From a virus: a stretch of 46,474 nucleotides of DNA. Of this stretch, positions 1 through 46,474 are shown one piece after another (positions within the stretch are counted from its first letter, which is position 1; each line of letters begins with the position of its first letter). A program made the translations under genes and the position numbers. A model generated the notes under the pieces. It made no database searches. It was not told where the DNA came from and worked only from the letters and a program-made list of their open reading frames with translations. The stretch is taken from the IMG/VR virus record IMGVR_UViG_3300049186_000011. One strand, 5' to 3'.

Positions 1-173
1 GCGGAGGCAGCACCCTGGTAGCCGGTGGCGGAGGCAGCACCCCGGGCGCCGGTGGCGGAGGCAGCACCCTGGTAGCCGGTGGCGGAGGCAGCACCCTGGT
101 AGCCGGTGGCGGAGGCAGCACCCTGGTAGCCGGTGGCGGAGGCAGCACCCTGGTAGCCGGTGGCGGAGGCAGG
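1..173. repeat. 27-bp tandem repeat, 6 full units plus a partial one (unit gcggaggcagcacc[ctggtagcc|ccgggcgcc]ggtg)
   Basis: Direct reading. Unit order is Y,R,Y,Y,Y,Y, where Y is the ctggtagcc variant and R the ccgggcgcc variant. 27 nt equals 9 codons. Confidence 0.95.
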
Positions 174-560
174 CGACTGAGGATCAACCGGCAGCGCGCG
201 GCTCATGGTGTATTCAATGGCCGCTTTAATCAGGCCTGGGATACCGATTTCGGCCGAGATTTTGATTTTGCGGCTAGCGACTTTGGTGTCGCCACTTTCG
301 CGGCTCAAGTCGCCGGACTGCTGCACGACAGCGAAGCGATTGCCAGCCGGCGCGTAGTAGTCGAACACGTTCAGCGGGTATTCGCAGGCGTGGAACCCGC
401 CCTCGCACGCTTTGACTTCGCCGTCATGCGTGTACGTCTCGCCCACTGCGTACTGGAAGCCACGGCATTTGAGATTCTCGTCAAAGCCCTTGTACGAGGT
501 GATGACTTCTTCTGCAGCGGTTTGCTCCCCGATATCCGCTGGCTGCGATTGTTCGTCCAT
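1..560 (-). CDS. N-terminal part of a repeat protein (DUF7666-like N-domain followed by nonapeptide repeats); the gene continues across the window junction into 46060..46474
   Basis: ATG at 560 with GGAG about 9 nt upstream. Translation is [76 protein letters not shown]...[19 protein letters not shown](GYQGAASAT)n. It runs off position 1 with 2 nt of a codon left. It is absent from the ORF track because there is no in-window stop. Confidence 0.8.
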
Positions 561-609
561 GTGACGTTTCTCCGGTTTGTTCGCGGCACCGGGTGGCGCC
601 GATAAATGC

Positions 610-638
610 AGATTACGCATTTTTAGTGAATGCGTCAA
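610..638 (-). promoter_or_regulatory. Sigma70-type promoter for the leftward early operon (PL-like)
   Basis: Minus strand reads TTGACG (638-633), a 17-nt spacer, then TAATCT (615-610). It lies about 50 nt upstream of the ATG at 560. Confidence 0.6.
612..635. promoter_or_regulatory. Operator-like inverted repeat overlapping the PL-like promoter
   Basis: ACGCATT (615-621) and AATGCGT (629-635) form an inverted repeat. The 14-mer ATTACGCATTTTTA (612-625) recurs exactly at 2316-2329 in the cI/cro intergenic region. Confidence 0.5.
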
Positions 639-1114
639 GCGCATTTTTTGGAACGAGGCCTGAAAATTACTGTTACATTTGGGAACAGTTGCGCTTACGA
701 AGTGGGAGGACTAGACTGTGGGCGTGGTGGGGATTTGTAGTAATGCAACCCGGGGCAGCGGGTCAAAAGGGTGGACGCATACAACTCTGCTTTGGCGTCC
801 GAAGCGAAACTCGATGGTCATCGGGCAGCGGGATTCCTGATAAAGCATTGCCGCCACAGCAAGAAAGCGCTGAACTGGCGCCATCAGAACTGCGGGACTT
901 GGCAATCCGGGGCACGGGAACACTCGCAAGATGGTACGGCCCGGATATACCAGAGATCAGCCCTGGTGAGCAAGAAGCTGCGCATGATGTCGGGCGCTGC
1001 CGGAAGCAACCGGCAAGGTTATGCTGGTTCTGCGAATCTGCTGCGCTCGTGAGCGTGCGTGACGGCGCAAGCGGAGGATCAGATGCATTTAATTGCAGCC
1101 GGCGCCAGTTTCAT
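639..1114 (+). ncRNA. ORF-poor region of about 0.5 kb; candidate structured non-coding RNA or decayed tRNA-like array (function unknown)
   Basis: The only long ORF (593..1132) has W/R-rich composition and hand-counted GC3 near 50%, against about 65-70% in neighbouring genes. Several local hairpins are present (773-800, 847-906, 997-1014). The motif GCAA(C/T)(C)CCGGGGCA occurs 3 times. A possible promoter is TTGCGC(689-694)-17 nt-TAGACT(712-717). A plus-strand terminator lies at 1204-1231. Confidence 0.3.
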
Positions 1115-1185
1115 GCTGCTGTAGCTCAGTAGAGAGCGACGGACCAATAATCCGGAGGGCGGGTGCAACTCCCGGGGCAGCTCCA
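1115..1185 (+). ncRNA. tRNA-like element with non-canonical features and an encoded CCA
   Basis: Hand-folded cloverleaf. Acceptor GCTGCTG/GGGCAGC gives 6 of 7 pairs. D-arm is GCTC-AGTAGA-GAGC, a short loop lacking GG. Anticodon arm is ACGGA-CCAATAA-TCCGG, with C rather than U at position 33. T-arm is CGGG-TGCAACT-CCCG, then T-CCA. An intrinsic terminator follows 19 nt downstream. Confidence 0.45.
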
Positions 1186-1203
1186 GTTTCATGTCCAGCA
1201 GAG

Positions 1204-1231
1204 TCCCCGCCTTGCGCGGGGATTATTTTTT
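1204..1231 (+). terminator. Rho-independent terminator
   Basis: Stem TCCCCGC (1204-1210) pairs with GCGGGGA (1216-1222) around a 5-nt loop, followed by TTATTTTTT. Confidence 0.8.
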
Positions 1232-1597
1232 CTGCCGGGCGTTTAGCTCGATCTCTAACACATCGTCTGGAGTCAAATCTGGAAGAGGAGCCGAGGACAT
1301 TCTGCCTTCACGATCTACATAACGAAGCGCCTGCAATACATCCCTGGGTTGCGCACCAGGAATTGGCTTCCCATCTTGATCCGTAGGTGTGTGCGACACA
1401 ATGCGCCAAACCCGTCCCGTCTGGGTATCGAGCAAATACTGATCACTCCGGTATTCTGAAATCTGGCCCAGAACAAACCTGCCATTGGCAGCCGCCAGAG
1501 TCTTTTGGGCTGGCGGCTGAACTTTTACGGCGTCCGCTGCCATGCATGGGATATGAGGTATCAGGCAATAAGCTGCACCTAAAATGATCTTTTTCAT
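1223..1597 (-). CDS. Small secreted protein (moron) downstream of cI
   Basis: 124 aa. N-terminal signal peptide MKKIILGAAYCLIPHIPCMA/ADA. AT-rich upstream region (1598-1720). Same orientation as cI. Confidence 0.7.
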   Translation of the reverse strand: MKKIILGAAYCLIPHIPCMAADAVKVQPPAQKTLAAANGRFVLGQISEYRSDQYLLDTQTGRVWRIVSHTPTDQDGKPIPGAQPRDVLQALRYVDREGRMSSAPLPDLTPDDVLEIELNARQKK

Positions 1598-1817
1598 ATA
1601 CGAGTTATAAGCGTTCGTCCAGGAAATTTGTCATCGAATCTATCAATTCTGCCATTTGCATTAGACAAATCGTGACAACCGCAAAAAATCGGGATATATT
1701 TCTTTCCATGTGGAAGCACTAGCGCGGAGTAGTGTCGGTATGAAAACGCCCCCAACGGTTCACGAACTATATGCAGGCATGACGCCAGAGGCGCGCGACG
1801 CCTGGATGCTGCTCGGG

Positions 1818-1845
1818 CAGAAATTCATGCGCCGATGGCCGGCGC
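1818..1845 (-). terminator. Possible weak terminator after the cI-like gene
   Basis: On the minus strand, GCGCCG-gccat-CGGCGC hairpin (1829-1845) followed by AUGAAUUUCU. Confidence 0.35.
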
Positions 1846-1853
1846 CCGCGCGG

Positions 1854-2240
1854 TTACGCCTGGTTGGCGGCCCTGTCCCCGCTGAACATCTCCTGCGCGA
1901 CGTCGACGGCGTCGTCGATGACTGCGCGCCCCTCGGCGTTTGCCATCCGGTAGGCCGCTAATATTCGCAACTCCTGCGGCGTCTCGGCTGACATGCCCAG
2001 CACAGTTCCCGGGAGATTGCGCACACGGCGCAGACGCGTAGGCTCATCATTCGTGAAGAAGTCGGCAGCCTGAACGCTCAGCGCTTCAGCCAACGAGTAA
2101 AGCTTCTCTTCGCTTATCCACTGCTCCCCGCGCTCTATCCGAGAAAGATTGCCATCGGACAATCCTGCGCGCGCCTCCACATCGGCTAGCGTCATCCCAG
2201 CCGCCTTGCGGATCTGCCTGATTCTTTTCCCAACTTTCAT
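1854..2240 (-). CDS. CI-like repressor (XRE-family HTH, no S24 peptidase domain seen)
   Basis: MKVGKRIRQIRKAAGMTLADVEARAGLSDGNLSRIERGEQ... Divergent from the cro-like gene across a 103-bp operator region. An alternative upstream ATG lies at 2324. Confidence 0.8.
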   Translation of the reverse strand: MKVGKRIRQIRKAAGMTLADVEARAGLSDGNLSRIERGEQWISEEKLYSLAEALSVQAADFFTNDEPTRLRRVRNLPGTVLGMSAETPQELRILAAYRMANAEGRAVIDDAVDVAQEMFSGDRAANQA

Positions 2241-2343
2241 ACGTCCGATTGTCGGTAATAAATGCGGGTCACGCAAAGCGCCTTGCGCATTTTCATTTTG
2301 GGGTATAAAGTGCGTATTACGCATTTTTAATTCACTGGACACC
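2241..2343. promoter_or_regulatory. Divergent immunity promoter/operator region (PRM/PR-like)
   Basis: Palindrome TGCGTA-T-TACGCA (2311-2323). TGCG-N5-CGCA lies near 2263-2275. TATAAA at 2304-2309 with TTGCGC at 2283-2288. Shares ATTACGCATTTTTA and GCGCATTTT with the 610-650 region. Confidence 0.6.
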
Positions 2344-2565
2344 ATGAAATCTCCTCTTCGACAGATGCGCGAAAAGCGCGGAATCACTCTCCAGGTGCTC
2401 GCGTCGCAAGTAGGCAGCGACGTTGGCAACCTGAGCCGCATTGAGCGCGGCGTACAAAGCCCATCGCGAGAGCTGGCGGAGCGTATTTGCCAGCACTTTG
2501 GCAATGAGATTAATGAACTGCAGTTGTTCTATCCCGAGCGCTTCGCCAGCGCCGAAGCGAGCTAA
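2344..2565 (+). CDS. Cro-like XRE-family HTH regulator
   Basis: MKSPLRQMREKRGITLQVLASQVGSDVGNLSRIERGVQSPS... First gene of the rightward operon. Confidence 0.8.
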   Translation: MKSPLRQMREKRGITLQVLASQVGSDVGNLSRIERGVQSPSRELAERICQHFGNEINELQLFYPERFASAEAS

Positions 2566-2567
2566 CC

Positions 2568-2867
2568 ATGACCCCAGTATCCCCAGCAGACGCCGAGAAG
2601 GCACGCAAGTTCCACTCACTGGTATTGCAAAAAATCTCAGCGTTCGGCCAGCGCCAAATGGCAGAAGAACTCAAGACGTCCGAGTCGACTATCTCCCGAT
2701 ACGTCGCATCGGACCTTGAGCGCGCCTGCGGCGTTTTGGCTGTGCTGGGGCTGAAGATCGTGCCGACTGAGGTCCGCATGTACGAGCCGCGCAAGGTCGA
2801 ACTGCTGATTGAGCTTGCACGTGACCACTTGAACAACGCGACGCCCGAACAGTTCTCGTTCGACTGA
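2568..2867 (+). CDS. CII-like transcriptional activator
   Basis: 99 aa, placed directly after cro. The pattern LVLQKISAFGQRQMAEELKTSESTISRY...LAVLGL resembles lambda CII (KIAMLGTEKTAEAVGVDKSQISRW...LAVLEW). Confidence 0.55.
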   Translation: MTPVSPADAEKARKFHSLVLQKISAFGQRQMAEELKTSESTISRYVASDLERACGVLAVLGLKIVPTEVRMYEPRKVELLIELARDHLNNATPEQFSFD

Positions 2868-2902
2868 GGCTGATTGCACCACACCCGATACGGAGGCCAT
2901 TT

Positions 2903-3082
2903 ATGCCAACTCAAATCGTACCTGTAGAAGAAATACAGCGGCGCGCGCGTAACGCAGTGCAGCAAGGTCTGCCGCGTGAAGCATGCCCGTTCAACTGGCA
3001 CGCAGACGCGTACCGCACCTGGCACGACGAATACACACGCGCGACTGAGGAAGCCGCGCAGGAGGAAGCAAGCCATGCGTAA
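2903..3082 (+). CDS. Small Rmf/CrpP-like protein (59 aa; below the ORF-track cutoff)
   Basis: GGAGG lies 6 nt upstream of ATG 2903. MPTQIVPVEEIQRRARNAVQQGLPREACPFNWHADAYRTWHDEYTRATEEAAQEEASHA. The G..(R)..CP(F/Y)...W..(G/E)(W/Y) pattern matches the Rmf/CrpP fold family. Confidence 0.45.
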   Translation: MPTQIVPVEEIQRRARNAVQQGLPREACPFNWHADAYRTWHDEYTRATEEAAQEEASHA

Positions 3083-3491
3083 ATTTGATACCCCTGCGGG
3101 CATCGCTCAGTTGCGTAAAGCCCTGGACGTGATTAAGGCCCACGGCGGCCGGGTCACTATCGGAGACGTGGCGCATGAGTGCGATGTCAGCGCAACTACT
3201 GCGGGCCGCTACATGATGGTGATGGCAAATGCCGGATGCATCCGCGCATTACCCCGTGTTGAGAACCGGCAGGCTGTGTATGTGCTGGTTGACGAATCGA
3301 GAATGCCGAAAGAGCGCGCGCCGCTGTCGTCGGCACAAGTCGCCAGCATTGAGCGCTTGGCGTTTGGCGCAAAGAATCATGGGCTGAGCGCGCACCGCTC
3401 CGTACGCATCACCAAAGCGAAGCAGATAGGCCTGCAACGCGATCCACTCATAGCCGCCCTCTTCGGCCAGCCCGCCCAGGTGCAATCATGA
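3075..3491 (+). CDS. Putative winged-helix DNA-binding protein
   Basis: ATG 3075 overlaps the previous stop. MRKFDTPAGIAQLRKALDVIKAHGGRVTIGDVAHECDVSATTAGRYMMVMANAGCI... Confidence 0.6.
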   Translation: MRKFDTPAGIAQLRKALDVIKAHGGRVTIGDVAHECDVSATTAGRYMMVMANAGCIRALPRVENRQAVYVLVDESRMPKERAPLSSAQVASIERLAFGAKNHGLSAHRSVRITKAKQIGLQRDPLIAALFGQPAQVQS

Positions 3492-3685
3492 ATGCCCCCT
3501 TTCAGCCGGTTGCAGCGGCTTGCACAAATCAGCCCGGCCTTGCACAGCCTTGCACGCCGGCCGTCACCATTTCACCGGAGGCGCTGCAACTGCTGGCGCA
3601 GTTCGAGGCCCTGGCGCCCTACGGCAAGCGCGTGGCGCTGGTCATGATTGCGGGGTTGGTCAGGTTGCAGGCGGGGGCGGTGTGA
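3488..3685 (+). CDS. Hypothetical protein
   Basis: 65 aa. ATGA overlap with the upstream gene. Confidence 0.5.
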   Translation: MNAPFQPVAAACTNQPGLAQPCTPAVTISPEALQLLAQFEALAPYGKRVALVMIAGLVRLQAGAV

Positions 3686-4710
3686 CGTCCGATGTTTACT
3701 ACAACGAATACGAACCATATGCTGCCCAGTGGCTGCGCAACCTCATTGCAGCCGGCCACATTGCGCCTGGCGAAGTCGATGAACGGAGTATCGAAGATGT
3801 CCACCCTGACGACCTGCGCGGCTATACCCAATGCCACTTTTTCGCCGGGGTCGGCGTCTGGTCCTACGCACTTCGCCGTGCAGGCTGGCCAGATGACCGA
3901 CCTGTTTGGACCGGTTCCTGTCCGTGCCAACCTTTCAGCGCGGCAGGCAAAGGACTTGCGTTTGCTGACGAGCGGCACCTCTGGCCAGCTTTTGGGCACC
4001 TCATCGGCAAGCGCAAGCCTCCAGTCGTCCTTGGAGAGCAAGTTGCTAGCTCGCCTGTCGATGACTGGATCGACCTTGTACACGCTGACATGGAAGCCAT
4101 GGGTTACGCCTTCGGGAGTGTCCCGTTCCCGTCTGCGGGCGTCGGTGCGCCGCACATCCGCGACCGGAATTACTGGTGTGGAGTCGCCCAGGGCGACTCC
4201 ATCGGCAAGGGACTGGAAAAGCGCATCCGGGAGTCTGGATTTCCTAAACGGGCGCGCGGAGCAATCCAGGGGCAAGCCGTTGTCGGAACAGGTATTCAAG
4301 CTCTGCGGATGGATATCGCCCCAGGCAGCGGACGCCAACGGATCGGGCAAGAACCAGAATACCGCCAGCCTGGACAAGCAGGTAAAGGCAATAGCGGGCT
4401 GCCCAACGCCGCAAGCTATGGACGCGAGTGGCGGTGGGCAGGCCAAGCGAGCGATGGGCGAAACGCGGCACGGGTCGAATCTGAACGACTTTGCGATGCT
4501 AGCGAACAGCCCGGCCCGACGAACGGTTTCTGGAGAGATGCTGACTGGCTCGGATGCACAGATGGAAAGTGGCGGCCAGTTGAACCCGGCACATTCCCGC
4601 TGGCTCATGGGGCTACCAACCGCGTGGGACGACTGCGCGCCTACGGTAATGCGATCAACGCCGAAGCGGCAAAAGTCTGGATCGAAACGGTGATGGAGTG
4701 CATGCCATGA
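3682..4710 (+). CDS. DNA (cytosine-5) methyltransferase; uninterrupted frame-A ORF whose central part is probably not the selected frame (see finding)
   Basis: GTG 3682 overlaps the upstream stop. Motifs: [22 protein letters not shown] (motif I-like), PCQPFS (IV, 3922-3939), GEQV (VI), APHIRDR (VIII), GNAI (X-like, 4645-4656). Confidence 0.75.
4184..4693 (+). CDS. Alternative (+1) frame segment carrying C5-methyltransferase target-recognition and motif IX-like sequences
   Basis: Frame of ORF 3692..4693. ATPSARDWK (4193-4219), [23 protein letters not shown] (4400-4438), [17 protein letters not shown] (4580-4630). Hand-counted GC3 over 4184-4525 is about 73% here against about 58% in frame A. 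Confidence 0.5.
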
Positions 4711-4762
4711 ACGACTCACATCAACCACTGACGCCCGCTGATTGCGATCTGGAGTATCCGAA

Positions 4763-5299
4763 ATGAAACGCCAAGCCATCAGCAAAAAGGACCGGTTCGA
4801 GGTCTTCAAACGTGACGGGTTTTGCTGCCAATACTGCGGCGCCGTCCCGCCTAAGGCATTGCTTGAGGTTGATCATATTGACCCGGTATGTAATGGCGGC
4901 ACCAATGATCAGGACAACCTGATTACCGCCTGCTTCGACTGCAATAGAGGCAAAGGCGGCGATGCACTGACCGCCATTCCAAAGAGCCTCGCAGAGAAGG
5001 CTGCTGAAATCGCAGAGCGCGAGGCGCAGATCGCCGGGTATCGCAGCGTGATCCAGGCCCAACTGGATCGCATCGAGAATGACATGTGGCGTGTCGCTGA
5101 CGTCATTGTGATGCATGCCAGCACTCGTGGCATGCCAACTGACTGGCTTCGCTCAATCAAACACTTCCTGGGCCGGCTACCGCTGCACACCGTACTTGAT
5201 GCTGCGGAAATCGCCTGCGTCAACGGGCCACACGGCAACGCCGCCCGATTCCGCTACTTCTGCGGGATCTGCTGGAACCGAATTAAGGAATCAAAATAA
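4763..5299 (+). CDS. HNH endonuclease
   Basis: MKRQAISKKDRFEVFKRDGFCCQYCGAVPPKALLEVDHIDPVCNGGTNDQDNLITACFDCNRGKG, showing CxxC...H-N-H...CxxC. Confidence 0.9.
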   Translation: MKRQAISKKDRFEVFKRDGFCCQYCGAVPPKALLEVDHIDPVCNGGTNDQDNLITACFDCNRGKGGDALTAIPKSLAEKAAEIAEREAQIAGYRSVIQAQLDRIENDMWRVADVIVMHASTRGMPTDWLRSIKHFLGRLPLHTVLDAAEIACVNGPHGNAARFRYFCGICWNRIKESK

Positions 5300-6267
5300 T
5301 GGCCCGCGCTCGCAACATCAAACCCGGCTTCTACAAGAACGAGGATCTGGCTGAATGCTCGATCCTCGCGCGCCTTATATACCCTGGATTGTGGATGCTG
5401 GCTGACCGTGAAGGCCGCCTTGAAGACCGCCCCAAGAGGATCAAGGGCGAACTTCTGCCCTATGACAACGCCGATGTTGACAAGCTTTTGGGCGAGTTGG
5501 AACGGTGGGGATTGATCATTCGGTACGAGGCTGATGGCAATCGCTATATCGCCATTCCGAAGTTTTTGCAGCATCAGAACCCCCATCATCGCGAGGCCGA
5601 AAGCATCATTCCACCGCCAAATTGCCCAGGGTTAGATGATGTTGGTATGACGGTAAAGCCTAGGGCTTTGGTGTCATGCGAAGATGATGAGGCCCAAGAC
5701 ATGCCCGAGGAAAGCCCGGAAAAGGCACGTCCTAGCCGTGCTGAATCCCCTATCCTGAATCCTGAATCCCCTATCCTGAATCCTGAATCATCATCATCCG
5801 ATGATGCCGATGACGACCGCGACCCGGAAAACCTCAAGCCACCCCTTCCGCTTGCGCGGAATGTGCAAATCGCACTGCTGCTGCGCGCACAGCAAATCGA
5901 GGCTACATCGCAAAACCCCATCGTTTGCGTGACCTGGGCGCAAAACCCGGATGTCACGGACGAGGTGCTGAACCTCGCGATCTTGAAGGCCAAAAAGCAC
6001 CAGGGGGAAGGCAAATCAATCGCGGTCAAGTACCTGCTGCCCATCGTGGCCCAAATCCTTGCCGAGCAGTCAGCACCACCGCCCACTGCCGAGCCGCAGA
6101 AAGCCCGCGAGGACTGGTCGTGGTCGAAGTCGCACCAGGGCATCGAAAGCAAGGCCCGTGAACTGGGCATCAAAATCCGCCAGACGCACAGCTACGACGA
6201 CGTGAAGCAGTTGTGCTTTGACGAAATCCGCAAGCGCAAATCGCAATCACCCGGAGGTGCAGCATGA
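5299..6267 (+). CDS. Replication initiator/organizer-like protein (wHTH-like N-terminus, DnaD-like C-terminal region)
   Basis: MARARNIKPGFYKNEDLAECS...LWMLADREGRLEDRP...IAIPKFLQHQNPHHRE. C-terminal ...VTDEVLNLAILKAKKHQGEGKSIAVKYLLPIVAQIL. Contains internal iteron-like repeats. Confidence 0.5.
   Translation: MARARNIKPGFYKNEDLAECSILARLIYPGLWMLADREGRLEDRPKRIKGELLPYDNADVDKLLGELERWGLIIRYEADGNRYIAIPKFLQHQNPHHREAESIIPPPNCPGLDDVGMTVKPRALVSCEDDEAQDMPEESPEKARPSRAESPILNPESPILNPESSSSDDADDDRDPENLKPPLPLARNVQIALLLRAQQIEATSQNPIVCVTWAQNPDVTDEVLNLAILKAKKHQGEGKSIAVKYLLPIVAQILAEQSAPPPTAEPQKAREDWSWSKSHQGIESKARELGIKIRQTHSYDDVKQLCFDEIRKRKSQSPGGAA
5741..5806. repeat. Iteron-like repeats plus palindrome inside the replication gene (candidate ori)
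   Basis: The 21-bp unit ctgaatcccctatcctgaatc occurs 2.3 times (5741-5789), giving five CTGAATC heptamers. The palindrome catcat-ccg-atgatg follows at 5792-5806. Confidence 0.5.
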
Positions 6268-6521
6268 CGATGAAGCACGTTGTTGACGGCCTGATGCAGG
6301 TCACCCGTTGCCGATCACATTCGCAACTGGCGCGGCTGTGCGACATCGAACAGGCCACCGTTTCTGGCATCTGGTGCGGGAAGATCCATGGAATTTCGCT
6401 CCGGACGTTTGAGAAATTGCAGGTTGGTACCGGGGTTTCTGCCGACTGCATGCTTGGCTGGTACCGCATGCCAGATGAGGCTGAACTTGGGCGCGTGAAG
6501 CTGGACGGGGACAAGCCATGA
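6264..6521 (+). CDS. Small HTH-like protein
   Basis: 85 aa, ...SQLARLCDIEQATVSGIWCGK... ATGA overlap with the upstream gene. Confidence 0.55.
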   Translation: MTMKHVVDGLMQVTRCRSHSQLARLCDIEQATVSGIWCGKIHGISLRTFEKLQVGTGVSADCMLGWYRMPDEAELGRVKLDGDKP

Positions 6522-6967
6522 ACCAGTCCCACGAAGACCGCGTAGCCGACCGGCCACCGCACCTGTGCGCCGCTTACGGCTGCCCGCTCAACGGCAGCAT
6601 GAGCAGCAGCATCGGCAGCGACGAGTGGTACTGCCCCTGTCACTTCGGGCAGGCCTTCGGCGCAATGCAGGCCATCACCGCCGAAATCAACCGCAATCCC
6701 CTGCTGGTGCGCTGCATCAACGACATGCGTGCTGGGGCCCTCATGCCACGTCGCCAATGGATCGACATCGGCCGGCGCATCAAGGCCGATCTGGCTGCCG
6801 CGCAGATGGACGAGTTGGCGCCCATTACTGGCGAACGTGCAGGCCTTTGGATGGCCCGCATCGAGCTTGAGTTGCGCAAACGGTGCTGGGTTCACATGGT
6901 CCCGGCGCCGCCACCAACCCAGGCAGAGGCGTTCACGCAAGTCCAGTTCGACATACCGGAGTTTTGA
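6518..6967 (+). CDS. Hypothetical Cys-rich protein
   Basis: 149 aa, CAAYGCPLNG...WYCPCH cluster. Confidence 0.6.
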   Translation: MNQSHEDRVADRPPHLCAAYGCPLNGSMSSSIGSDEWYCPCHFGQAFGAMQAITAEINRNPLLVRCINDMRAGALMPRRQWIDIGRRIKADLAAAQMDELAPITGERAGLWMARIELELRKRCWVHMVPAPPPTQAEAFTQVQFDIPEF

Positions 6968-6969
6968 AA

Positions 6970-7749
6970 ATGACAACTGAGCGAGACCAATTCGCGCACC
7001 CGCGCGGCAATGCGCCAACTTTGATGCTGGGGGACTGCCTGACACGTATGCGTGAGATACCTTCCGATACCGTTGATCTGATCTTGGCTGACCTGCCATA
7101 TGGCGTCACACGTTGCGCATGGGATTCTGTGATCCCGCTTCCCTCGCTGTGGGAGCAATACTGCCGTGTGCTGCGGCCGCGCGGCGCTGTCGTACTGACC
7201 GCCATGCAGCCGTTCGCCAGCGCCCTGGTGATGAGTAAGCCAGATTGGTTTCTATACGACTGGGTTTGGGAAAAAGGCAACGCGACCGGCTTTTTGAACG
7301 CGAAGAGAGCACCACTGCGCGCGCATGAGTCAGTGTTGGTATTCGCGCCAAGGCAGCCAACTTACAACCCACAGTTCACGCACGGACATGCTCGCAAGAC
7401 GGCGAAGCGCAAGACCGTAAACAGCGAATGCTATGGCAAGGCGTTGAAGCTGGTCGACTATGACTCGACCAGTCGGTACCCGCGCAGCGTCCAGTTTTTC
7501 TCGAGCGACAAGCAGCGCGGCAACTTCCATCCGACGCAGAAGCCTATGAGATTGATGGAATACCTCATACGCACATATTCAAATCCTGGCGACCTGGTGC
7601 TGGACAATGCAATGGGTAGCGGCACTACGGGGGTAGCGTGCCGCAATACCGGGCGCGTGTTCATCGGCATTGAGAGCGACGCTGCCTATTTCGCCATCGC
7701 GCAACGACGCATTTTTCTACCACTTGAACTCGCAGTGGAGGCCGCATGA
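6970..7749 (+). CDS. DNA methyltransferase (N6-adenine/N4-cytosine type, beta-class motif order)
   Basis: LILADLPYG (DPPY-like) lies upstream of HPTQKP and DNAMGSGTTGVA (the FxGxG AdoMet motif). Confidence 0.9.
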   Translation: MTTERDQFAHPRGNAPTLMLGDCLTRMREIPSDTVDLILADLPYGVTRCAWDSVIPLPSLWEQYCRVLRPRGAVVLTAMQPFASALVMSKPDWFLYDWVWEKGNATGFLNAKRAPLRAHESVLVFAPRQPTYNPQFTHGHARKTAKRKTVNSECYGKALKLVDYDSTSRYPRSVQFFSSDKQRGNFHPTQKPMRLMEYLIRTYSNPGDLVLDNAMGSGTTGVACRNTGRVFIGIESDAAYFAIAQRRIFLPLELAVEAA

Positions 7750-8222
7750 ACATCCTGGCCATCGACATTGGCGCGCAGTGTGGCTGGGCGCTGGGGACGC
7801 GTGATGGCGCCGTGAAGGCCGGCAGCGAGTCGTTCGCCCCTGCCAAGCACGGCGGCCAGGGGCAGCGCTGGCTGGCTTTCCGGCAGTGGCTGACCGACAC
7901 CGGCCGCGCTGCGGGTGAGGTGCACGCCGTGTACTACGAGGACGTGAAGCGGCATGAGGGCGTGCTGGCTGCGCATGCGTACGGCGGCTTCCTGGCGATG
8001 CTTCAGGCGTGGTGCGCGGCCAATCGCATACCGATGTACGCCGTGGGCGTGGGCGCGATCAAGAAGCACTGGACGGGCAAGGGCAACGCGGACAAGACCG
8101 CGATGATCGATGAGGCCAAGCGCCGTGGCTACACGCCGGTTGACGATAACCATGCCGACGCTCTGGCCCTGCTGTCGTTCGCACGCCAGGCCGAAGGCAA
8201 GGCCGAAGCAGCACCGTTTTGA
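7746..8222 (+). CDS. RuvC-like Holliday junction resolvase
   Basis: MNILAIDIGAQCGWALG...VYYEDV...DDNHADALALL, carrying the RuvC-fold acidic motifs. Confidence 0.8.
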   Translation: MNILAIDIGAQCGWALGTRDGAVKAGSESFAPAKHGGQGQRWLAFRQWLTDTGRAAGEVHAVYYEDVKRHEGVLAAHAYGGFLAMLQAWCAANRIPMYAVGVGAIKKHWTGKGNADKTAMIDEAKRRGYTPVDDNHADALALLSFARQAEGKAEAAPF

Positions 8223-8237
8223 GGGGGAGGGTTTGAC

Positions 8238-8336
8238 ATGTGGGCATTGACAATCGTGGCACTGGCCGGTGGCATCGTCGGCTGGGTTCTGTACGACATC
8301 ATCAGCGAAGTGCTGGGCATCTGGAGGGGTAAGTGA
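8238..8336 (+). CDS. Small membrane peptide (32 aa; below the ORF-track cutoff)
   Basis: GGGGGAGG precedes ATG 8238. MWALTIVALAGGIVGWVLYDIISEVLGIWRGK. Confidence 0.4.
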   Translation: MWALTIVALAGGIVGWVLYDIISEVLGIWRGK

Positions 8337-8734
8337 TAGGGGCAACCGCAAAGGCAGAGCAGTTCTTCACACGCTCCGCAAATGAATCGACAAAGGGCTC
8401 CCGCAAAGGCTTTGATCTGCTTGGCGGGGGTGAAGACCCTCTCTCGGTACTGACCACAGAGGAACAAAGGGACTCGCTGGTAGCCCGCTACAAGGGCCTG
8501 CAGAAGCAACTCGAAGCGGCAAAGGCAAAAGGCGACAAAGCGCTCATCAAATCAATCGGGTTCGATATAGCGAATACCTCTCGCGAGATAAACGGTTGCA
8601 GGCCAAAAACGCGATCCTCTCCAGAAGTTGGACAGTTCTTCATCGACATATGCCGAGAGCAAATGCCTAAGCTGCAATTCCACCAAATCATGGACGAGGC
8701 ATCGCGCCGCTGGAGGGAGAAAAATGGAAACTGA
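8333..8734 (+). CDS. Hypothetical protein, paralog A of 37618..38106 (first 33 codons nucleotide-identical)
   Basis: GTG start. MIGATAKAEQFFTRSANESTKGSRKGFDLLGGG... then diverged. The C-terminal FIDICREQMPKLQFHQIMDEASRR resembles the paralog's FMDVAVETLTKAQFSTLLKAARQR. Confidence 0.7.
   Translation: MIGATAKAEQFFTRSANESTKGSRKGFDLLGGGEDPLSVLTTEEQRDSLVARYKGLQKQLEAAKAKGDKALIKSIGFDIANTSREINGCRPKTRSSPEVGQFFIDICREQMPKLQFHQIMDEASRRWREKNGN
8334..8432. repeat. 99-bp perfect inverted repeat, copy 1 (partner 38007..38105)
   Basis: Checked base by base: tgataggggcaaccgcaaaggcagagcagttcttcacacgctccgcaaatgaatcgacaaagggctcccgcaaaggctttgatctgcttggcgggggtg. Confidence 0.95.
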
Positions 8735-8912
8735 CTACCAACTCAAGGCGCTCTATCGCCTTCCGCGCGGCACGCTGACCTACGCCGAAGAAAGCGAGGT
8801 GCTGAACTGGGCTGAGCGCGCAGGCACTGACCATTTCGACACGTCCCGGCTGATGCAGAAATCACGCGAGCGGATCACGACGCTGTTTCACAAACATTTC
8901 GAGGTGCGGTGA
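8724..8912 (+). CDS. Hypothetical protein
   Basis: GGAGGGAG precedes ATG 8724. 62 aa, METDYQLKALYRLPRGTL... Confidence 0.6.
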   Translation: METDYQLKALYRLPRGTLTYAEESEVLNWAERAGTDHFDTSRLMQKSRERITTLFHKHFEVR

Positions 8913-9100
8913 TGGCGAACAAGAAAAATGTCAGGGTTTCCTGTTTCTCCGTCACCGGGGAACTCATTGCAAGCTATGAGTCCATGGCACTGGGGGCGCA
9001 GGCATCGGGGGTATCCCGCCAAGCGATATACAACGCCATCAAAAAGGGAACGTGCGTGAACGGGTTCCGGTGGCAGTACGAAAGCAAGAGGGGGCAGTGA
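8909..9100 (+). CDS. NUMOD1-like HTH DNA-binding protein
   Basis: 63 aa, ...FSVTGELIASYESMALGAQASGVSRQAIYNAIKKGTCVNGFRWQY. Confidence 0.45.
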   Translation: MMANKKNVRVSCFSVTGELIASYESMALGAQASGVSRQAIYNAIKKGTCVNGFRWQYESKRGQ

Positions 9101-9294
9101 TGGCAGTCCTAAACGCACACGCCAACGTGGTCTCGTTCTACGGCTACGCCCAACTGGCCAATGGCGGCATGAACATGCGCCAACTGGCCGGCATCGCCAA
9201 CACGCCAGAGCCGCGCCTAGCTCGTGCGCGTCGCATCGCCGCAGAGGTGCGCGCCCGTCACCCGGAAATGCAGGTGCGGAGGATCGCGCCATGA
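9100..9294 (+). CDS. Hypothetical protein
   Basis: ATG 9100 overlaps the upstream TGA. 64 aa. Confidence 0.5.
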   Translation: MAVLNAHANVVSFYGYAQLANGGMNMRQLAGIANTPEPRLARARRIAAEVRARHPEMQVRRIAP

Positions 9295-9473
9295 AAGCCC
9301 TACCTTTCCGCTTCTACCGCGACCCACTCGACGCACTCATCGCACAGGAGGAACAGACATGCAAAGGATGCCACTGGCGCCGCGTCATCGACCGCAACTT
9401 GCAGTGCACGAACCCGCGTGTGGCGGAAGCGGACACGGACAAGCGCTGCACGGACTACGAGGAACGCGAGTGA
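9291..9473 (+). CDS. Hypothetical small Cys-containing protein
   Basis: 60 aa, ...CKGCHWRRVIDRNLQCTNP... Confidence 0.5.
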   Translation: MKALPFRFYRDPLDALIAQEEQTCKGCHWRRVIDRNLQCTNPRVAEADTDKRCTDYEERE

Positions 9474-9847
9474 CACAACGCAAGGACATCGGCGCGCGGC
9501 TGGAGAACTGGGCCCGCTGGGCAACATCCAAGTCCAGGCGTGGGGCCGATAGCATGACTGGCGCTGTGTGCGAACGCATGCGGCGTGCGAGCCTGGGCGA
9601 TGTCTGGTCCGGTCACGAAGTGCGCGACGAGACTGACGACGCGGACGCATACCGCATCGAGCAAGGCATGCGCAAGTTGACCGTGCAGCACCGGCTGATG
9701 CTGCACTGGTGCTACATCGAGCAGGCACGGCCCGAGATTGTGTGCCGCAAGCTGTCGATTCCTGTGCGGCCAGCGAGTGAGTTTGTGGAGCGCTTCCGCG
9801 CGGCGCAGGCAGCGATTGAGGACATCGTAGACAACGGGAATCTGTAA
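9470..9847 (+). CDS. Putative late-gene regulator (antiterminator Q-like)
   Basis: GTG 9470 overlaps the upstream stop. ...IGARLENWARWA...LMLHWCYIEQARPEIVCRKLSIPVR... Last regulator-like gene before the late promoter and terminator. Confidence 0.4.
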   Translation: MTQRKDIGARLENWARWATSKSRRGADSMTGAVCERMRRASLGDVWSGHEVRDETDDADAYRIEQGMRKLTVQHRLMLHWCYIEQARPEIVCRKLSIPVRPASEFVERFRAAQAAIEDIVDNGNL

Positions 9848-9892
9848 CGCGCTGCCCTGCCGCGATCTGCGGGGCATTACTGGGGATTCAAA

Positions 9893-10399
9893 ATGGAATT
9901 TATAGAAACAATCGCTTTACTGGCCCTCGTTATCTTGACGTTCCTCATGCTGATTAAATCAGCGAAAAGGAAGGTGGAGGCAGAGCGGAAACAAATGGAT
10001 GACATAAAAGAGGCTGAGCGCCGGCTGTCTGAACTGCGCTTGGCGGCGATAAACGCGCAATCGCAGGACGCGCGCAAGGTGGCATCGACAACCACCACGG
10101 CGCCGAAGCCAACCAGGACCGTGGTAACAAGTGTCACGAGCATCAGCGGAAATCAAAAAGTCCGACGTGAGGTAAATCAGCCACTGGATGACGATTTTCT
10201 TAATCCAACGAGCCTGAGAAGCCCGCTGAATCCGATCTACCAAACGCCTTCGTACGAATCGCCATCGCACCATCGATCCGATGACTGCGGTAGTAGCCAC
10301 TCCAGCAGCCATAGCCATTCGTCGCACAGCAGTTCCAGCGACCCCGGGTCGAGCAACTATTCCTGCGACAGCGGCAGCAGCTCCAGTAGCGACTTTTAA
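9893..10399 (+). CDS. Membrane-anchored protein with coiled region and Ser/His-rich low-complexity tail (moron-like)
   Basis: N-terminal TM segment MEFIETIALLALVILTFLMLI. C-terminus ...SPSHHRSDDCGSSHSSSHSHSSHSSSSDPGSSNYSCDSGSSSSSDF. The 5' part is AT-rich. Confidence 0.7.
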   Translation: MEFIETIALLALVILTFLMLIKSAKRKVEAERKQMDDIKEAERRLSELRLAAINAQSQDARKVASTTTTAPKPTRTVVTSVTSISGNQKVRREVNQPLDDDFLNPTSLRSPLNPIYQTPSYESPSHHRSDDCGSSHSSSHSHSSHSSSSDPGSSNYSCDSGSSSSSDF

Positions 10400-10428
10400 G
10401 CCGCCACTGCGCACGCTGCCAGAAAAAT

Positions 10429-10457
10429 TTGACAAAGTTTCCGAAGTGGACTAAATT
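10429..10457 (+). promoter_or_regulatory. Near-consensus sigma70 promoter (PR'-like late promoter)
   Basis: TTGACA (10429-10434), 17-nt spacer, TAAATT (10452-10457). Confidence 0.65.
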
Positions 10458-10532
10458 CCGCATCACAATTTACATCCGTCAACGACGCGTCAGGGTTCCC
10501 ACAGGGAGCCCCCGGCGTCCACGGAACACGAA

Positions 10533-10570
10533 AGCCCCGCGAACAGTAATGTTCCGGGGCTTTTTGCTTT
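10533..10570 (+). terminator. Strong rho-independent terminator (tR'-like) about 100 nt downstream of the late promoter
   Basis: AGCCCCG-C-GAACA [GTAA] TGTTC-CGGGGCT followed by TTTTGCTTT. Confidence 0.8.
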
Positions 10571-10663
10571 AAGGCAATGAATTCGCGTGCTGCGTTCGCA
10601 GCCGCACCGTAATGCCCTCGCCCATGCCGGGCGCACAGTCAGATTTCCCAAGGAAGCATCACC

Positions 10664-11071
10664 ATGTCATACGACCCCGAGTTGGCCGTGCGGTTCTGCG
10701 CGGCCCTTGCGGACGGAAAGCGCAGCATTCGCGCTATCTGCGCGCAAAAAGGCATGCCGAGCAAGGCCACCATTTTCCGCTGGCTGCGGGATGTGCCCGA
10801 GTTCCTGACGATGTACGAGCAGGCGAAGGACGAGCAGGCTGACACGTTTGTCGATGAGGTCGTGTCTATCGCGGACGAGTGCAAGCCCGATGCTGACTCG
10901 ATCAAAAAGGCGAAGCTGCGCATCTATGCGCGCATCGAGGCGGCGCAGAAGATGAAGCCGAAGAAGTACGGCCAGAAATTGCAGTTGGCTGGCGACGGCG
11001 GTGGGCCAATCCAGGCGGTGACACGAGTCGAACTCGTGCCGATGCAGAAAAATGACAGCGGCAAGGATTGA
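10664..11071 (+). CDS. terS: Terminase small subunit
   Basis: 135 aa, directly upstream of and overlapping TerL. N-terminal HTH-like ...RSIRAICAQKGMPSKATIFRWL... Confidence 0.8.
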   Translation: MSYDPELAVRFCAALADGKRSIRAICAQKGMPSKATIFRWLRDVPEFLTMYEQAKDEQADTFVDEVVSIADECKPDADSIKKAKLRIYARIEAAQKMKPKKYGQKLQLAGDGGGPIQAVTRVELVPMQKNDSGKD

Positions 11072-12377
11072 GATACCGGATGCATTGATCCCGGTGTTTT
11101 CCGGTGATGCCGATGTACGCGGCGCACACGGTGGCCGTGGGTCAGCAAAAACCCGGTCATTTGCCAAAATGCTCGCCGTGCGCGGCTACATGTTCGGCAT
11201 GGCCGGCATCAAGGGGCAATTGCTGTGCGCGCGCCAGTTCATGAACTCGCTGGACGATTCCAGCTTGGAAGAGTGCAAGCGCGCGATTGAGGACGAGCCT
11301 TGGCTGTCGGCGTGGTACGAGATTGGCGACAAATACATCCGCAGCCGGTGCGGCAGCATCTGGTTTGCGTTCGCCGGCCTGGATCGCAACATCGCCAGCG
11401 TTAAATCCAAGGGCCGCATCCTGATTTGCTGGGTGGACGAGGCCGAGCCAGTGACGGATGAGGCATTCACGACGCTGATCCCGACGCTGCGCGAAGAAGG
11501 CGACGACTGGAACGCGGAACTGTGGGTGACGTGGAACCCGAAGCGCAAAAATGCAGCGGTTGAAAAGCGCTTCCGGCAATCCAGTGACCCGCGCGTCAAG
11601 GTCGTGCAGTTGAACTGGCGGGATAACCCCAAATTCCCGGCCATGCTAGAGCGGCAGCGGCAGCGCGATCTGCGCGAGCGGCCAGACCAGTATGAGCATA
11701 TTTGGGAGGGCGACTACGCCACGGTGGTCGAGGGCGCCTACTACGCCATGAGCCTGACGAAAGCGCGCCAGGAACAGCGCATCGGCCGTGTTCCTGCGGA
11801 TCCGCTGATGACAATCCGGCTGTATTGCGACATTGGCGGTACCGGCGCCAGGGCGGACGCATTTGCGATGTGGGCCGCGCAATTCATCGGCAAGGAAATC
11901 CGGGTACTCAACTATTACGAGCGCGTAGGCCAGCCCCTGGCGGCGCACATCGAGTGGATGCGCGAGCAGGGGTACACGACAGCACGCACACAGATATGGC
12001 TGCCACACGACGGCAGTACCCAAGACAAGGTTTTCGACGTGTCCTATGCCAGCGCTCTACGCGCCGCAGGCTACACCGTGACCGTCATTCCGAACCAGGG
12101 CAAGGGGGCCGCAAAAGCGCGCATTGAGGCGGCGCGGCGGCGATTCCCTGCCATGTGGTTCAACGCTGACACGACAGAACCAGGGCGCGATGCGCTGGGC
12201 TGGTATCACGAAAAGCGCGACGAAGTGCGCAATGTTGGGCTGGGACCGGACCACGACTGGTCCAGCCATGGCGCCGATGCATTCGGATTGATGTGCGTGG
12301 CATACGAAGAGCAGTCCTTCGAAGAAGACGAACACGAAGAAGACCAAACCGGTCGATCAACAACAGGCGGCTACTGA
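11052..12377 (+). CDS. terL: Terminase large subunit
   Basis: 441 aa. Walker-A-like GGRGSAKTRS. C-terminal nuclease-like WLPHDG...SSHGADAF. Confidence 0.9.
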   Translation: MTAARIEIPDALIPVFSGDADVRGAHGGRGSAKTRSFAKMLAVRGYMFGMAGIKGQLLCARQFMNSLDDSSLEECKRAIEDEPWLSAWYEIGDKYIRSRCGSIWFAFAGLDRNIASVKSKGRILICWVDEAEPVTDEAFTTLIPTLREEGDDWNAELWVTWNPKRKNAAVEKRFRQSSDPRVKVVQLNWRDNPKFPAMLERQRQRDLRERPDQYEHIWEGDYATVVEGAYYAMSLTKARQEQRIGRVPADPLMTIRLYCDIGGTGARADAFAMWAAQFIGKEIRVLNYYERVGQPLAAHIEWMREQGYTTARTQIWLPHDGSTQDKVFDVSYASALRAAGYTVTVIPNQGKGAAKARIEAARRRFPAMWFNADTTEPGRDALGWYHEKRDEVRNVGLGPDHDWSSHGADAFGLMCVAYEEQSFEEDEHEEDQTGRSTTGGY

Positions 12378-14551
12378 TGGCATACGAAACAATGCAGGAC
12401 AGCGAGGTATCGGGCGACGGTGATGCAGCCGCTACGCCCGCTAAACGCGCGCCAGCGGAACTGCTGCAATCGTTCATCGGCCAGGACAACCTTGTGCCAA
12501 TGCTGGACGCCGATGTCGTGCAGAAGATCGGCATGGAGGTGGTGCGCGGCTATGACTTGGACAAAGCCAGCCGGGCGGATTGGGAGCGCCAGACGCAGAC
12601 CGCAATGGAATTGGCCATGCAGATCGCCAAGGAGAAATCCTGGCCATGGAAGAACGCTGCAAACGTCAAATACCCGCTGATTACCACGGCGGCCATCCAG
12701 TTCAGTGCCCGCGCCTACCCCGCCATTGTGCGCGGGGAGGAAGTTGTCAAGGGCATGGTGATCGGCCCCGACCCTGACGGCAAGAAGAAAGAGCGTGCCG
12801 ACCGCATCGGCCATCACATGTCTTACCAAGTCCTGGAGGAAATCGAGGACTGGGATGAAGAAATGGATAAGCTGCTGCTGCGCATGTCCATCGTCGGCTG
12901 CGAGTTCCGCAAGACGTACTTTGACCGCATGCTGGGCCGGCCATGCTCTGACCTTGCGGCGGCGCGCGATGTGGTTTTCGACCACGCGACACCGTGGAAG
13001 AAGCTGCGCCGCATCACGCACCGCATCGACCTATACAAAAACGATGTGGTCGAACGGGTTCGCGGCGGGCTGTTCGAGGAAGTCACGCTGGGCATGCCGG
13101 ATGGCATCGATCACGACGAGGACGGCGCCTATGAATTCCTGGAGCAGCAATGCTGGTATGACCTGGACGAAGACGGCTACAAAGAGCCCTACATCGTCAC
13201 GGTGCTGAAGGAAACCGGTGAAGTGGCGCGCATCATCGCCCGCTTTGACGAGGACGGCATCTACCTGAACGCCAAAGGCGAGGTGTCGAAGATCGAGCCG
13301 ACCGCCTATTTCACGAAGTTTGGCTTCATGCCGAATCCGGACGGCGGATCGTATGACGTTGGCCTGGGCCTGCTGCTGAACCCGATCAACGAAATGGTCA
13401 ACACGGTCCTGAACCAAATGCTGGACGCCGGCACGCTGGCAAACACTGGCGGCGGGTTCATCGGCAGCGGCTTGAAGATGAAAGGCGGCGTGGCGCGCTT
13501 CGCACCGGGCGAATACAAGCCCGTGGACGTGACCGGTGGCGCCATCCGGGACAACATCTACCACATGGAGCATCGCGGCCCCAACGCCGTCATGTTCCAG
13601 CTGCTGGGTCTCCTGATCGAGGCTGGCAAGGACATATCCAGTGTCAAGGACATCCTGACCGGCGACCAGCAGATCAACCAGACGGCGACGACGACGCTGG
13701 CACTGATCGAGCAGGGTCAAAAGGTATTCAGCGCGATCTACAAGCGCGTGCATCGTTCGCTGAAACAGGAGTTTGCGAAGCTGTTCCGGCTGAATCGCCT
13801 GTATCTGGAGCCAGAGGCGTACTACCGCTACATGGACAAGGTGGACACGATCTCCCTTGATGATTACCAAGGCGATGACACCGACGTGGCACCGGTCAGC
13901 GACCCTAATCTGGTCAGCGACGCGCAGGAATTGACCCGCGCCGAGGCACTGATGCAGTTCGCGCAAGACCCGTTCTTTGATCCCATGCAGTTGCGCCTGC
14001 GGTACCTGAAGGCGCTCAAGGTCGAAAACCCGGAACAACTGCTCCGCGAGCCAGGGCCAGCACCACAAGACCCGCAATTGATCAAGGTACAGGCTGACAT
14101 CGAAGCGCAGCGCGTGCAAGTCACCGCGCAGGCCGAAAAGATGATGGCCGAGAGCGAGAAGATTGCAGCAGAAGTAGAGAATTTGGCCGCGAAAGCGGCC
14201 GAACTGGAGGCCAGCACGGCACTCAAACTTGCGCAGGCTGGCTCGATTCAAATCGGGCCGCAGATTGACCTGCTCATGCAGCGCGTGCAACACATGCTGG
14301 ACCTCCAGAAAATAGCAGTGCAAGGCAAGGTTGACCAACAACAGGAGGCAGCAAATGCAGGACAAGGCGATGACGCAGGAAGAGTACCAGGAGTGGATGG
14401 CGCACCCACTGACCAAGAAGTTTCACCAGTTCCTGGCGGACAGCCGCCAGTCGATGATGGAGCAATGGGGACGGGGGGCACTGACGCCGCAGGAGTCGGT
14501 GACGTATTCGGAGCGATGCCAGATGGTGGCGGAAATCCTGGCGCTGCCTGA
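12377..14551 (+). CDS. Portal protein (P22 gp1-like in size and C-terminal helical region)
   Basis: 724 aa following TerL (TGATG overlap). ...NAANVKYPLITTAAIQFSARAYPAIV... Long helical C-terminus. The last 65 codons overlap the next gene out of frame. Confidence 0.8.
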   Translation: MAYETMQDSEVSGDGDAAATPAKRAPAELLQSFIGQDNLVPMLDADVVQKIGMEVVRGYDLDKASRADWERQTQTAMELAMQIAKEKSWPWKNAANVKYPLITTAAIQFSARAYPAIVRGEEVVKGMVIGPDPDGKKKERADRIGHHMSYQVLEEIEDWDEEMDKLLLRMSIVGCEFRKTYFDRMLGRPCSDLAAARDVVFDHATPWKKLRRITHRIDLYKNDVVERVRGGLFEEVTLGMPDGIDHDEDGAYEFLEQQCWYDLDEDGYKEPYIVTVLKETGEVARIIARFDEDGIYLNAKGEVSKIEPTAYFTKFGFMPNPDGGSYDVGLGLLLNPINEMVNTVLNQMLDAGTLANTGGGFIGSGLKMKGGVARFAPGEYKPVDVTGGAIRDNIYHMEHRGPNAVMFQLLGLLIEAGKDISSVKDILTGDQQINQTATTTLALIEQGQKVFSAIYKRVHRSLKQEFAKLFRLNRLYLEPEAYYRYMDKVDTISLDDYQGDDTDVAPVSDPNLVSDAQELTRAEALMQFAQDPFFDPMQLRLRYLKALKVENPEQLLREPGPAPQDPQLIKVQADIEAQRVQVTAQAEKMMAESEKIAAEVENLAAKAAELEASTALKLAQAGSIQIGPQIDLLMQRVQHMLDLQKIAVQGKVDQQQEAANAGQGDDAGRVPGVDGAPTDQEVSPVPGGQPPVDDGAMGTGGTDAAGVGDVFGAMPDGGGNPGAA

Positions 14552-14615
14552 CGACTACATCAGCGAGTTTTACCGCACCACCAAGGAAGGAGTGAACAAT
14601 GTACGCGAAGATTAA
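14355..14615 (+). CDS. Hypothetical protein (head module)
   Basis: AGGAGG lies 6 nt upstream of ATG 14355. MQDKAMTQEEYQEWMAHPLTKKFHQFLADSRQSMMEQWGRG... Hand-counted GC3 about 85%. Confidence 0.7.
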   Translation: MQDKAMTQEEYQEWMAHPLTKKFHQFLADSRQSMMEQWGRGALTPQESVTYSERCQMVAEILALPDDYISEFYRTTKEGVNNVRED

Positions 14616-14931
14616 AGAACTGGCCGACGAGGCACTGAAGCTGCAAAACAAAGACCGGATGGACTCGGCGCTGCATGAAATCAGCCTGATTTGCCTGGAG
14701 CGGATGCGCGAATGCAGCACGGTGCCGGCGGCGGTATTGCACTCGTATGATGGCGCAGATCGCGCCGCGTATAGCGACACGGACAAAGCGTCGCCAGTGC
14801 AGAATCCGATTGTTGTTGACGGCGCGCCCGGTGATGTCGTGAAGATCAGCGGCAGCCACAACACCGAAACCGGCGAAACAACTGTGCACTCGGTGAAGCT
14901 TGAAAAGCCCAAGAAAGGCGGTGCCAAATGA
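14599..14931 (+). CDS. Hypothetical protein
   Basis: 110 aa, MYAKIKELADEALKLQNKDRMD... Confidence 0.6.
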   Translation: MYAKIKELADEALKLQNKDRMDSALHEISLICLERMRECSTVPAAVLHSYDGADRAAYSDTDKASPVQNPIVVDGAPGDVVKISGSHNTETGETTVHSVKLEKPKKGGAK

Positions 14932-15539
14932 GCGCCCCCTTAATCGCGGAGATAATTTCGCATGGCGACAAGGCCGAAGAGCTTCCTATCGAAACTCTAT
15001 GTCTGTCTGCTCGCACTAATAAATTCTTGAGATCAGCAGGGATTACCCGCATTAAAGACCTGATCCAGCGCTCTAATCTTGAACTGCTGAATATTCCTGG
15101 CTTTGGCAAGAAGTCGCTGGAAGAAGTTACCCAGGTCCTTGAAGTGTTCGATGGTCTTGTGAGTGGAATTTTCACTCGCTCTAAACCTCGTGTTACTGAT
15201 GGCGTCACTAACACCACTGGCTTGCTGCCCGTGGAATACAAAGTGGTGATCCTGCCCGACGATGTCGAAGAAACCGATGAGCGCATCAAGAGCGCCAAGG
15301 CGGCCGGTATTCACCTGATCGAGCAGACGAGCGAGCGCGAAAAAACCAAGCAGGTCAAGGGCCGCTTGATCGCCGTGGGCGGCAACGCGTTCGCGGACTG
15401 GAGCGGCACCATCCCGCAGGTTGGCGACCGCATCTGGTTTGCCAAGCACGCCGGCTACGTAGTGCCCGGGCATGACGGCAAGGAGTACCGCCTGTGCAAT
15501 GACAAGGACATCGCTGCAATCATCGAGGTGCAGTCATGA
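14928..15539 (+). CDS. Fusion protein: RNA polymerase alpha C-terminal-domain-like (HhH) domain plus GroES-like co-chaperonin domain
   Basis: N-terminus ELPIETLCLSARTNKFLRSAGITRIKDLIQRSNLELLNIPGFGKKSLEEVTQVL resembles E. coli RpoA CTD ([46 protein letters not shown]). C-terminus LLPVEYKVVILPDDVEE...GRLIAVGGNAF...VGDRIWFAKHAGYVV..DGKEYRLCNDKDIAAIIE resembles GroES. Confidence 0.75.
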   Translation: MSAPLIAEIISHGDKAEELPIETLCLSARTNKFLRSAGITRIKDLIQRSNLELLNIPGFGKKSLEEVTQVLEVFDGLVSGIFTRSKPRVTDGVTNTTGLLPVEYKVVILPDDVEETDERIKSAKAAGIHLIEQTSEREKTKQVKGRLIAVGGNAFADWSGTIPQVGDRIWFAKHAGYVVPGHDGKEYRLCNDKDIAAIIEVQS

Positions 15540-15955
15540 CGACCGAGCCAACGCATGTATTTGCCTCGCAAACATATCGCGAAATAATGGACGATCTGAT
15601 GGATTACATGTCCAAGGATCGTCAAGTCTACCCCGAGATGGGGAATCGGCATCAATGCCCAACTGGTGACCCGTATATCACGCTGACGATTGGCGGGGTG
15701 AAGGTACAGGGCGATAAGCATAAGTTGTGGGCGACAGACATAGGGGCCGCAGAGGAATTCTTTAAACGCCAGTTTGACCAATATGCGGCGGGCAAAAATG
15801 GAGTTCTGTATTGGCGCAGGCACCCTGAAGTGTCGATGCAGTCATACCAAAATCACTTCACTGGCGGCATGGAGTCTTACATGACCATTACCGCCCGCAT
15901 GGTGATTTCTGACCAGCCAGTGCTAGCAACCGAAACCAAGGAAGAAGCGAAATGA
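15536..15955 (+). CDS. Hypothetical protein
   Basis: 139 aa. Lower-GC gene in the cluster inserted between portal and scaffold. Confidence 0.6.
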   Translation: MTTEPTHVFASQTYREIMDDLMDYMSKDRQVYPEMGNRHQCPTGDPYITLTIGGVKVQGDKHKLWATDIGAAEEFFKRQFDQYAAGKNGVLYWRRHPEVSMQSYQNHFTGGMESYMTITARMVISDQPVLATETKEEAK

Positions 15956-16848
15956 TCACCAAGGCAATGCGATTTGTAATCCGGCGCCCAGCCGGTGAAG
16001 ACGGTAGCAACAACGGCGGCGGCCAAGCGGAAGGCGTAAGCGACGCTCAGGCGCAAGACGACGGTGACCCCGCTGCCGACGCGGCCAGCAAGGCCGTCGA
16101 AGACAAGGCCCGGGAAATGGGCTGGACCCCCAAGGACCAGTTCAAGGGCGACCCGTCGAAATGGCGCGACGCATCGGAATTCGTGGAGCGCGGCGAAAAG
16201 CTGCTGCCCATCGTGCAAGCCAAGGTGAAAAAGCAGGAAGCGGAACTGCGCGAACTGCGCGCCACTGTCAAAGACCTGGGCGATTTCGTCACCAAGACCG
16301 AGCAGCGCGCGTATGACCGCGCCCTGGCCGACCTGACCGCCCAGCGCGCCGCCGCGATTGAAGCGGGTGACGGCAAAGCGTTCACGGAAATTGACGAGCA
16401 AATCCAGTCAGTCAGAGCGGAAGTGGTCGCCAAGGCCCAAAAACAGGCCGCCAAGGCTGAAACGACCGACCCCGAGTATGAAGAGTGGGCCGGCCGGAAT
16501 AAATGGCTGGAAGACCCAGCAATGAGCGCGTACGCCGAATCCATGGCGATCTATCTGCGCAAGTCCGGCGAGAAGGCGACCGGCTCCGATTTCTTGGAAC
16601 TGGTGGCCAAGGAGGTCAAGGCCAAGTTCCCGGAAAAATTCACCAACCCACGCCGCGCCGCCGCGCCAGCCGTTGAAAGCGGTGCCCCTGCGCCACGCAA
16701 AGGTGGCAAGGGCTTTGCCGACATGCCTGCTGACGCCCGCGCAGCATGTGACCGCATGGCCCGCAACCTGTTCAACGGCGATGAAAAGGCGATGGCCAAG
16801 TTCAAAGCCGACTATGTGAAAAACCATTTCGAAGGAGAGGCAGCATGA
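15952..16848 (+). CDS. Scaffolding-like protein
   Basis: 298 aa, charged and Ala/Lys/Glu-rich helical sequence upstream of the capsid genes. Confidence 0.55.
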   Translation: MITKAMRFVIRRPAGEDGSNNGGGQAEGVSDAQAQDDGDPAADAASKAVEDKAREMGWTPKDQFKGDPSKWRDASEFVERGEKLLPIVQAKVKKQEAELRELRATVKDLGDFVTKTEQRAYDRALADLTAQRAAAIEAGDGKAFTEIDEQIQSVRAEVVAKAQKQAAKAETTDPEYEEWAGRNKWLEDPAMSAYAESMAIYLRKSGEKATGSDFLELVAKEVKAKFPEKFTNPRRAAAPAVESGAPAPRKGGKGFADMPADARAACDRMARNLFNGDEKAMAKFKADYVKNHFEGEAA

Positions 16849-17306
16849 GCCGTGAAGCACGCCCGCAAACGCGGGACGAAAAAGCAACAGGCAGGAAGGC
16901 GCGCGTCGGCTTGGGCGTGGCGCGCAGCAGGTTATCGGCGGCAGGACGACCCGGTTATGTTCGGCGCTGGATCAATGACAAAGAGGGTCGCTTGCAACTC
17001 GCTCAGGAGGTCGATTACCAATTCGTGACCGACTACAAAATGCAAGTTGGTGATGTCGATATCAGCAACGGGAACAGTGATCTCGGCTCGCGTGTCAGTC
17101 GCGTGGTCGATCAGACCACCGGCCAAAGGGCATACCTCATGGAAATCAGGGAAGAGTTGTATCAGGAAGATCAGGCAGCAAAGGCATCAGCCCTGGACGA
17201 AACTGACCGGCGCATCCGCACCGGCAAGTGCGCCACCGACGACAACAGGGACGGCCGGTACATCCCGGACAACGGTCGCGGTATCGACATCCAGCGCAGC
17301 AAGTAA
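16845..17306 (+). CDS. Hypothetical head-module protein
   Basis: 153 aa, ...RPGYVRRWINDKEGRLQLAQEVDYQFV... Confidence 0.6.
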   Translation: MSREARPQTRDEKATGRKARVGLGVARSRLSAAGRPGYVRRWINDKEGRLQLAQEVDYQFVTDYKMQVGDVDISNGNSDLGSRVSRVVDQTTGQRAYLMEIREELYQEDQAAKASALDETDRRIRTGKCATDDNRDGRYIPDNGRGIDIQRSK

Positions 17307-17340
17307 CTCCATCGGCGCACGCCGAACACCAAACCAACAA

Positions 17341-17362
17341 GGGCCATCTGTGGCCCTTTTTT
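17341..17362 (+). terminator. Intra-operon hairpin terminator/attenuator
   Basis: GGGCCA-tctg-TGGCCC followed by TTTTTT. Confidence 0.65.
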
Positions 17363-17381
17363 CATCCTAGGACCACTCAAA

Positions 17382-17960
17382 ATGGCAAACACTGATACCC
17401 CGATGGGGCTGCGCCCCGTCGCGCATCGGAACGGCGCCCCTTACAACGGCGCATTCCGCGTTTATTCCACCGCAGCCGGCGACGGCACCGCACTGTACAT
17501 CGGTGACCTGGTCAAACTGGCCGGCACCGCTCAAACGATCCGTGGCCGGGTGCTGCCGGACGTTACCCGCGCAGCTACCGGCGACGTGATTACCGGTGTC
17601 GTCGTCGGCGTGCGCCCAGCTACGCAAGACAGCACCGTCTACCGCGCTGCATCGACCCAGACCGAAGTGTTCATTGCGGACGATCCGGACCTGATCTTTG
17701 AAGCTCAAGAAGGCTCGTCCGGCACGGCACTGACCGCCAATGACGCCGGCCTGAACATCGACTTCGTCGTCGGCGCCGGCAGCACTGCAACCGGCCTGTC
17801 CGGAACGCTGCTGAACAACGCCACCGAGGCGACAACCAACACGCTGGACCTGCATCTGGTCCAGCCAGTACCGCGCGAGGACAACGCCATCGGCTACTCG
17901 TGCAAGTGGCTGGTGACGATCAACCGTCATCAGTATTCCAACCAAGTAGCGGGGGTATAA
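17382..17960 (+). CDS. Putative capsid decoration/accessory protein
   Basis: 192 aa immediately upstream of the major capsid gene. MANTDTPMGLRPV... Confidence 0.4.
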   Translation: MANTDTPMGLRPVAHRNGAPYNGAFRVYSTAAGDGTALYIGDLVKLAGTAQTIRGRVLPDVTRAATGDVITGVVVGVRPATQDSTVYRAASTQTEVFIADDPDLIFEAQEGSSGTALTANDAGLNIDFVVGAGSTATGLSGTLLNNATEATTNTLDLHLVQPVPREDNAIGYSCKWLVTINRHQYSNQVAGV

Positions 17961-17963
17961 ATC

Positions 17964-18878
17964 ATGGCTGGCGGCATCATCAATACGGGTGCACACCCGA
18001 AAACTCTGTGGCCGGGCATCCATTCCCTGTTCGGCATGTGGTACCAGAATCGCGACCTGTGGCGCGATCTGGTCACCGTCCAAACCTCGGACAAGCACCG
18101 CGAGGAAATCGTGCAGGAGGACGGTTTCGGGTTGGCTGCGATCAAGGAGCAAGGTGGGTCCATCGGCTACGACACCACGTCGCAGCAAGGCACCGCGACG
18201 GCGTACCACATCGTGTACGGCCTGGGCTACATCATCACGCGCGAAGCGATCGAAGACAACCAGTACGAAAAACTGGCATCTGCCCGCGCCAAGGCACTGA
18301 AGCGCGCCATGGTGGAAACCAAGAACACCGTGGTGGCGAACTGGTTCAATCGCGGCTTTGACACCAACTACTCCGTTGGTACGGAGGCCAAACCGCTGTT
18401 CTCGGCGTCGCACAGTTCCCAGGTGGGCAGCCAGAGCAACATCCTGGCCACCGCCGCCGACCTGTCTGAAGCTTCGCTGGAAGACCTGTGCATTCAGGTT
18501 GCCGGCGCCACCGATGGCCGTGGCAACAAGGTGTCGCTGCAAATTCGCAGCCTGCACATCCCGCGTCAACTGATGTTCGAAGCAGAGCGCATCCTGAAAT
18601 CGATCAACCAGAACGACACGGCCAACAACGCCATCAACGCGCTGCGCTCGATGAACATGTTCCCGGAAGGTGTGAAAGTCAACCACTTTTTCACTGACCC
18701 GGACGCGTTCTTTGTGCGCACCGACGCGATGGACGGCCTGACGCTGTTCCAGCGCCGCGAACTCGAATTCACGAAAGATAACGAGTTCGGCACGGAAAAC
18801 GCCCTGGCAAAAGCCACCGAACGCTATTCGCTGCAAATTGGCGATTGGCGCGAATGGTACGGCAGCGCCGGCGCGTAA
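17964..18878 (+). CDS. Major capsid protein (putative HK97-fold)
   Basis: 304 aa, placed after scaffold and decoration genes and bracketed by hairpin terminators. Call is mainly by position and composition. Confidence 0.7.
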   Translation: MAGGIINTGAHPKTLWPGIHSLFGMWYQNRDLWRDLVTVQTSDKHREEIVQEDGFGLAAIKEQGGSIGYDTTSQQGTATAYHIVYGLGYIITREAIEDNQYEKLASARAKALKRAMVETKNTVVANWFNRGFDTNYSVGTEAKPLFSASHSSQVGSQSNILATAADLSEASLEDLCIQVAGATDGRGNKVSLQIRSLHIPRQLMFEAERILKSINQNDTANNAINALRSMNMFPEGVKVNHFFTDPDAFFVRTDAMDGLTLFQRRELEFTKDNEFGTENALAKATERYSLQIGDWREWYGSAGA

Positions 18879-18899
18879 CCGGCAATCGCAACAACCTGG

Positions 18900-18928
18900 C
18901 GGCCCCTTCGTGGGGCCGTTCTTCATTG
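18900..18928 (+). terminator. Hairpin terminator after the capsid gene
   Basis: CGGCCCC-ttcgt-GGGGCCG followed by TTCTTCATT. Confidence 0.55.
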
Positions 18929-18947
18929 AACGCTAGGAGTTCACAAC

Positions 18948-19658
18948 ATGAGTGCACCAACCCGTTTCCCGAGTGGCGTGACGAATGTCCGCAAGAGCAA
19001 TCCGCTCGGCATGTATGGCCTGCCCGACCCCACGGCATGGCACACCTATTTCAACGATTTCGATACCTACGTTGCCGGTCATTGGACCGTGACCGAAGTC
19101 GGCAGCGGCAGCCGCGCGCTGACGGACCTGGACGGCGGCTGCCTGCTGGTCACTAATGCGGGTGCCGACAATGACCGCAACGAGTTGCAGAAAGTGGGCG
19201 AATCGTTCCTTCTGACCGCTGGCAAGCGCACCGTCTTCAAGGCCCGCTTCAAAGTGTCGGACGCCACGCAATCCGATTTCCTGATTGGTCTGGCCGTCAC
19301 CGATACAACCCTGCAAGGCTCCGTGGATGGCGCCGGCGTCACCGATGGCATTTTCTTCAGCAAGGACGACGGCGACACCCAGCTTGACGTCCAGTGCCAG
19401 AAAAATGCCACCACCGGCCAGACGCGCGCCGCCAACATCGCCACTGTTGCCGACGACACGTTCCTCACCGTGGCATGGGCCTATGACGGCGTGAGCGAGG
19501 TCAAGTACTTCGTCAACGACGTGCAATTGGGCACTCTCGACGGCACCAGTACCTACTTGCCGGACACCGAACTGACCGTGTCGTTTGCGATCCAGAACGG
19601 CGAAGCGGTCGCCAAGACCATGACGGTCGATTACATCCTCGCGGCGCAAGAGCGCTAA
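18948..19658 (+). CDS. Virion structural protein (beta-sandwich/jelly-roll-like; possible cement or decoration protein)
   Basis: 236 aa, ...DFDTYVAGHWTVTEVGSGSRALTDLDGGCLLVTNAGADNDRNELQ... Confidence 0.4.
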   Translation: MSAPTRFPSGVTNVRKSNPLGMYGLPDPTAWHTYFNDFDTYVAGHWTVTEVGSGSRALTDLDGGCLLVTNAGADNDRNELQKVGESFLLTAGKRTVFKARFKVSDATQSDFLIGLAVTDTTLQGSVDGAGVTDGIFFSKDDGDTQLDVQCQKNATTGQTRAANIATVADDTFLTVAWAYDGVSEVKYFVNDVQLGTLDGTSTYLPDTELTVSFAIQNGEAVAKTMTVDYILAAQER

Positions 19659-19678
19659 CACTCACTAAGGAAAATATC

Positions 19679-20209
19679 ATGGCTTACTCTTCCGATTGGT
19701 TCCTGGAACAGGCCCGCCTGGGCAAGATGTTCCATGCCTGCACCACGGGCGCCGTCACCCTGTCCACCGTCAGCGCGACCTGCACCGGCTTGGCGCTGTC
19801 GAACCCATATGGCTCCGGGAAAAACCTGGTCATTGAAAAAGTGCGCTTCGCGCCTTCCACCGCGCCGGCCGGTGCTGCTGTTGTTGGCTTGGCGATCAGC
19901 CCCGCCGTCAGCCCTACCGCCGTTGTCCACACCACGCCAGCAGTGATCCACAACGCCATCATGACCGGCTCCAACGTCAGTACCGGCGTCGGCCAGGCTG
20001 ATGCTGCCGCAACGCTGCCTGCCGCCCCGGTCTGGCTGCGTCCGATTGGCTCTGTTGTGGCTGCAAGCTCCATCACGCCCGGCATGTACGTCGATCAGAC
20101 CAACGGCGACATCATCCTGCCGCCCGGCACCAACCTGTCGCTGTCGTACCTCACCACGGCGGCGGTGGGCATCGCGGAAATCACCTGGGTCGAAGTCGAT
20201 ATCACCTAA
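19679..20209 (+). CDS. Hypothetical structural protein
   Basis: 176 aa. A hairpin follows at about 20212-20235. Confidence 0.6.
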   Translation: MAYSSDWFLEQARLGKMFHACTTGAVTLSTVSATCTGLALSNPYGSGKNLVIEKVRFAPSTAPAGAAVVGLAISPAVSPTAVVHTTPAVIHNAIMTGSNVSTGVGQADAAATLPAAPVWLRPIGSVVAASSITPGMYVDQTNGDIILPPGTNLSLSYLTTAAVGIAEITWVEVDIT

Positions 20210-20248
20210 ACAAGAGGGCTACGGCCCTCTTTAATCGGAGGCTTCGCC

Positions 20249-20665
20249 ATGGCGAATATTGCAAACGTAACGAAAATCGTGGACGGTGACCGCATTGCGG
20301 TTTTCCACGTATTCATCCGGGGCGACGGTGCAAGCGGCGATTTCAGCAAGCAGGTGCTGATTGATCCCGCTCCAACTGCTGACCTGGACCCAGCGCCGGG
20401 CCGCAAGCCATCGCTGACCATCATGGAATTGTGGACGAGCCTTTCAGGCTTCTCCGCCATGCTGGAATTCGATTACCTGAACGACGAGACGGGCGCGTGG
20501 GCCATTCCTGCTGATCATTCGGAGCAAATCTGCTTCGATAACTTCGGCGGCATCAAGGATCGATCCAATGTACTGGATGGTACCGGCAAGCTGATGCTGA
20601 CCACGTTCGGCCTGCTGGATGCGTCCGACTGCGGGACGCTGATCATCAAGGTACGGAAAGACTGA
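20249..20665 (+). CDS. Hypothetical structural protein
   Basis: 138 aa. Confidence 0.6.
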   Translation: MANIANVTKIVDGDRIAVFHVFIRGDGASGDFSKQVLIDPAPTADLDPAPGRKPSLTIMELWTSLSGFSAMLEFDYLNDETGAWAIPADHSEQICFDNFGGIKDRSNVLDGTGKLMLTTFGLLDASDCGTLIIKVRKD

Positions 20666-20666
20666 A

Positions 20667-20915
20667 ATGCGCGGCCATGATCAGTTCATTTTGGGCGACT
20701 CCAATGGGGTATGCGACGTGTGCGGCTTTGATTTCAAGCAGTCGCAACTGCGCAAACGCTGGGACGGCGCCATGGTATGCGGCGCCGACTGGGAGTCGCG
20801 CCACCCGCAGGACACCGTGAAGGCCGTCCCTGAGCGCAATCACGTCAAAGACCCACGTCCACGCCCTGAGCCGCGCTTCCTGGAAGTGGGTGAGATTACG
20901 GCGGAGGATCTATGA
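20667..20915 (+). CDS. Hypothetical protein with CxxC
   Basis: 82 aa, ...GVCDVCGFDFKQSQLRKRWDGAMVCGADWESRHPQD... Confidence 0.6.
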   Translation: MRGHDQFILGDSNGVCDVCGFDFKQSQLRKRWDGAMVCGADWESRHPQDTVKAVPERNHVKDPRPRPEPRFLEVGEITAEDL

Positions 20916-21349
20916 CTTGCATCGCATGGGATGGAAAGACGCTGGCGTCTGATAAATTGGCCTCATCTGGCGGCTTACGGAATACTGTCACCAAAATTCA
21001 TCGCATTGATGGCGTTTTGGTTGGCGCCTCCGGCGATACCTCACTTTGCAATCAGATGATTGAATGGGTGCGCAGGGGGCGGCAACTGTCCGATTTCCCG
21101 AAGTCGCAAACCGACAAGGATGACTGGCAAGCGTTGTTGGTAATTGAGATCGACGGCACGCCATCTTTATATGAGCGCTCGCCCTACCCAATTCGCTTTG
21201 AGCAACGCTTCGTCGCTATTGGCTGCGGCCGTGATTACGCTTGCGCAGCGATGCATCTTGGTCATGATGCCGCTAAGGCGGTGCAGGTAGCCATTGATCT
21301 CGATACTGGCTGCGGCAGCGGCATTGATGTGCTGGAGTTGCAGCCATGA
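20912..21349 (+). CDS. Ntn-hydrolase, proteasome beta/HslV-like peptidase
   Basis: Thr directly follows Met (MTCIAWDGKTLASDKLAS...). ...KIHRIDGVLVGASGDTS...FVAIGCGRDYACAAM... compares with HslV TTIVSVRR...GFAGGTADAF...IAIGSGGPYAQAAA. Confidence 0.55.
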   Translation: MTCIAWDGKTLASDKLASSGGLRNTVTKIHRIDGVLVGASGDTSLCNQMIEWVRRGRQLSDFPKSQTDKDDWQALLVIEIDGTPSLYERSPYPIRFEQRFVAIGCGRDYACAAMHLGHDAAKAVQVAIDLDTGCGSGIDVLELQP

Positions 21350-22293
21350 CCACCAGCGGAAGCAGCAACTTCGCCATCAGCCGCGATGACATCATCCGTG
21401 AGGCGCTGGAAACCATCGGCTTTACCGCGTTCGGTGACGGCATCGATCCGAACATCACAGAAAGCTGCGCGCGCAAGCTGAATCTGATGGTCAAGGCCTG
21501 GATGGCGGACGGCGCACACCTGTGGACCATGAGTCAGGCAACGATGTTTTTCGAGGTGGGCACGGCGACGTACAGCCTGGGCCCGACCGGCGACCACTGC
21601 ACGAATACGTATGTGCAGACCACGCTTTCCACGGATGAAGCGACCAGTTCCACGTCCATCGGCCTGACTGCCTATGCAGGCATGGCCAACGGCGACAACA
21701 TCGGCATTGTGCTGGATGACGGCACGCTGCACTGGACGACGATCAGCGGCACGCCGGGGGCGACTACGACGATTGCTGCCGGGCTGCCAAGCGCTGCCAC
21801 GGCGGGTAATGTGGTGTTCACGTACACCACCAAGATCAACCGCCCGCAGCGCATCGACACGGACGCCGCTTACTGGCGCTCGCCGCAGGCGTATGACCTG
21901 CCGGTTACGGTCTGCTCGCGCGACGAATACGCGCAACTGGTCAACAAGAGTTCGCAGGGCAAAGTGGTCAACATCTTCTATGACCCGCAACTGGTGAACG
22001 GCAACCTGTCGGTGTGGCCCACGCCGGATAGCGCAAGCGACGTACTGCGCTTCTGGTATGAGCGCCCACTTGAAGATTTCGATGACGGCACCGATACGCC
22101 TGATTTCCCGATTGAATGGGGCTCAACCCTGACGCTGAATCTGGCCGATGCCCTGGCCGTGAATCCGATATTCAAAGTCCCACTGCCCACGCAGGCGCGC
22201 ATTTCCAAAATGGCCGCCGCCGCACTGGAAAAGGCTATGGGATACGACAAAGAGAACACAAGTGTGTTCTTCCAACCTGATACGAGGTCGTAA
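21346..22293 (+). CDS. Virion head-tail joining/adaptor-like protein, paralog 1
   Basis: 315 aa. N-terminus ...IIREALETIGFTAFGDGIDPNITESCARKLNLMVKAWMADG... shares a pattern with the next gene. Confidence 0.45.
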   Translation: MTTSGSSNFAISRDDIIREALETIGFTAFGDGIDPNITESCARKLNLMVKAWMADGAHLWTMSQATMFFEVGTATYSLGPTGDHCTNTYVQTTLSTDEATSSTSIGLTAYAGMANGDNIGIVLDDGTLHWTTISGTPGATTTIAAGLPSAATAGNVVFTYTTKINRPQRIDTDAAYWRSPQAYDLPVTVCSRDEYAQLVNKSSQGKVVNIFYDPQLVNGNLSVWPTPDSASDVLRFWYERPLEDFDDGTDTPDFPIEWGSTLTLNLADALAVNPIFKVPLPTQARISKMAAAALEKAMGYDKENTSVFFQPDTRS

Positions 22294-22295
22294 GC

Positions 22296-23222
22296 ATGGC
22301 AACAGCACAAGCTATCTTGACTCGCTCCCTGCGGCTGTTGGGCGTAATCGAATCCGGCAATTCCCCGACAGCGGAGGAATTGAGCGACGGTCTGGAGTCC
22401 CTGAACGCGATCATTGAAACTTGGCAGACCGATGATCGGGCCTACTTCTCCCAGGTGGACAGCACCTTTACGCTGACGACCGGCACCGGGCAATATGCCA
22501 TCGGTGACACGGTGCTGACCATTTCCGGCATCACGCGCACCAGCACCACGGCCACGGTGACGACTGAAACGCGGCATTCCCTGGAAACCGGGAATCGTGT
22601 GACCATTGCGGGGTGCGTGCAGACCGATTACAACATCACCGCCGCCATCACCGTGACAGGGGCATACACGTTCACCTACACCGTCGCCAACTCCCCTACT
22701 ACGCCGGCTACCACGCTGACCAGCATCACCGCTGTCAACGCAAATTTCAACACCGCTCGCCCGGTTGATCTGCTAGGCGCGTTCGTGCGGGCGTCGAATG
22801 TCGATTACCAACTCGGCATCATCACAGAGCGCCGCTGGGACAACACCGCAAACAAGACTACACAGGCTGCGCAGCCAACCAAGATTCTGTACCGGCCCGG
22901 GTATCCCTTTGGGCAGTTGCTGTTGCTGCCGGTGCCATCCGCTACTGGCACGCTGCATATCAAGACGCGCAATTGCCTACAGCCGTACAGCGACGTGACA
23001 GACGATCAACCTATGCCACCGGGGTATTTCCGCGCACTCTGCCTAGCCACGGCCATTGACATCGCGCCGGAATATGGTGCCAAGGTGACGCCGGAAGTGC
23101 TGGCCAGTGTCACGAACGCATTCCAGGCGTTGTGGGGTCTGAACACGTCAAAACCGCCATCGTCCAAAGACAACCAGCGCGCAGCACCGATGCTGCCGGC
23201 CGTGCAGGTGCAGCAGCCATGA
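22296..23222 (+). CDS. Virion head-tail joining/adaptor-like protein, paralog 2
   Basis: 308 aa. N-terminus ...ILTRSLRLLGVIESGNSPTAEELSDGLESLNAIIETWQTDD... Confidence 0.45.
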   Translation: MATAQAILTRSLRLLGVIESGNSPTAEELSDGLESLNAIIETWQTDDRAYFSQVDSTFTLTTGTGQYAIGDTVLTISGITRTSTTATVTTETRHSLETGNRVTIAGCVQTDYNITAAITVTGAYTFTYTVANSPTTPATTLTSITAVNANFNTARPVDLLGAFVRASNVDYQLGIITERRWDNTANKTTQAAQPTKILYRPGYPFGQLLLLPVPSATGTLHIKTRNCLQPYSDVTDDQPMPPGYFRALCLATAIDIAPEYGAKVTPEVLASVTNAFQALWGLNTSKPPSSKDNQRAAPMLPAVQVQQP

Positions 23223-23692
23223 ACCTGATTCATTTCCGTTACTCGGGGACGCTCCGTGTCCGCACCTCGCTTGACCAGATATACCGGCTGGAAGAGGAAT
23301 TGCTGAAACAGCCACAGGTTGACTGCCCAGTGCGCCATTACTACACGGATGGCATCTATGCGCGGGAAATGACGATACCGCCATGGACGGTCATCAGCGG
23401 CGCCGTGCATCGCAGCGAACATTTGGCAATCCTGTCAAAGGGCCGTATCGAGGTGGAGACTGAACATGGCCTCGTCATGCTGAAAGCGCCGCACATGCTG
23501 GTGTCAACGGCCGGCATCAAGCGCATCGGACGCACCTTTGACGAGGGCGCCGTATGGACCACGTTCCACCACAACCCGGGCAACTGCACGGATATAGACG
23601 TGCTGGTTGAGCGGATTTCCACATCGAAGAATTGCGAGTTGCTGGGCAATCGTCCAGTAATCGCGAAGGAGGAACCATGTCTTTTGGAATAA
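23219..23692 (+). CDS. Hypothetical protein (possibly cupin-like beta-barrel)
   Basis: 157 aa starting at ATG 23219. Confidence 0.5.
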   Translation: MNLIHFRYSGTLRVRTSLDQIYRLEEELLKQPQVDCPVRHYYTDGIYAREMTIPPWTVISGAVHRSEHLAILSKGRIEVETEHGLVMLKAPHMLVSTAGIKRIGRTFDEGAVWTTFHHNPGNCTDIDVLVERISTSKNCELLGNRPVIAKEEPCLLE

Positions 23693-24594
23693 GCGCGGCT
23701 GGCTGGGGGGCTATTGGTGCCATTGGGTCCATTGGCGGAAGCTTGCTCGGAGCAAGCTCGTCGAGAAAAGCGGCTAGCACGCAAGCCGCTGCTGCTGAGC
23801 GCGCGGCGGAATTGCAAGATTTACAGTTCCAGAAATCGCAGGAACAGCAGCTTTACCAGTACCAGCAAAACCGCGCCGACATCCTGACCCAACTTGCGCA
23901 GCAGCGCGAGGATTACACGCCGTATCGCGAAATTGGCACGAATGCCCTGCGCGAACTGGCAGCAGGGACGCGGCCAAATGGCGAATTCTCGCAGGCGTAT
24001 GAACGTACGCCATTCGAGGCCGACCCGGGCTATCAGTTCCGCCTCAATGAAGGCACCAAGGGCATTCAGCGCGCGGCGGCTGCCCGTGGCGGCATGTACT
24101 CCGGCGCTACGCTCAAGGCTCTGGCGCGATTCAATAGCGACTTGGCATCGCAGGAATATGGCAATTACGACGCTCGCCAGAACACGCGTGAGAACCAGTT
24201 CAACTTGAACCGCGATTTCCGCCGCAATAACTTGGCATCGCTGGCCGGCATCGGTCAGACGGCGACCCGCGATGTCAATGCGGCAGGGTCGAATGCAACC
24301 GGCATGCTGGCAAGCGGCGGCACGAATTACGCCAACACCCTCGCGCAATTGGCATCAAACAATGCAAACAACCGGGCCGCCGGCACCACAAATGCCGCAG
24401 AGGCACGCGCATCCGGCTATATCGGTTCGTCCAACGCAATCGGTAAAGGCCTAGCGAATCTGTACAACAACTATCAGGCTGGGAACTGGCAACCGACGAA
24501 CCAGTATGGCAATACACCAAGCATTAGCAACAGTCTTGCTGATTGGTCGAACAACCAATACGGCTATCTCGATCCTGGCTACGACGGCCCATAA
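23677..24594 (+). CDS. Internal virion / DNA-ejection (pilot-like) protein
   Basis: GGAGG precedes ATG 23677. Gly-rich N-terminus MSFGISAAGWGAIGAIGSIGGSLLG. ...ADPGYQFRLNEGTKGIQRAAAARGGMYSGATLKAL... Confidence 0.5.
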   Translation: MSFGISAAGWGAIGAIGSIGGSLLGASSSRKAASTQAAAAERAAELQDLQFQKSQEQQLYQYQQNRADILTQLAQQREDYTPYREIGTNALRELAAGTRPNGEFSQAYERTPFEADPGYQFRLNEGTKGIQRAAAARGGMYSGATLKALARFNSDLASQEYGNYDARQNTRENQFNLNRDFRRNNLASLAGIGQTATRDVNAAGSNATGMLASGGTNYANTLAQLASNNANNRAAGTTNAAEARASGYIGSSNAIGKGLANLYNNYQAGNWQPTNQYGNTPSISNSLADWSNNQYGYLDPGYDGP

Positions 24595-24609
24595 GCGGAG
24601 GACTACACA

Positions 24610-26010
24610 ATGGCAAACAACCAGATTGCTTTGTTGGCACAAACGCCAGAATTTGACTCGCCCGTCCAGTCCGCAACGAAGCGCTTGCAGTTGCAGGCGC
24701 TGATGAACGCGCAAGAGGATCGCGGCATGGAAATGCAACAGCGCCGTCAAACACTGGCAGAACTGGCCACGCAGCGCGCTGCATTGCAAGCCGACCCGAC
24801 CGGCGGCGAGGGCTATTTGAAGGCGTTGGCGGCGGGCGGTGCGCCATCGGCATACTTCGCGGCGAAGAAGGCGCAGCAGGATTTCAGCAAGACTGCCGCC
24901 GATGTTGAAGAAAAGAAGGTGAAGACCAAGAAGGAAGGTGAGGATATCGTCAACCTCCGTATGCAGCGCGCCCGTGATCTGCTCGGCACGGTCAATACTC
25001 GCGAAGGTGCCGCGCAATGGGTACGCGGGCTGTACTCCGATCCCGATGTTGGTGGCTTCATCACTCAGCAACTCGGCCCCGTCGAGGGCGCGCTCGGGCG
25101 CATCCCCGATCCGGCTACCGATCCGCAGGGTTTCGCCAAGTGGAAGATGGGAAGCCAACTTGGCGCCGATAACCTGGTGAAGCACACTGACCCGGATGCG
25201 AACGCACAATTGCAAGCCGCTACGTCGATCAAGACCACGGGGATGAATAACGATACCTCGCGCGCCAATACCGCCGCGAACAACGCTACCTCTCGTGCCA
25301 ACAATGCGGCAAACATCGCCAAGGATTTTGCGGTGAACGGCATGAACAAAGACGGCACGCCGGCGGCAGACGTTGAGACCATGGCAAATGGGATTGCATC
25401 TGGAAAGCTCGCCCCGATTAACGGCTTCGCCCTGGCCAAGCCGCGTGGCCAAGCGATCATGGCCCGCGTGATGGAAATCAACCCGAACTACGACGCGGGC
25501 GACTATGCGGCCAAGAATGCCGCCCTAAAGGGTTTCTCGACCGGGAAAGAAGGAACGGCGCTGCGTTCGTTTAATGTGGCGACCGATCACCTGGAAACCT
25601 TGGGCGCGATGGCCGATGCACTCAATAACGGCAACCTCCAGTTGCTGAATAAGGCCGGGAACATTTGGAATCAGCAAACTGGTGCGGCTGCGCCAACCAA
25701 CTTCAATGCGGTGAAGGAAATCGTCGGCAAGGAAGTCGTCAAGGCCATTGTCGCTGGTGGCGGCGGCGTGGAAGAGCGCAGGGAAATGTCGCAACTTCTT
25801 GATGCCGCAAACTCCCCGGCGCAGTTGAAAGGCGTGATCACGCACTTCAAAGAACTGATGCAGGCGCAACGCGATGGCCTGATGGATCAGTACGAGCGGA
25901 CTACCGGACGAAAGGATGGCGCGAGTGTATTCGCAGCATCGAAGCGCCCAGCCACAGCCGCTGTCCCTGACGACATTGCCGAGCTACTCAAGAAGCACGG
26001 GGGCAAGTGA
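24610..26010 (+). CDS. Internal virion / ejection protein (hypothetical)
   Basis: 466 aa, Ala/Gln-rich. Position matches the P22 ejection-protein block. Confidence 0.45.
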   Translation: MANNQIALLAQTPEFDSPVQSATKRLQLQALMNAQEDRGMEMQQRRQTLAELATQRAALQADPTGGEGYLKALAAGGAPSAYFAAKKAQQDFSKTAADVEEKKVKTKKEGEDIVNLRMQRARDLLGTVNTREGAAQWVRGLYSDPDVGGFITQQLGPVEGALGRIPDPATDPQGFAKWKMGSQLGADNLVKHTDPDANAQLQAATSIKTTGMNNDTSRANTAANNATSRANNAANIAKDFAVNGMNKDGTPAADVETMANGIASGKLAPINGFALAKPRGQAIMARVMEINPNYDAGDYAAKNAALKGFSTGKEGTALRSFNVATDHLETLGAMADALNNGNLQLLNKAGNIWNQQTGAAAPTNFNAVKEIVGKEVVKAIVAGGGGVEERREMSQLLDAANSPAQLKGVITHFKELMQAQRDGLMDQYERTTGRKDGASVFAASKRPATAAVPDDIAELLKKHGGK

Positions 26011-27527
26011 TGGCGACTCGCGAAGAGTTGTACACCGCACTGCGCAACGCCGACAAGGCTGGTGACGTTGAGGGCGCGCGCAAGCTGGCCGGCTACATCC
26101 AGTCGCTGCCGGCAGAAGGCAGTGCCGCGCCGGCTGCACCTGCCCCGAAGAAGCCAGAATCATCCATGCTGGCCGATATCGGTCAGGGCGCTGCTAATCT
26201 GGCGGCGGGCGCCGTGCGTGGCGCGGGTTCCATTGGTGCGACGCTGCTGGCCCCGATTGACATCGCGTCCGACGCGCTGGCCGGCAAAGGGCTGACGCTG
26301 GAATCGAACCGCGAACGCCGCGCCAAGATCGATTCCGGCTTGCGCGATCTCGGCGCCGATCCCGACTCCATTTTGTACAAGGCTGGGAAACTCGGTGGCG
26401 AAGTGGCGGGCACGGCTGGTGCCGGGGGTGCCTTGGCAAACGGGATGCGGGCCGCCGCGCCAATACTGACGCGCGCTGGCATGGGCGCCCCAACCCTCCA
26501 GAGCTTGGCAAGCTCTGTCGCAAGTGGTGGCTTCAACACTGGGGCGCAAGCTGCGACAACAGCGGGTGGCCGCATCGCTGACATAGCCATGCGCGGGGCT
26601 GGCGGGGCCATCAGTGGCGGTGCGAGCGCGGCGCTGATCGACCCCGAGAACGCAGGGGCCGGCGCCATCGTGGGTGCGGCTCTCCCAGGCGCGGTGAAGG
26701 CTGGCGGGGTCGTCGGCAGGAAGCTGGAGCAGTTAGCCCATGACGGTGCTGAACGCCTGATGCAAAGCGCGGTCAAGCCGACGATCAAGCAATTGGCCAG
26801 CGGCGATGCTGATACCGCCGTTCGCACGCTGCTTGATTACGGGATCAGCCCGACCCGGGCGGGCGTGGGCAAACTCCGTGATTTGGTCGATGATCTGAAT
26901 ACGCAGATCGCTGACAAGATTGCAAACTCTACCGCGACGATACCGAAGTCAGACGTGTTGAAGCGGCTCGCCAGCGTGGAATCGACGTTTGGCAATCAAG
27001 TCAGCCCTACCGCTGACCTGGCCACCATCCAGCGCGTTGCCGACGATTTCCTTGCGCATCCACTGTATCCCGGCGCCGATCTGCCGGTTCAGGCGGCACA
27101 GACATTAAAGCAAGGCACCTATAAGACGTTGGCCAAAAAATACGGTCAACTGGGCGGCGCCGAGACTGAGGCGCAGAAGGGCCTGGCGCGTGGCTTGAAG
27201 GAGGAAATCGCAAATGCGGTGCCAGAGGTTGCTGGGCTGAATGCGGAGGAAGCGAAGCTTATCACCACGCTCAAGGTATCCGAGCGGCGCGCGCTGATGG
27301 AAATGAACAAAAACCCGATGGGGCTTGCGGCACTTGCTGGCGACCCGAAAAGCTGGGCGATGTTCATGGCCGACCGCAGTGCAGCATTCAAGGCATTGGC
27401 GGCCCGCATGGTGGATAGCTCAGCGAATGCGGCCGGCAGCGCGGCGCCAGCGTTGGAGGCCCGTGCGGCTAATCCCTTGCTTCGGAATGCTGCGACGATT
27501 TCCGCCGCTCCGCCCGGGCGCGAATGA
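26007..27527 (+). CDS. Internal virion / ejection protein (hypothetical)
   Basis: 506 aa with a Gly/Ala-rich central region. Last gene before the immI-like island. Confidence 0.45.
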   Translation: MMATREELYTALRNADKAGDVEGARKLAGYIQSLPAEGSAAPAAPAPKKPESSMLADIGQGAANLAAGAVRGAGSIGATLLAPIDIASDALAGKGLTLESNRERRAKIDSGLRDLGADPDSILYKAGKLGGEVAGTAGAGGALANGMRAAAPILTRAGMGAPTLQSLASSVASGGFNTGAQAATTAGGRIADIAMRGAGGAISGGASAALIDPENAGAGAIVGAALPGAVKAGGVVGRKLEQLAHDGAERLMQSAVKPTIKQLASGDADTAVRTLLDYGISPTRAGVGKLRDLVDDLNTQIADKIANSTATIPKSDVLKRLASVESTFGNQVSPTADLATIQRVADDFLAHPLYPGADLPVQAAQTLKQGTYKTLAKKYGQLGGAETEAQKGLARGLKEEIANAVPEVAGLNAEEAKLITTLKVSERRALMEMNKNPMGLAALAGDPKSWAMFMADRSAAFKALAARMVDSSANAAGSAAPALEARAANPLLRNAATISAAPPGRE

Positions 27528-27597
27528 AGCCGTAGATCACAGCGAGGACGAAGAAAACGCCCAGCTTAGCCAGCTTGTATAGGATGTAGGCGCTCAT
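27469..27597 (-). CDS. Small single-TM peptide translationally coupled to the Mnt-like gene (42 aa; below the ORF-track cutoff)
   Basis: ATGA start/stop overlap at 27594-27597. MSAYILYKLAKLGVFFVLAVIYGFIRARAERRKSSQHSEARD. Convergently overlaps the 3' end of 26007..27527 by 59 nt. Confidence 0.35.
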   Translation of the reverse strand: MSAYILYKLAKLGVFFVLAVIYGFIRARAERRKSSQHSEARD

Positions 27598-27872
27598 TGG
27601 TCATTCGTCTGAATAGGTTCAACATCCTCTTGCACGTTAAGCAAGGCTTCGTACATGGCAAAAAAATATGGGCGGTTGCGCTCGCTCAGGCGACCGATCA
27701 TTTCATCAAAGCCGGAAACGACGACGGGCGACAGGTTGAAAGACTGCTCAAGGCGCTGAATGATCTCGGCATGCAGCGATCGCCCGTCCAGTTTGGCCGC
27801 ATCCTCCAAACGAGTGCGCAACTCCGGCGGCATCCGAAGTGGGTATGGTGCAATGTGATGTCGATCTGTCAT
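27594..27872 (-). CDS. Mnt/Arc-family ribbon-helix-helix repressor (Mnt-like, 92 aa)
   Basis: MTDRHHIAPYPLRMPPELRTRLEDAAKLDGRSLHAEIIQRLEQS plus a C-terminal extension. Divergent from the Arc-like gene. Confidence 0.7.
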   Translation of the reverse strand: MTDRHHIAPYPLRMPPELRTRLEDAAKLDGRSLHAEIIQRLEQSFNLSPVVVSGFDEMIGRLSERNRPYFFAMYEALLNVQEDVEPIQTNDQ

Positions 27873-27975
27873 ATGCGCATTGTGGATGGCATTCTGATTC
27901 TTTTCAATGAGTCTACTTGCTATCCACAATTGTGGATGCTAATATGAATCCACTTTGGTATCGAAAGGATTAAAA
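27873..27975. promoter_or_regulatory. Divergent operator/promoter region of the immI-like module
   Basis: Perfect 16-bp palindrome ATCCACAATTGTGGAT (27922-27937). Additional half-sites TTGTGGAT (27880-27887) and GAATCCAC (27947-27954). Confidence 0.6.
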
Positions 27976-28137
27976 ATGGCTCAGACAAGAACGCCGTACC
28001 CGCTCAGGCTCCCTGAGCAGTTGCGCGAATGGATGCAACAGCAGGCTGATGCGAACAGTCGGTCTCTGCAGGGCGAGTTGATCCATAGATTGCAACAAAG
28101 CAAGGCAAACGAGGAGGCAAAACATGCGAAACACTGA
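27976..28137 (+). CDS. Arc-like ribbon-helix-helix repressor (53 aa)
   Basis: MAQTRTPYPLRLPEQLREWMQQQADANSRSLQGELIHRLQQS... compares with P22 Arc ...FNLRWPREVLDLVRKVAEENGRSVNSEIYQRVMES. Confidence 0.7.
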   Translation: MAQTRTPYPLRLPEQLREWMQQQADANSRSLQGELIHRLQQSKANEEAKHAKH

Positions 28138-28669
28138 ACTTCAGCTCCCGGTTGTCCACCCTGGTCAGATGGTCACTATTGACGGCGATCATCTGGTGAC
28201 TGATTCGCGGATCGTGGCAAAGGTCTTTGGCAAGGCGCACAAAAACGTCCTTCGAATAATTGATGAAATGAGGGTGAGCAGTAATCCTGAAATCGCAGAG
28301 CATTCGCGGCTCAATTTTGAGCCGTGCATATTTGACTATCGAGCAGGTAAAGGTGGGCTTCGTGCAGCCCCCGGCTATCGCATGACGAAGGATGGGTTAT
28401 CTGAACTTGCGATGAGCTTCACTGGGGACCGCGCGCGCATCTGCCGTATCCGGTTCATTGCGGCTTTTAACGCTATGGCCGAGCAGCTCGCTAACGGAGA
28501 GAAAAATCTGTGGCAGAAGATGCAAGCCTTAATCGCCAAGGAAACGGCGTCGCAGTTGAAAGCCTCGTTCGGCTCGCACCTCATGCTGGATCGCAAGCGG
28601 GAAATCCGGCCACTGCGTGAGGAGCGCCAGGAACTGGAAACAGCCATTCAGCCGTCATTGCTCAATTGA
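28124..28669 (+). CDS. Rha-family phage regulatory protein / antirepressor
   Basis: ...HLVTDSRIVAKVFGKAHKNVLRIIDEM... (pRha-type N-domain). Sits immediately downstream of the Arc-like gene. Confidence 0.7.
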   Translation: MRNTELQLPVVHPGQMVTIDGDHLVTDSRIVAKVFGKAHKNVLRIIDEMRVSSNPEIAEHSRLNFEPCIFDYRAGKGGLRAAPGYRMTKDGLSELAMSFTGDRARICRIRFIAAFNAMAEQLANGEKNLWQKMQALIAKETASQLKASFGSHLMLDRKREIRPLREERQELETAIQPSLLN

Positions 28670-28676
28670 ACTAACC

Positions 28677-28718
28677 AAAGAAAAAGCCCCGAACGATTCT
28701 TGGCAGAGGGTTCGGGGC
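28677..28718 (-). terminator. Hairpin whose U-tract lies on the minus strand
   Basis: GCCCCGAAC (28686-28694) pairs with GTTCGGGGC (28710-28718). An A-tract is on the plus-strand 5' side, which is TTTTTCTTT after the stem on the minus strand. No T-tract follows on the plus strand. Confidence 0.35.
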
Positions 28719-28749
28719 CGATGTCAACCACATAACAGAGGTGAACGGA

Positions 28750-28938
28750 ATGAAGGTTATCACAAAAATGCAACAAGGCCCACTCGTATTGACGCAAAAA
28801 GAGTCGAGGCTGATTGACATGTGGCGCGACCTTGGGGATGGTCAAGAAGCTATGTACCTCATGATGGAGAAGATGCTGAACAGAATGACGCCGAGGCACA
28901 AGGCCCCTGTGCTGCGCTTGGTTACCTCCCGAACATAG
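28750..28938 (+). CDS. Hypothetical small protein in the immI-like island
   Basis: AGAGGTG lies 7 nt upstream of ATG 28750. 62 aa. Confidence 0.55.
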   Translation: MKVITKMQQGPLVLTQKESRLIDMWRDLGDGQEAMYLMMEKMLNRMTPRHKAPVLRLVTSRT

Positions 28939-28947
28939 AAAAACCAT

Positions 28948-29002
28948 TCCCGCCTTGAGCGGGATTTTTTTACCGAAGCCCGGCCCCGAGCCGGGTTTTT
29001 TT
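28948..29002 (+). terminator. Two tandem rho-independent terminators
   Basis: TCCCGC-cttga-GCGGGA then T7 (28948-28971). AGCCCGGC-cccga-GCCGGGTT then T-run (28977-29002). Confidence 0.8.
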
Positions 29003-29021
29003 ATTCCCCGGAGCTTTTGGA

Positions 29022-30446
29022 ATGCAAATCCCATTCGTCGGCGGCGCCTACCTTGAGCGCAGCATGCTGCTTGACGCCCAGCGCTGCGTCAATTTTTTCC
29101 CTGTACTTGGTGAGTCAGGGACCGCAAAGGCGGTGCGCGCCCTGTACGGCACTCCTGGCCTGCGGCGCTTGACGACGCTGGCGGCAGCCGGCTGCGTGCG
29201 CGGTGCCTGGAAGCCAACCGACGGCAGCGATGCGATTGTTGTCTGCGGCGCCTACGTGTACCGCGTCAAGGACGATTGGACGTCAACGCAAGTGGGGACG
29301 GTCGATTCCGTTACCACGCCAGTCGTCATACGCGACAACGGGGAATATGCGGTCATCGCGACCGGTGATCGTGGCTACTCGCTCAACTTGACCACGAACA
29401 CGTTTGCGCAGATTCTCGACCCGGCATTTTACGGTGCGAGTCACGTGGAATACCTGGACACGTATTTCATTTTCAACCGGCCCGGAACAAACCAGCTTTA
29501 CATCAGTGGCAGCAATGCACTGACATTTGACGCGCTTGACTTCGGCTCTGCCGAGTCGAATGCGGAGTCGATCATTGCGCACATCGTCAGCCATTCCGAA
29601 CTGATCGTTTTCAAAGAGACCGTTACCGAGGTCTGGAGCGATTCCGGCAATACCGATTTCCCTTTGGCGCGCAATACCAATGCCGCCATCAAACAAGGCT
29701 GTGCGGCGCCCTATTCCGTGGTCGAAATGGACAACACGATTTTCTGGCTAGGCAATGCGCGAGAAGGCGGCGGCATCGTATGGCGGCTCAATGGCTATAC
29801 GCCGACCCGGGTATCAACTAGCTCTATTGAAACCGCCATTGCCGGGTATGGCGACATTTCGGATGCCGTGGCCTACTCGTACCAGCAGGAGGGGCATACC
29901 TTCTATGTGTTGTCATTCCCGGCAGCCGGCGCGACGTGGGTATATGACGCCGCTACGCGATTGTGGCATGAGCGCGCATACCTTGATCCAGCCACCGGCA
30001 CGCTTGGCCGTCATCGCTCCAACTGCCACGTCAACATCAACGGTACGCATGTGGTGGGCGACTGGGAGAACGGCAAACTGTACGCGCTTGACCTGGACTA
30101 TTACAGCGACGATGGCGACCCGTTGCCAGCCATCAGGGCGGCGGCGCATATCGCGGATAGCGACTACAAGCGAATCCGGCACGACCGCCTGCATGTGGAT
30201 ATTGAGCCGGGGATTGGCCTACAAACCGGCCAGGGCTCGAATCCCTTGGCTGTGCTGCAAATATCGAACAACGGCGGCAAGACCTGGGGCAATGCAATCA
30301 CCGCTTCGCTTGGGCTGGTGGGGCAATACCAGGCGCTGTTGATCTGGCGCCGGCTCGGCATAGCGCGTGACCGTGTGTATCGCCTCACGATCACCGACCC
30401 GGTGAAGCGCGTCGTTCTCGGCGCAACGCTCAATCCGGAGCTATAG
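29022..30446 (+). CDS. P22 gp10-like packaged-DNA stabilization / tail hub protein
   Basis: 474 aa, close to my recollection of gp10 length (about 470 aa). MQIPFVGGAYLERSMLLDAQRCVNFFP... with a beta-propeller-like repeat pattern. Lies upstream of the fiber and spike genes. Confidence 0.55.
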   Translation: MQIPFVGGAYLERSMLLDAQRCVNFFPVLGESGTAKAVRALYGTPGLRRLTTLAAAGCVRGAWKPTDGSDAIVVCGAYVYRVKDDWTSTQVGTVDSVTTPVVIRDNGEYAVIATGDRGYSLNLTTNTFAQILDPAFYGASHVEYLDTYFIFNRPGTNQLYISGSNALTFDALDFGSAESNAESIIAHIVSHSELIVFKETVTEVWSDSGNTDFPLARNTNAAIKQGCAAPYSVVEMDNTIFWLGNAREGGGIVWRLNGYTPTRVSTSSIETAIAGYGDISDAVAYSYQQEGHTFYVLSFPAAGATWVYDAATRLWHERAYLDPATGTLGRHRSNCHVNINGTHVVGDWENGKLYALDLDYYSDDGDPLPAIRAAAHIADSDYKRIRHDRLHVDIEPGIGLQTGQGSNPLAVLQISNNGGKTWGNAITASLGLVGQYQALLIWRRLGIARDRVYRLTITDPVKRVVLGATLNPEL

Positions 30447-30447
30447 C

Positions 30448-31620
30448 ATGTCAATCCTCAATCTATTTCCTGCCCGTGTCGCAATTGGTAAGGGCCTGGA
30501 CGCGAATGGCAACGAGGTTGACATATACGCCTCAGAGGAATTCCTGCGTGCGCTGACGGCACTGTTTAAACGTGTCGGCGGTGCAAACGGGATGGGGAAC
30601 GATGAATTGGCGTTGCTAGCCGCGTTCATGTCGGTAGCTCCGGCACAGTCCGACGCCTTTGACGCACAGATTATGGCGGCACCGGATCAGTCGGCGCGCG
30701 TCATTGAACTGGAAAAGCGGCTGGAAGAACTGCAAATCCAGTTGCAGATGGCACTGGCGCAACTAGGCGCTGTCGGCGCGCTGGAGCAGCGCTTAGCCGA
30801 TATCCAGGCCCATGCGAGCATTTTCCAGTCGCCCGCCGCCGTGCCCCCACAGGAAATCATGGTGGAAAGCGCGATGTCTGCTGTGGCCTTCGCTGAACTG
30901 CAAAAAACAGTGATGTCGCTTGCCATTGAGGCAGCCTTCGGACCTCCCGGCACTGACTGGGAGCACCCTGGCAGCATTGGTCTGAAAACGCCAGCACCTG
31001 GGGCCTTCACTACGCTTTCCGCCAGCGGTGCGATAACGGCTGGCAGCACTATCGCGGCAACCGGACTTGTGACAAGCGATGCTGGATTTAGACGATCAGC
31101 AGCGGCGGCCAGCGCTGGGTATATCGCTTCGCAACTGGATGGCAGCAGTGCCGTGCATGGCTTGTACTGGGACGCTACGGACCCCTGCTTGGTGCGTGCT
31201 GGCACGATACGCCTGAAAGCCACATCGGCAGGTGCGGAGGTAATCGGGACGACAAAATCGACCGGCCTGACGAGTTCAGATATTGGATTCAGGCGCAGCG
31301 CTGCTGCTGGCACGGCCGGCTACATGTGCAGCCAGTTGGATGGAGCGTCGGCAGTGCATGGCTTGTACTGGGATGGCACAAACATCAATCTCGTGTCAGC
31401 AGGAACGATCGTCGCGACCATATCGACAACTGGCATGGTAATCGGCGCCGGGAAATTAACCACTCTTGGCGGGGCCACATTGCACACAACATCGACGGCC
31501 CTAACGAATGGCGCCGGCGCAGCGACTGGCACCCTCACAAATGCTCCTGCTGCTGGGAATCCTACCAAATGGATCGGGATAAACGATAACGGCACCACCC
31601 GGTATGTCCCTTCTTGGTAA
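30448..31620 (+). CDS. Tail fiber protein with an internal ~68-aa duplication
   Basis: 390 aa. Coiled segment ELEKRLEELQIQLQMALAQL. Duplicated SD(A/I)GFRRSAAA..AGY..SQLDG.SAVHGLYWD... C-terminus ...KWIGINDNGTTRYVPSW. Confidence 0.7.
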   Translation: MSILNLFPARVAIGKGLDANGNEVDIYASEEFLRALTALFKRVGGANGMGNDELALLAAFMSVAPAQSDAFDAQIMAAPDQSARVIELEKRLEELQIQLQMALAQLGAVGALEQRLADIQAHASIFQSPAAVPPQEIMVESAMSAVAFAELQKTVMSLAIEAAFGPPGTDWEHPGSIGLKTPAPGAFTTLSASGAITAGSTIAATGLVTSDAGFRRSAAAASAGYIASQLDGSSAVHGLYWDATDPCLVRAGTIRLKATSAGAEVIGTTKSTGLTSSDIGFRRSAAAGTAGYMCSQLDGASAVHGLYWDGTNINLVSAGTIVATISTTGMVIGAGKLTTLGGATLHTTSTALTNGAGAATGTLTNAPAAGNPTKWIGINDNGTTRYVPSW

Positions 31621-31640
31621 ATGAAAACGTAATTCAACAC

Positions 31641-31665
31641 AGCCCACTTCGGTGGGCTTTTTTTA
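31641..31665 (+). terminator. Rho-independent terminator
   Basis: AGCCCAC-ttcg-GTGGGCT followed by TTTTTTT. Confidence 0.8.
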
Positions 31666-31678
31666 TGGGCGAACGAAA

Positions 31679-32011
31679 ATGACCACCTCCCTGTACATCC
31701 TTGATGGAACCCTGCTGACCGGATCGGCGGCCACTTATGGCACCGCCGTGCCGACGCTGACCAAGCGCATCATCAAATCGATGACGCTCTATAACGGCAC
31801 TGCCGCGCCCGTGCAATGCGAGGTGCATTTGATCGCATCTGGCGGCACAGCAAGCGACACGAACCGGGTAATCCTGCGCACCCTGGCAGTCGAGGAAACG
31901 TACACCTGCCCCGAGGTCATCAACGAAGGTTTGAACGCGGGCGGGTTTGTCCAGGCGCTGGGCTTGAACTGCTCCATTCGTTACACCGCAACCGACATCA
32001 CGAACGCATAA
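31679..32011 (+). CDS. Hypothetical tail-associated protein
   Basis: 110 aa starting at ATG 31679. The track start at 31652 lies inside the terminator. Confidence 0.55.
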   Translation: MTTSLYILDGTLLTGSAATYGTAVPTLTKRIIKSMTLYNGTAAPVQCEVHLIASGGTASDTNRVILRTLAVEETYTCPEVINEGLNAGGFVQALGLNCSIRYTATDITNA

Positions 32012-32019
32012 CGACTGCC

Positions 32020-34209
32020 ATGACTACGACTGCCTTGATGCCAGTCGCGAAGCAGCAGTATTTCGCGACGAATGGCCGGCCGCTCAATGGCGGCTTCTTG
32101 TACACCTATGCCTCTGGCACCACGACGCCGAAAGCGACCTACACCGATGCGGCCGGCACGGTGCCGCAAACGAATCCTATCGTGCTGAACTCGCGTGGCG
32201 AGCCTGCCAGTGCAATTTACTGGTCCGGCTCCTATCGCGTGGTGCTGAAAGACTCCTTTGGCTCCACCATCTATACGGTGGACGACTACAACACGGATCC
32301 GGCTGATTTGTGGAGCATTCGGAGCGATTTGGCGGCTGATGATGGGCTTGATCAAATCGGCTTCAAACAGCGCGGCGCCACAGCCATTTCACGCACCGGC
32401 CAGGACAAGGCCCGTGATATCTGGAACTGGGCCGACTTTGGCGATGACACGGCATCGTTCAATGATGCGATGACTGAATGCAGCGCATCGGGTGGCGGCA
32501 TTCTGTACGTCAATGGCGGCACTTACACCGGCTTGGGCCAGCTGTACCACCGCGATAATGTGACGCTCCACCTTGCGGCCGGCACGGTGCTGCAATCGGC
32601 AACCAATGTATTAGGTGCAAACGAGCGGTTTTACAACATCGATGACGTGACGAATGGCGCCATCATCGGCAACCACTCGACCATCAAAATGAATGGCGAG
32701 TATGGCAGCGGCGAACAGCGGCATGCAGTATTTCTGGTGGACGCCCACAACTTCAGCATTTACGACCTTCATGCAGACAGTAGCGGCGGCGATGGCTTTT
32801 ACATCGGCAGGAATGCAACTGGCACACATTGCACGAACATCCTGCTACACAACTGCTACGCGGATGGTAACCGCCGCAACAACCTGTCGATCGTGTCGGC
32901 TGACGGCGTGCTGGTGCAGGGTGGCCGCTATTCCAATGCCAGCGGCACATCACCGCAGTACGGAGTCGATATCGAACCTAACGATTCTGACGACGTACTG
33001 ACGGATATCCGTCTGGTTGGCGTGACGACAAAAGGCAACGCGGCTGGCGGCTTCCTGATCGCGCTGCAAAACTTCGTAGCTACCACGGACAACACCACCA
33101 GCATTTCCCTGATCGGCTGCAAGAGCTTTGGCGACAATGCGGATGGTGTGTCGGGCGGCGCACCGCTGCGTTTCGCGGGCACCGGTATCGCATGGGTCGG
33201 GACGCTGGGCGGTGAAGTTTCAGTGGTTGATTTTCAGGCCTTCGACTCGGAGTTTTCCGGCATCTTTATTCAGGATTGGGATTACCAGAAGGGGCCGCGC
33301 ATCAACATTTCGAAGGCCCGAATCTACAACCCGAACGCGAACAATGCGGCGGTCCAGGAATTCGACAAGTGCGGCGTGGTCGCATTCAATTTCTCGGGCA
33401 CGGTTGATGTCGGCAATTTCTACCTCGATGACATCCGCGTTGTCGGGGACAACTGCTACACGACATTGTTTGTGTATGACGTGGGCGGCGATATCCGCAA
33501 CTTCAGCGCTCACGATGTAATTGGCGAGATGGCTAGCACGTCGTCAGGCTTCATCAACTACGTGTCCGCCAGCGGCCCCAACATCAATAGCTCGATCACG
33601 TTCACTTCGCCGCAGTTGGTTGACCTTCCCGGCACCAGCAATCTAAGCAACTTCCCCGGGCATGTTTGCGTGGCCGGCGCCTCTGGCTCGTATAACCTGC
33701 CCACTGTCGCCAGCTGCATCGGGCAGATTTTCGAACTGCGGAATGGCGGTGATTATTCATCCGAATTCAATCCGGACAACGCTGACACGATTCTTGGCTG
33801 GGGCTGGGCCGCTGGCGATTCCTTGGTGCTGAATAAGACCGGGGATTACGTCAAGGTGCGCGCAACCACGGCTGGCTGGGAGGTCATGTCGATCAGTTGG
33901 TATGCCCAGCGCGTCGGCGGCTACACAGAAACGCTGCCCAGCAAAATCCGCTGGGTTACGAGCGTGCCGACTGCCGGGGCGCATAAATTTGGCGACTTAT
34001 CGCTAAACGTAACTGGAGCCGTTGGGGGCATTTGGGCATGGACCACCAGCACCGAAGGTCCGCCCGGCACGCAATCGCCGGTCGGCATCATCGGTGCAGT
34101 GCAATGCGCCGCGCAGTCGGACTCGGTAGCGGCAACGGTTGCCGACCTGAAAACGGATTTCAACGCGCTGCTGGCCAAGCTGCGCACGTCTAAATTAATC
34201 GCGACCTGA
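32020..34209 (+). CDS. Tailspike with right-handed beta-helix (pectate-lyase-like depolymerase) domain
   Basis: 729 aa. N-terminus ...QQYFATNGRPLNGGFLYTYASGTTTPKATYTD...TNPIVLNSRGE... Repeats such as GGILYVNGGTY..., NILLHNCYADGNRRNNLSIVSADGVLVQGG. Confidence 0.85.
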   Translation: MTTTALMPVAKQQYFATNGRPLNGGFLYTYASGTTTPKATYTDAAGTVPQTNPIVLNSRGEPASAIYWSGSYRVVLKDSFGSTIYTVDDYNTDPADLWSIRSDLAADDGLDQIGFKQRGATAISRTGQDKARDIWNWADFGDDTASFNDAMTECSASGGGILYVNGGTYTGLGQLYHRDNVTLHLAAGTVLQSATNVLGANERFYNIDDVTNGAIIGNHSTIKMNGEYGSGEQRHAVFLVDAHNFSIYDLHADSSGGDGFYIGRNATGTHCTNILLHNCYADGNRRNNLSIVSADGVLVQGGRYSNASGTSPQYGVDIEPNDSDDVLTDIRLVGVTTKGNAAGGFLIALQNFVATTDNTTSISLIGCKSFGDNADGVSGGAPLRFAGTGIAWVGTLGGEVSVVDFQAFDSEFSGIFIQDWDYQKGPRINISKARIYNPNANNAAVQEFDKCGVVAFNFSGTVDVGNFYLDDIRVVGDNCYTTLFVYDVGGDIRNFSAHDVIGEMASTSSGFINYVSASGPNINSSITFTSPQLVDLPGTSNLSNFPGHVCVAGASGSYNLPTVASCIGQIFELRNGGDYSSEFNPDNADTILGWGWAAGDSLVLNKTGDYVKVRATTAGWEVMSISWYAQRVGGYTETLPSKIRWVTSVPTAGAHKFGDLSLNVTGAVGGIWAWTTSTEGPPGTQSPVGIIGAVQCAAQSDSVAATVADLKTDFNALLAKLRTSKLIAT

Positions 34210-34211
34210 GC

Positions 34212-34409
34212 ATGGATAACCGCCCCATTAAGACAGCCATCACCCCTGGTGATGAATATGCCGACGAGCCGATTTATATGCGGCTGCGCCGGCTCTCGGC
34301 TATCGAGTCAGCAGTGATGGAATTGTGCAAAACACGCGTCGCCCCCGCATTTGTTGTGGGGTACAAGCGCGTAAAACTGAACTGGCGGAAGCCGAGAAAG
34401 GATATGTGA
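34212..34409 (+). CDS. Hypothetical protein
   Basis: 65 aa. Confidence 0.5.
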   Translation: MDNRPIKTAITPGDEYADEPIYMRLRRLSAIESAVMELCKTRVAPAFVVGYKRVKLNWRKPRKDM

Positions 34410-34579
34410 TGGCGAACCTGACACCGGAAGAGCAAAAGGCGGTAATCAAGGACGCTTTGAAGGAGTGGCTCGATGATGCTTTTTCAGAATTCGGCAAGTG
34501 GACTGTGAAGGGCTTGCTGGTGGCGGCGTTTGGCGGTTGCGTGTATCTCGCATTGATTAGCCAGGGGTGGCGAAAATGA
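34409..34579 (+). CDS. Small holin-like membrane protein
   Basis: 56 aa. ATG overlaps the upstream TGA. TM segment WTVKGLLVAAFGGCVYLALISQGW. Lies immediately upstream of the endolysin. Confidence 0.45.
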   Translation: MANLTPEEQKAVIKDALKEWLDDAFSEFGKWTVKGLLVAAFGGCVYLALISQGWRK

Positions 34580-35073
34580 CACCGCAACGACTTCTCAAAT
34601 CAGCCATCCTCCCGGCCTTGGATGAATTGGCCACGATGGGTATTCCAGCGAGCGTGCCGGCTGCGCGCTTTATGCTGGCGATCGCATTGCAGGAATCCGG
34701 CCTACGACACCGCCGCCAAGTGACAGCCAGCGGCAACGAAGATGGCCCCGCATCGTCGTGGTGGCAATTTGAGCGTGGTGGTGCGTGCGCTGGTGTGCTG
34801 GCGTTCCCGGTTGCTGGGGCGATGATGCAAAACCTGTGCGACGCATACAACGTAGAAAAGACCGCGCAGGGCCTGTGGACGGCGATGCAGTACCAGGACA
34901 TCATTGCCGCCGCCGCTGCGCGCCTGCTGATCTACACACTGCCGGCCGCGCTGCCGAAAACAGCGGACGAAGGCTGGCAGCAGTACGTGCGCGCATGGCG
35001 ACCGGGAAAGCCGCATCCAGAAACCTGGGCCGCGCATTGGGCAACGGCCAGCCAAGCAACGGGGGTGGCGTAA
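34576..35073 (+). CDS. Endolysin (lytic transglycosylase/SLT-like)
   Basis: ATGA overlap with the upstream gene. ...ARFMLAIALQESGLRHRRQV...SSWWQFERGG..., showing the catalytic E-S-G context. Confidence 0.7.
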   Translation: MTPQRLLKSAILPALDELATMGIPASVPAARFMLAIALQESGLRHRRQVTASGNEDGPASSWWQFERGGACAGVLAFPVAGAMMQNLCDAYNVEKTAQGLWTAMQYQDIIAAAAARLLIYTLPAALPKTADEGWQQYVRAWRPGKPHPETWAAHWATASQATGVA

Positions 35074-35591
35074 TGGACCCGATCACCATTGCGATGGGCT
35101 TGGCCCAGTTCGCCCCCGGCATCATCAAGCTACTGACCGGCAGCGACAAAGCTGCAGACGTTGCTGCCGACGTGATCGGGATCGCGCAGAAAGCCACCGG
35201 CGCGGCGACAGGCGCCGACGCACTGGACAAACTGCGCGCTGACCCGACAGCCGTGATGAACTTCCAGGCAGCCATGGCAGCGCAGCAAGCCGACCTCGAT
35301 AAGGCTTATCTGGCCGACATGGCAGACGCACGGGGGCGCGATGTGGAGTTAGCCAAAGCCGGTCACACCAACCATCGCGCTAACGCCATGGCCGCTTGCG
35401 CCGTCGCCCTGGTGCTGTTCTGTCTGCTGGTGGTGGTCTGGAAAGCGGAGTTGAACGAGTTTGCAAAAGGTGGCGTGACGCTCATCTTGGGGCGGGCCCT
35501 GGGCTGGGTAGAGCAGGCGTTTTCGTTCGAATTTGGCTCCACGCGGGCCAGTAAGGCAAAGGATGACACGATCAAGGCACTCAGCCGCTAG
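35073..35591 (+). CDS. 3-TM holin-like protein (GTA-type holin family-like)
   Basis: 172 aa. MDPITIAMGLAQFAPGIIKLLTGSDKAADVAADVIG... with C-terminal TM segments. Confidence 0.5.
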   Translation: MDPITIAMGLAQFAPGIIKLLTGSDKAADVAADVIGIAQKATGAATGADALDKLRADPTAVMNFQAAMAAQQADLDKAYLADMADARGRDVELAKAGHTNHRANAMAACAVALVLFCLLVVVWKAELNEFAKGGVTLILGRALGWVEQAFSFEFGSTRASKAKDDTIKALSR

Positions 35592-36577
35592 AGCCTCTTC
35601 GCAATTTCATGCGCGGATTCGTTGTAATAAATCTGCAACATCCGCAAATCCTTGTGCCCCACCATCCGCGCCAATTCCAGCACGTTCAGCTTTTTGGCCA
35701 GGCGCGTAATTGCCTCGTGCCGGGTATCGTGGAAAGTCAGCCCCTCAATCCCGGCGCGCTCCTTCGCCTTGCGATATAGCGCATCCAGGCTGGCAGTCGT
35801 GATGCCGAAGCATGCATCGCCAGGATCACCCTTTGGCAGTTGGCCCAGCAATTCGACCGCGCGCGCCGACAATGGAACATCCCGTTTGCTGCCGTTCTTA
35901 GTCATTGGCAGATGCGCTACGCTGCCCGTGATGTCTCCCCAGGTCAGCCCGCATATCTCCCCTGCCCGCATTGCCGTCTCGATGGCGAACAGGAATGCCG
36001 CCGCCACCGCCTCCGACTTGTTGCTCACCGACTCCGCATACCCCAATGCGAGACAAATCCGCTCGATCTCGTCCTCGCTGATGCGCCGGTCGCGTGGAGG
36101 TGAGCCCTTAGGTCGTCGCACGTCAGTAGTCGGGCTCTCCTTGATCCACTTCCATTCCCTGCGCGCTGTGGTGAAAATGTGCGACAACAGATTTAGTTCC
36201 CGGTTGACGGTGGCGCCGGCTACCGTTTTCAGTCGCTCATCCCGCCACTTCCCCAGCATTTCGGATGTCAACTCGCTTACACGGATGTCACCAAGCACTT
36301 TTCCACTGATTACGTGGCTCTGGATGGCGTTCAGCCGAATTTCCTCCCATCGCCCGCCGCGCTTGTGCGTAGAAACTTCCGTCAAGTAGCGATCAAACGC
36401 ATCTTTGCACGTCTTGTCCGTATCAATGCCAGTGTCGGCCATGCGCCGCAACTGCGCCTCTCGCTCGCCAGCCCAAACCTGGGCCTCGCCCTTAGTCGCG
36501 AACAGCTTTGATTCGCGCACGTCCTTCACCTGGATTTGTGCGCGCCAACTATCCCGGTATTTCTTGATTGATGCCAT
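35588..36577 (-). CDS. int: Tyrosine recombinase / phage integrase
   Basis: 329 aa. ...AMRAGEICGLTW..., HDTRHEAITRLAK..., LARMVGHKDLRMLQIYY, matching the R...HxxR...Y catalytic signature. Confidence 0.95.
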   Translation of the reverse strand: MASIKKYRDSWRAQIQVKDVRESKLFATKGEAQVWAGEREAQLRRMADTGIDTDKTCKDAFDRYLTEVSTHKRGGRWEEIRLNAIQSHVISGKVLGDIRVSELTSEMLGKWRDERLKTVAGATVNRELNLLSHIFTTARREWKWIKESPTTDVRRPKGSPPRDRRISEDEIERICLALGYAESVSNKSEAVAAAFLFAIETAMRAGEICGLTWGDITGSVAHLPMTKNGSKRDVPLSARAVELLGQLPKGDPGDACFGITTASLDALYRKAKERAGIEGLTFHDTRHEAITRLAKKLNVLELARMVGHKDLRMLQIYYNESAHEIAKRL

Positions 36578-36825
36578 AGCCCGTCCTCGCGTTGTGCGGG
36601 AATTATGCGGGATTTGTGCGGGATACGGGAAGTTAATTCATCGCACAATAACGCAAAAGCCACTGTTGTGCGCGGGAGAAGTTTTGATATAAGTGCCTGT
36701 TTTATATAGAAAACTATTCAAAAACAGGCACTTACTTTGAATGCTGGGAGTGCTCCGAGCCGGAATCGCATCCCACAGCAGAATGCGGGTTTCCGACTGG
36801 TGTGCGGGATTTTTGCGGGAACTGA
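36578..36825. promoter_or_regulatory. attP-like region with arm-type direct repeats flanking an AT-rich inverted-repeat core
   Basis: TGCGGGA occurs at 36594, 36605 and 36616 (11-bp phasing) and at 36802 and 36813, with degenerate copies at 36623, 36667 and 36783. A 13-bp inverted repeat AAGTGCCTGTTTT (36690-36702) / AAAACAGGCACTT (36720-36732) has a 17-nt AT-rich spacer. Confidence 0.55.
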
Positions 36826-37089
36826 TCAGTTTTTTTCCTGGTACTTTTGCGCCCAGGCGATCACGTCCTTGGCATTATACAGCGGGTGCGCTCGCTGCTT
36901 CGTCGGCAACCGAATCGCCTTCGGGAATGAGGGAAGGCACGCGATGGTCTGCCGCACTACCTGGGGGTGCCGCTTGAAATACGCGGCCACCATATCCATG
37001 TCCCACAGATCGACGGACAGCGGAATGGCAGGCTTCAAGCGTTCCGCGACAGCATCGGCCAGTTTCTCTATCAAGTCAGTTTCGCTCAT
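36826..37089 (-). CDS. Excisionase / AlpA-like HTH protein
   Basis: 87 aa upstream of int. ...LWDMDMVAAYFKRHPQVVRQTIACLPSFPKAIRLP...DVIAWA... Confidence 0.55.
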   Translation of the reverse strand: MSETDLIEKLADAVAERLKPAIPLSVDLWDMDMVAAYFKRHPQVVRQTIACLPSFPKAIRLPTKQRAHPLYNAKDVIAWAQKYQEKN

Positions 37090-37091
37090 GC

Positions 37092-37385
37092 TCAGTGCCT
37101 CGTGAAAATCTCAGGGGTTAAAGAAAGGTCGGCGCCAAACCGGAATAGCCGCTGCGCCGCGTCCGCCGGCTCCATGCCGAACTGCGCGCACAGCAGTTCA
37201 ATCAGCCCATCATCATCAGGGCAGCCCGCCTCATCGCACGGCATCACTGACACGATCATGGCGGGCACCAGATCGTCGTAGCGGATGATGTACGCCGGGG
37301 CATCCACGGCAATTGACAGCGCGTGCGCTGCGTCGCATAGGGCTTGGCGCAGCGTTGCCAGAGTATCGTCTGCGGGCTCGCTCAT
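37092..37385 (-). CDS. Hypothetical acidic protein
   Basis: ATGA coupling at 37382-37385. Confidence 0.55.
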   Translation of the reverse strand: MSEPADDTLATLRQALCDAAHALSIAVDAPAYIIRYDDLVPAMIVSVMPCDEAGCPDDDGLIELLCAQFGMEPADAAQRLFRFGADLSLTPEIFTRH

Positions 37386-37621
37386 TTGCGCTCCTTGCAC
37401 ACTGCGTCATTGCAGTATGGCGGCTGGCCGTCGCAGGTAAGGCAGGGCTTTCGCTCCTTGTACCCCTGCGGGATGACGACAACTGGCGTTCCGGTCAAGT
37501 CCGACAGCACGGCGCCCAGTGTTTGGCAGACGCTAATGATGTCGCCCGGCTCGACTGCGGATTTCCGCACCAGCGTGTTTGCCGCTTCGAGGAATGCGCG
37601 ACGGTTGGCGACGGCGCTCAT
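37382..37621 (-). CDS. Hypothetical protein
   Basis: 79 aa. ATGA coupling at 37618-37621. Confidence 0.55.
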   Translation of the reverse strand: MSAVANRRAFLEAANTLVRKSAVEPGDIISVCQTLGAVLSDLTGTPVVVIPQGYKERKPCLTCDGQPPYCNDAVCKERK

Positions 37622-38106
37622 TTCGCCTCCCCGGTACGCTGGGCGGCGTCGATGCCAAGCTCCAAAGCACGCTGTCGGGCTGCCTTTAGCAGTGTGCTGA
37701 ATTGAGCTTTTGTCAGCGTCTCTACTGCGACGTCCATAAAGCAGCGCTCCAGCGTTTCCTGCCTTATGGGCGAAGGTGTTTGCGCTTTTAGTTTTGTCAA
37801 TTCGGCAGCTATCACACCCTGGCGAATTTTCAGGTCTTTGATGCGCTGCGTGGCATCAAAGAAAGCGCGATTCTTCTTTTTCGAATTAGCAAACTTGATT
37901 GCATCAAGTTCTTTGGCTTCCTGAACAAGCAATTGCAGTTCAGCGATCAGTGCCTTTCGTTGATTCTGCAGTTTTTCGTCTAGAGAAAGAATGGACGTCG
38001 GATTTACACCCCCGCCAAGCAGATCAAAGCCTTTGCGGGAGCCCTTTGTCGATTCATTTGCGGAGCGTGTGAAGAACTGCTCTGCCTTTGCGGTTGCCCC
38101 TATCAT
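37618..38106 (-). CDS. Hypothetical protein, paralog B of 8333..8734
   Basis: 162 aa. The first 33 codons are nucleotide-identical to 8334-8432. Coiled-coil-like middle region. Confidence 0.7.
   Translation of the reverse strand: MIGATAKAEQFFTRSANESTKGSRKGFDLLGGGVNPTSILSLDEKLQNQRKALIAELQLLVQEAKELDAIKFANSKKKNRAFFDATQRIKDLKIRQGVIAAELTKLKAQTPSPIRQETLERCFMDVAVETLTKAQFSTLLKAARQRALELGIDAAQRTGEAK
38007..38105. repeat. 99-bp perfect inverted repeat, copy 2 (partner 8334..8432)
   Basis: The reverse complement equals 8334-8432 exactly. Identity stops at both edges: GTG versus ATG start, and aagaccc versus taaatcc. Confidence 0.95.
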
Positions 38107-38107
38107 G

Positions 38108-39010
38108 CTATTCCCCTTTCTGCGCAGCGATGGCGGCGTCTATGGTCCTGTCTACACTGGCCTCAAAGCAATCTCCGACCCAATCCGTATGCGGGTTATG
38201 CTCAGGCGCGGGAATCCAGCGCGCCAACGACATTTCCGATACGCTGTTTTTCTCCGTGCTGAACGTCATGTTGTCGCGCAGCCACCGATACCGCGCCGCC
38301 TGCTGCGCATCGTCCGCCTGCGCTGGCTGCTGGGCTGCGATGGTGGCGCTGGTTGCGCTGGTTGCGATTTCAGGCATTCGGCCATGTTCTTTATAGAACT
38401 TCGCAACCGCGAATGATGGAAACTGCATGCGTGATGCAATGCCCCATTCGCCATCAGTCCAGATCGCTCCGCAATCATCGCAATCAGTATGCGTATAGTT
38501 TGGGCTTTTGTTCTGGTGTTCGCACATCACCCGCTCATCCCCAGCCGGTTGCGCGGGCCGGGTCTTCGCATATGCAGTTGCGATTACCCGTGCGCAGCGC
38601 TGCGCCGCCTCGTGGTCGCGTGGCGTTTCTGGCCGCGTGTACGAAAGAATCTTCTCAGTGATCCAGTCAATCGTGGGCGCATCCACCGCCACTGCGGGCG
38701 CTGGTGCCGCCGCCTCGCAAGCGGCGCAACCATTCGCAATACACGCATTCGTCGACGAGGCTCCGCAGTGGTAGCATTTCCACGTCGGCGCGGCCTGGCT
38801 GGCCAGTGTTGGCCAATTCGGCAGGCGGGCCAGCACTTCTTCGGCAGCCGCATGGCAGACGTTGCGCAACTTGCGATGGCCTTCTTCATCAAGATACATG
38901 CCGTTCGTGTCCACGCCGTTGATTACCCAGTCGATGGTGCTATCGGACATGCGTTCGACGCGCGGCATGCCTTCCGGGCCGTTGTTGTAGTGGTCTTTAT
39001 TGGCTTCCAT
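38108..39010 (-). CDS. Hypothetical Cys-rich protein
   Basis: 300 aa, ...WKCYHCGASSTNACIANGCAACE... Confidence 0.6.
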   Translation of the reverse strand: MEANKDHYNNGPEGMPRVERMSDSTIDWVINGVDTNGMYLDEEGHRKLRNVCHAAAEEVLARLPNWPTLASQAAPTWKCYHCGASSTNACIANGCAACEAAAPAPAVAVDAPTIDWITEKILSYTRPETPRDHEAAQRCARVIATAYAKTRPAQPAGDERVMCEHQNKSPNYTHTDCDDCGAIWTDGEWGIASRMQFPSFAVAKFYKEHGRMPEIATSATSATIAAQQPAQADDAQQAARYRWLRDNMTFSTEKNSVSEMSLARWIPAPEHNPHTDWVGDCFEASVDRTIDAAIAAQKGE

Positions 39011-39020
39011 GATCTATTCC

Positions 39021-39242
39021 TTATTCGATGCCGAGAGCCCGGCGAATTTCTTCCTGCGCGTCCCATCGTCCTTCGTTGAATGCGCGGGCAATTTCGCGCT
39101 TGAATGCCGTTGCGATGTGGCCAGCAAGCCACTCCCGGCCATCCGGCGCTACGTCGCGTAGCGTGCAGCCAAACACTTCACGGCCGCCGACAATCACGCG
39201 CAGCATGGGGCCGTCATCGTCATAAATTTGCGTGTCGTCCAT
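39021..39242 (-). CDS. Hypothetical protein
   Basis: 73 aa. Confidence 0.55.
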   Translation of the reverse strand: MDDTQIYDDDGPMLRVIVGGREVFGCTLRDVAPDGREWLAGHIATAFKREIARAFNEGRWDAQEEIRRALGIE

Positions 39243-39246
39243 CGCC

Positions 39247-40344
39247 TCACCCTCCCTTGTTCAGTGCGCGGATGTCACCGGAAACCTGTTTGGCAAAATT
39301 TTTTACGTCATCGCTCCAGCTCCAGCGAAATACCTCCGACTCGCACAGCCGCGCCGCTTCTTCCAGCGCATCAGCGCGGGCTTGGCGTGCGTAGGCTTTG
39401 ATGGCCGATTCCAACATGTGCCAGTCGTAGCGCTCGCGGAGTTGCACGCCGCCACTGTGCATGTTGAAGTATTCGTCCATGTCGAACGCAGGCAGCGGCG
39501 GCAGCCCGTCCGCGCTGGCCGTGGGCCTGGTCTTGGGCCGCTTCGGGCAGGTCGCGCACCACGCAGTTTTGTTATCGCCGCATTCTATGTCGCGCTCCGG
39601 GCAGACGTAGACGATAGTATCGGCAATCGTCTTCGTGGCCGTGGGCGCAACTGGCAAGGATTCCTTGACGGTTGGCGCTTCCACCTTGCCGGGCAGCAGG
39701 GCGCGAACATCGGCCATTGCTTTACGTGCTTGCTCGATGTCGCCATCACTGCTGAACGGAAGATGTTCCAGCAAGTGAAGTAAGTCAGCGACCCGGGAGC
39801 GCAGCACCAGATCGACCGCCGGGCGCGATGCCAGCGCGGCGCGCAGCCGGTCAACTTCGCGGTTCAGTTCATCCACCTTGTTCGTGAAGCGCCATTCTTC
39901 CAGTTCGGCTTCTGCGCGTTCGGCGCGGGCGCTCGCTTCATTCGCCGTGGTCATCAGGCGCGTCACCAATTGCGAGCCACCTTCATCGAAGCCTAATGGG
40001 CCAAGCACCTCCTGCCGCCCGGCTTCGCGTGCCGCTGCAATGCGCTGGGCGATATGCGCATAAAGCGCATCTTCTGCCTTTTGCAGTTTAAGCAGTATTC
40101 CCATATCTTGGTTTCCGTGCCCGTCCACCACATGACGGTATGTGCCTATCAGCAGTTTGGCGAATTCCGGCGTATTCACTTTTTCCGCAGGCGCTGCCGT
40201 GGCGCGCTCTGCAAGCTCGATCAGTTCCAGCACGACCGATGGATAGGCCAACATGTGGAACGCGCTTTCTTCTGCGTTTGACGGCCATTCTTTATTCGCC
40301 GCCAGCGCCGCCGCTTTCAGTTGTTGCAATTGTTCGATGTTCAT
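39247..40344 (-). CDS. Ead/Ea22-like protein
   Basis: 365 aa. N-terminus MNIEQLQQLKAAALAANKEWPS... plus coiled coil. Confidence 0.4.
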   Translation of the reverse strand: MNIEQLQQLKAAALAANKEWPSNAEESAFHMLAYPSVVLELIELAERATAAPAEKVNTPEFAKLLIGTYRHVVDGHGNQDMGILLKLQKAEDALYAHIAQRIAAAREAGRQEVLGPLGFDEGGSQLVTRLMTTANEASARAERAEAELEEWRFTNKVDELNREVDRLRAALASRPAVDLVLRSRVADLLHLLEHLPFSSDGDIEQARKAMADVRALLPGKVEAPTVKESLPVAPTATKTIADTIVYVCPERDIECGDNKTAWCATCPKRPKTRPTASADGLPPLPAFDMDEYFNMHSGGVQLRERYDWHMLESAIKAYARQARADALEEAARLCESEVFRWSWSDDVKNFAKQVSGDIRALNKGG

Positions 40345-40353
40345 GGTTTGTCC

Positions 40354-40554
40354 TTATTGTGGCCGCTGGTCTTCGTCGTACGCGGCCTCGACCGGGTGCG
40401 GCTTGTTATCGTGGATATAGACGTTCCCGTCTTCGTGTCTCTCCGGGGCGATGGCCCGCCCACAGTAGACGCACCAGTAGGCTTCCGGGTCCGTTGCAGC
40501 ATCACCTTGCGGGACCATTTCAGCATCGCGTTCAGGGTTGAGTTTTTCATTCAC
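40354..40554 (-). CDS. Hypothetical protein
   Basis: 66 aa. Confidence 0.5.
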   Translation of the reverse strand: MNEKLNPERDAEMVPQGDAATDPEAYWCVYCGRAIAPERHEDGNVYIHDNKPHPVEAAYDEDQRPQ

Positions 40555-40564
40555 GGTGATGTCC

Positions 40565-40771
40565 TTATTGGTCGCGGGCGGCCAGCGGTTCCAGAAACTT
40601 CACGTTCGGAGCCCATACAGTGGCCACTTGGCCGTCTTCCAGTTCGACAATGGCGACTGGGTTGCTCTGGCCTTCGCCGTCAGCCTCTTGGCCCCATGCG
40701 TGGAAATGGCAGATTTTAGGCAGTAGCTTTTTTTCTTGCTCATCCCAAACTTTGGCTTCAACTTTTCTCAT
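40565..40771 (-). CDS. Hypothetical protein
   Basis: 68 aa. Confidence 0.5.
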   Translation of the reverse strand: MRKVEAKVWDEQEKKLLPKICHFHAWGQEADGEGQSNPVAIVELEDGQVATVWAPNVKFLEPLAARDQ

Positions 40772-40801
40772 GATGTTCTTTCTGCCCTTGGGGCGGGGTG
40801 G

Positions 40802-41299
40802 TTATTGGGATTCGGGCTTCATAAACACGAGCCAGTGCGTCATTCCGCTGCGCCCCGAGACTTGCCCGAATAACGGCTTGTGCGGCGTCAGTGCCAGCAC
40901 TTCGGCAAGTTTCACTTGCGTTTCGTTCCACTTGAAGACCAGAACGCCATGCGGCTCCAGCACGCGGAAGCACTCAGCAAAACCTGCGGCCAGGTCAGCG
41001 CGCCAGTCGTCCGAAAGCTTGCCGTATTTCGCAGCAAGCCAGCTTTTCGGGCCAGCGCGCACCAAGTGCGGCGGATCGAATGCAATCAGCTTGAAGGACT
41101 CGTCAGGGAAATGCATGGCCCTGAAGTCCATCAGCGTGTCCGGCTTGATTTGCAGGGTGCGCGTTCCGTCTTTGCGGTGCGTCCGATCCGTGACAACTAG
41201 CGTTTCGCTGCGCTGGTCGCCAAACAGGGCGCGCTGGTCTTGCTTGTCGATCCACATCATGCGTCCACCGCAGCAAGGGTCAAGTACAGTGCGGATCAC
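40802..41299 (-). CDS. Small SAM-dependent methyltransferase (putative DNA N6-adenine type)
   Basis: GTG 41299 overlaps the upstream TGA. VLDPCCGG (motif I-like) and AFDPPH (DPPY-like motif IV). Confidence 0.6.
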   Translation of the reverse strand: MIRTVLDPCCGGRMMWIDKQDQRALFGDQRSETLVVTDRTHRKDGTRTLQIKPDTLMDFRAMHFPDESFKLIAFDPPHLVRAGPKSWLAAKYGKLSDDWRADLAAGFAECFRVLEPHGVLVFKWNETQVKLAEVLALTPHKPLFGQVSGRSGMTHWLVFMKPESQ

Positions 41300-41760
41300 T
41301 TCGGCTCCTTCCGTGCGGCCATCGCAGCCCGGATCGCTTCCCGCGCAGTCGGGAATGTCTCGTATTCGTAGTTCGTGAAGCCGACGAACGACCACCGCTT
41401 TTTGTGCTTGCGCAGCGACATTTCCGGATGCGCCTCGACAAAGTCCAGCAGTTCCGCATCCTGCTTGTCCTGCTGCACCGATGCCGCCACCAGTTCAGCG
41501 GCAGCATGGCGGGCGTCGGCAAAGCCCTTGTTGTATGCGTCCGACTTTGCAACGAGAGTGCTTGGTGGCCGAATGCCCTTGATCGCGTCGTGCAGGTCGC
41601 CGGGCTGCGGTGCTGGCTGGGGTGGTGTGGCCGCAAGGGCTGCGCGCAGTTCTGCGATTTCGGCTTCCATGGCACGATGGGTTGCTTGCATCTGCATCAT
41701 CATGCCAGCCGTTATGACGCCTTCCATACGCTCCTGCCATGTCTTGATGTGTTGGCTCAT
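41296..41760 (-). CDS. Hypothetical protein
   Basis: 154 aa. Confidence 0.6.
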   Translation of the reverse strand: MSQHIKTWQERMEGVITAGMMMQMQATHRAMEAEIAELRAALAATPPQPAPQPGDLHDAIKGIRPPSTLVAKSDAYNKGFADARHAAAELVAASVQQDKQDAELLDFVEAHPEMSLRKHKKRWSFVGFTNYEYETFPTAREAIRAAMAARKEPK

Positions 41761-42461
41761 TTCGTTTCCCCTTCCTGTGCTGGTGGCGGTGGCAGTGGAT
41801 GCCAGTGCGTAGGGTTTTTGCAGCAGCCATCTTCGATGCCCAACTTATAACCTTCTGGAAGCAGGCGCTGGGCGTCCGCTCCAACGATAACATCGCCCCA
41901 GCAGTTGCTGACAATCACTGGATAGCTTGTGCTTTGCCATTCGCCATTGATGCGCAACAGGGCGCGGATGGCGGTATCCTCATGCACCAGGAAGTAGCCG
42001 TCTTCCGGCACCGTTTCGATTGGCTGCCACCCTTCCGGTATGGCCGGTGCTGCTTGCTGCGGCATGGCGGCGAGAAGGGTGCGTGCAAAGGCGATGCGTA
42101 ACGCAAACTGCGTGTCAACACCAAAACGTGCCGCTTGGTTGTGGATTGCGATCCCGTCCAGGCCGTTCCATGTTTTGACAATCTGCTCATCCGTCATTGC
42201 AGGCACTGCACCTGCCGCAGGGGCGGCAGCCACGTCAGCGACGAAATCAGCGTAGGGCACGTGTCTACCATCCTTCATGATGCCCGTGCCGCTTTCGACG
42301 GCCTCTTGCAGCATCTTGAGGAATTCCGCGTCTTCATCGGCCTTGAGTGTCCCCAGCACCACGCGCAGATTCGCCACGCTGACCTCTGTCATTTCATACG
42401 ACTCTTTGCCAGCAATCCCGGCTTCCAACCGGGCGATGGCTTCTTTTACGTTAGGCAGCAT
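41757..42461 (-). CDS. Hypothetical protein with DUF551-like C-terminus
   Basis: AAAGGAGAG precedes ATG 42461. C-terminus ...GWQPIETVPEDGYFLV...THWHPLPPPP. Confidence 0.5.
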   Translation of the reverse strand: MLPNVKEAIARLEAGIAGKESYEMTEVSVANLRVVLGTLKADEDAEFLKMLQEAVESGTGIMKDGRHVPYADFVADVAAAPAAGAVPAMTDEQIVKTWNGLDGIAIHNQAARFGVDTQFALRIAFARTLLAAMPQQAAPAIPEGWQPIETVPEDGYFLVHEDTAIRALLRINGEWQSTSYPVIVSNCWGDVIVGADAQRLLPEGYKLGIEDGCCKNPTHWHPLPPPPAQEGETK

Positions 42462-42663
42462 TGCCGCTCTCCTTTGATTTTGATGCGCACTGCGCGCAAC
42501 GCCACGATTTGCCGACGCGCTTGCGTCCAGTGATGGACTTGAACTGATCGCAGCCCTTGCACGAAAACGTGTGCGTTGGTCCGCTTGCCGCACGCAGTTC
42601 ACGCGCCCTGCCCTCCAGGCTGTAGTTCACCGGGTCGCGCACGTATTTGTGCTGAATGCTCAC
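42451..42663 (-). CDS. Small zinc-ribbon-like protein
   Basis: GTG 42663 overlaps the upstream TGA. ...FSCKGCDQFKS...SWRCAQCAS... Confidence 0.45.
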   Translation of the reverse strand: MSIQHKYVRDPVNYSLEGRARELRAASGPTHTFSCKGCDQFKSITGRKRVGKSWRCAQCASKSKESGNAA

Positions 42664-42761
42664 AGTCCGCTCCAGCGCACAATGGCCATAGTCGCGAAGG
42701 TGGCCCACACGCCAACGACGCCGCAGGCGAATAAAACCCACTCACAGTTCGTTTTCTTCAT
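42660..42761 (-). CDS. Small membrane peptide (33 aa; below the ORF-track cutoff)
   Basis: GGAGGGAG precedes ATG 42761. MKKTNCEWVLFACGVVGVWATFATMAIVRWSGL. Confidence 0.4.
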   Translation of the reverse strand: MKKTNCEWVLFACGVVGVWATFATMAIVRWSGL

Positions 42762-42812
42762 GACTCCCTCCGATTGGTATTGGCGCGATCAGAAAACCGC
42801 GCCACGGCCCGT

Positions 42813-43334
42813 TTAAGCGGCCTGCTCGCCAAACAATTCGTGTACGGTTGCTGGCGGCGGTGGCGAAACAGTCAGGTCAATGTTCTGCTTCTGCTTTTCG
42901 CACAGCCGGCCGGTATCCAGGGCGGACGGATGCACAACCACGTTGAAACGGACTACAACCGAGCCACCTTCCATCGGCGTCAACTGGAACGCATCAACCT
43001 TGGCGTCGGTCAGCTTGATATCGCTGTCGCCGCCTAGGCCGTAATCGACAACCGCCGTGTACCCTACGCCCGTATAGTCCCAATCGAACGGCGACATTTT
43101 TGGGTAGCGCAACACGCTTGGGCGATCCGGGTCCGTGACCAGATCAACGGCTTCATCTTCGGCCGGCATGCGATACAGCGAATCGCACAAGCCTGTGCAG
43201 AACTGATTAAGCGCCACGTTGGATACCGTTGCCTCCACGGTCAGGACGCAGGCCAATTTGTAATCCTTGCCGTGGTTCTCCATTGGGGTTGATGTCTTGA
43301 TCAATTTCACTTGCTGCTTTGGGAGGTCAAACAT
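42813..43334 (-). CDS. Hypothetical protein (recombination-module neighbour)
   Basis: 173 aa. Confidence 0.6.
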   Translation of the reverse strand: MFDLPKQQVKLIKTSTPMENHGKDYKLACVLTVEATVSNVALNQFCTGLCDSLYRMPAEDEAVDLVTDPDRPSVLRYPKMSPFDWDYTGVGYTAVVDYGLGGDSDIKLTDAKVDAFQLTPMEGGSVVVRFNVVVHPSALDTGRLCEKQKQNIDLTVSPPPPATVHELFGEQAA

Positions 43335-43566
43335 TGCGTGCTTCCTTTCGTTGGTCTTCAGTGAACTTTAGGTACGGCTTGCGGATGAAATCGTGGAATC
43401 GCTGCTTTGCGCGGTCGTCTGTGTCGATCTGGCCGCGCGATTGCACCTCGCAGATAGCGCGTACCGAATGGATTGCAGTGGCTTCATCCGGTACGCGCAA
43501 AAATCGTTGGAAGAGCGATTCCTTGCAGCGCAAAGCCAGCCACTGACTCAGGCGCTGCGTTGCCAT
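43327..43566 (-). CDS. Hypothetical protein
   Basis: 79 aa. Confidence 0.55.
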   Translation of the reverse strand: MATQRLSQWLALRCKESLFQRFLRVPDEATAIHSVRAICEVQSRGQIDTDDRAKQRFHDFIRKPYLKFTEDQRKEARNV

Positions 43567-44448
43567 TTAGCCCACCAGTTCCGCGCGGCGCTCTTGGTAC
43601 AGCGCGTTCAGCTTGGCCTGCTCGGTGCTGTCGAACATTTCGCGGATTTCGTCCGCGATCAGGTCAAGAACGTCTGGGTCTTGGCACGACTGGATGCGGC
43701 GGAAGATGGTGTCGTAGGAACTGGACGCATTTTCTTGCGCTGCAGCCGATTGCTGTGCCGGTTCGGAAATCAGAGTTTCGACTTGCGCCGGGATGGGCTC
43801 AGCGGCGCGCAGGGATTCCGTGGTTACGGTGTACGAGCCATCCTGGTCGATATCAATAACATCAGCCATTTCATCAGCCGTGGACAGGCCCATGGACAGC
43901 TCAGGTGCGTAAGCGCGGGTCCACCAGCTTGCGGCGCGATACATCAGCATTTGCTGCGGGATGGACTTCCATTTGCTGCCGTTTTTGCCATACCAACCTT
44001 CTTGCTTTGCGATGGCGATTGTTACGTCCGCGCCTACAAGACGCTCGCCGGTCGCCTTCTCGATTGCCCACGCCCGGCAACCCCAGTCATCGGTGCCCTG
44101 GGCACCAAAGAACTCATAGCGCAGCTTCGAGAAGTCGCCACAGGTATTCACGGTGGCAATCAGGAACTGCGCCGACCAAGTCGGCTTGCCATGAACCACG
44201 ACCAGGTTCTGCATCACCATCAACGGGTCAGCACCGACGCGCTGAGCCATGTTCAGGGCAATAACGCAGTTGGGCAGATTGCCCTGATACTGCTGCGGGA
44301 CCAGTGTCGAACTTGCCAATAATTTCGCGGCGCGCTGCGCCAATTCAAAGCCCTGGGAGTCGGTCAGGCCAACGGAGTAGCGCTGTGGGGCCTCATGGGC
44401 TGGGGCTCGCAGATTTGCAAGCGTGGTGCTGCTAGTTGGTGCGGTCAT
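43567..44448 (-). CDS. recT: RecT-family single-strand annealing protein
   Basis: GGAG precedes ATG 44448. ...LASSTLVPQQYQGNLPNCVIALNMAQRVGADPLMVMQNLVVVHGKPTWSAQFLI... Confidence 0.85.
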   Translation of the reverse strand: MTAPTSSTTLANLRAPAHEAPQRYSVGLTDSQGFELAQRAAKLLASSTLVPQQYQGNLPNCVIALNMAQRVGADPLMVMQNLVVVHGKPTWSAQFLIATVNTCGDFSKLRYEFFGAQGTDDWGCRAWAIEKATGERLVGADVTIAIAKQEGWYGKNGSKWKSIPQQMLMYRAASWWTRAYAPELSMGLSTADEMADVIDIDQDGSYTVTTESLRAAEPIPAQVETLISEPAQQSAAAQENASSSYDTIFRRIQSCQDPDVLDLIADEIREMFDSTEQAKLNALYQERRAELVG

Positions 44449-44450
44449 GT

Positions 44451-45248
44451 TTATTTTCTCCAAAAACAGGTGTTGTAGTTCGGGCAGTACGTTTGGTGGC
44501 ACATCATTGAGTTCGGATTCCCCCAGGCCGGGATGTCGCCATGGACCACTTTGGCAGCCATCGCCAGCAGCCCGGTATGTTCGTCATCGCCCAGCAGCAC
44601 GTCCTTGGCGCCAACGATTTCCCCTGTACCGATGCGCTGCTTGTCTGGTGTCAGGTTGGTTTGCAGCCCAATGATCACGGCCGGCGCGTCCATGCGCGTA
44701 CCAGTGGCGGCTTCCGCCAGCAGTTCATAAACCCCTTGCTGTGCGGCGTGCCCCTTGGTTTTCGCCTTGCCATCAGTGCCCACGGCTTGCTTGCCGCTCT
44801 TGATGTCGCGGATGCCAAATTGATCATCGACGCGCGCAATGCGGTCCGTTGTGCCGGTCAAGATGATGTTGAGGTCAGATATCAGCAGGCTCTCTACGGA
44901 CGCCTCTACCGCCACGTAGTCATGCTTAGGCGCCTCTTCCAGGCAGTACTTGCGAGTGAGCGTGCGGGCGATGCTTTCCGCCTTATCCCTCTCGCCCTCC
45001 CAATCTGTTTCGTCGCGGGGCATGCGTACACTTTCAACGGCGCAGTCCTCCGCCGCCGACAGGCTTGGCGACTGACCGAGAACGCGCTCAGTGTCGTACA
45101 GTGCCGTGCCGGCGTGCAGCGCAGTCCCGAGTGCGGCCTTGCCGCTCTGCGGGACGCGCCGACCCTCCAGGTGGATCGCAATCCAGCGCGCCGGGCAATC
45201 AAACAAACTCCCGAACGAACTGGCGCGAATCGTGATGGGTTGACGCAT
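44451..45248 (-). CDS. PD-(D/E)XK exonuclease (RecB/Cas4-like, with C-terminal Cys cluster)
   Basis: GGAGGGG precedes ATG 45248. ...TGTTDRIARVDDQFGIRDIKSGK... (D...D/ExK). C-terminus ...MMCHQTYCPNYNTC. Confidence 0.75.
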   Translation of the reverse strand: MRQPITIRASSFGSLFDCPARWIAIHLEGRRVPQSGKAALGTALHAGTALYDTERVLGQSPSLSAAEDCAVESVRMPRDETDWEGERDKAESIARTLTRKYCLEEAPKHDYVAVEASVESLLISDLNIILTGTTDRIARVDDQFGIRDIKSGKQAVGTDGKAKTKGHAAQQGVYELLAEAATGTRMDAPAVIIGLQTNLTPDKQRIGTGEIVGAKDVLLGDDEHTGLLAMAAKVVHGDIPAWGNPNSMMCHQTYCPNYNTCFWRK

Positions 45249-45251
45249 GAT

Positions 45252-45353
45252 CAAAACCCCTCCGTCCACACGTGCCATGCACGCCGGAATGCCGCGCGCC
45301 GCGTGTAGCCGACGCGCAGGTAGTTTCTGTAAAGTTGGAACAGGCCGCGCATG
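45252..45353 (-). CDS. Possible small basic peptide (33 aa)
   Basis: MRGLFQLYRNYLRVGYTRRAAFRRAWHVWTEGF fills the gap between flanking genes. Confidence 0.25.
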
Positions 45354-45354
45354 A

Positions 45355-45570
45355 TCAGCTCCGCTCCAGTTGACAGCGGCGCACAGCCAGTTGCACCTGA
45401 TAGATGCACTCGCGCGCTTCCAGTTCGCCCAGTTCAGCGCGCAACTCACGTAGCCGGCGCAGTTCGTTTTCGGAGTGGCGAAACTGCAGCCGGACCAACA
45501 TCAGCCGAAATGGCAGCAGCACTTTACGCACCGGGCGCTTGATGACGCGCAGGATAGTAGCGGCGCCCAT
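45355..45570 (-). CDS. Hypothetical protein
   Basis: Start placed at the second ATG (45570), just after the upstream stop at 45573. Confidence 0.5.
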   Translation of the reverse strand: MGAATILRVIKRPVRKVLLPFRLMLVRLQFRHSENELRRLRELRAELGELEARECIYQVQLAVRRCQLERS

Positions 45571-45572
45571 GA

Positions 45573-45746
45573 TCAGCCCCACACGGCCGCAGCCGGATAC
45601 GCGGTGACTTTGACAATCGGCTGCGTGAAGCCAAGTTCCGGCGCCATGGCTTTTGCCAGTTGCTTCGCGTGATCCTCGTCGGTCGCACTCAGCGTCGTCG
45701 ACCAGGCCGGGCCGCGACGAAAATCCACAATTACCTTGAAGCTCAT
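45573..45746 (-). CDS. Hypothetical protein (57 aa; below the ORF-track cutoff)
   Basis: GGAGGA lies 4 nt upstream of ATG 45746. MSFKVIVDFRRGPAWSTTLSATDEDHAKQLAKAMAPELGFTQPIVKVTAYPAAAVWG. Confidence 0.5.
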   Translation of the reverse strand: MSFKVIVDFRRGPAWSTTLSATDEDHAKQLAKAMAPELGFTQPIVKVTAYPAAAVWG

Positions 45747-45765
45747 GATGTCCTCCGTTTGTTAA

Positions 45766-46047
45766 TCAGGCCGCGTCCCGGGCCCACTGCGCGCGTTCCG
45801 CGATGTCCTCGGCACGTGATTCGCGCTTCATCTGCGCACCCAGGTGATTCAATGCCAATTCGATTTGCTCCAGGTATGACGAGCAGACTATTGCGGTCAG
45901 ATCGACGGTTTGACCGTGCTGTGCCACTGCGCACACTTGCGCGCCGTCTTCGTCGCTGGTGCCGTAGATATCCAGGAACAAGCGGCCCACCGGCCAGCCG
46001 GCGTACAGCAGGCGGTAGCGGGCTGGGATTTGGGGCTGGGTGAGCAT
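45766..46047 (-). CDS. Hypothetical protein
   Basis: 93 aa. Confidence 0.6.
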   Translation of the reverse strand: MLTQPQIPARYRLLYAGWPVGRLFLDIYGTSDEDGAQVCAVAQHGQTVDLTAIVCSSYLEQIELALNHLGAQMKRESRAEDIAERAQWARDAA

Positions 46048-46059
46048 GATGGCCGCCGA

Positions 46060-46474
46060 TTACTCTTCGATGGCCGCAACAAATTCGCCGTTTGCACTCA
46101 GCATGTAATACGTGTCCGGCTCAATGCCGTTTTCACCGACTTTGCTGGCGCGAATATGCACGATTTCGCCGTCATCGTTGCGGTACACGAGGCAAATAGC
46201 GCAGCCAGCGGCGGCACGCGCTCGGCCAGACCAGCCAGTTGACAGTGCGACGCTTGCCTTGCCGGTGGCGGAGGCAGCACCCCGGGCGCCGGTGGCGGAG
46301 GCAGCACCCTGGTAGCCGGTGGCGGAGGCAGCACCCCGGGCGCCGGTGGCGGAGGCAGCACCCTGGTAGCCGGTGGCGGAGGCAGCACCCCGGGCGCCGG
46401 TGGCGGAGGCAGCACCCTGGTAGCCGGTGGCGGAGGCAGCACCCCGGGCGCCGGTGGCGGAGGCAGCACCCTGG
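46060..46474 (-). CDS. C-terminal part of the repeat protein that starts at 560 (wraps the junction)
   Basis: The frame G(A/Y)(R/Q)GAASAT continues into ...GKASVALSTGWSGRARAAAGCAICLVYRNDDGEIVHIRASKVGENGIEPDTYYMLSANGEFVAAIEE, with TAA at 46060-46062. It has no internal Met, so it is absent from the ORF track. Confidence 0.8.
   Translation of the reverse strand, partial: QGAASATGARGAASATGYQGAASATGARGAASATGYQGAASATGARGAASATGYQGAASATGARGAASATGKASVALSTGWSGRARAAAGCAICLVYRNDDGEIVHIRASKVGENGIEPDTYYMLSANGEFVAAIEE
46261..46474. repeat. 27-bp tandem repeat, 7 full units plus partials, alternating R,Y,R,Y,R,Y,R,Y(partial)
   Basis: Direct reading. Same unit as 1-173. The last 72 nt equal the first 72 nt of the window. 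Confidence 0.95.

Follow-up and report, generated by a model that had tools for sequence, protein, structure and literature searches.

A deviant tRNA gene beside the immunity region of a temperate phage, possibly the last member of a collapsed tRNA cluster

The unit found at positions 1115-1185 of the phage DNA described here is a real tRNA-shaped gene. On sequence grounds it seems fairly probable that the region hosting it is a relic tRNA cluster, with one survivor that decodes poorly or not at all; this would be a late-stage pseudo-tRNA rather than an RNA built for a purpose. The window, i.e. the whole stretch of DNA analysed (46,474 nucleotides, IMG/VR record IMGVR_UViG_3300049186_000011), constitutes a viral record of 46.4 kb that is complete, its terminal repeats stemming from assembly. 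All the sequence features described in the original prediction for this region are present where it had placed them.

The layout of the genome is lambda-like. The tRNA gene is located in a gap of 660 bp (561-1222), flanked by the leftward early promoter/operator region on one side and by lysogeny genes on the other. The relevant features, in the order of their coordinates, are the following.

start at 560, leftward: DUF7666 gene, an early gene
561..1114, no strand assigned: non-coding spacer from the DUF7666 gene to the tRNA gene (codon scores, no homologues, no gene call)
599..651, minus strand: operator-like inverted repeat and probable PL, TTGACG-17-TAATCT (about 639-611), a putative promoter
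689..717, plus strand: candidate promoter TTGCGC-17-TAGACT for the tRNA unit, as read from the sequence
744..759, plus strand: fragment corresponding to T-loop, 3' T-stem and 3' acceptor strand (TGCAA..CCCGGGGCAGC), 11 nt exact
902..914, plus strand: second such fragment, GCAATCCGGGGCA, 157 nt from the first, 12/13 identical
1037..1114, plus strand: probable decayed tandem copy, ending with GCGCCA and the spacer GTTTCAT (14-nt repeat, in-register alignment)
1115..1185, plus strand: non-canonical phage-type tRNA gene with encoded CCA, formally tRNA-Ile(AAU) (Rfam, class model R1, ARAGORN, minimum-free-energy fold)
1202..1234, plus strand: intrinsic terminator of the rightward unit (9-bp stem at 1202-1224 with 6 GC pairs, then a T-run)
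1597-1223, minus strand: 124-aa protein with signal peptide (secreted lipoprotein), after cI
2240-1857, minus strand: cI-like HTH repressor
from 2344, rightward: cro-like gene
from 2568, rightward: cII-like gene
36577-35591, minus strand: tyrosine integrase, with RecT-like and PD-(D/E)XK genes at the far end of the leftward operon

A 14-mer of the operator-like repeat (612-625) has a second copy at 2316-2329, in the interval separating cI from cro. The 124-aa secreted protein has no Pfam family. Homologues 40-60% identical to it are found in about 17 metagenomic protein clusters and, encoded behind a LexA-like repressor, in a prophage of Caldimonas tepidiphila. Another phage also has a homologue behind a repressor gene. 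The lipoprotein transcript lacks its own terminator, and would run antisense across the tRNA unit. Because the Caldimonas match is the only clue to the host, genomes of Burkholderiales (401 in all) were used as cellular comparison group; a host in this order is presumed.

The unit 1115-1185 matches the Rfam tRNA family RF00005 over its full length with 34.2 bits and an E value of 4.5e-5 in a local search, the curated threshold of the family being 29 bits. It was not reported when Rfam was run over the whole window with fast default filters. ARAGORN, similarly, finds no tRNA at 1115-1185 at default settings, and calls a tRNA-Ile(aat) there once the threshold is lowered to 95%. The original prediction had proposed both kinds of search over the region. 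The compact cloverleaf that had been folded by hand is confirmed by the Rfam match, and is the minimum-free-energy fold of the sequence. The D-loop is AGUAGA, the T-loop UGCAACU, and the anticodon loop CCAAUAA. The elbow features A18 and G19 in the D-loop, G55 and C56 in the T-loop, so that the G19:C56 pair is kept and the 18:55 pair is replaced. Three standard tRNA properties are absent or altered: the G18-G19/U55-C56 signature is lacking, position 33 is C in place of U though the loop is of 7 nt, and the stack formed by the acceptor and T-stems does not reach 12 bp (7 + 5).

In the 401 Burkholderiales genomes nothing comes closer to the unit than ordinary tRNA-Met(CAU) genes, which are no more than about 75% identical, all others being short chance matches. 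A phage tRNA-Lys-like gene is equally close (about 76% identity), and the acceptor end resembles that of the common phage tRNA-Thr, GC...GCUCCA. Descent from tRNA-Met specifically was considered and is not established, as the tRNA-Lys-like gene matches equally well.

The elbow of the unit is widespread among phages. A metagenome scan made with the D-arm of the unit and TGCAAC retrieved several unrelated cloverleaves, which share D- and T-loops and have different acceptor and anticodon arms. Viral contigs were then searched with a pattern fixing the D-stem and the T-arm GGTGCAAYTCC and leaving the D-loop free (G55 scan, loci L076-L194), and with a control in which the T-arm was GGTTCAAYTCC (U55 scan, loci L195-L313). 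The D-loops sort as follows.

G55 T-loop, 84 distinct sequences: AG and no GG in 65, GG in 15
U55 T-loop, 120 distinct sequences: AG and no GG in 1, GG in 115

In viral contigs, T-loop type and D-loop type are hence tightly associated (Fisher p = 5e-33). ARAGORN calls ordinary tRNAs in 82 of 121 sequences, a set made of 120 G55 viral sequences and of the unit of the window, itself uncalled. The isotypes include Thr, Arg, Met, Ile, Phe, Gly and others, and Rfam gives the regular members 50-66 bits. A sizeable class of phage tRNAs has swapped G18:U55, as a pair, for A18:G55, and has retained G19:C56. The class, defined in the present analysis and denominated A18:G55 elbow-variant tRNAs, is marked by the T-loop UGCAAYU and by a D-loop carrying AG and no GG, and both features are present in 1115-1185. 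A covariance model, R1, was built from 49 phage members of the class, the sequence of the window being excluded. The unit is the sole match to the model, and scores 51.4 bits (E 2.4e-16 in the interval 500-1400, 1.2e-14 in the whole window). None of the 401 sampled Burkholderiales genomes yielded the G55 pattern; 1115-1185 is therefore a tRNA of phage lineage rather than one recently copied from a host. The UGCAACU loop and the lack of GG are not marks of decay, because they covary in many ordinary phage tRNAs. For the same reason, part of the case made originally for a non-canonical tRNA dissolves: the D-loop and the T-loop are a common phage variant, whereas the oddity of C33 and A34 stands. 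Papers dealing with the A18:G55 variant in phage tRNAs were looked for and none was found, from which neither novelty nor prior knowledge follows.

Several peculiar RNAs came to light during the scans. The tRNAs of one phage array often share the G55 type, as in loci L105, L117 and L121. A recurrent G55-class tRNA-like gene, ending with GCUCCA and featuring the 8-nt anticodon loop UAUUCCAA, is found in at least 18 viral contigs (L091, L094, L096, L099, L120, L126, L139, L167, L169, L175, L182, L150, L183, L193 and others). Its acceptor stems covary; it is not called by ARAGORN, and scores 32-34 bits with Rfam. In other array members ARAGORN reads anticodons of four bases (tggt, ttta). A 79-nt mini tmRNA (L069:470-548, found also in L061, L062 and L067) consists of the tRNA-like domain only, the mRNA-like part being absent, and matches Rfam tmRNA with 63 bits. 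Within about 8 nt after it, a tRNA-shaped RNA of the G55/A18 type is found (L069:557-621). Its anticodon arm has a stem of 3-4 bp, which covaries between contigs, and a loop of 9-10 nt. Locus L146 hosts at 336-816 a GOLLD RNA (148 bits, threshold 150), with a G55-class tRNA-Met(CAU) embedded at 681-751. C33 is found also in initiator-like phage tRNA-Met(CAU) genes, with loop CCCAUAA, in the unrelated viral contigs L124, L219 and L254.

Once the elbow is explained, the oddities left in 1115-1185 are C33, A34 and one missing T-stem base. Of the 1206 distinct phage tRNAs that were called at the loci retrieved, 52 have C33, and about 23 have A34 outside ACG; each change is thus uncommon in phage tRNAs, and the two together are rare. 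Both the Rfam and the R1 alignments place the missing base in the 3' strand of the T-stem, and show a G7-G66 mismatch. The acceptor/T stack is therefore shorter than the normal 12 bp, which is the length measured by RNase P, the CCA enzyme and EF-Tu. The Rfam score of the unit (34 bits) falls among those of the non-standard members of the class (26-41 bits), below the regular ones. Because of C33, A34, the one-base deletion and the G7-G66 mismatch, the tRNA is most likely a poor or dead decoder.

Traces of further tRNA copies are found upstream. The 11-nt direct repeat CCAGTTTCATG occurs in the whole window only at 1105-1115 and 1183-1193, and brackets the unit as originally described. The repeat extends to 14 nt, GC(G/T)CCAGTTTCATG, with a spacing of 78; it runs from the acceptor end and the discriminator through CCA and a 7-nt spacer to the G that opens the following unit. 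The three T-arm-like motifs that had been listed are also there, at 745-757, 902-914 and 1165-1181. After the unit itself, no sequence of the 46-kb genome matches the T-arm/3' acceptor 23-mer better than the fragment at 744-759, located 420 nt upstream on the same strand. The 65 nt preceding the first copy of the repeat can be aligned in register with the tRNA, with p about 0.015 against shuffles and about 0.013 against genome windows. In autocorrelation the strongest lags are 78 and 157, the latter ranking second, and the period-78 signal exceeds that of 95% of shuffles (p about 0.03). The interval from a start near 724 to 1193 is 469 nt long, about six 78-nt units, which may be a coincidence. 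No second tRNA-like copy is recognised by R1, in 500-1400 or in the whole window, or by Rfam. Three explanations had been put forward for the region, a large structured non-coding RNA, a decayed tRNA array, and a decoy or repair tRNA acting against host anticodon nucleases. The decayed array is the best supported of the three, at modest significance, by the 14-nt repeat, the alignment and the autocorrelation.

The terminator predicted on the plus strand has been recovered, stem and T-run, on that strand only, no T-run being found at the site on the minus strand. The lipoprotein gene converges on the terminator, and the two overlap at the stop codon of the gene (1223-1225). The promoter is less clear. 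The sequence TTGCGC-17-TAGACT is present at 689-717, as predicted, but matches the consensus at 7 of 12 positions, and was reported by neither of two consensus promoter scans of 560-1240 on both strands. The scans returned nothing, not even the evident leftward early promoter, and are uninformative for this phage because evident early promoters are missed as well. The 689-717 sequence shares the -35 hexamer and the spacing with TTGCGC-17-TAAAGT at 2283-2311, which occupies the place expected for PR, just upstream of the operator word ATTACGCATTTTTA and of cro. The identity of -35 hexamer and spacing to those of the probable PR would make the candidate promoter plausible by the phage's own standard.

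No relative of the locus has been found. The region 560-1300 gave no blastn match against 50,697 phage records, and no viral contig contains an exact 25-mer of it. Neither similarity nor tRNAs nor Rfam matches were detected at 34 viral loci carrying a DUF7666 gene, and no tRNA-like element was detected downstream of homologues of the lipoprotein gene. No relatives of cI were found in viral contigs. The only other copy found, reached via protein look-ups, is in one contig 100% identical over 4455 bp.

Alternatives to a relic cluster have been weighed, starting from what the spacer may encode. The 0.45 kb upstream of the tRNA appears to be non-coding on composition and homology, in agreement with the original prediction, which saw no credible ORF in about 0.5 kb. 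The only long ORF (593..1132, 179 aa) has a GC3 of 0.49, as estimated earlier by hand, against 0.68 in the long genes of the phage; its codon score is negative and below that of 98% of real coding windows of the phage, and homologues were sought and not found. The 72-aa ORF on the minus strand has no homologue, Pfam has no match for the ORFs of the spacer, no conserved protein homologue covers positions 700-1100, and the JGI gene caller, run on the same phage, predicts no gene in 561..1114. It is very improbable that the region encodes a small orphan protein, either of 93 aa (771-1049) or of 40 aa (718-840, behind GGAGG), the tRNA-like unit being incidental. The 93-aa frame is predicted by one gene caller, is ordered as GC3 > GC1 > GC2 and has a codon score of 0.06, in the low tail of real genes, while a GGAGG is found 9 nt before GTG 718. 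The composition of the 93-aa frame is ambiguous, however, as 30% of open non-coding frames score as high; position 771 is not preceded by a ribosome-binding site, the protein matches only itself among 1.84 billion representative proteins, and tblastn gives no match in phages. A single large structured non-coding RNA of about 510 nt (690-1231), ending with a tRNA-like 3' domain, would account for the distance between candidate promoter and terminator, for the G- and A-rich plus strand and for the long-range complementary 10-mers present in the spacer. The long non-coding stretch on the tRNA strand of a phage recalls GOLLD and ROOL (RF02032 and relatives), and in L146 GOLLD surrounds a G55-class tRNA. 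Unlike these, the stretch matches no model and has no excess of structure: neither GOLLD nor ROOL nor any other large-RNA family is matched at E <= 10, and the Rfam search does detect such RNAs, since it scored GOLLD in L146 with 148 bits. The fold energy of 718-1231 (514 nt) is that of shuffled sequences (z = -0.49), with the opposite strand doing equally well, so that the several stable hairpins noted originally do not add up to an unusual stability. No homologues were found in phage records, in the 34 DUF7666 loci or in the 401 genomes, and the internal repeats are better read as tRNA fragments. The large RNA, one of the three explanations offered at first, is thus quite unlikely.

Integration might have left the tRNA fragments as att-type scars, or the tRNA might replace a host tRNA lost on integration. 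The fragments span T-loop to 3' acceptor, the usual att core of integrases targeting tRNA genes, and the phage has a tyrosine integrase. Lysogeny dependent on a phage tRNA is documented (Guerrero-Bustamante and Hatfull 2024, PMC10865867), and likeness extends to the temperate phage and to the location of the tRNA near lysogeny functions. In contrast to that system, there is no sign here of disruption of a host tRNA, the tRNA looks impaired, and its isotype, AAU, matches no standard bacterial tRNA. The integrase gene (35591-36577) is about 34 kb away, no tRNA-like match is found beside it or elsewhere in the genome, and the partial copies are upstream of the full gene, whereas integration would leave them downstream. 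The unit 1115-1185 is moreover too deviant to replace an essential host tRNA, and we regard both variants as having hardly any chance of being correct. An attB-like tRNA match beside the integrase was considered and discarded, being coding similarity only, with one weak match in genome G206. A live, deliberately non-canonical tRNA serving counter-defence is a possible reading, if a doubtful one. Transcribed from its own promoter beside the operators, it would either decode while escaping nucleases by virtue of C33, A34 and the G55 elbow, or act as a non-decoding decoy. Phage tRNAs have been proposed to evade anticodon nucleases by loop changes (PMC10264068, PMC11464382, PMC11555353). The unit resembles phage tRNA genes (RF00005) whose anticodon-loop variants have been proposed to elude anticodon nucleases of the host (van den Berg et al. 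2023, PMC10264068; PARIS and the T5 tRNA-Lys, PMC11464382) in cloverleaf, encoded CCA, phage location and deviant anticodon loop, and many regular phage tRNAs are of its same A18:G55 elbow class. It differs from phage tRNA genes because solitary, located in the immunity region of a 46-kb temperate phage, marked by C33 plus A34 and by a T-stem/acceptor stack one base shorter, and scoring 34 against 50-66 bits. Next to a copy that has decayed, the unit keeps all four helices and the covarying A18:G55/G19:C56 elbow, and it has a strong terminator of its own. Abnormal loops recur in the G55 class, and non-standard anticodon loops can evidently be maintained, because the 8-nt-loop genes recur in viral contigs; C33, at 4%, is not rare in phage tRNAs. 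Yet no relative shares the unit, so nothing shows selection on its loop, and the base loss and the G-G mismatch shorten the stack. No host nuclease or target is known for this phage, and it is not obvious why a GC-rich host would call for an AAU anticodon. It is unlikely that 1115-1185 is a working non-standard tRNA-like RNA escaping or soaking up host enzymes that cut or modify tRNAs, with A18:G55 as a phage-wide adaptation against readers of the elbow or T-loop.

In the relic reading, a small phage tRNA cluster would have collapsed to its last member, 1115-1185, a tRNA of the A18:G55 type with encoded CCA. What is left would be a self-contained rightward unit, with the leftward early promoter on one side and the lysogeny genes (cI and the lipoprotein gene) on the other, made of the candidate promoter, a leader of about 390 nt containing period-78 tRNA debris, the tRNA and the terminator. 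Transcription from TTGCGC-17-TAGACT would start near 724 and stop at the terminator, RNase P would cleave before G1115, and the 3' trailer would be trimmed back to the encoded CCA. Tandem tRNA pseudogenes and decayed arrays are comparable in the period-78 remnants, in the decayed neighbouring copy and in the several lesions of the survivor. The locus departs from them in that the survivor keeps every helix and a dedicated terminator, and the decay of the other units is deduced from weak signals. Some observations do not fit a relic easily. The statistics favour further copies only modestly (p 0.015-0.03), and R1 sees one copy alone. If the tandem copies are equally old, an intact cloverleaf beside a decayed one points to selection on the survivor during much of its past. 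The strong terminator suggests that the unit is expressed now, or was recently, though no promoter reaches the usual consensus thresholds.

The locus adds one solitary deviant tRNA gene to those known from phages, in a temperate one, and the gene is missed by standard tRNA finders and by the JGI gene caller. The collapse of a tRNA cluster may explain the apparent gap of 0.5 kb, a point of use to annotators. In phage sequences, a D-loop without GG that accompanies a UGCAAYU T-loop is not to be taken as a sign of decay. The A18:G55 elbow class may merit a separate study: if the variant is purposeful, for instance as an escape from enzymes recognising U55 or the elbow, it would bear on why phages carry tRNAs.

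Follow-up and report, generated by a model that had tools for sequence, protein, structure and literature searches.

A perfect 99-bp inverted repeat shared by two diverged early genes of a temperate phage, the probable footprint of recent gene conversion

How can two genes of one phage, with bodies that have diverged as far as those of any two members of their family, begin with the same 99 nucleotides in opposite orientation? The question is raised by the IMG/VR virus record IMGVR_UViG_3300049186_000011, whose whole length of 46,474 nucleotides is referred to here as the window. An initial annotation, made from the letters alone, had described a perfect 99-bp inverted repeat at the 5' ends of two diverged paralogs, here genes A and B, and had named three possible causes, a recent event of conversion or recombination, selection acting directly on the DNA or RNA, and an assembly chimera, with a genome-isomer switch as the consequence. 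The description is exact, as the coordinates, the boundaries and the divergence of the gene bodies were all confirmed, while the proposed causes and the consequence fared differently.

When both strands are read, the two 99-nt arms are exact reverse complements of one another. The start codons (GTG in gene A, ATG in gene B) are identical from their second base onwards, and the identity ends with the first base of codon 34 (GAA in gene A, GTA in gene B); upstream of the arms the A and B sequences are unrelated, and downstream of the 99 nt their similarity drops to background. A repeat search returned arms at 8334-8439 and 38000-38105, with a length of 106 nt, 97% complementarity and 29,560 nt between them, and this 8334/38105 inverted pair is the sole long dispersed repeat of the circular 46.4-kb genome. 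By simple arithmetic, the chance expectation for an exact 99-nt inverted match in 46 kb is ~1e-50. The repeat is real and more than chance, and for the origin of the block we preferred a null derived from relatives as the more relevant one.

The ends of the window overlap by 72 nt inside a 27-nt tandem array, implying that the contig is circular and that the window is a complete, circularly assembled phage genome. Table 1 maps the genome from our own Pfam and PHROG scans and from the Pfam annotation of this phage in another assembly. Judged from its gene content, the phage is lambdoid, a P22-like temperate phage with a canonical map: it carries int, a leftward recombination operon, a repressor/cro pair, replication and late genes, and virion and immI-like genes of the P22 type. 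The repeat arms divide the circle into a 29.6-kb arc with the late genes and int and a 16.8-kb arc with both early operons and the immunity region. RecT, the exonuclease and int, all named in the initial annotation, were found again by the matches given in Table 1 (for the RecT-like protein, the Pfam RecT match of 0.00041 and 20.4 bits is under the 24-bit cutoff), and the virion genes that it had placed inside 8433-38006 lie there according to the Pfam-annotated genes of the other assembly. For Q, the late promoter, the lysis genes and xis, comparison with Pfam, PHROG and PDB found nothing that would confirm them; the protein that had been called Q (125 aa, 9470-9847, + strand) matched only phrog_19609, of unknown function, and nothing in Pfam or PDB, and its N-terminal LENWARW stretch is reminiscent of Q proteins of the phage 21/82 type.

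Table 1. Positions of the repeat arms, the two paralogs and the mapped genes in the window
Feature	Position	Strand	Remarks
Repressor-like HTH protein	1854-2345	-	
Cro-like protein	2365-2565	+	
CII-like protein	2568-2867	+	weak match
C5 DNA methylase	3682-4710	+	
HNH endonuclease	4763-5299	+	
Replication initiator	5299-6267	+	
N6/N4 DNA methylase	6970-7749	+	
RuvC-like Holliday-junction resolvase	7746..8222	+	phrog_159 8.5e-22; ~110 nt upstream of gene A
32-aa ORF	8238-8336	+	between RuvC-like gene and gene A
Gene A	8333..8734	+	133 aa, short-type member of an uncharacterised phage early-protein family
Inverted-repeat arm 1	8334..8432	+	gene A: GTG bases 2-3, codons 2-33, codon 34 base 1
Six small genes	between gene A and terminase	+	
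Sf6-type small terminase	10664-11071	+	
Large terminase (Terminase_3)	11052-12377	+	
Likely portal (724-aa gene)	downstream of terminase	+	from position only
Capsid, P22-type stabilisation protein (Phage_stabilise)	downstream of terminase	+	
Arc / Arc-like / pRha region	27594-28669		
Tyrosine integrase	35588..36577	-	Pfam 8.6e-25; end of leftward operon, inside 29.6-kb arc
Gene B	37618..38106	-	162 aa, long-type member, same family as gene A
Inverted-repeat arm 2	38007..38105	-	exact reverse complement of arm 1; same codons in gene B
RecT-like single-strand annealing protein	43567..44502	-	phrog_561 1.2e-82
PD-(D/E)XK exonuclease, partner of RecT-like protein	44451..45449	-	Pfam 5.7e-17

Several other features of the map were observed along the way. 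The rightward early operon contains two DNA methyltransferases (C5 and N6/N4) and an HNH endonuclease (3682-5299, 6970-7749), and a P22 immI-like cluster of Arc-domain, divergent Arc-like and pRha-domain (antirepressor-type) genes sits among the virion genes at 27594-28669. Within the replication initiator gene (5741-5789, + strand) there is a perfect 21-nt direct repeat, CTGAATCCCCTATCCTGAATC, in 2.3 copies with a 7-nt sub-period, which, we presume, could be origin iterons as in lambda O. Just upstream of the integrase gene, between int and an 87-aa gene, three tandem 11-nt units (TTGTGCGGGAT, 36592-36624) could be arm-type binding sites of a recombinase or excisionase, or part of attP. The 27-nt array at the window ends (1-172 and 46261-46474, coding on the - strand) belongs to the gene of a DUF7666-domain protein in the leftward operon and translates into the 9-residue repeats SATGYQGAA / SATGARGAA; because the cut in the window falls within this array, its true copy number is uncertain.

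The reading frames A and B look like real genes. Gene A lies late in the rightward early operon, after the RuvC-like resolvase gene and the short ORF, whose sequence looks hydrophobic, and 4 nt before its GTG at 8333 there is a Shine-Dalgarno sequence, GGAGGGG. Gene B is a member of the leftward early operon, where it stands four genes before the integrase gene, and AAAGGGGA precedes its ATG at 38106. Both Shine-Dalgarno sequences are outside the repeat, each gene having its own. A word-indexed search of 5.8 billion proteins recovered 25 relatives of A and B, and an exhaustive profile search gave 468 family representatives at E<=1e-3. Both proteins align over their full length with this family, in which a conserved N-terminus is followed by a variable helical middle and a conserved C-terminal motif, F.D.C(R)E..T...F. 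In the alignment, residues 1-33 are the most conserved segment (MIGATAKAEQF..RSGSESTKGSRKGF.LLGGG), with the motif M-I-G-A-T-A-K-A-E-Q-F..R....S-T-K-G-S-R-K-G-F.L-L-G-G-G, and from codon 34 onwards the sequence carries the signature of its type, E-D/N-P for the short type and V-N-P for the long type. The body of gene A is ~50% identical to three short-type members (P0005, P0008 and P0010), and gene B belongs to the long type, which is marked by two insertions.

Taken over their whole length, A and B are 42% identical (BLASTP). After residue 33 the identity is 23% (23 of 100 aligned residues), and the codon-aligned DNA of the bodies is 41% identical, a divergence as large as between any two family members. 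Bodies as diverged as these cannot stem from a recent duplication. The function of the family is not indicated by homology: Pfam and PHROG searches of A and B found no family, none of the relatives checked had a Pfam domain above threshold, the PDB sequence search with the A/B family gave nothing significant, and Foldseek comparison of an AlphaFold2 model with PDB and BFVD gave nothing below E 0.1. The family was not found in GTDB genomes, and the genes adjoining A and B are not conserved beside family members in relatives. In the AlphaFold2 model (pLDDT 79), residues 1-33 are predicted to be disordered (pLDDT <50) and the rest forms four confident helices. Distant members of the family keep the helical body with a different and shorter tail, and two representatives of 263-266 aa have two bodies in tandem (the proteins concerned are P0088, P0089, P0111, P0094 and P0103), suggesting that tail and body are separable modules. 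The 33-residue tail probably docks onto a partner.

A conserved protein segment does not by itself lead to identical DNA, and the relatives provide the measure of what is ordinary. In the seven relatives with DNA, 58-72 of the 99 nucleotides are identical to the block and 27-41 differ, with the peptide kept. At positions with the same residue in five relatives, the codon is the same as in the block in 45 of 115 cases, a rate at which a run of 32 consecutive identical codons has a likelihood of ~1e-13. For the 36 pairs that can be formed from nine family genes, A and B are identical at 98/99 nucleotides, the sole difference being the first base of the start codon, and the other 35 pairs at 57-80/99. 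Of 53 other motif-bearing N-termini of the family, the one closest to the block in protein sequence agrees in 30/33 residues, so A and B share derived residues (F12, A16, N17 and D28). Thus, the block stands at 98/99 nucleotides, synonymous sites included, against bodies identical at 41% of nucleotides and 23% of residues, and its divergence among relatives is ordinary, so that neither constraint on the protein nor a conserved element of DNA or RNA accounts for the identity. The option of recent conversion or recombination in the initial annotation is thereby supported, A-B being the lone outlier among the pairs while the bodies are fully diverged.

The relatives also bear on the age of the repeat. 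In each contig or locus they have a single family gene, which sits in the rightward operon at a distance of three or four genes from the repressor. As the related genomes carry a single family gene, the inverted repeat is not conserved in position and is not a conserved architectural feature; it is lineage-specific and young. The exact 51-nt core of the repeat had no match in the IMG/VR and GTDB genome collections, and against GenBank phages blastn gave only a short match, to a neighbouring gene.

Together, these observations make it probable that the 99-bp block was left by a recent gene conversion, ectopic and homeologous, between anciently diverged paralogs. The event would have been a non-reciprocal exchange between oppositely oriented paralogs, one in each of the two divergent early operons of a single temperate phage, by which the block was copied from one locus to the other locus of the same genome; as the two loci belong to one genome, the identity does not come from allelic exchange with another phage. 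The limits of the tract coincide with the edges of pre-existing homology. Nucleotide similarity within the family is concentrated in codons 1-11, the STKGSRKGF codons and the LLGGG codons, and collapses at codon 34. The tract would be confined to the conserved N-terminal module because this is the only stretch with enough nucleotide similarity for pairing, and would stop at the start codon on the 5' side and at the type-specific sequence on the 3' side. With no homology upstream of the start codon and the collapse at codon 34, the abrupt ends fit a homology-limited exchange. The exchange was probably catalysed by the RecT-like/exonuclease pair of the phage or by host RecA, with the RuvC-like resolvase as a possible recombination helper. 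The identity would then be a historical by-product rather than a device, although the perfect 99-bp inverted repeat that resulted could now support rare inversion.

The donor was, if anything, the long-type (B) copy, as residues F12, T13 and A16 of the block lean weakly in that direction; the best matches to the block are 30/33 in the long type and 28-29/33 in the short type, a comparison that is not decisive. A search for a close relative with unconverted A and B found none, so the conversion is read from one lineage. The two blocks had probably been no more than 60-80% similar before conversion, and perfect stretches of at least 23 nt would have been few or absent; at such low similarity the exchange would have been inefficient or driven by microhomology. 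RecT/RecE, RecT (Rac, phi80), Erf and Red-beta recombine inverted repeats with 78% identity inside lambda, and they do so ~20-fold better than RecA on identical and ~100-fold better on diverged substrates; intragenic exchanges of ~100 bp are reported to be frequent, and pairing requires a segment of at least 23-27 bp (PMC3945230; PMC2327257).

The same pattern would also be expected from continuing flip-flop between the two arms or from an inversion with two offset joints. In the first case, recurrent recombination by RecT and exonuclease or by RecA would keep the arms identical and maintain two genome isomers, in which the early arc of 16.8 kb is connected in one or the other orientation to the 29.6-kb arc carrying the late genes and int, and the bodies of the paralogs swap their expression contexts. 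The geometry that the initial annotation had seen is correct, in that inverting 8433-38006 swaps the gene bodies and exchanges the downstream partners of the early operons. The rightward operon would then read into the body of B, small genes and int, and the leftward operon into the body of A, small genes, terminase and virion genes; all genes would stay co-directional with an early operon, and proteins A and B would be unchanged. A perfect 99-bp repeat exceeds the reported minimal pairing segments, and in a phage with genes for RecT and an exonuclease it should lead to some low-rate recombination. In addition, inverted repeats on both sides of pL can recombine to give inversions that lambda tolerates (PMC2327257), cyanophage stocks contain coexisting isomers of a segment of ~30 kb that lies between inverted repeats (bioRxiv 10.64898/2026.02.14.705889), and conversion-homogenised inverted paralogs drive a flip/flop region in yeast (PMC9731477).

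The assemblies do not show a switch of this kind. The same phage, with 100% identical DNA, is present in at least four other samples (five in all). One contig (L001, JGI 3300049908) is 100% identical over 1,643 nt and reads through U_B-repeat-B, and a 46,391-nt contig (JGI 3300071358) reads through U_A-repeat-A in the gene order of the window. The latter starts at the first codon of gene B and ends after exactly 33 B codons, having the repeat at both ends, as expected if the 99-mer is a branching node of the assembly graph. Logan contigs assembled at k=31 (SRR35218428, SRR35220073) end exactly 30 nt into the repeat, whether they enter it from U_A, U_B, the A body or the B body (the end point of contig L018 follows from arithmetic), which is the signature of a true repeat; because they break inside it, they are uninformative on orientation. 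All contigs reading through a copy, that is, the two full-length ones and L001, have canonical junctions, and no hybrid junction occurs in contigs with A, B or their four flanking proteins, where minor isomers are invisible. Apart from the question of orientation, the 46,391-nt assembly is, by arithmetic and with terminal overlaps removed, ~108 nt or four 27-nt units shorter than the window, and contig L014 (JGI 3300049908) is identical to the window over 2.1 kb except for 27 nt missing in frame at 9128-9154, which shortens the product of gene 9100-9294 (+) from 64 to 55 aa; this is the only polymorphism among the five samples.

Two full-length assemblies from different samples thus share the same canonical order, L001 confirms the junction at B, and neither full-length contig is broken at the A copy, which would argue against comparable amounts of two isomers. 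Flip-flop also has to contend with the relatives, which are without a second copy, with the shortness of 99 bp compared with cyanophage repeats of 400-700 nt and the 4-kb repeat of yeast, and with the gene order of the alternative isomer, in which terminase and virion genes would follow a leftward operon of the recombination/int type, not a known lambdoid layout. We therefore regard active flip-flop as unlikely, and the isomer switch of the initial annotation has no support, although its geometry is sound. Its suggestion that such a switch would be new for lambdoid phages is overstated in view of the lambda pL inversion assay (PMC2327257, PMC3945230) and the cyanophage isomers (bioRxiv 10.64898/2026.02.14.705889).

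A comparison with these systems shows how far the resemblance goes. Engineered lambda with inverted repeats on either side of pL is in standard use for measuring recombination by the inversion that results (PMC2327257, PMC3945230), with inverted IS10 or oxa repeats as substrates (PMC2327257). The assay (Martinsohn et al. 2008, PMC2327257; De Paepe et al. 2014, PMC3945230) resembles the present case in having diverged, inverted homologous genes in a lambdoid genome, a phage annealing protein with an exonuclease, hybrid genes with short shared tracts, and frequent exchanges of ~100 bp. It differs in that engineered genes of ~800 bp with 0-22% divergence flank a small pL-N segment and recombinants are selected, whereas the phage studied here has natural paralogs whose similarity before the event was probably 60-80% over only ~100 nt, arms separated by 29.6 kb one way round the circle and by 16.8 kb the other way, and no product of inversion seen. 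The inverted Centroid gene pairs on either side of the flip/flop region of yeast chromosome XIV (PMC9731477) are likewise partly homogenised and form a potential inversion substrate; there, however, the repeat is ~4 kb long, homogenisation is recurrent and both orientations are found across species (PMC9731477), as opposed to one 99-bp tract in one orientation. The Anabaena cyanophages A-1(L), N-1, A-Lf14 and relatives have a ~30-kb invertible region (bioRxiv 10.64898/2026.02.14.705889), similar to the present genome in being a tailed-phage segment of ~30 kb bounded by inverted repeats, but their repeats of 400-700 nt are conserved in position across nine phages and both isomers were seen by PCR and read mapping, and in all three respects the present phage differs.

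Site-specific inversion and allelic mosaicism offer two further points of reference. As in the G segment of Mu and the C segment of P1 (Gin/Cin/Hin systems), the inverted repeats lie in coding sequence, and inversion would swap the 3' parts of genes behind a constant 5' part. Gin/Cin/Hin crossover sites are ~26-34 bp long and the segments a few kb, and those systems switch the C-termini of tail fibres, not early genes. The only site-specific recombinase found is the tyrosine integrase; no Resolvase or serine invertase domain is present among the Pfam-annotated genes outside ~18.9-27.4 kb. According to the modular theory, conserved boundary or linker sequences are the recombination joints of mosaic lambdoid phages. 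Here too, a short conserved stretch at a gene or module boundary is the place of exchange, but mosaic joints arise by allelic exchange between different phages, and the exchange considered here involves two non-allelic loci of one genome.

In the second case, the present arrangement would be the product of one past inversion between the diverged paralogs, with two non-reciprocal joints at different positions. The lambda pL assay provides the closest experimental parallel, as 81% of Red-promoted recombinants between inverted genes with 22% divergence had non-symmetrical joints (PMC2327257), and joints of this type leave a shared tract between them. A past inversion nevertheless requires a non-canonical ancestral gene order or two successive inversions, making conversion the more parsimonious account, and the tract fills the whole region of homology, where joints cannot be placed. 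We consider such a history rather improbable.

The nucleotide sequence itself might also be under selection at both loci, as a shared translation-initiation region, an RNA structure, a small-RNA target or a protein-binding site. That every synonymous site is identical and that the identity begins beside the start codon would fit such a role, but the relatives conserve the peptide and not the nucleotides, and the ribosome-binding sites are outside the repeat and different in A and B. An Rfam search of the block region gave no match and there are no tRNAs; the predicted folding of the region is no better than that of shuffled sequence (z +0.7 to +0.9); and neither repeat region contains a promoter-like site. 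Only one terminator-like match touches a repeat arm (38011-37993), a weak match to the consensus, with counts within shuffle expectation. Selection on DNA or RNA, which the initial annotation had listed, is accordingly disfavoured and appears very unlikely. Least credible of all is an assembly artefact by which one of the block copies entered the contig in error: the window does come from a metagenome assembly, and its repeat is near common k-mer sizes, but the assemblies of other samples contain the same junctions (L001 at B, the JGI 3300071358 contig at A) and the same repeat node, the Logan contigs from two runs break as expected for a true repeat, and both A and B need a family N-terminus in any case.

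Gene conversion thus remains the preferred reading of the 99-bp block, and the feature is a natural instance of a process already shown experimentally, not a new process. From the lambda experiments, phage annealing recombinases were predicted to shuffle short, diverged stretches, and their low-fidelity recombination is tolerated by phage genomes because internal repeats are rare. If read as conversion, the block provides a clean natural case of exchange between two loci of a single genome, with a datable footprint of ~100 bp and limits that are precise to the base, and the conversion would have created an internal inverted repeat of the kind that phage genomes usually lack. The analysis also draws attention to an uncharacterised family of early phage proteins whose most conserved part is a predicted disordered tail of 33 residues. 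Interest in the locus would grow if read-level data showed both orientations, and the phage is well placed to show whether a RecT-encoding phage tolerates, loses or uses an inverted repeat of 99 bp.

Follow-up and report, generated by a model that had tools for sequence, protein, structure and literature searches.

An αCTD-like domain of RNA polymerase fused in frame to a GroES-type co-chaperonin in a temperate, podovirus-like phage

Co-chaperonins of the GroES type are common in phages and are usually regarded as simple stand-ins for the lid of the host chaperonin. In the phage sequence considered here, a gene behind the portal gene was initially annotated as a single open reading frame joining a GroES-like half to a domain that resembles the C-terminal domain of the bacterial RNA polymerase (RNAP) α subunit (αCTD), through which RNAP contacts DNA (UP elements) and class I activators. 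This raises the questions of whether the fusion is real, how it arose and what the added domain might do on a phage lid. The sequence was taken from IMG/VR record IMGVR_UViG_3300049186_000011, and the whole 46,474 nt stretch is referred to as the window. The phage that carries the gene is temperate and podovirus-like.

The fusion gene (14928..15539, plus strand, as are all features given below) encodes a protein of 203 aa plus a stop codon, in which Pfam finds an αCTD-like and a GroES/Cpn10 domain separated by a linker. It starts with ATG and has no internal stop over 612 nt. The ATG overlaps the stop codon of the upstream ORF (ATGA), which is, by its sequence, an arrangement for translational coupling; together with a Shine-Dalgarno (SD)-like sequence, GAAAGGCGG, it occupies 14913..14930 and is kept in the alignment with two relatives, L001 and L002, so that the start codon and SD of the fusion gene are those of its relatives. 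Production of an unfused GroES from an internal start was considered and rejected, as the in-frame TTG (codon 99) and GTG (codon 102) both lack an SD, and starting at either would mean the loss of the family-invariant residues N95 and G98. The earlier statement was that neither a stop nor an internal start lies between the two domains; there is no stop, and no SD-bearing internal start precedes the GroES core. That an assembly chimera or a sequencing error merged two separate genes is extremely unlikely. The identical 203-aa protein is present on three JGI contigs, and a Logan contig from a separate assembly (L004, SRR35220073) encodes the same protein and is 100% identical to positions 9398-25539 of the window, about 16 kb that span the junction; the reading frame is kept across both junctions, translation begins at the start and SD that the relatives have too, and the lack of a stop argues in the same direction. 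What speaks for an artefact is that the known copies may all stem from one environment or sample. The fusion is known from one phage genotype only.

The GroES/Cpn10 core (residues 95-203; 15210..15536) is the only half of the protein that is covered by the 113 homologous clusters. Pfam Cpn10 (PF00166) matched residues 122-199 with E=2.6e-7 (31 bits against a gathering threshold of 21.1), PHROG 3188, 'co-chaperonin GroES', matched at 1.4e-6, and GroES was found as a PDB sequence match at 5e-4. An AlphaFold2 (AF2) model had pLDDT >90 for residues 100-200, and a Foldseek search with the core returned GroES, Hsp10 or cpn10 structures as its top 31 matches (TMt 0.58-0.76, probability 1.0), with T4 gp31 at rank 33; GroES (1aon_O), human Hsp10 and M. 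tuberculosis cpn10 were among them. These results bear out the co-chaperonin pattern that had been read into residues of about 99-203. Against the NCBIfam equivalog models of cellular GroES, the score fell well short of the cut-offs. The motif AAGIHLI (15300..15320) occupies the place of the GroEL-contacting mobile loop and aligns to A(G/S)GIVI of 3nx6_A and 8wuc_a, in that G127, which is nearly invariant in the GroES family, and the I-H-L after it match the GGIV/SGIV of solved GroES structures. In viral GroES this loop consists of a Gly and three hydrophobic residues, often with one polar residue, and about 23% of viral GroES have a polar substitution in the hydrophobic tripeptide (PMC5649160); the His at tripeptide position 2 is a substitution of this type. 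All family-invariant residues are retained. Compared with L001, the core has 92% amino acid and 93.9% nucleotide identity with a dN/dS of 0.17, and by this measure it is under purifying selection. A second, unfused GroES gene was not found in the window.

The N-terminal domain (residues 15-72; 14970..15143) is a helix-hairpin-helix of the RNAP αCTD type. Pfam RNA_pol_A_CTD (PF03118) matched these residues with E=6e-15 (55.2 bits against a gathering threshold of 23.8) over model positions 9-66 of 67, and the αCTD of E. coli RpoA was a PDB sequence match at 2e-7. When an αCTD alignment was given as input, AF2 modelled residues 20-72 with pLDDT 86-91. In Foldseek, 50 of the 50 top matches to the model were RNAP α, and the αCTD-only entries superposed with an rmsd of 0.5-1.1 Å over 55-62 aa and TMt up to 0.94 (for example 7vpd_S, 0.5 Å over 55 aa, TMt 0.94; 9dvt_A, 1.1 Å over 61 aa). 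Every core residue of the fold is intact. The resemblance to the C-terminal domain of E. coli RpoA noted by eye over residues of about 15-75 is confirmed by profile and by fold, as is its fusion to a GroES/Cpn10 domain in a single ORF. The NCBIfam rpoA and GroES models each matched one half of the protein separately, the former with 28-47 bits against cut-offs of 228-523, and the Pfam domain of the α N-terminal domain (αNTD) was absent from the fusion protein; the N-terminal half is best described as an αCTD-like module and not as an α subunit. Identity to enterobacterial RpoA αCTD was 39-44% over 52-61 aa, where the enterobacterial protein may not represent the RpoA of the host, and the best single-domain score was 38 bits compared with 34 bits for E. 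coli, so that the module is no nearer to RpoA than to its non-RpoA paralogues. Between the two Pfam domains lies a linker (residues 79-98, SGIFTRSKPRVTDGVTNTTG; 15162..15221) with pLDDT of about 41 and no secondary structure; the linker region, about 20-25 aa, is predicted to be flexible or disordered.

Functional determinants are given in E. coli RpoA numbering. At the '265' DNA-contact positions, R265, G296, K298 and S299 are kept as R29, G60, K62 and S63, and two of the six classical UP-element contact positions are changed (N268 to K32, N294 to G58). All four kept residues were invariant in an alignment of RpoA fragments, and in a mixed αCTD-like alignment G60 was invariant and R29 nearly so. 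The '261' determinant for σ70 region 4 is not kept (D259 and E261 are replaced by T23 and C25), and the '287' surface is partly alike (S49-N50-L51-E52 compared with T285-E286-V287-E288).

Comparison with unfused relatives points to the origin of the module. In the closest relative, L001, the genes stand in the same order, and GroES has 130 aa only. In the fusion gene, 273 nt (14937..15209, codons 4-94) take the place of 54 nt, which in L001 code for a short tail at the N-terminus, DEFEAAELAQHQSRNGTL; by blastn, L001 positions 1-376 correspond to window 14567-14936 and positions 431-3035 to window 15210-17833. Relative to L001, L002 and a third relative, L003, the swap is precise and in frame, and the inserted segment consists of one complete domain plus linker. 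Its GC content is 46.9%, against 59.0% (sd 4.0) for the window, a value that belongs to the lowest 0.67% when windows of 273 nt are compared and that agrees with the initial hand count of about 46%; GC at third codon positions (GC3) is 45% in codons 4-94 and 83% in codons 95-203. The break in GC and GC3, together with a relative that has a 92%-identical core and lacks the segment, indicates that the 273-nt module was acquired recently, horizontally and in frame, as had been proposed. With so recent an acquisition, as it appears, an intact domain does not count as evidence of selection. No promoter or terminator signals were found inside the segment beyond the counts expected from shuffled sequence.

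The initial annotation had also placed a low-GC insert between the portal and scaffold genes. The dip in GC is real, but it does not reflect a multi-gene insert; it is the 273-nt piece inside one gene. Likewise, the suggestion that the ORFs at 14355..14615, 14599..14931 and 15536..15955 form a cassette with the fusion gene was not upheld, as all three are kept in relatives that encode a plain 130-aa GroES and so do not travel with the insert. The fusion gene sits in a late head operon between the portal gene (12377..14551; PHROG 1216, 5.9e-18; also called as a gene in L004), at the upstream end of the head-morphogenesis module, and the scaffold and capsid genes, as it does in related phages. 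The major capsid protein is encoded at 17964..18878 (PF25209, Phage_capsid_4, 2.6e-7; PHROG 371) and has homologues in isolated phages. In this phage group, GroES normally follows the portal gene directly, as it does in the isolated Alcaligenes phage vB_Af_QDWS535, and the order TerL-portal-GroES-...-capsid is conserved and seen in an isolated phage.

The fusion was found nowhere else in the searches run, in keeping with the initial impression that an αCTD/GroES architecture was not known before. An αCTD-like domain was present in none of the 113 related GroES clusters and was absent from the 80 of 212 IMG/VR GroES loci examined. In the other direction, an exhaustive phmmer search with the N-terminal half found Cpn10 in none of the best 150 of 1661 αCTD-like matches, a ranking by summed score that favours tandem-repeat proteins and in which a single-domain relative below about 55 bits is not visible, and Cpn10 was also in none of the best 120 αCTD-like matches of a further listing. 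Literature searches yielded neither a described αCTD-Cpn10 architecture nor any account of αCTD homologues encoded by phages. The donor was likewise not found: the N-terminal 98 aa alone gave zero matches in a word-indexed search, among the matches listed no relative exceeded roughly 50% identity to the module, back-translated patterns gave at best partial matches of 42-59% (viral, metagenome and genome contigs), an exact 23-mer of the insert was absent from metagenome contigs, a profile search with the module returned mainly RpoA fragments, and the cluster names of the closest αCTD-like proteins did not point to a donor taxon. Most tblastn matches to the N-terminal half in the phage collection were rejected as host rpoA, found in 'phage' records that are contaminated or wrongly labelled, such as MT835508.1 with its S4-RpoA-L17 operon. 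Only CRP-701 gp9 and V16 gp23 were retained as genuine phage αCTD-like proteins.

The fusion protein shares the small Cpn10 fold, the GroEL-binding mobile loop, the association with head genes and the lack of a phage GroEL with the phage co-chaperonins T4 gp31, RB49 CocO and the 'GroES-only' viral Cpn10 proteins, whose genes are widespread and were surveyed in PMC5649160. It differs from them in carrying an αCTD-type domain on a linker at its N-terminus, an appendage that is not described in that survey, and, unlike T4 gp31, it appears from its sequence to keep the roof hairpin in shortened form. It resembles bacterial GroES/Cpn10 in fold, domain length, mobile loop and conserved Gly and Asp positions, but has only about 21-30% identity to it, comes from a phage and has another domain fused to it. 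Although the helix-hairpin-helix superposes so closely on the bacterial αCTD, here it forms the N-terminus of an unrelated protein that has no αNTD, and D259, E261, N268 and N294 are changed. That the domain is portable outside RNAP is evident from non-RpoA αCTD proteins, namely tandem-repeat proteins and the gene products of Roseobacter phage CRP-701 (gp9) and Ruegeria phage vB_RpoS-V16 (gp23). In contrast to the fusion, these are either repeat proteins of cells or products of early or replication modules, lack Cpn10, and are 22-47% identical to the module among the matches listed. A terminally extended Cpn10 can still cap a chaperonin, as in chloroplast Cpn20, a tandem Cpn10-Cpn10 fusion; Cpn20, however, doubles the same domain, whereas here Cpn10 is joined to an unrelated partner, a domain of nucleic-acid binding or transcription. 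Cpn20 is reviewed in PMC5780408.

GroES forms a heptamer, and judging by GroES structure in general, the N-terminal attachment should leave the heptamer and the GroEL interface clear. The N-terminal tail of the GroES family is hypervariable in sequence and ranges from 0 to 51 aa, with further cases of 75 and 131 aa, which suggests that this terminus tolerates appendages; some add-ons look structured (CxxC...CxxC tails and one 131-aa domain), which hints that it serves as an adaptor site. The roles put forward at first were a tether of host GroEL to DNA, RNAP or activators, a decoy for αCTD-dependent activators, and recruitment of chaperonin to the assembling head. The reading that we tentatively prefer, and regard as quite possible, is that of a working co-chaperonin whose heptamer carries seven αCTD-like modules that would add multivalent, low-specificity DNA binding. 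The core probably still partners host GroEL in folding head proteins, since the mobile loop is intact, the invariant residues are kept and selection has been purifying; the major capsid protein is a likely client, by analogy with T4 gp23. Given the heptamer and the tolerated extensions, the modules would be displayed on the outside of the lid on flexible tethers. R265, G296, K298 and S299 are the residues by which the RNAP αCTD grips the DNA minor groove and backbone, and their retention as R29, G60, K62 and S63 together with the loss of the σ70 contacts makes DNA binding the likeliest added property and, as far as residue conservation goes, favours it over contact with σ. αCTD-like domains are usually repeated within a protein (2-12 times in tandem in the top matches), which fits a low-affinity module that acts by avidity. 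The co-chaperonin, and hence GroEL, would then be concentrated on phage or host DNA at the sites of late-gene transcription and translation and of head assembly and filling. The αCTD favours A/T-rich minor grooves. The 59% GC of the phage DNA, and the changes at N268 and N294, count against such a tether.

A stronger version, which we consider distinctly unlikely, is that the fusion is an adaptive coupling of the chaperonin to nucleic acid or the transcription apparatus, or a sink for an αCTD-dependent host regulator; the lid would dock GroEL on DNA, UP-like elements or αCTD partners at late phage promoters, so that capsid and portal proteins would fold at the site of their synthesis or of DNA packaging. 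Somewhat doubtful, but to be taken seriously, is the idea that the module is a neutral or transient passenger, brought into the hypervariable tail by illegitimate recombination, and that the protein is a plain phage GroES. The recency of the event fits this, with GC3 unameliorated and a close relative that lacks the insert, as do the single genotype, the variability of the family tail in both length and sequence and the lack of any fixed αCTD fusion in the clusters and IMG/VR loci covered. Less easily squared with a passenger are the gain of exactly one complete domain plus linker, in frame and with the residues of the fold core intact, the improbability that seven bulky domains of a DNA-binding type would be free of phenotype on an abundant late protein, and the structured add-ons elsewhere in the family, which hint at adaptor use of the N-terminus.

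Phages commonly target or exploit the αCTD, and one such case is described in PMC7552054. With this precedent, the module might instead be a protein-binding decoy or adaptor, mimicking the host αCTD and binding a class I activator, NusA AR2, a Spx-like regulator or a phage activator; the partner would be sequestered through the avidity of the heptamer, or GroEL/GroES would be drawn to transcription complexes. This is unlikely, in spite of a fold essentially identical to the RNAP αCTD, the identity to enterobacterial RpoA and the partly similar '287' surface, because a host mimic should be very similar to its model and no RpoA is closer to the module than non-RpoA paralogues are, the σ70 contacts have become T and C, and the gene lies in a late head operon, not with early host-takeover genes. 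Very unlikely is the converse possibility that GroES is a mere oligomerisation scaffold, its co-chaperonin activity lost or irrelevant, for a heptameric αCTD-type DNA-binding or regulatory factor. The normally multivalent state of αCTD-like modules and the lack of an unfused GroES in the window would suit it, but without that second copy the phage would forfeit a gene conserved here across the phage group, and the close identity of the core to its unfused relative, its low dN/dS and its intact mobile loop all speak for a lid that is still in use.

The fusion shows the N-terminus of the lid in use as a place to attach a foreign domain, and the zinc-ribbon-like or uncharacterised add-ons in other family members point the same way. 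As a snapshot of how a phage gene accretes a domain it is unusually clean, with the composition of the donor type still visible, exact junctions and an unfused sister at hand. If the module is functional, the protein would represent a natural targeting of GroEL/GroES to DNA or transcription complexes, or else a multivalent αCTD mimic, and a single small protein allows a direct test of both; the adaptive reading, whether as coupling or as a sink, would if true connect the chaperonin and transcription machineries in a way not described before. With regard to the host, no tRNA genes were found, so that they give no clue. The relatives identified through the capsid protein infect Roseobacter, Alcaligenes, Pelagibacter, Caulobacter and others.

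The ORF at 14928..15539 on the plus strand comprises 203 codons with no internal stop, and its ATG shares bases with the stop codon of the preceding ORF (ATGA), with the Shine-Dalgarno (SD)-like sequence GAAAGGCGG just ahead. The initial annotation had described it as a single gene fusing an RNA polymerase αCTD-like domain to a GroES-like domain, and this was borne out by Pfam searches, in which both RNA_pol_A_CTD (PF03118; residues 15-72, E=6e-15, 55.2 bits, gathering score 23.8) and Cpn10 (PF00166; residues 122-199, E=2.6e-7, 31 bits, gathering score 21.1) scored above gathering on the fusion protein. Sequence searches of the PDB returned dozens of RNAP α subunits for the N-terminal half (best match E. 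coli αCTD, 2e-7) and GroES/cpn10 entries for the C-terminal half. NCBIfam rpoA models matched one half and GroES models the other, both far below their whole-protein cut-offs, and the PHROGs match (phrog_3188) was confined to the GroES half.

Both folds were also recovered by AlphaFold and Foldseek. The model of the GroES half, built on an alignment of 70 GroES homologues, had a pLDDT above 90 over residues 100-200 and retrieved GroES (1aon_O), human Hsp10, mycobacterial cpn10 and T4 gp31. A second model, of residues 1-98 with an alignment of 86 αCTD sequences, gave pLDDT values of 86-91 at residues 20-72 and about 41 at residues 79-98; all 50 of its best Foldseek matches were RNAP α subunits, and αCTD-only PDB entries superposed at 0.5-1.1 Å over 55-62 residues. 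The profile, PDB and model matches for each half therefore point to a layout of an αCTD-like domain (about residues 15-75), a predicted disordered linker (about 79-98) and a GroES core (95-203).

A full-protein search of 5.8 billion protein clusters identified 113 relatives of 111-231 aa, every one of which covered the C-terminal half only. The best of these, P0001 (130 aa), shared 92% identity with the GroES core of the fusion. The P0001 contig, L001, and the two contigs of relative P0002 (L002 and L003) share the gene order of the window, namely a small ORF, GroES and ORFs of about 137, 295 and 155 aa; in L002 and L003 this order extends to the portal upstream and to a 192-aa ORF and the capsid gene downstream. 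Alignment with L001 (blastn, MAFFT) held up to 14936 and resumed from 15210, so that 273 nt in the window (14937-15209, codons 4-94) occupy the place of 54 nt in L001. In L001 this stretch codes for the tail DEFEAAELAQHQSRNGTL; P0001, P0002 and P0024 all have it, which makes it the ancestral state in their subgroup. The 273-nt segment has a GC content of 46.9%, compared with a mean of 59.0% (sd 4.0) for the window as a whole, a value as low being found in 0.67% of 273-nt windows, and GC3 within the ORF rises from 45% in codons 4-94 to 83% in codons 95-203. The compositional break and the replacement relative to L001 agree with the earlier suggestion of a recent αCTD acquisition, and carry the signature of in-frame acquisition from a lower-GC donor. 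Searches for the donor with back-translated patterns in IMG/VR, JGI metagenome contigs and 185,579 species genomes gave only partial matches of 42-59%, and an exact 23-mer of the insert was absent from metagenome contigs. An exhaustive phmmer search of the αCTD-like part against 1.84 billion representatives yielded 1661 αCTD-like matches; the highest single-domain score among the best 150 of these was 38 bits and E. coli RpoA scored 34 bits, and on these scores the best match appears no better than E. coli RpoA.

An artefactual origin of the fusion is unlikely, and we regard it as scarcely credible, because the identical 203-aa sequence is present on three JGI contigs and on a Logan contig that was assembled separately from run SRR35220073 and matches window 9398-25539 at 100% identity, both segment junctions are in frame, the start codon and SD are the same as those of the relatives, and no internal start with an SD precedes the GroES core.

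The proposal that the neighbouring ORFs form one cassette with the fusion gene did not hold, as the same ORFs are conserved beside unfused GroES genes in L001 and L002 (orf110, orf139, orf298, orf153 and orf192; 65-93% amino acid identity in L001 and 41-76% in L002); of the earlier interpretation, the recent acquisition was supported and the cassette was not. Alcaligenes phage vB_Af_QDWS535, an isolate, shares this TerL-portal-GroES-...-GpT-like capsid layout. Thus, GroES directly after the portal is normal for this phage group, and the novelty lies in the 273-nt module only. The 139-aa ORF adjoining the fusion downstream (15536..15955; GC 51%, GC3 59%) is a second soft spot in both composition and evolution: its product is only 65% identical to that of L001, against 87-93% for several neighbours, and had no Pfam or PHROG match. 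Upstream, a 94-aa ORF (14331..14615, plus strand) runs in a different frame across the final ~220 nt of the portal gene. The JGI, ENA and Logan gene calls all omit it, yet its product has a conserved counterpart of 102 aa in L002 (9479..9787; 44% identity over 96 aa, E=1.8e-16) that likewise overlaps the P/G/A-rich C-terminal tail of the portal; the ORF may be an overlapping gene that gene calling has missed.

The αCTD/GroES architecture was not found elsewhere. No αCTD-like domain was present in the 113 related GroES clusters, no GroES-family HMM match in the best 150 of the 1661 αCTD-like representatives, and no PF00166 in the 120 best profile-search matches. Among 212 IMG/VR GroES-family loci, the 80 inspected lacked an αCTD-like domain both in the GroES frame from stop to stop and in any frame within ±2.5 kb of GroES, while the window, used as the positive control, gave one match (6e-28). 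Fusions are unmentioned in a survey of 1479 viral GroES genes (PMC5649160), and a literature search found no description of the architecture. Nothing in these searches suggests that it is known or common; the fusion has been seen in one phage genotype and gives a phage co-chaperonin an accessory domain for which there is no precedent.

T4 gp31 and gp23 provide the precedent for folding of a head protein by a phage co-chaperonin, and by analogy the GroES core of the fusion would act as a lid on host GroEL in the folding of head proteins. The core looks functional, since all family-invariant residues are kept, dN/dS against L001 is 0.17, the mobile loop G127-I-H-L aligns to GGIV/SGIV, the GroEL-contact motif in GroES proteins of solved structure, and there is no second GroES gene within the window. 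This loop also fits the viral mobile-loop pattern described in PMC5649160. N-terminal tails in the phage GroES family range from 0 to 51 aa (51 aa in P0073 and P0087), with single members at 75 or 131 aa; the 131-aa domain of P0046 has no Pfam match, P0061, P0062 and P0100 carry CxxC...CxxC zinc-ribbon-like tails, and a 229-aa protein (L060) is extended at both termini. Given this natural hypervariability of the tail, the GroES N-terminus is a permissive site, and perhaps a general adaptor site.

In the alignment from the PDB sequence search, the module keeps R29, G60, K62 and S63, which correspond to R265, G296, K298 and S299 of the minor-groove and backbone contacts in E. coli αCTD. All four are invariant in an alignment of RpoA fragments; in a mixed αCTD-like alignment G60 is invariant and R29 nearly so. 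E. coli N268 and N294 are replaced by K and G, and the σ70-contact residues D259 and E261 by T and C. RNAP holds two αCTD, and the best database matches listed have 2-12 tandem αCTD-like copies per protein; such domains typically act in multiples. We tentatively favour, at somewhat short of even chances, a functional co-chaperonin to which multivalent DNA binding of low specificity has been added. The GroES heptamer would present seven αCTD-like modules on flexible tethers, and could hold GroEL/GroES close to phage DNA, at the sites of late protein synthesis and head filling. It is rather doubtful that the module is a recent neutral passenger in the permissive N-terminal tail; the recent acquisition would suit such a passenger, and the retained contact residues would suit DNA binding. 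That the module is a decoy or adaptor that binds the protein partners of αCTD is a little less probable again, the σ70-contact positions being substituted in a domain that otherwise keeps the αCTD fold. A role for GroES as no more than a heptamerisation scaffold would fit a module acting in multiples, and is very improbable for a core with its invariant residues and GroEL-contact loop kept.

Modules of this kind circulate in phages too, as seen in genuine phage proteins, Roseobacter phage CRP-701 gp9 (L005 2713..3306; Pfam αCTD-like, 2.9e-10) and Ruegeria phage vB_RpoS-V16 gp23 (L006 3001..3867; 1.2e-10), in which the domain is joined to other sequence and the genes lie in early, replication or recombination regions; an 'RNA polymerase subunit alpha' annotation on one of the two is wrong. 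Several other matches in the phage collection were due to bacterial rpoA within the records. MT835508.1 ('UNVERIFIED Bacteriophage sp.', 9333-17509) contains an S4-RpoA-L17 operon, and rpoA-like matches of 39-44% identity, two annotated as rpoA, occur in records named as Salmonella, Staphylococcus, Enterococcus, Listeria and Acinetobacter phages; these records look like host contamination or mislabelling. Proteins with 2-12 tandem αCTD-like repeats form a sizeable population (P0114, P0140, P0116, P0117 and others), P0114 having 11 such stretches in 1031 aa and P0140 12 in 900 aa. In P0163 and P0172 the repeats are joined to σ70 region 4-like segments, and the module itself had a weak NCBIfam match to part of the BREX kinase PglW.

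The window, a JGI metagenome contig of 46,474 bp, belongs to a podovirus-like temperate phage. The contig codes for an Sf6-type small terminase, large terminase, portal, major capsid protein, T7 gp14-like internal virion protein, Rha regulator, tyrosine integrase, PD-(D/E)XK nuclease and DNA methylase. Both contig ends lie inside one 27/54-nt tandem repeat array, with 6.4 copies of the 27-nt unit at 1..172 and 7.8 at 46261..46474, and the contig starts and ends with an identical 72-nt sequence; it probably represents a complete or circular genome broken in assembly within the repeat of 27-nt period. If coding, the repeat would specify a Gly-rich 9-aa unit. Other low-GC islands (273-nt windows below 50% GC) lie at 1357..1856, 27697..28927, 36461..36917 and 37642..38158, the lowest value (44%) being near position 1433, and may be morons or regulatory regions.
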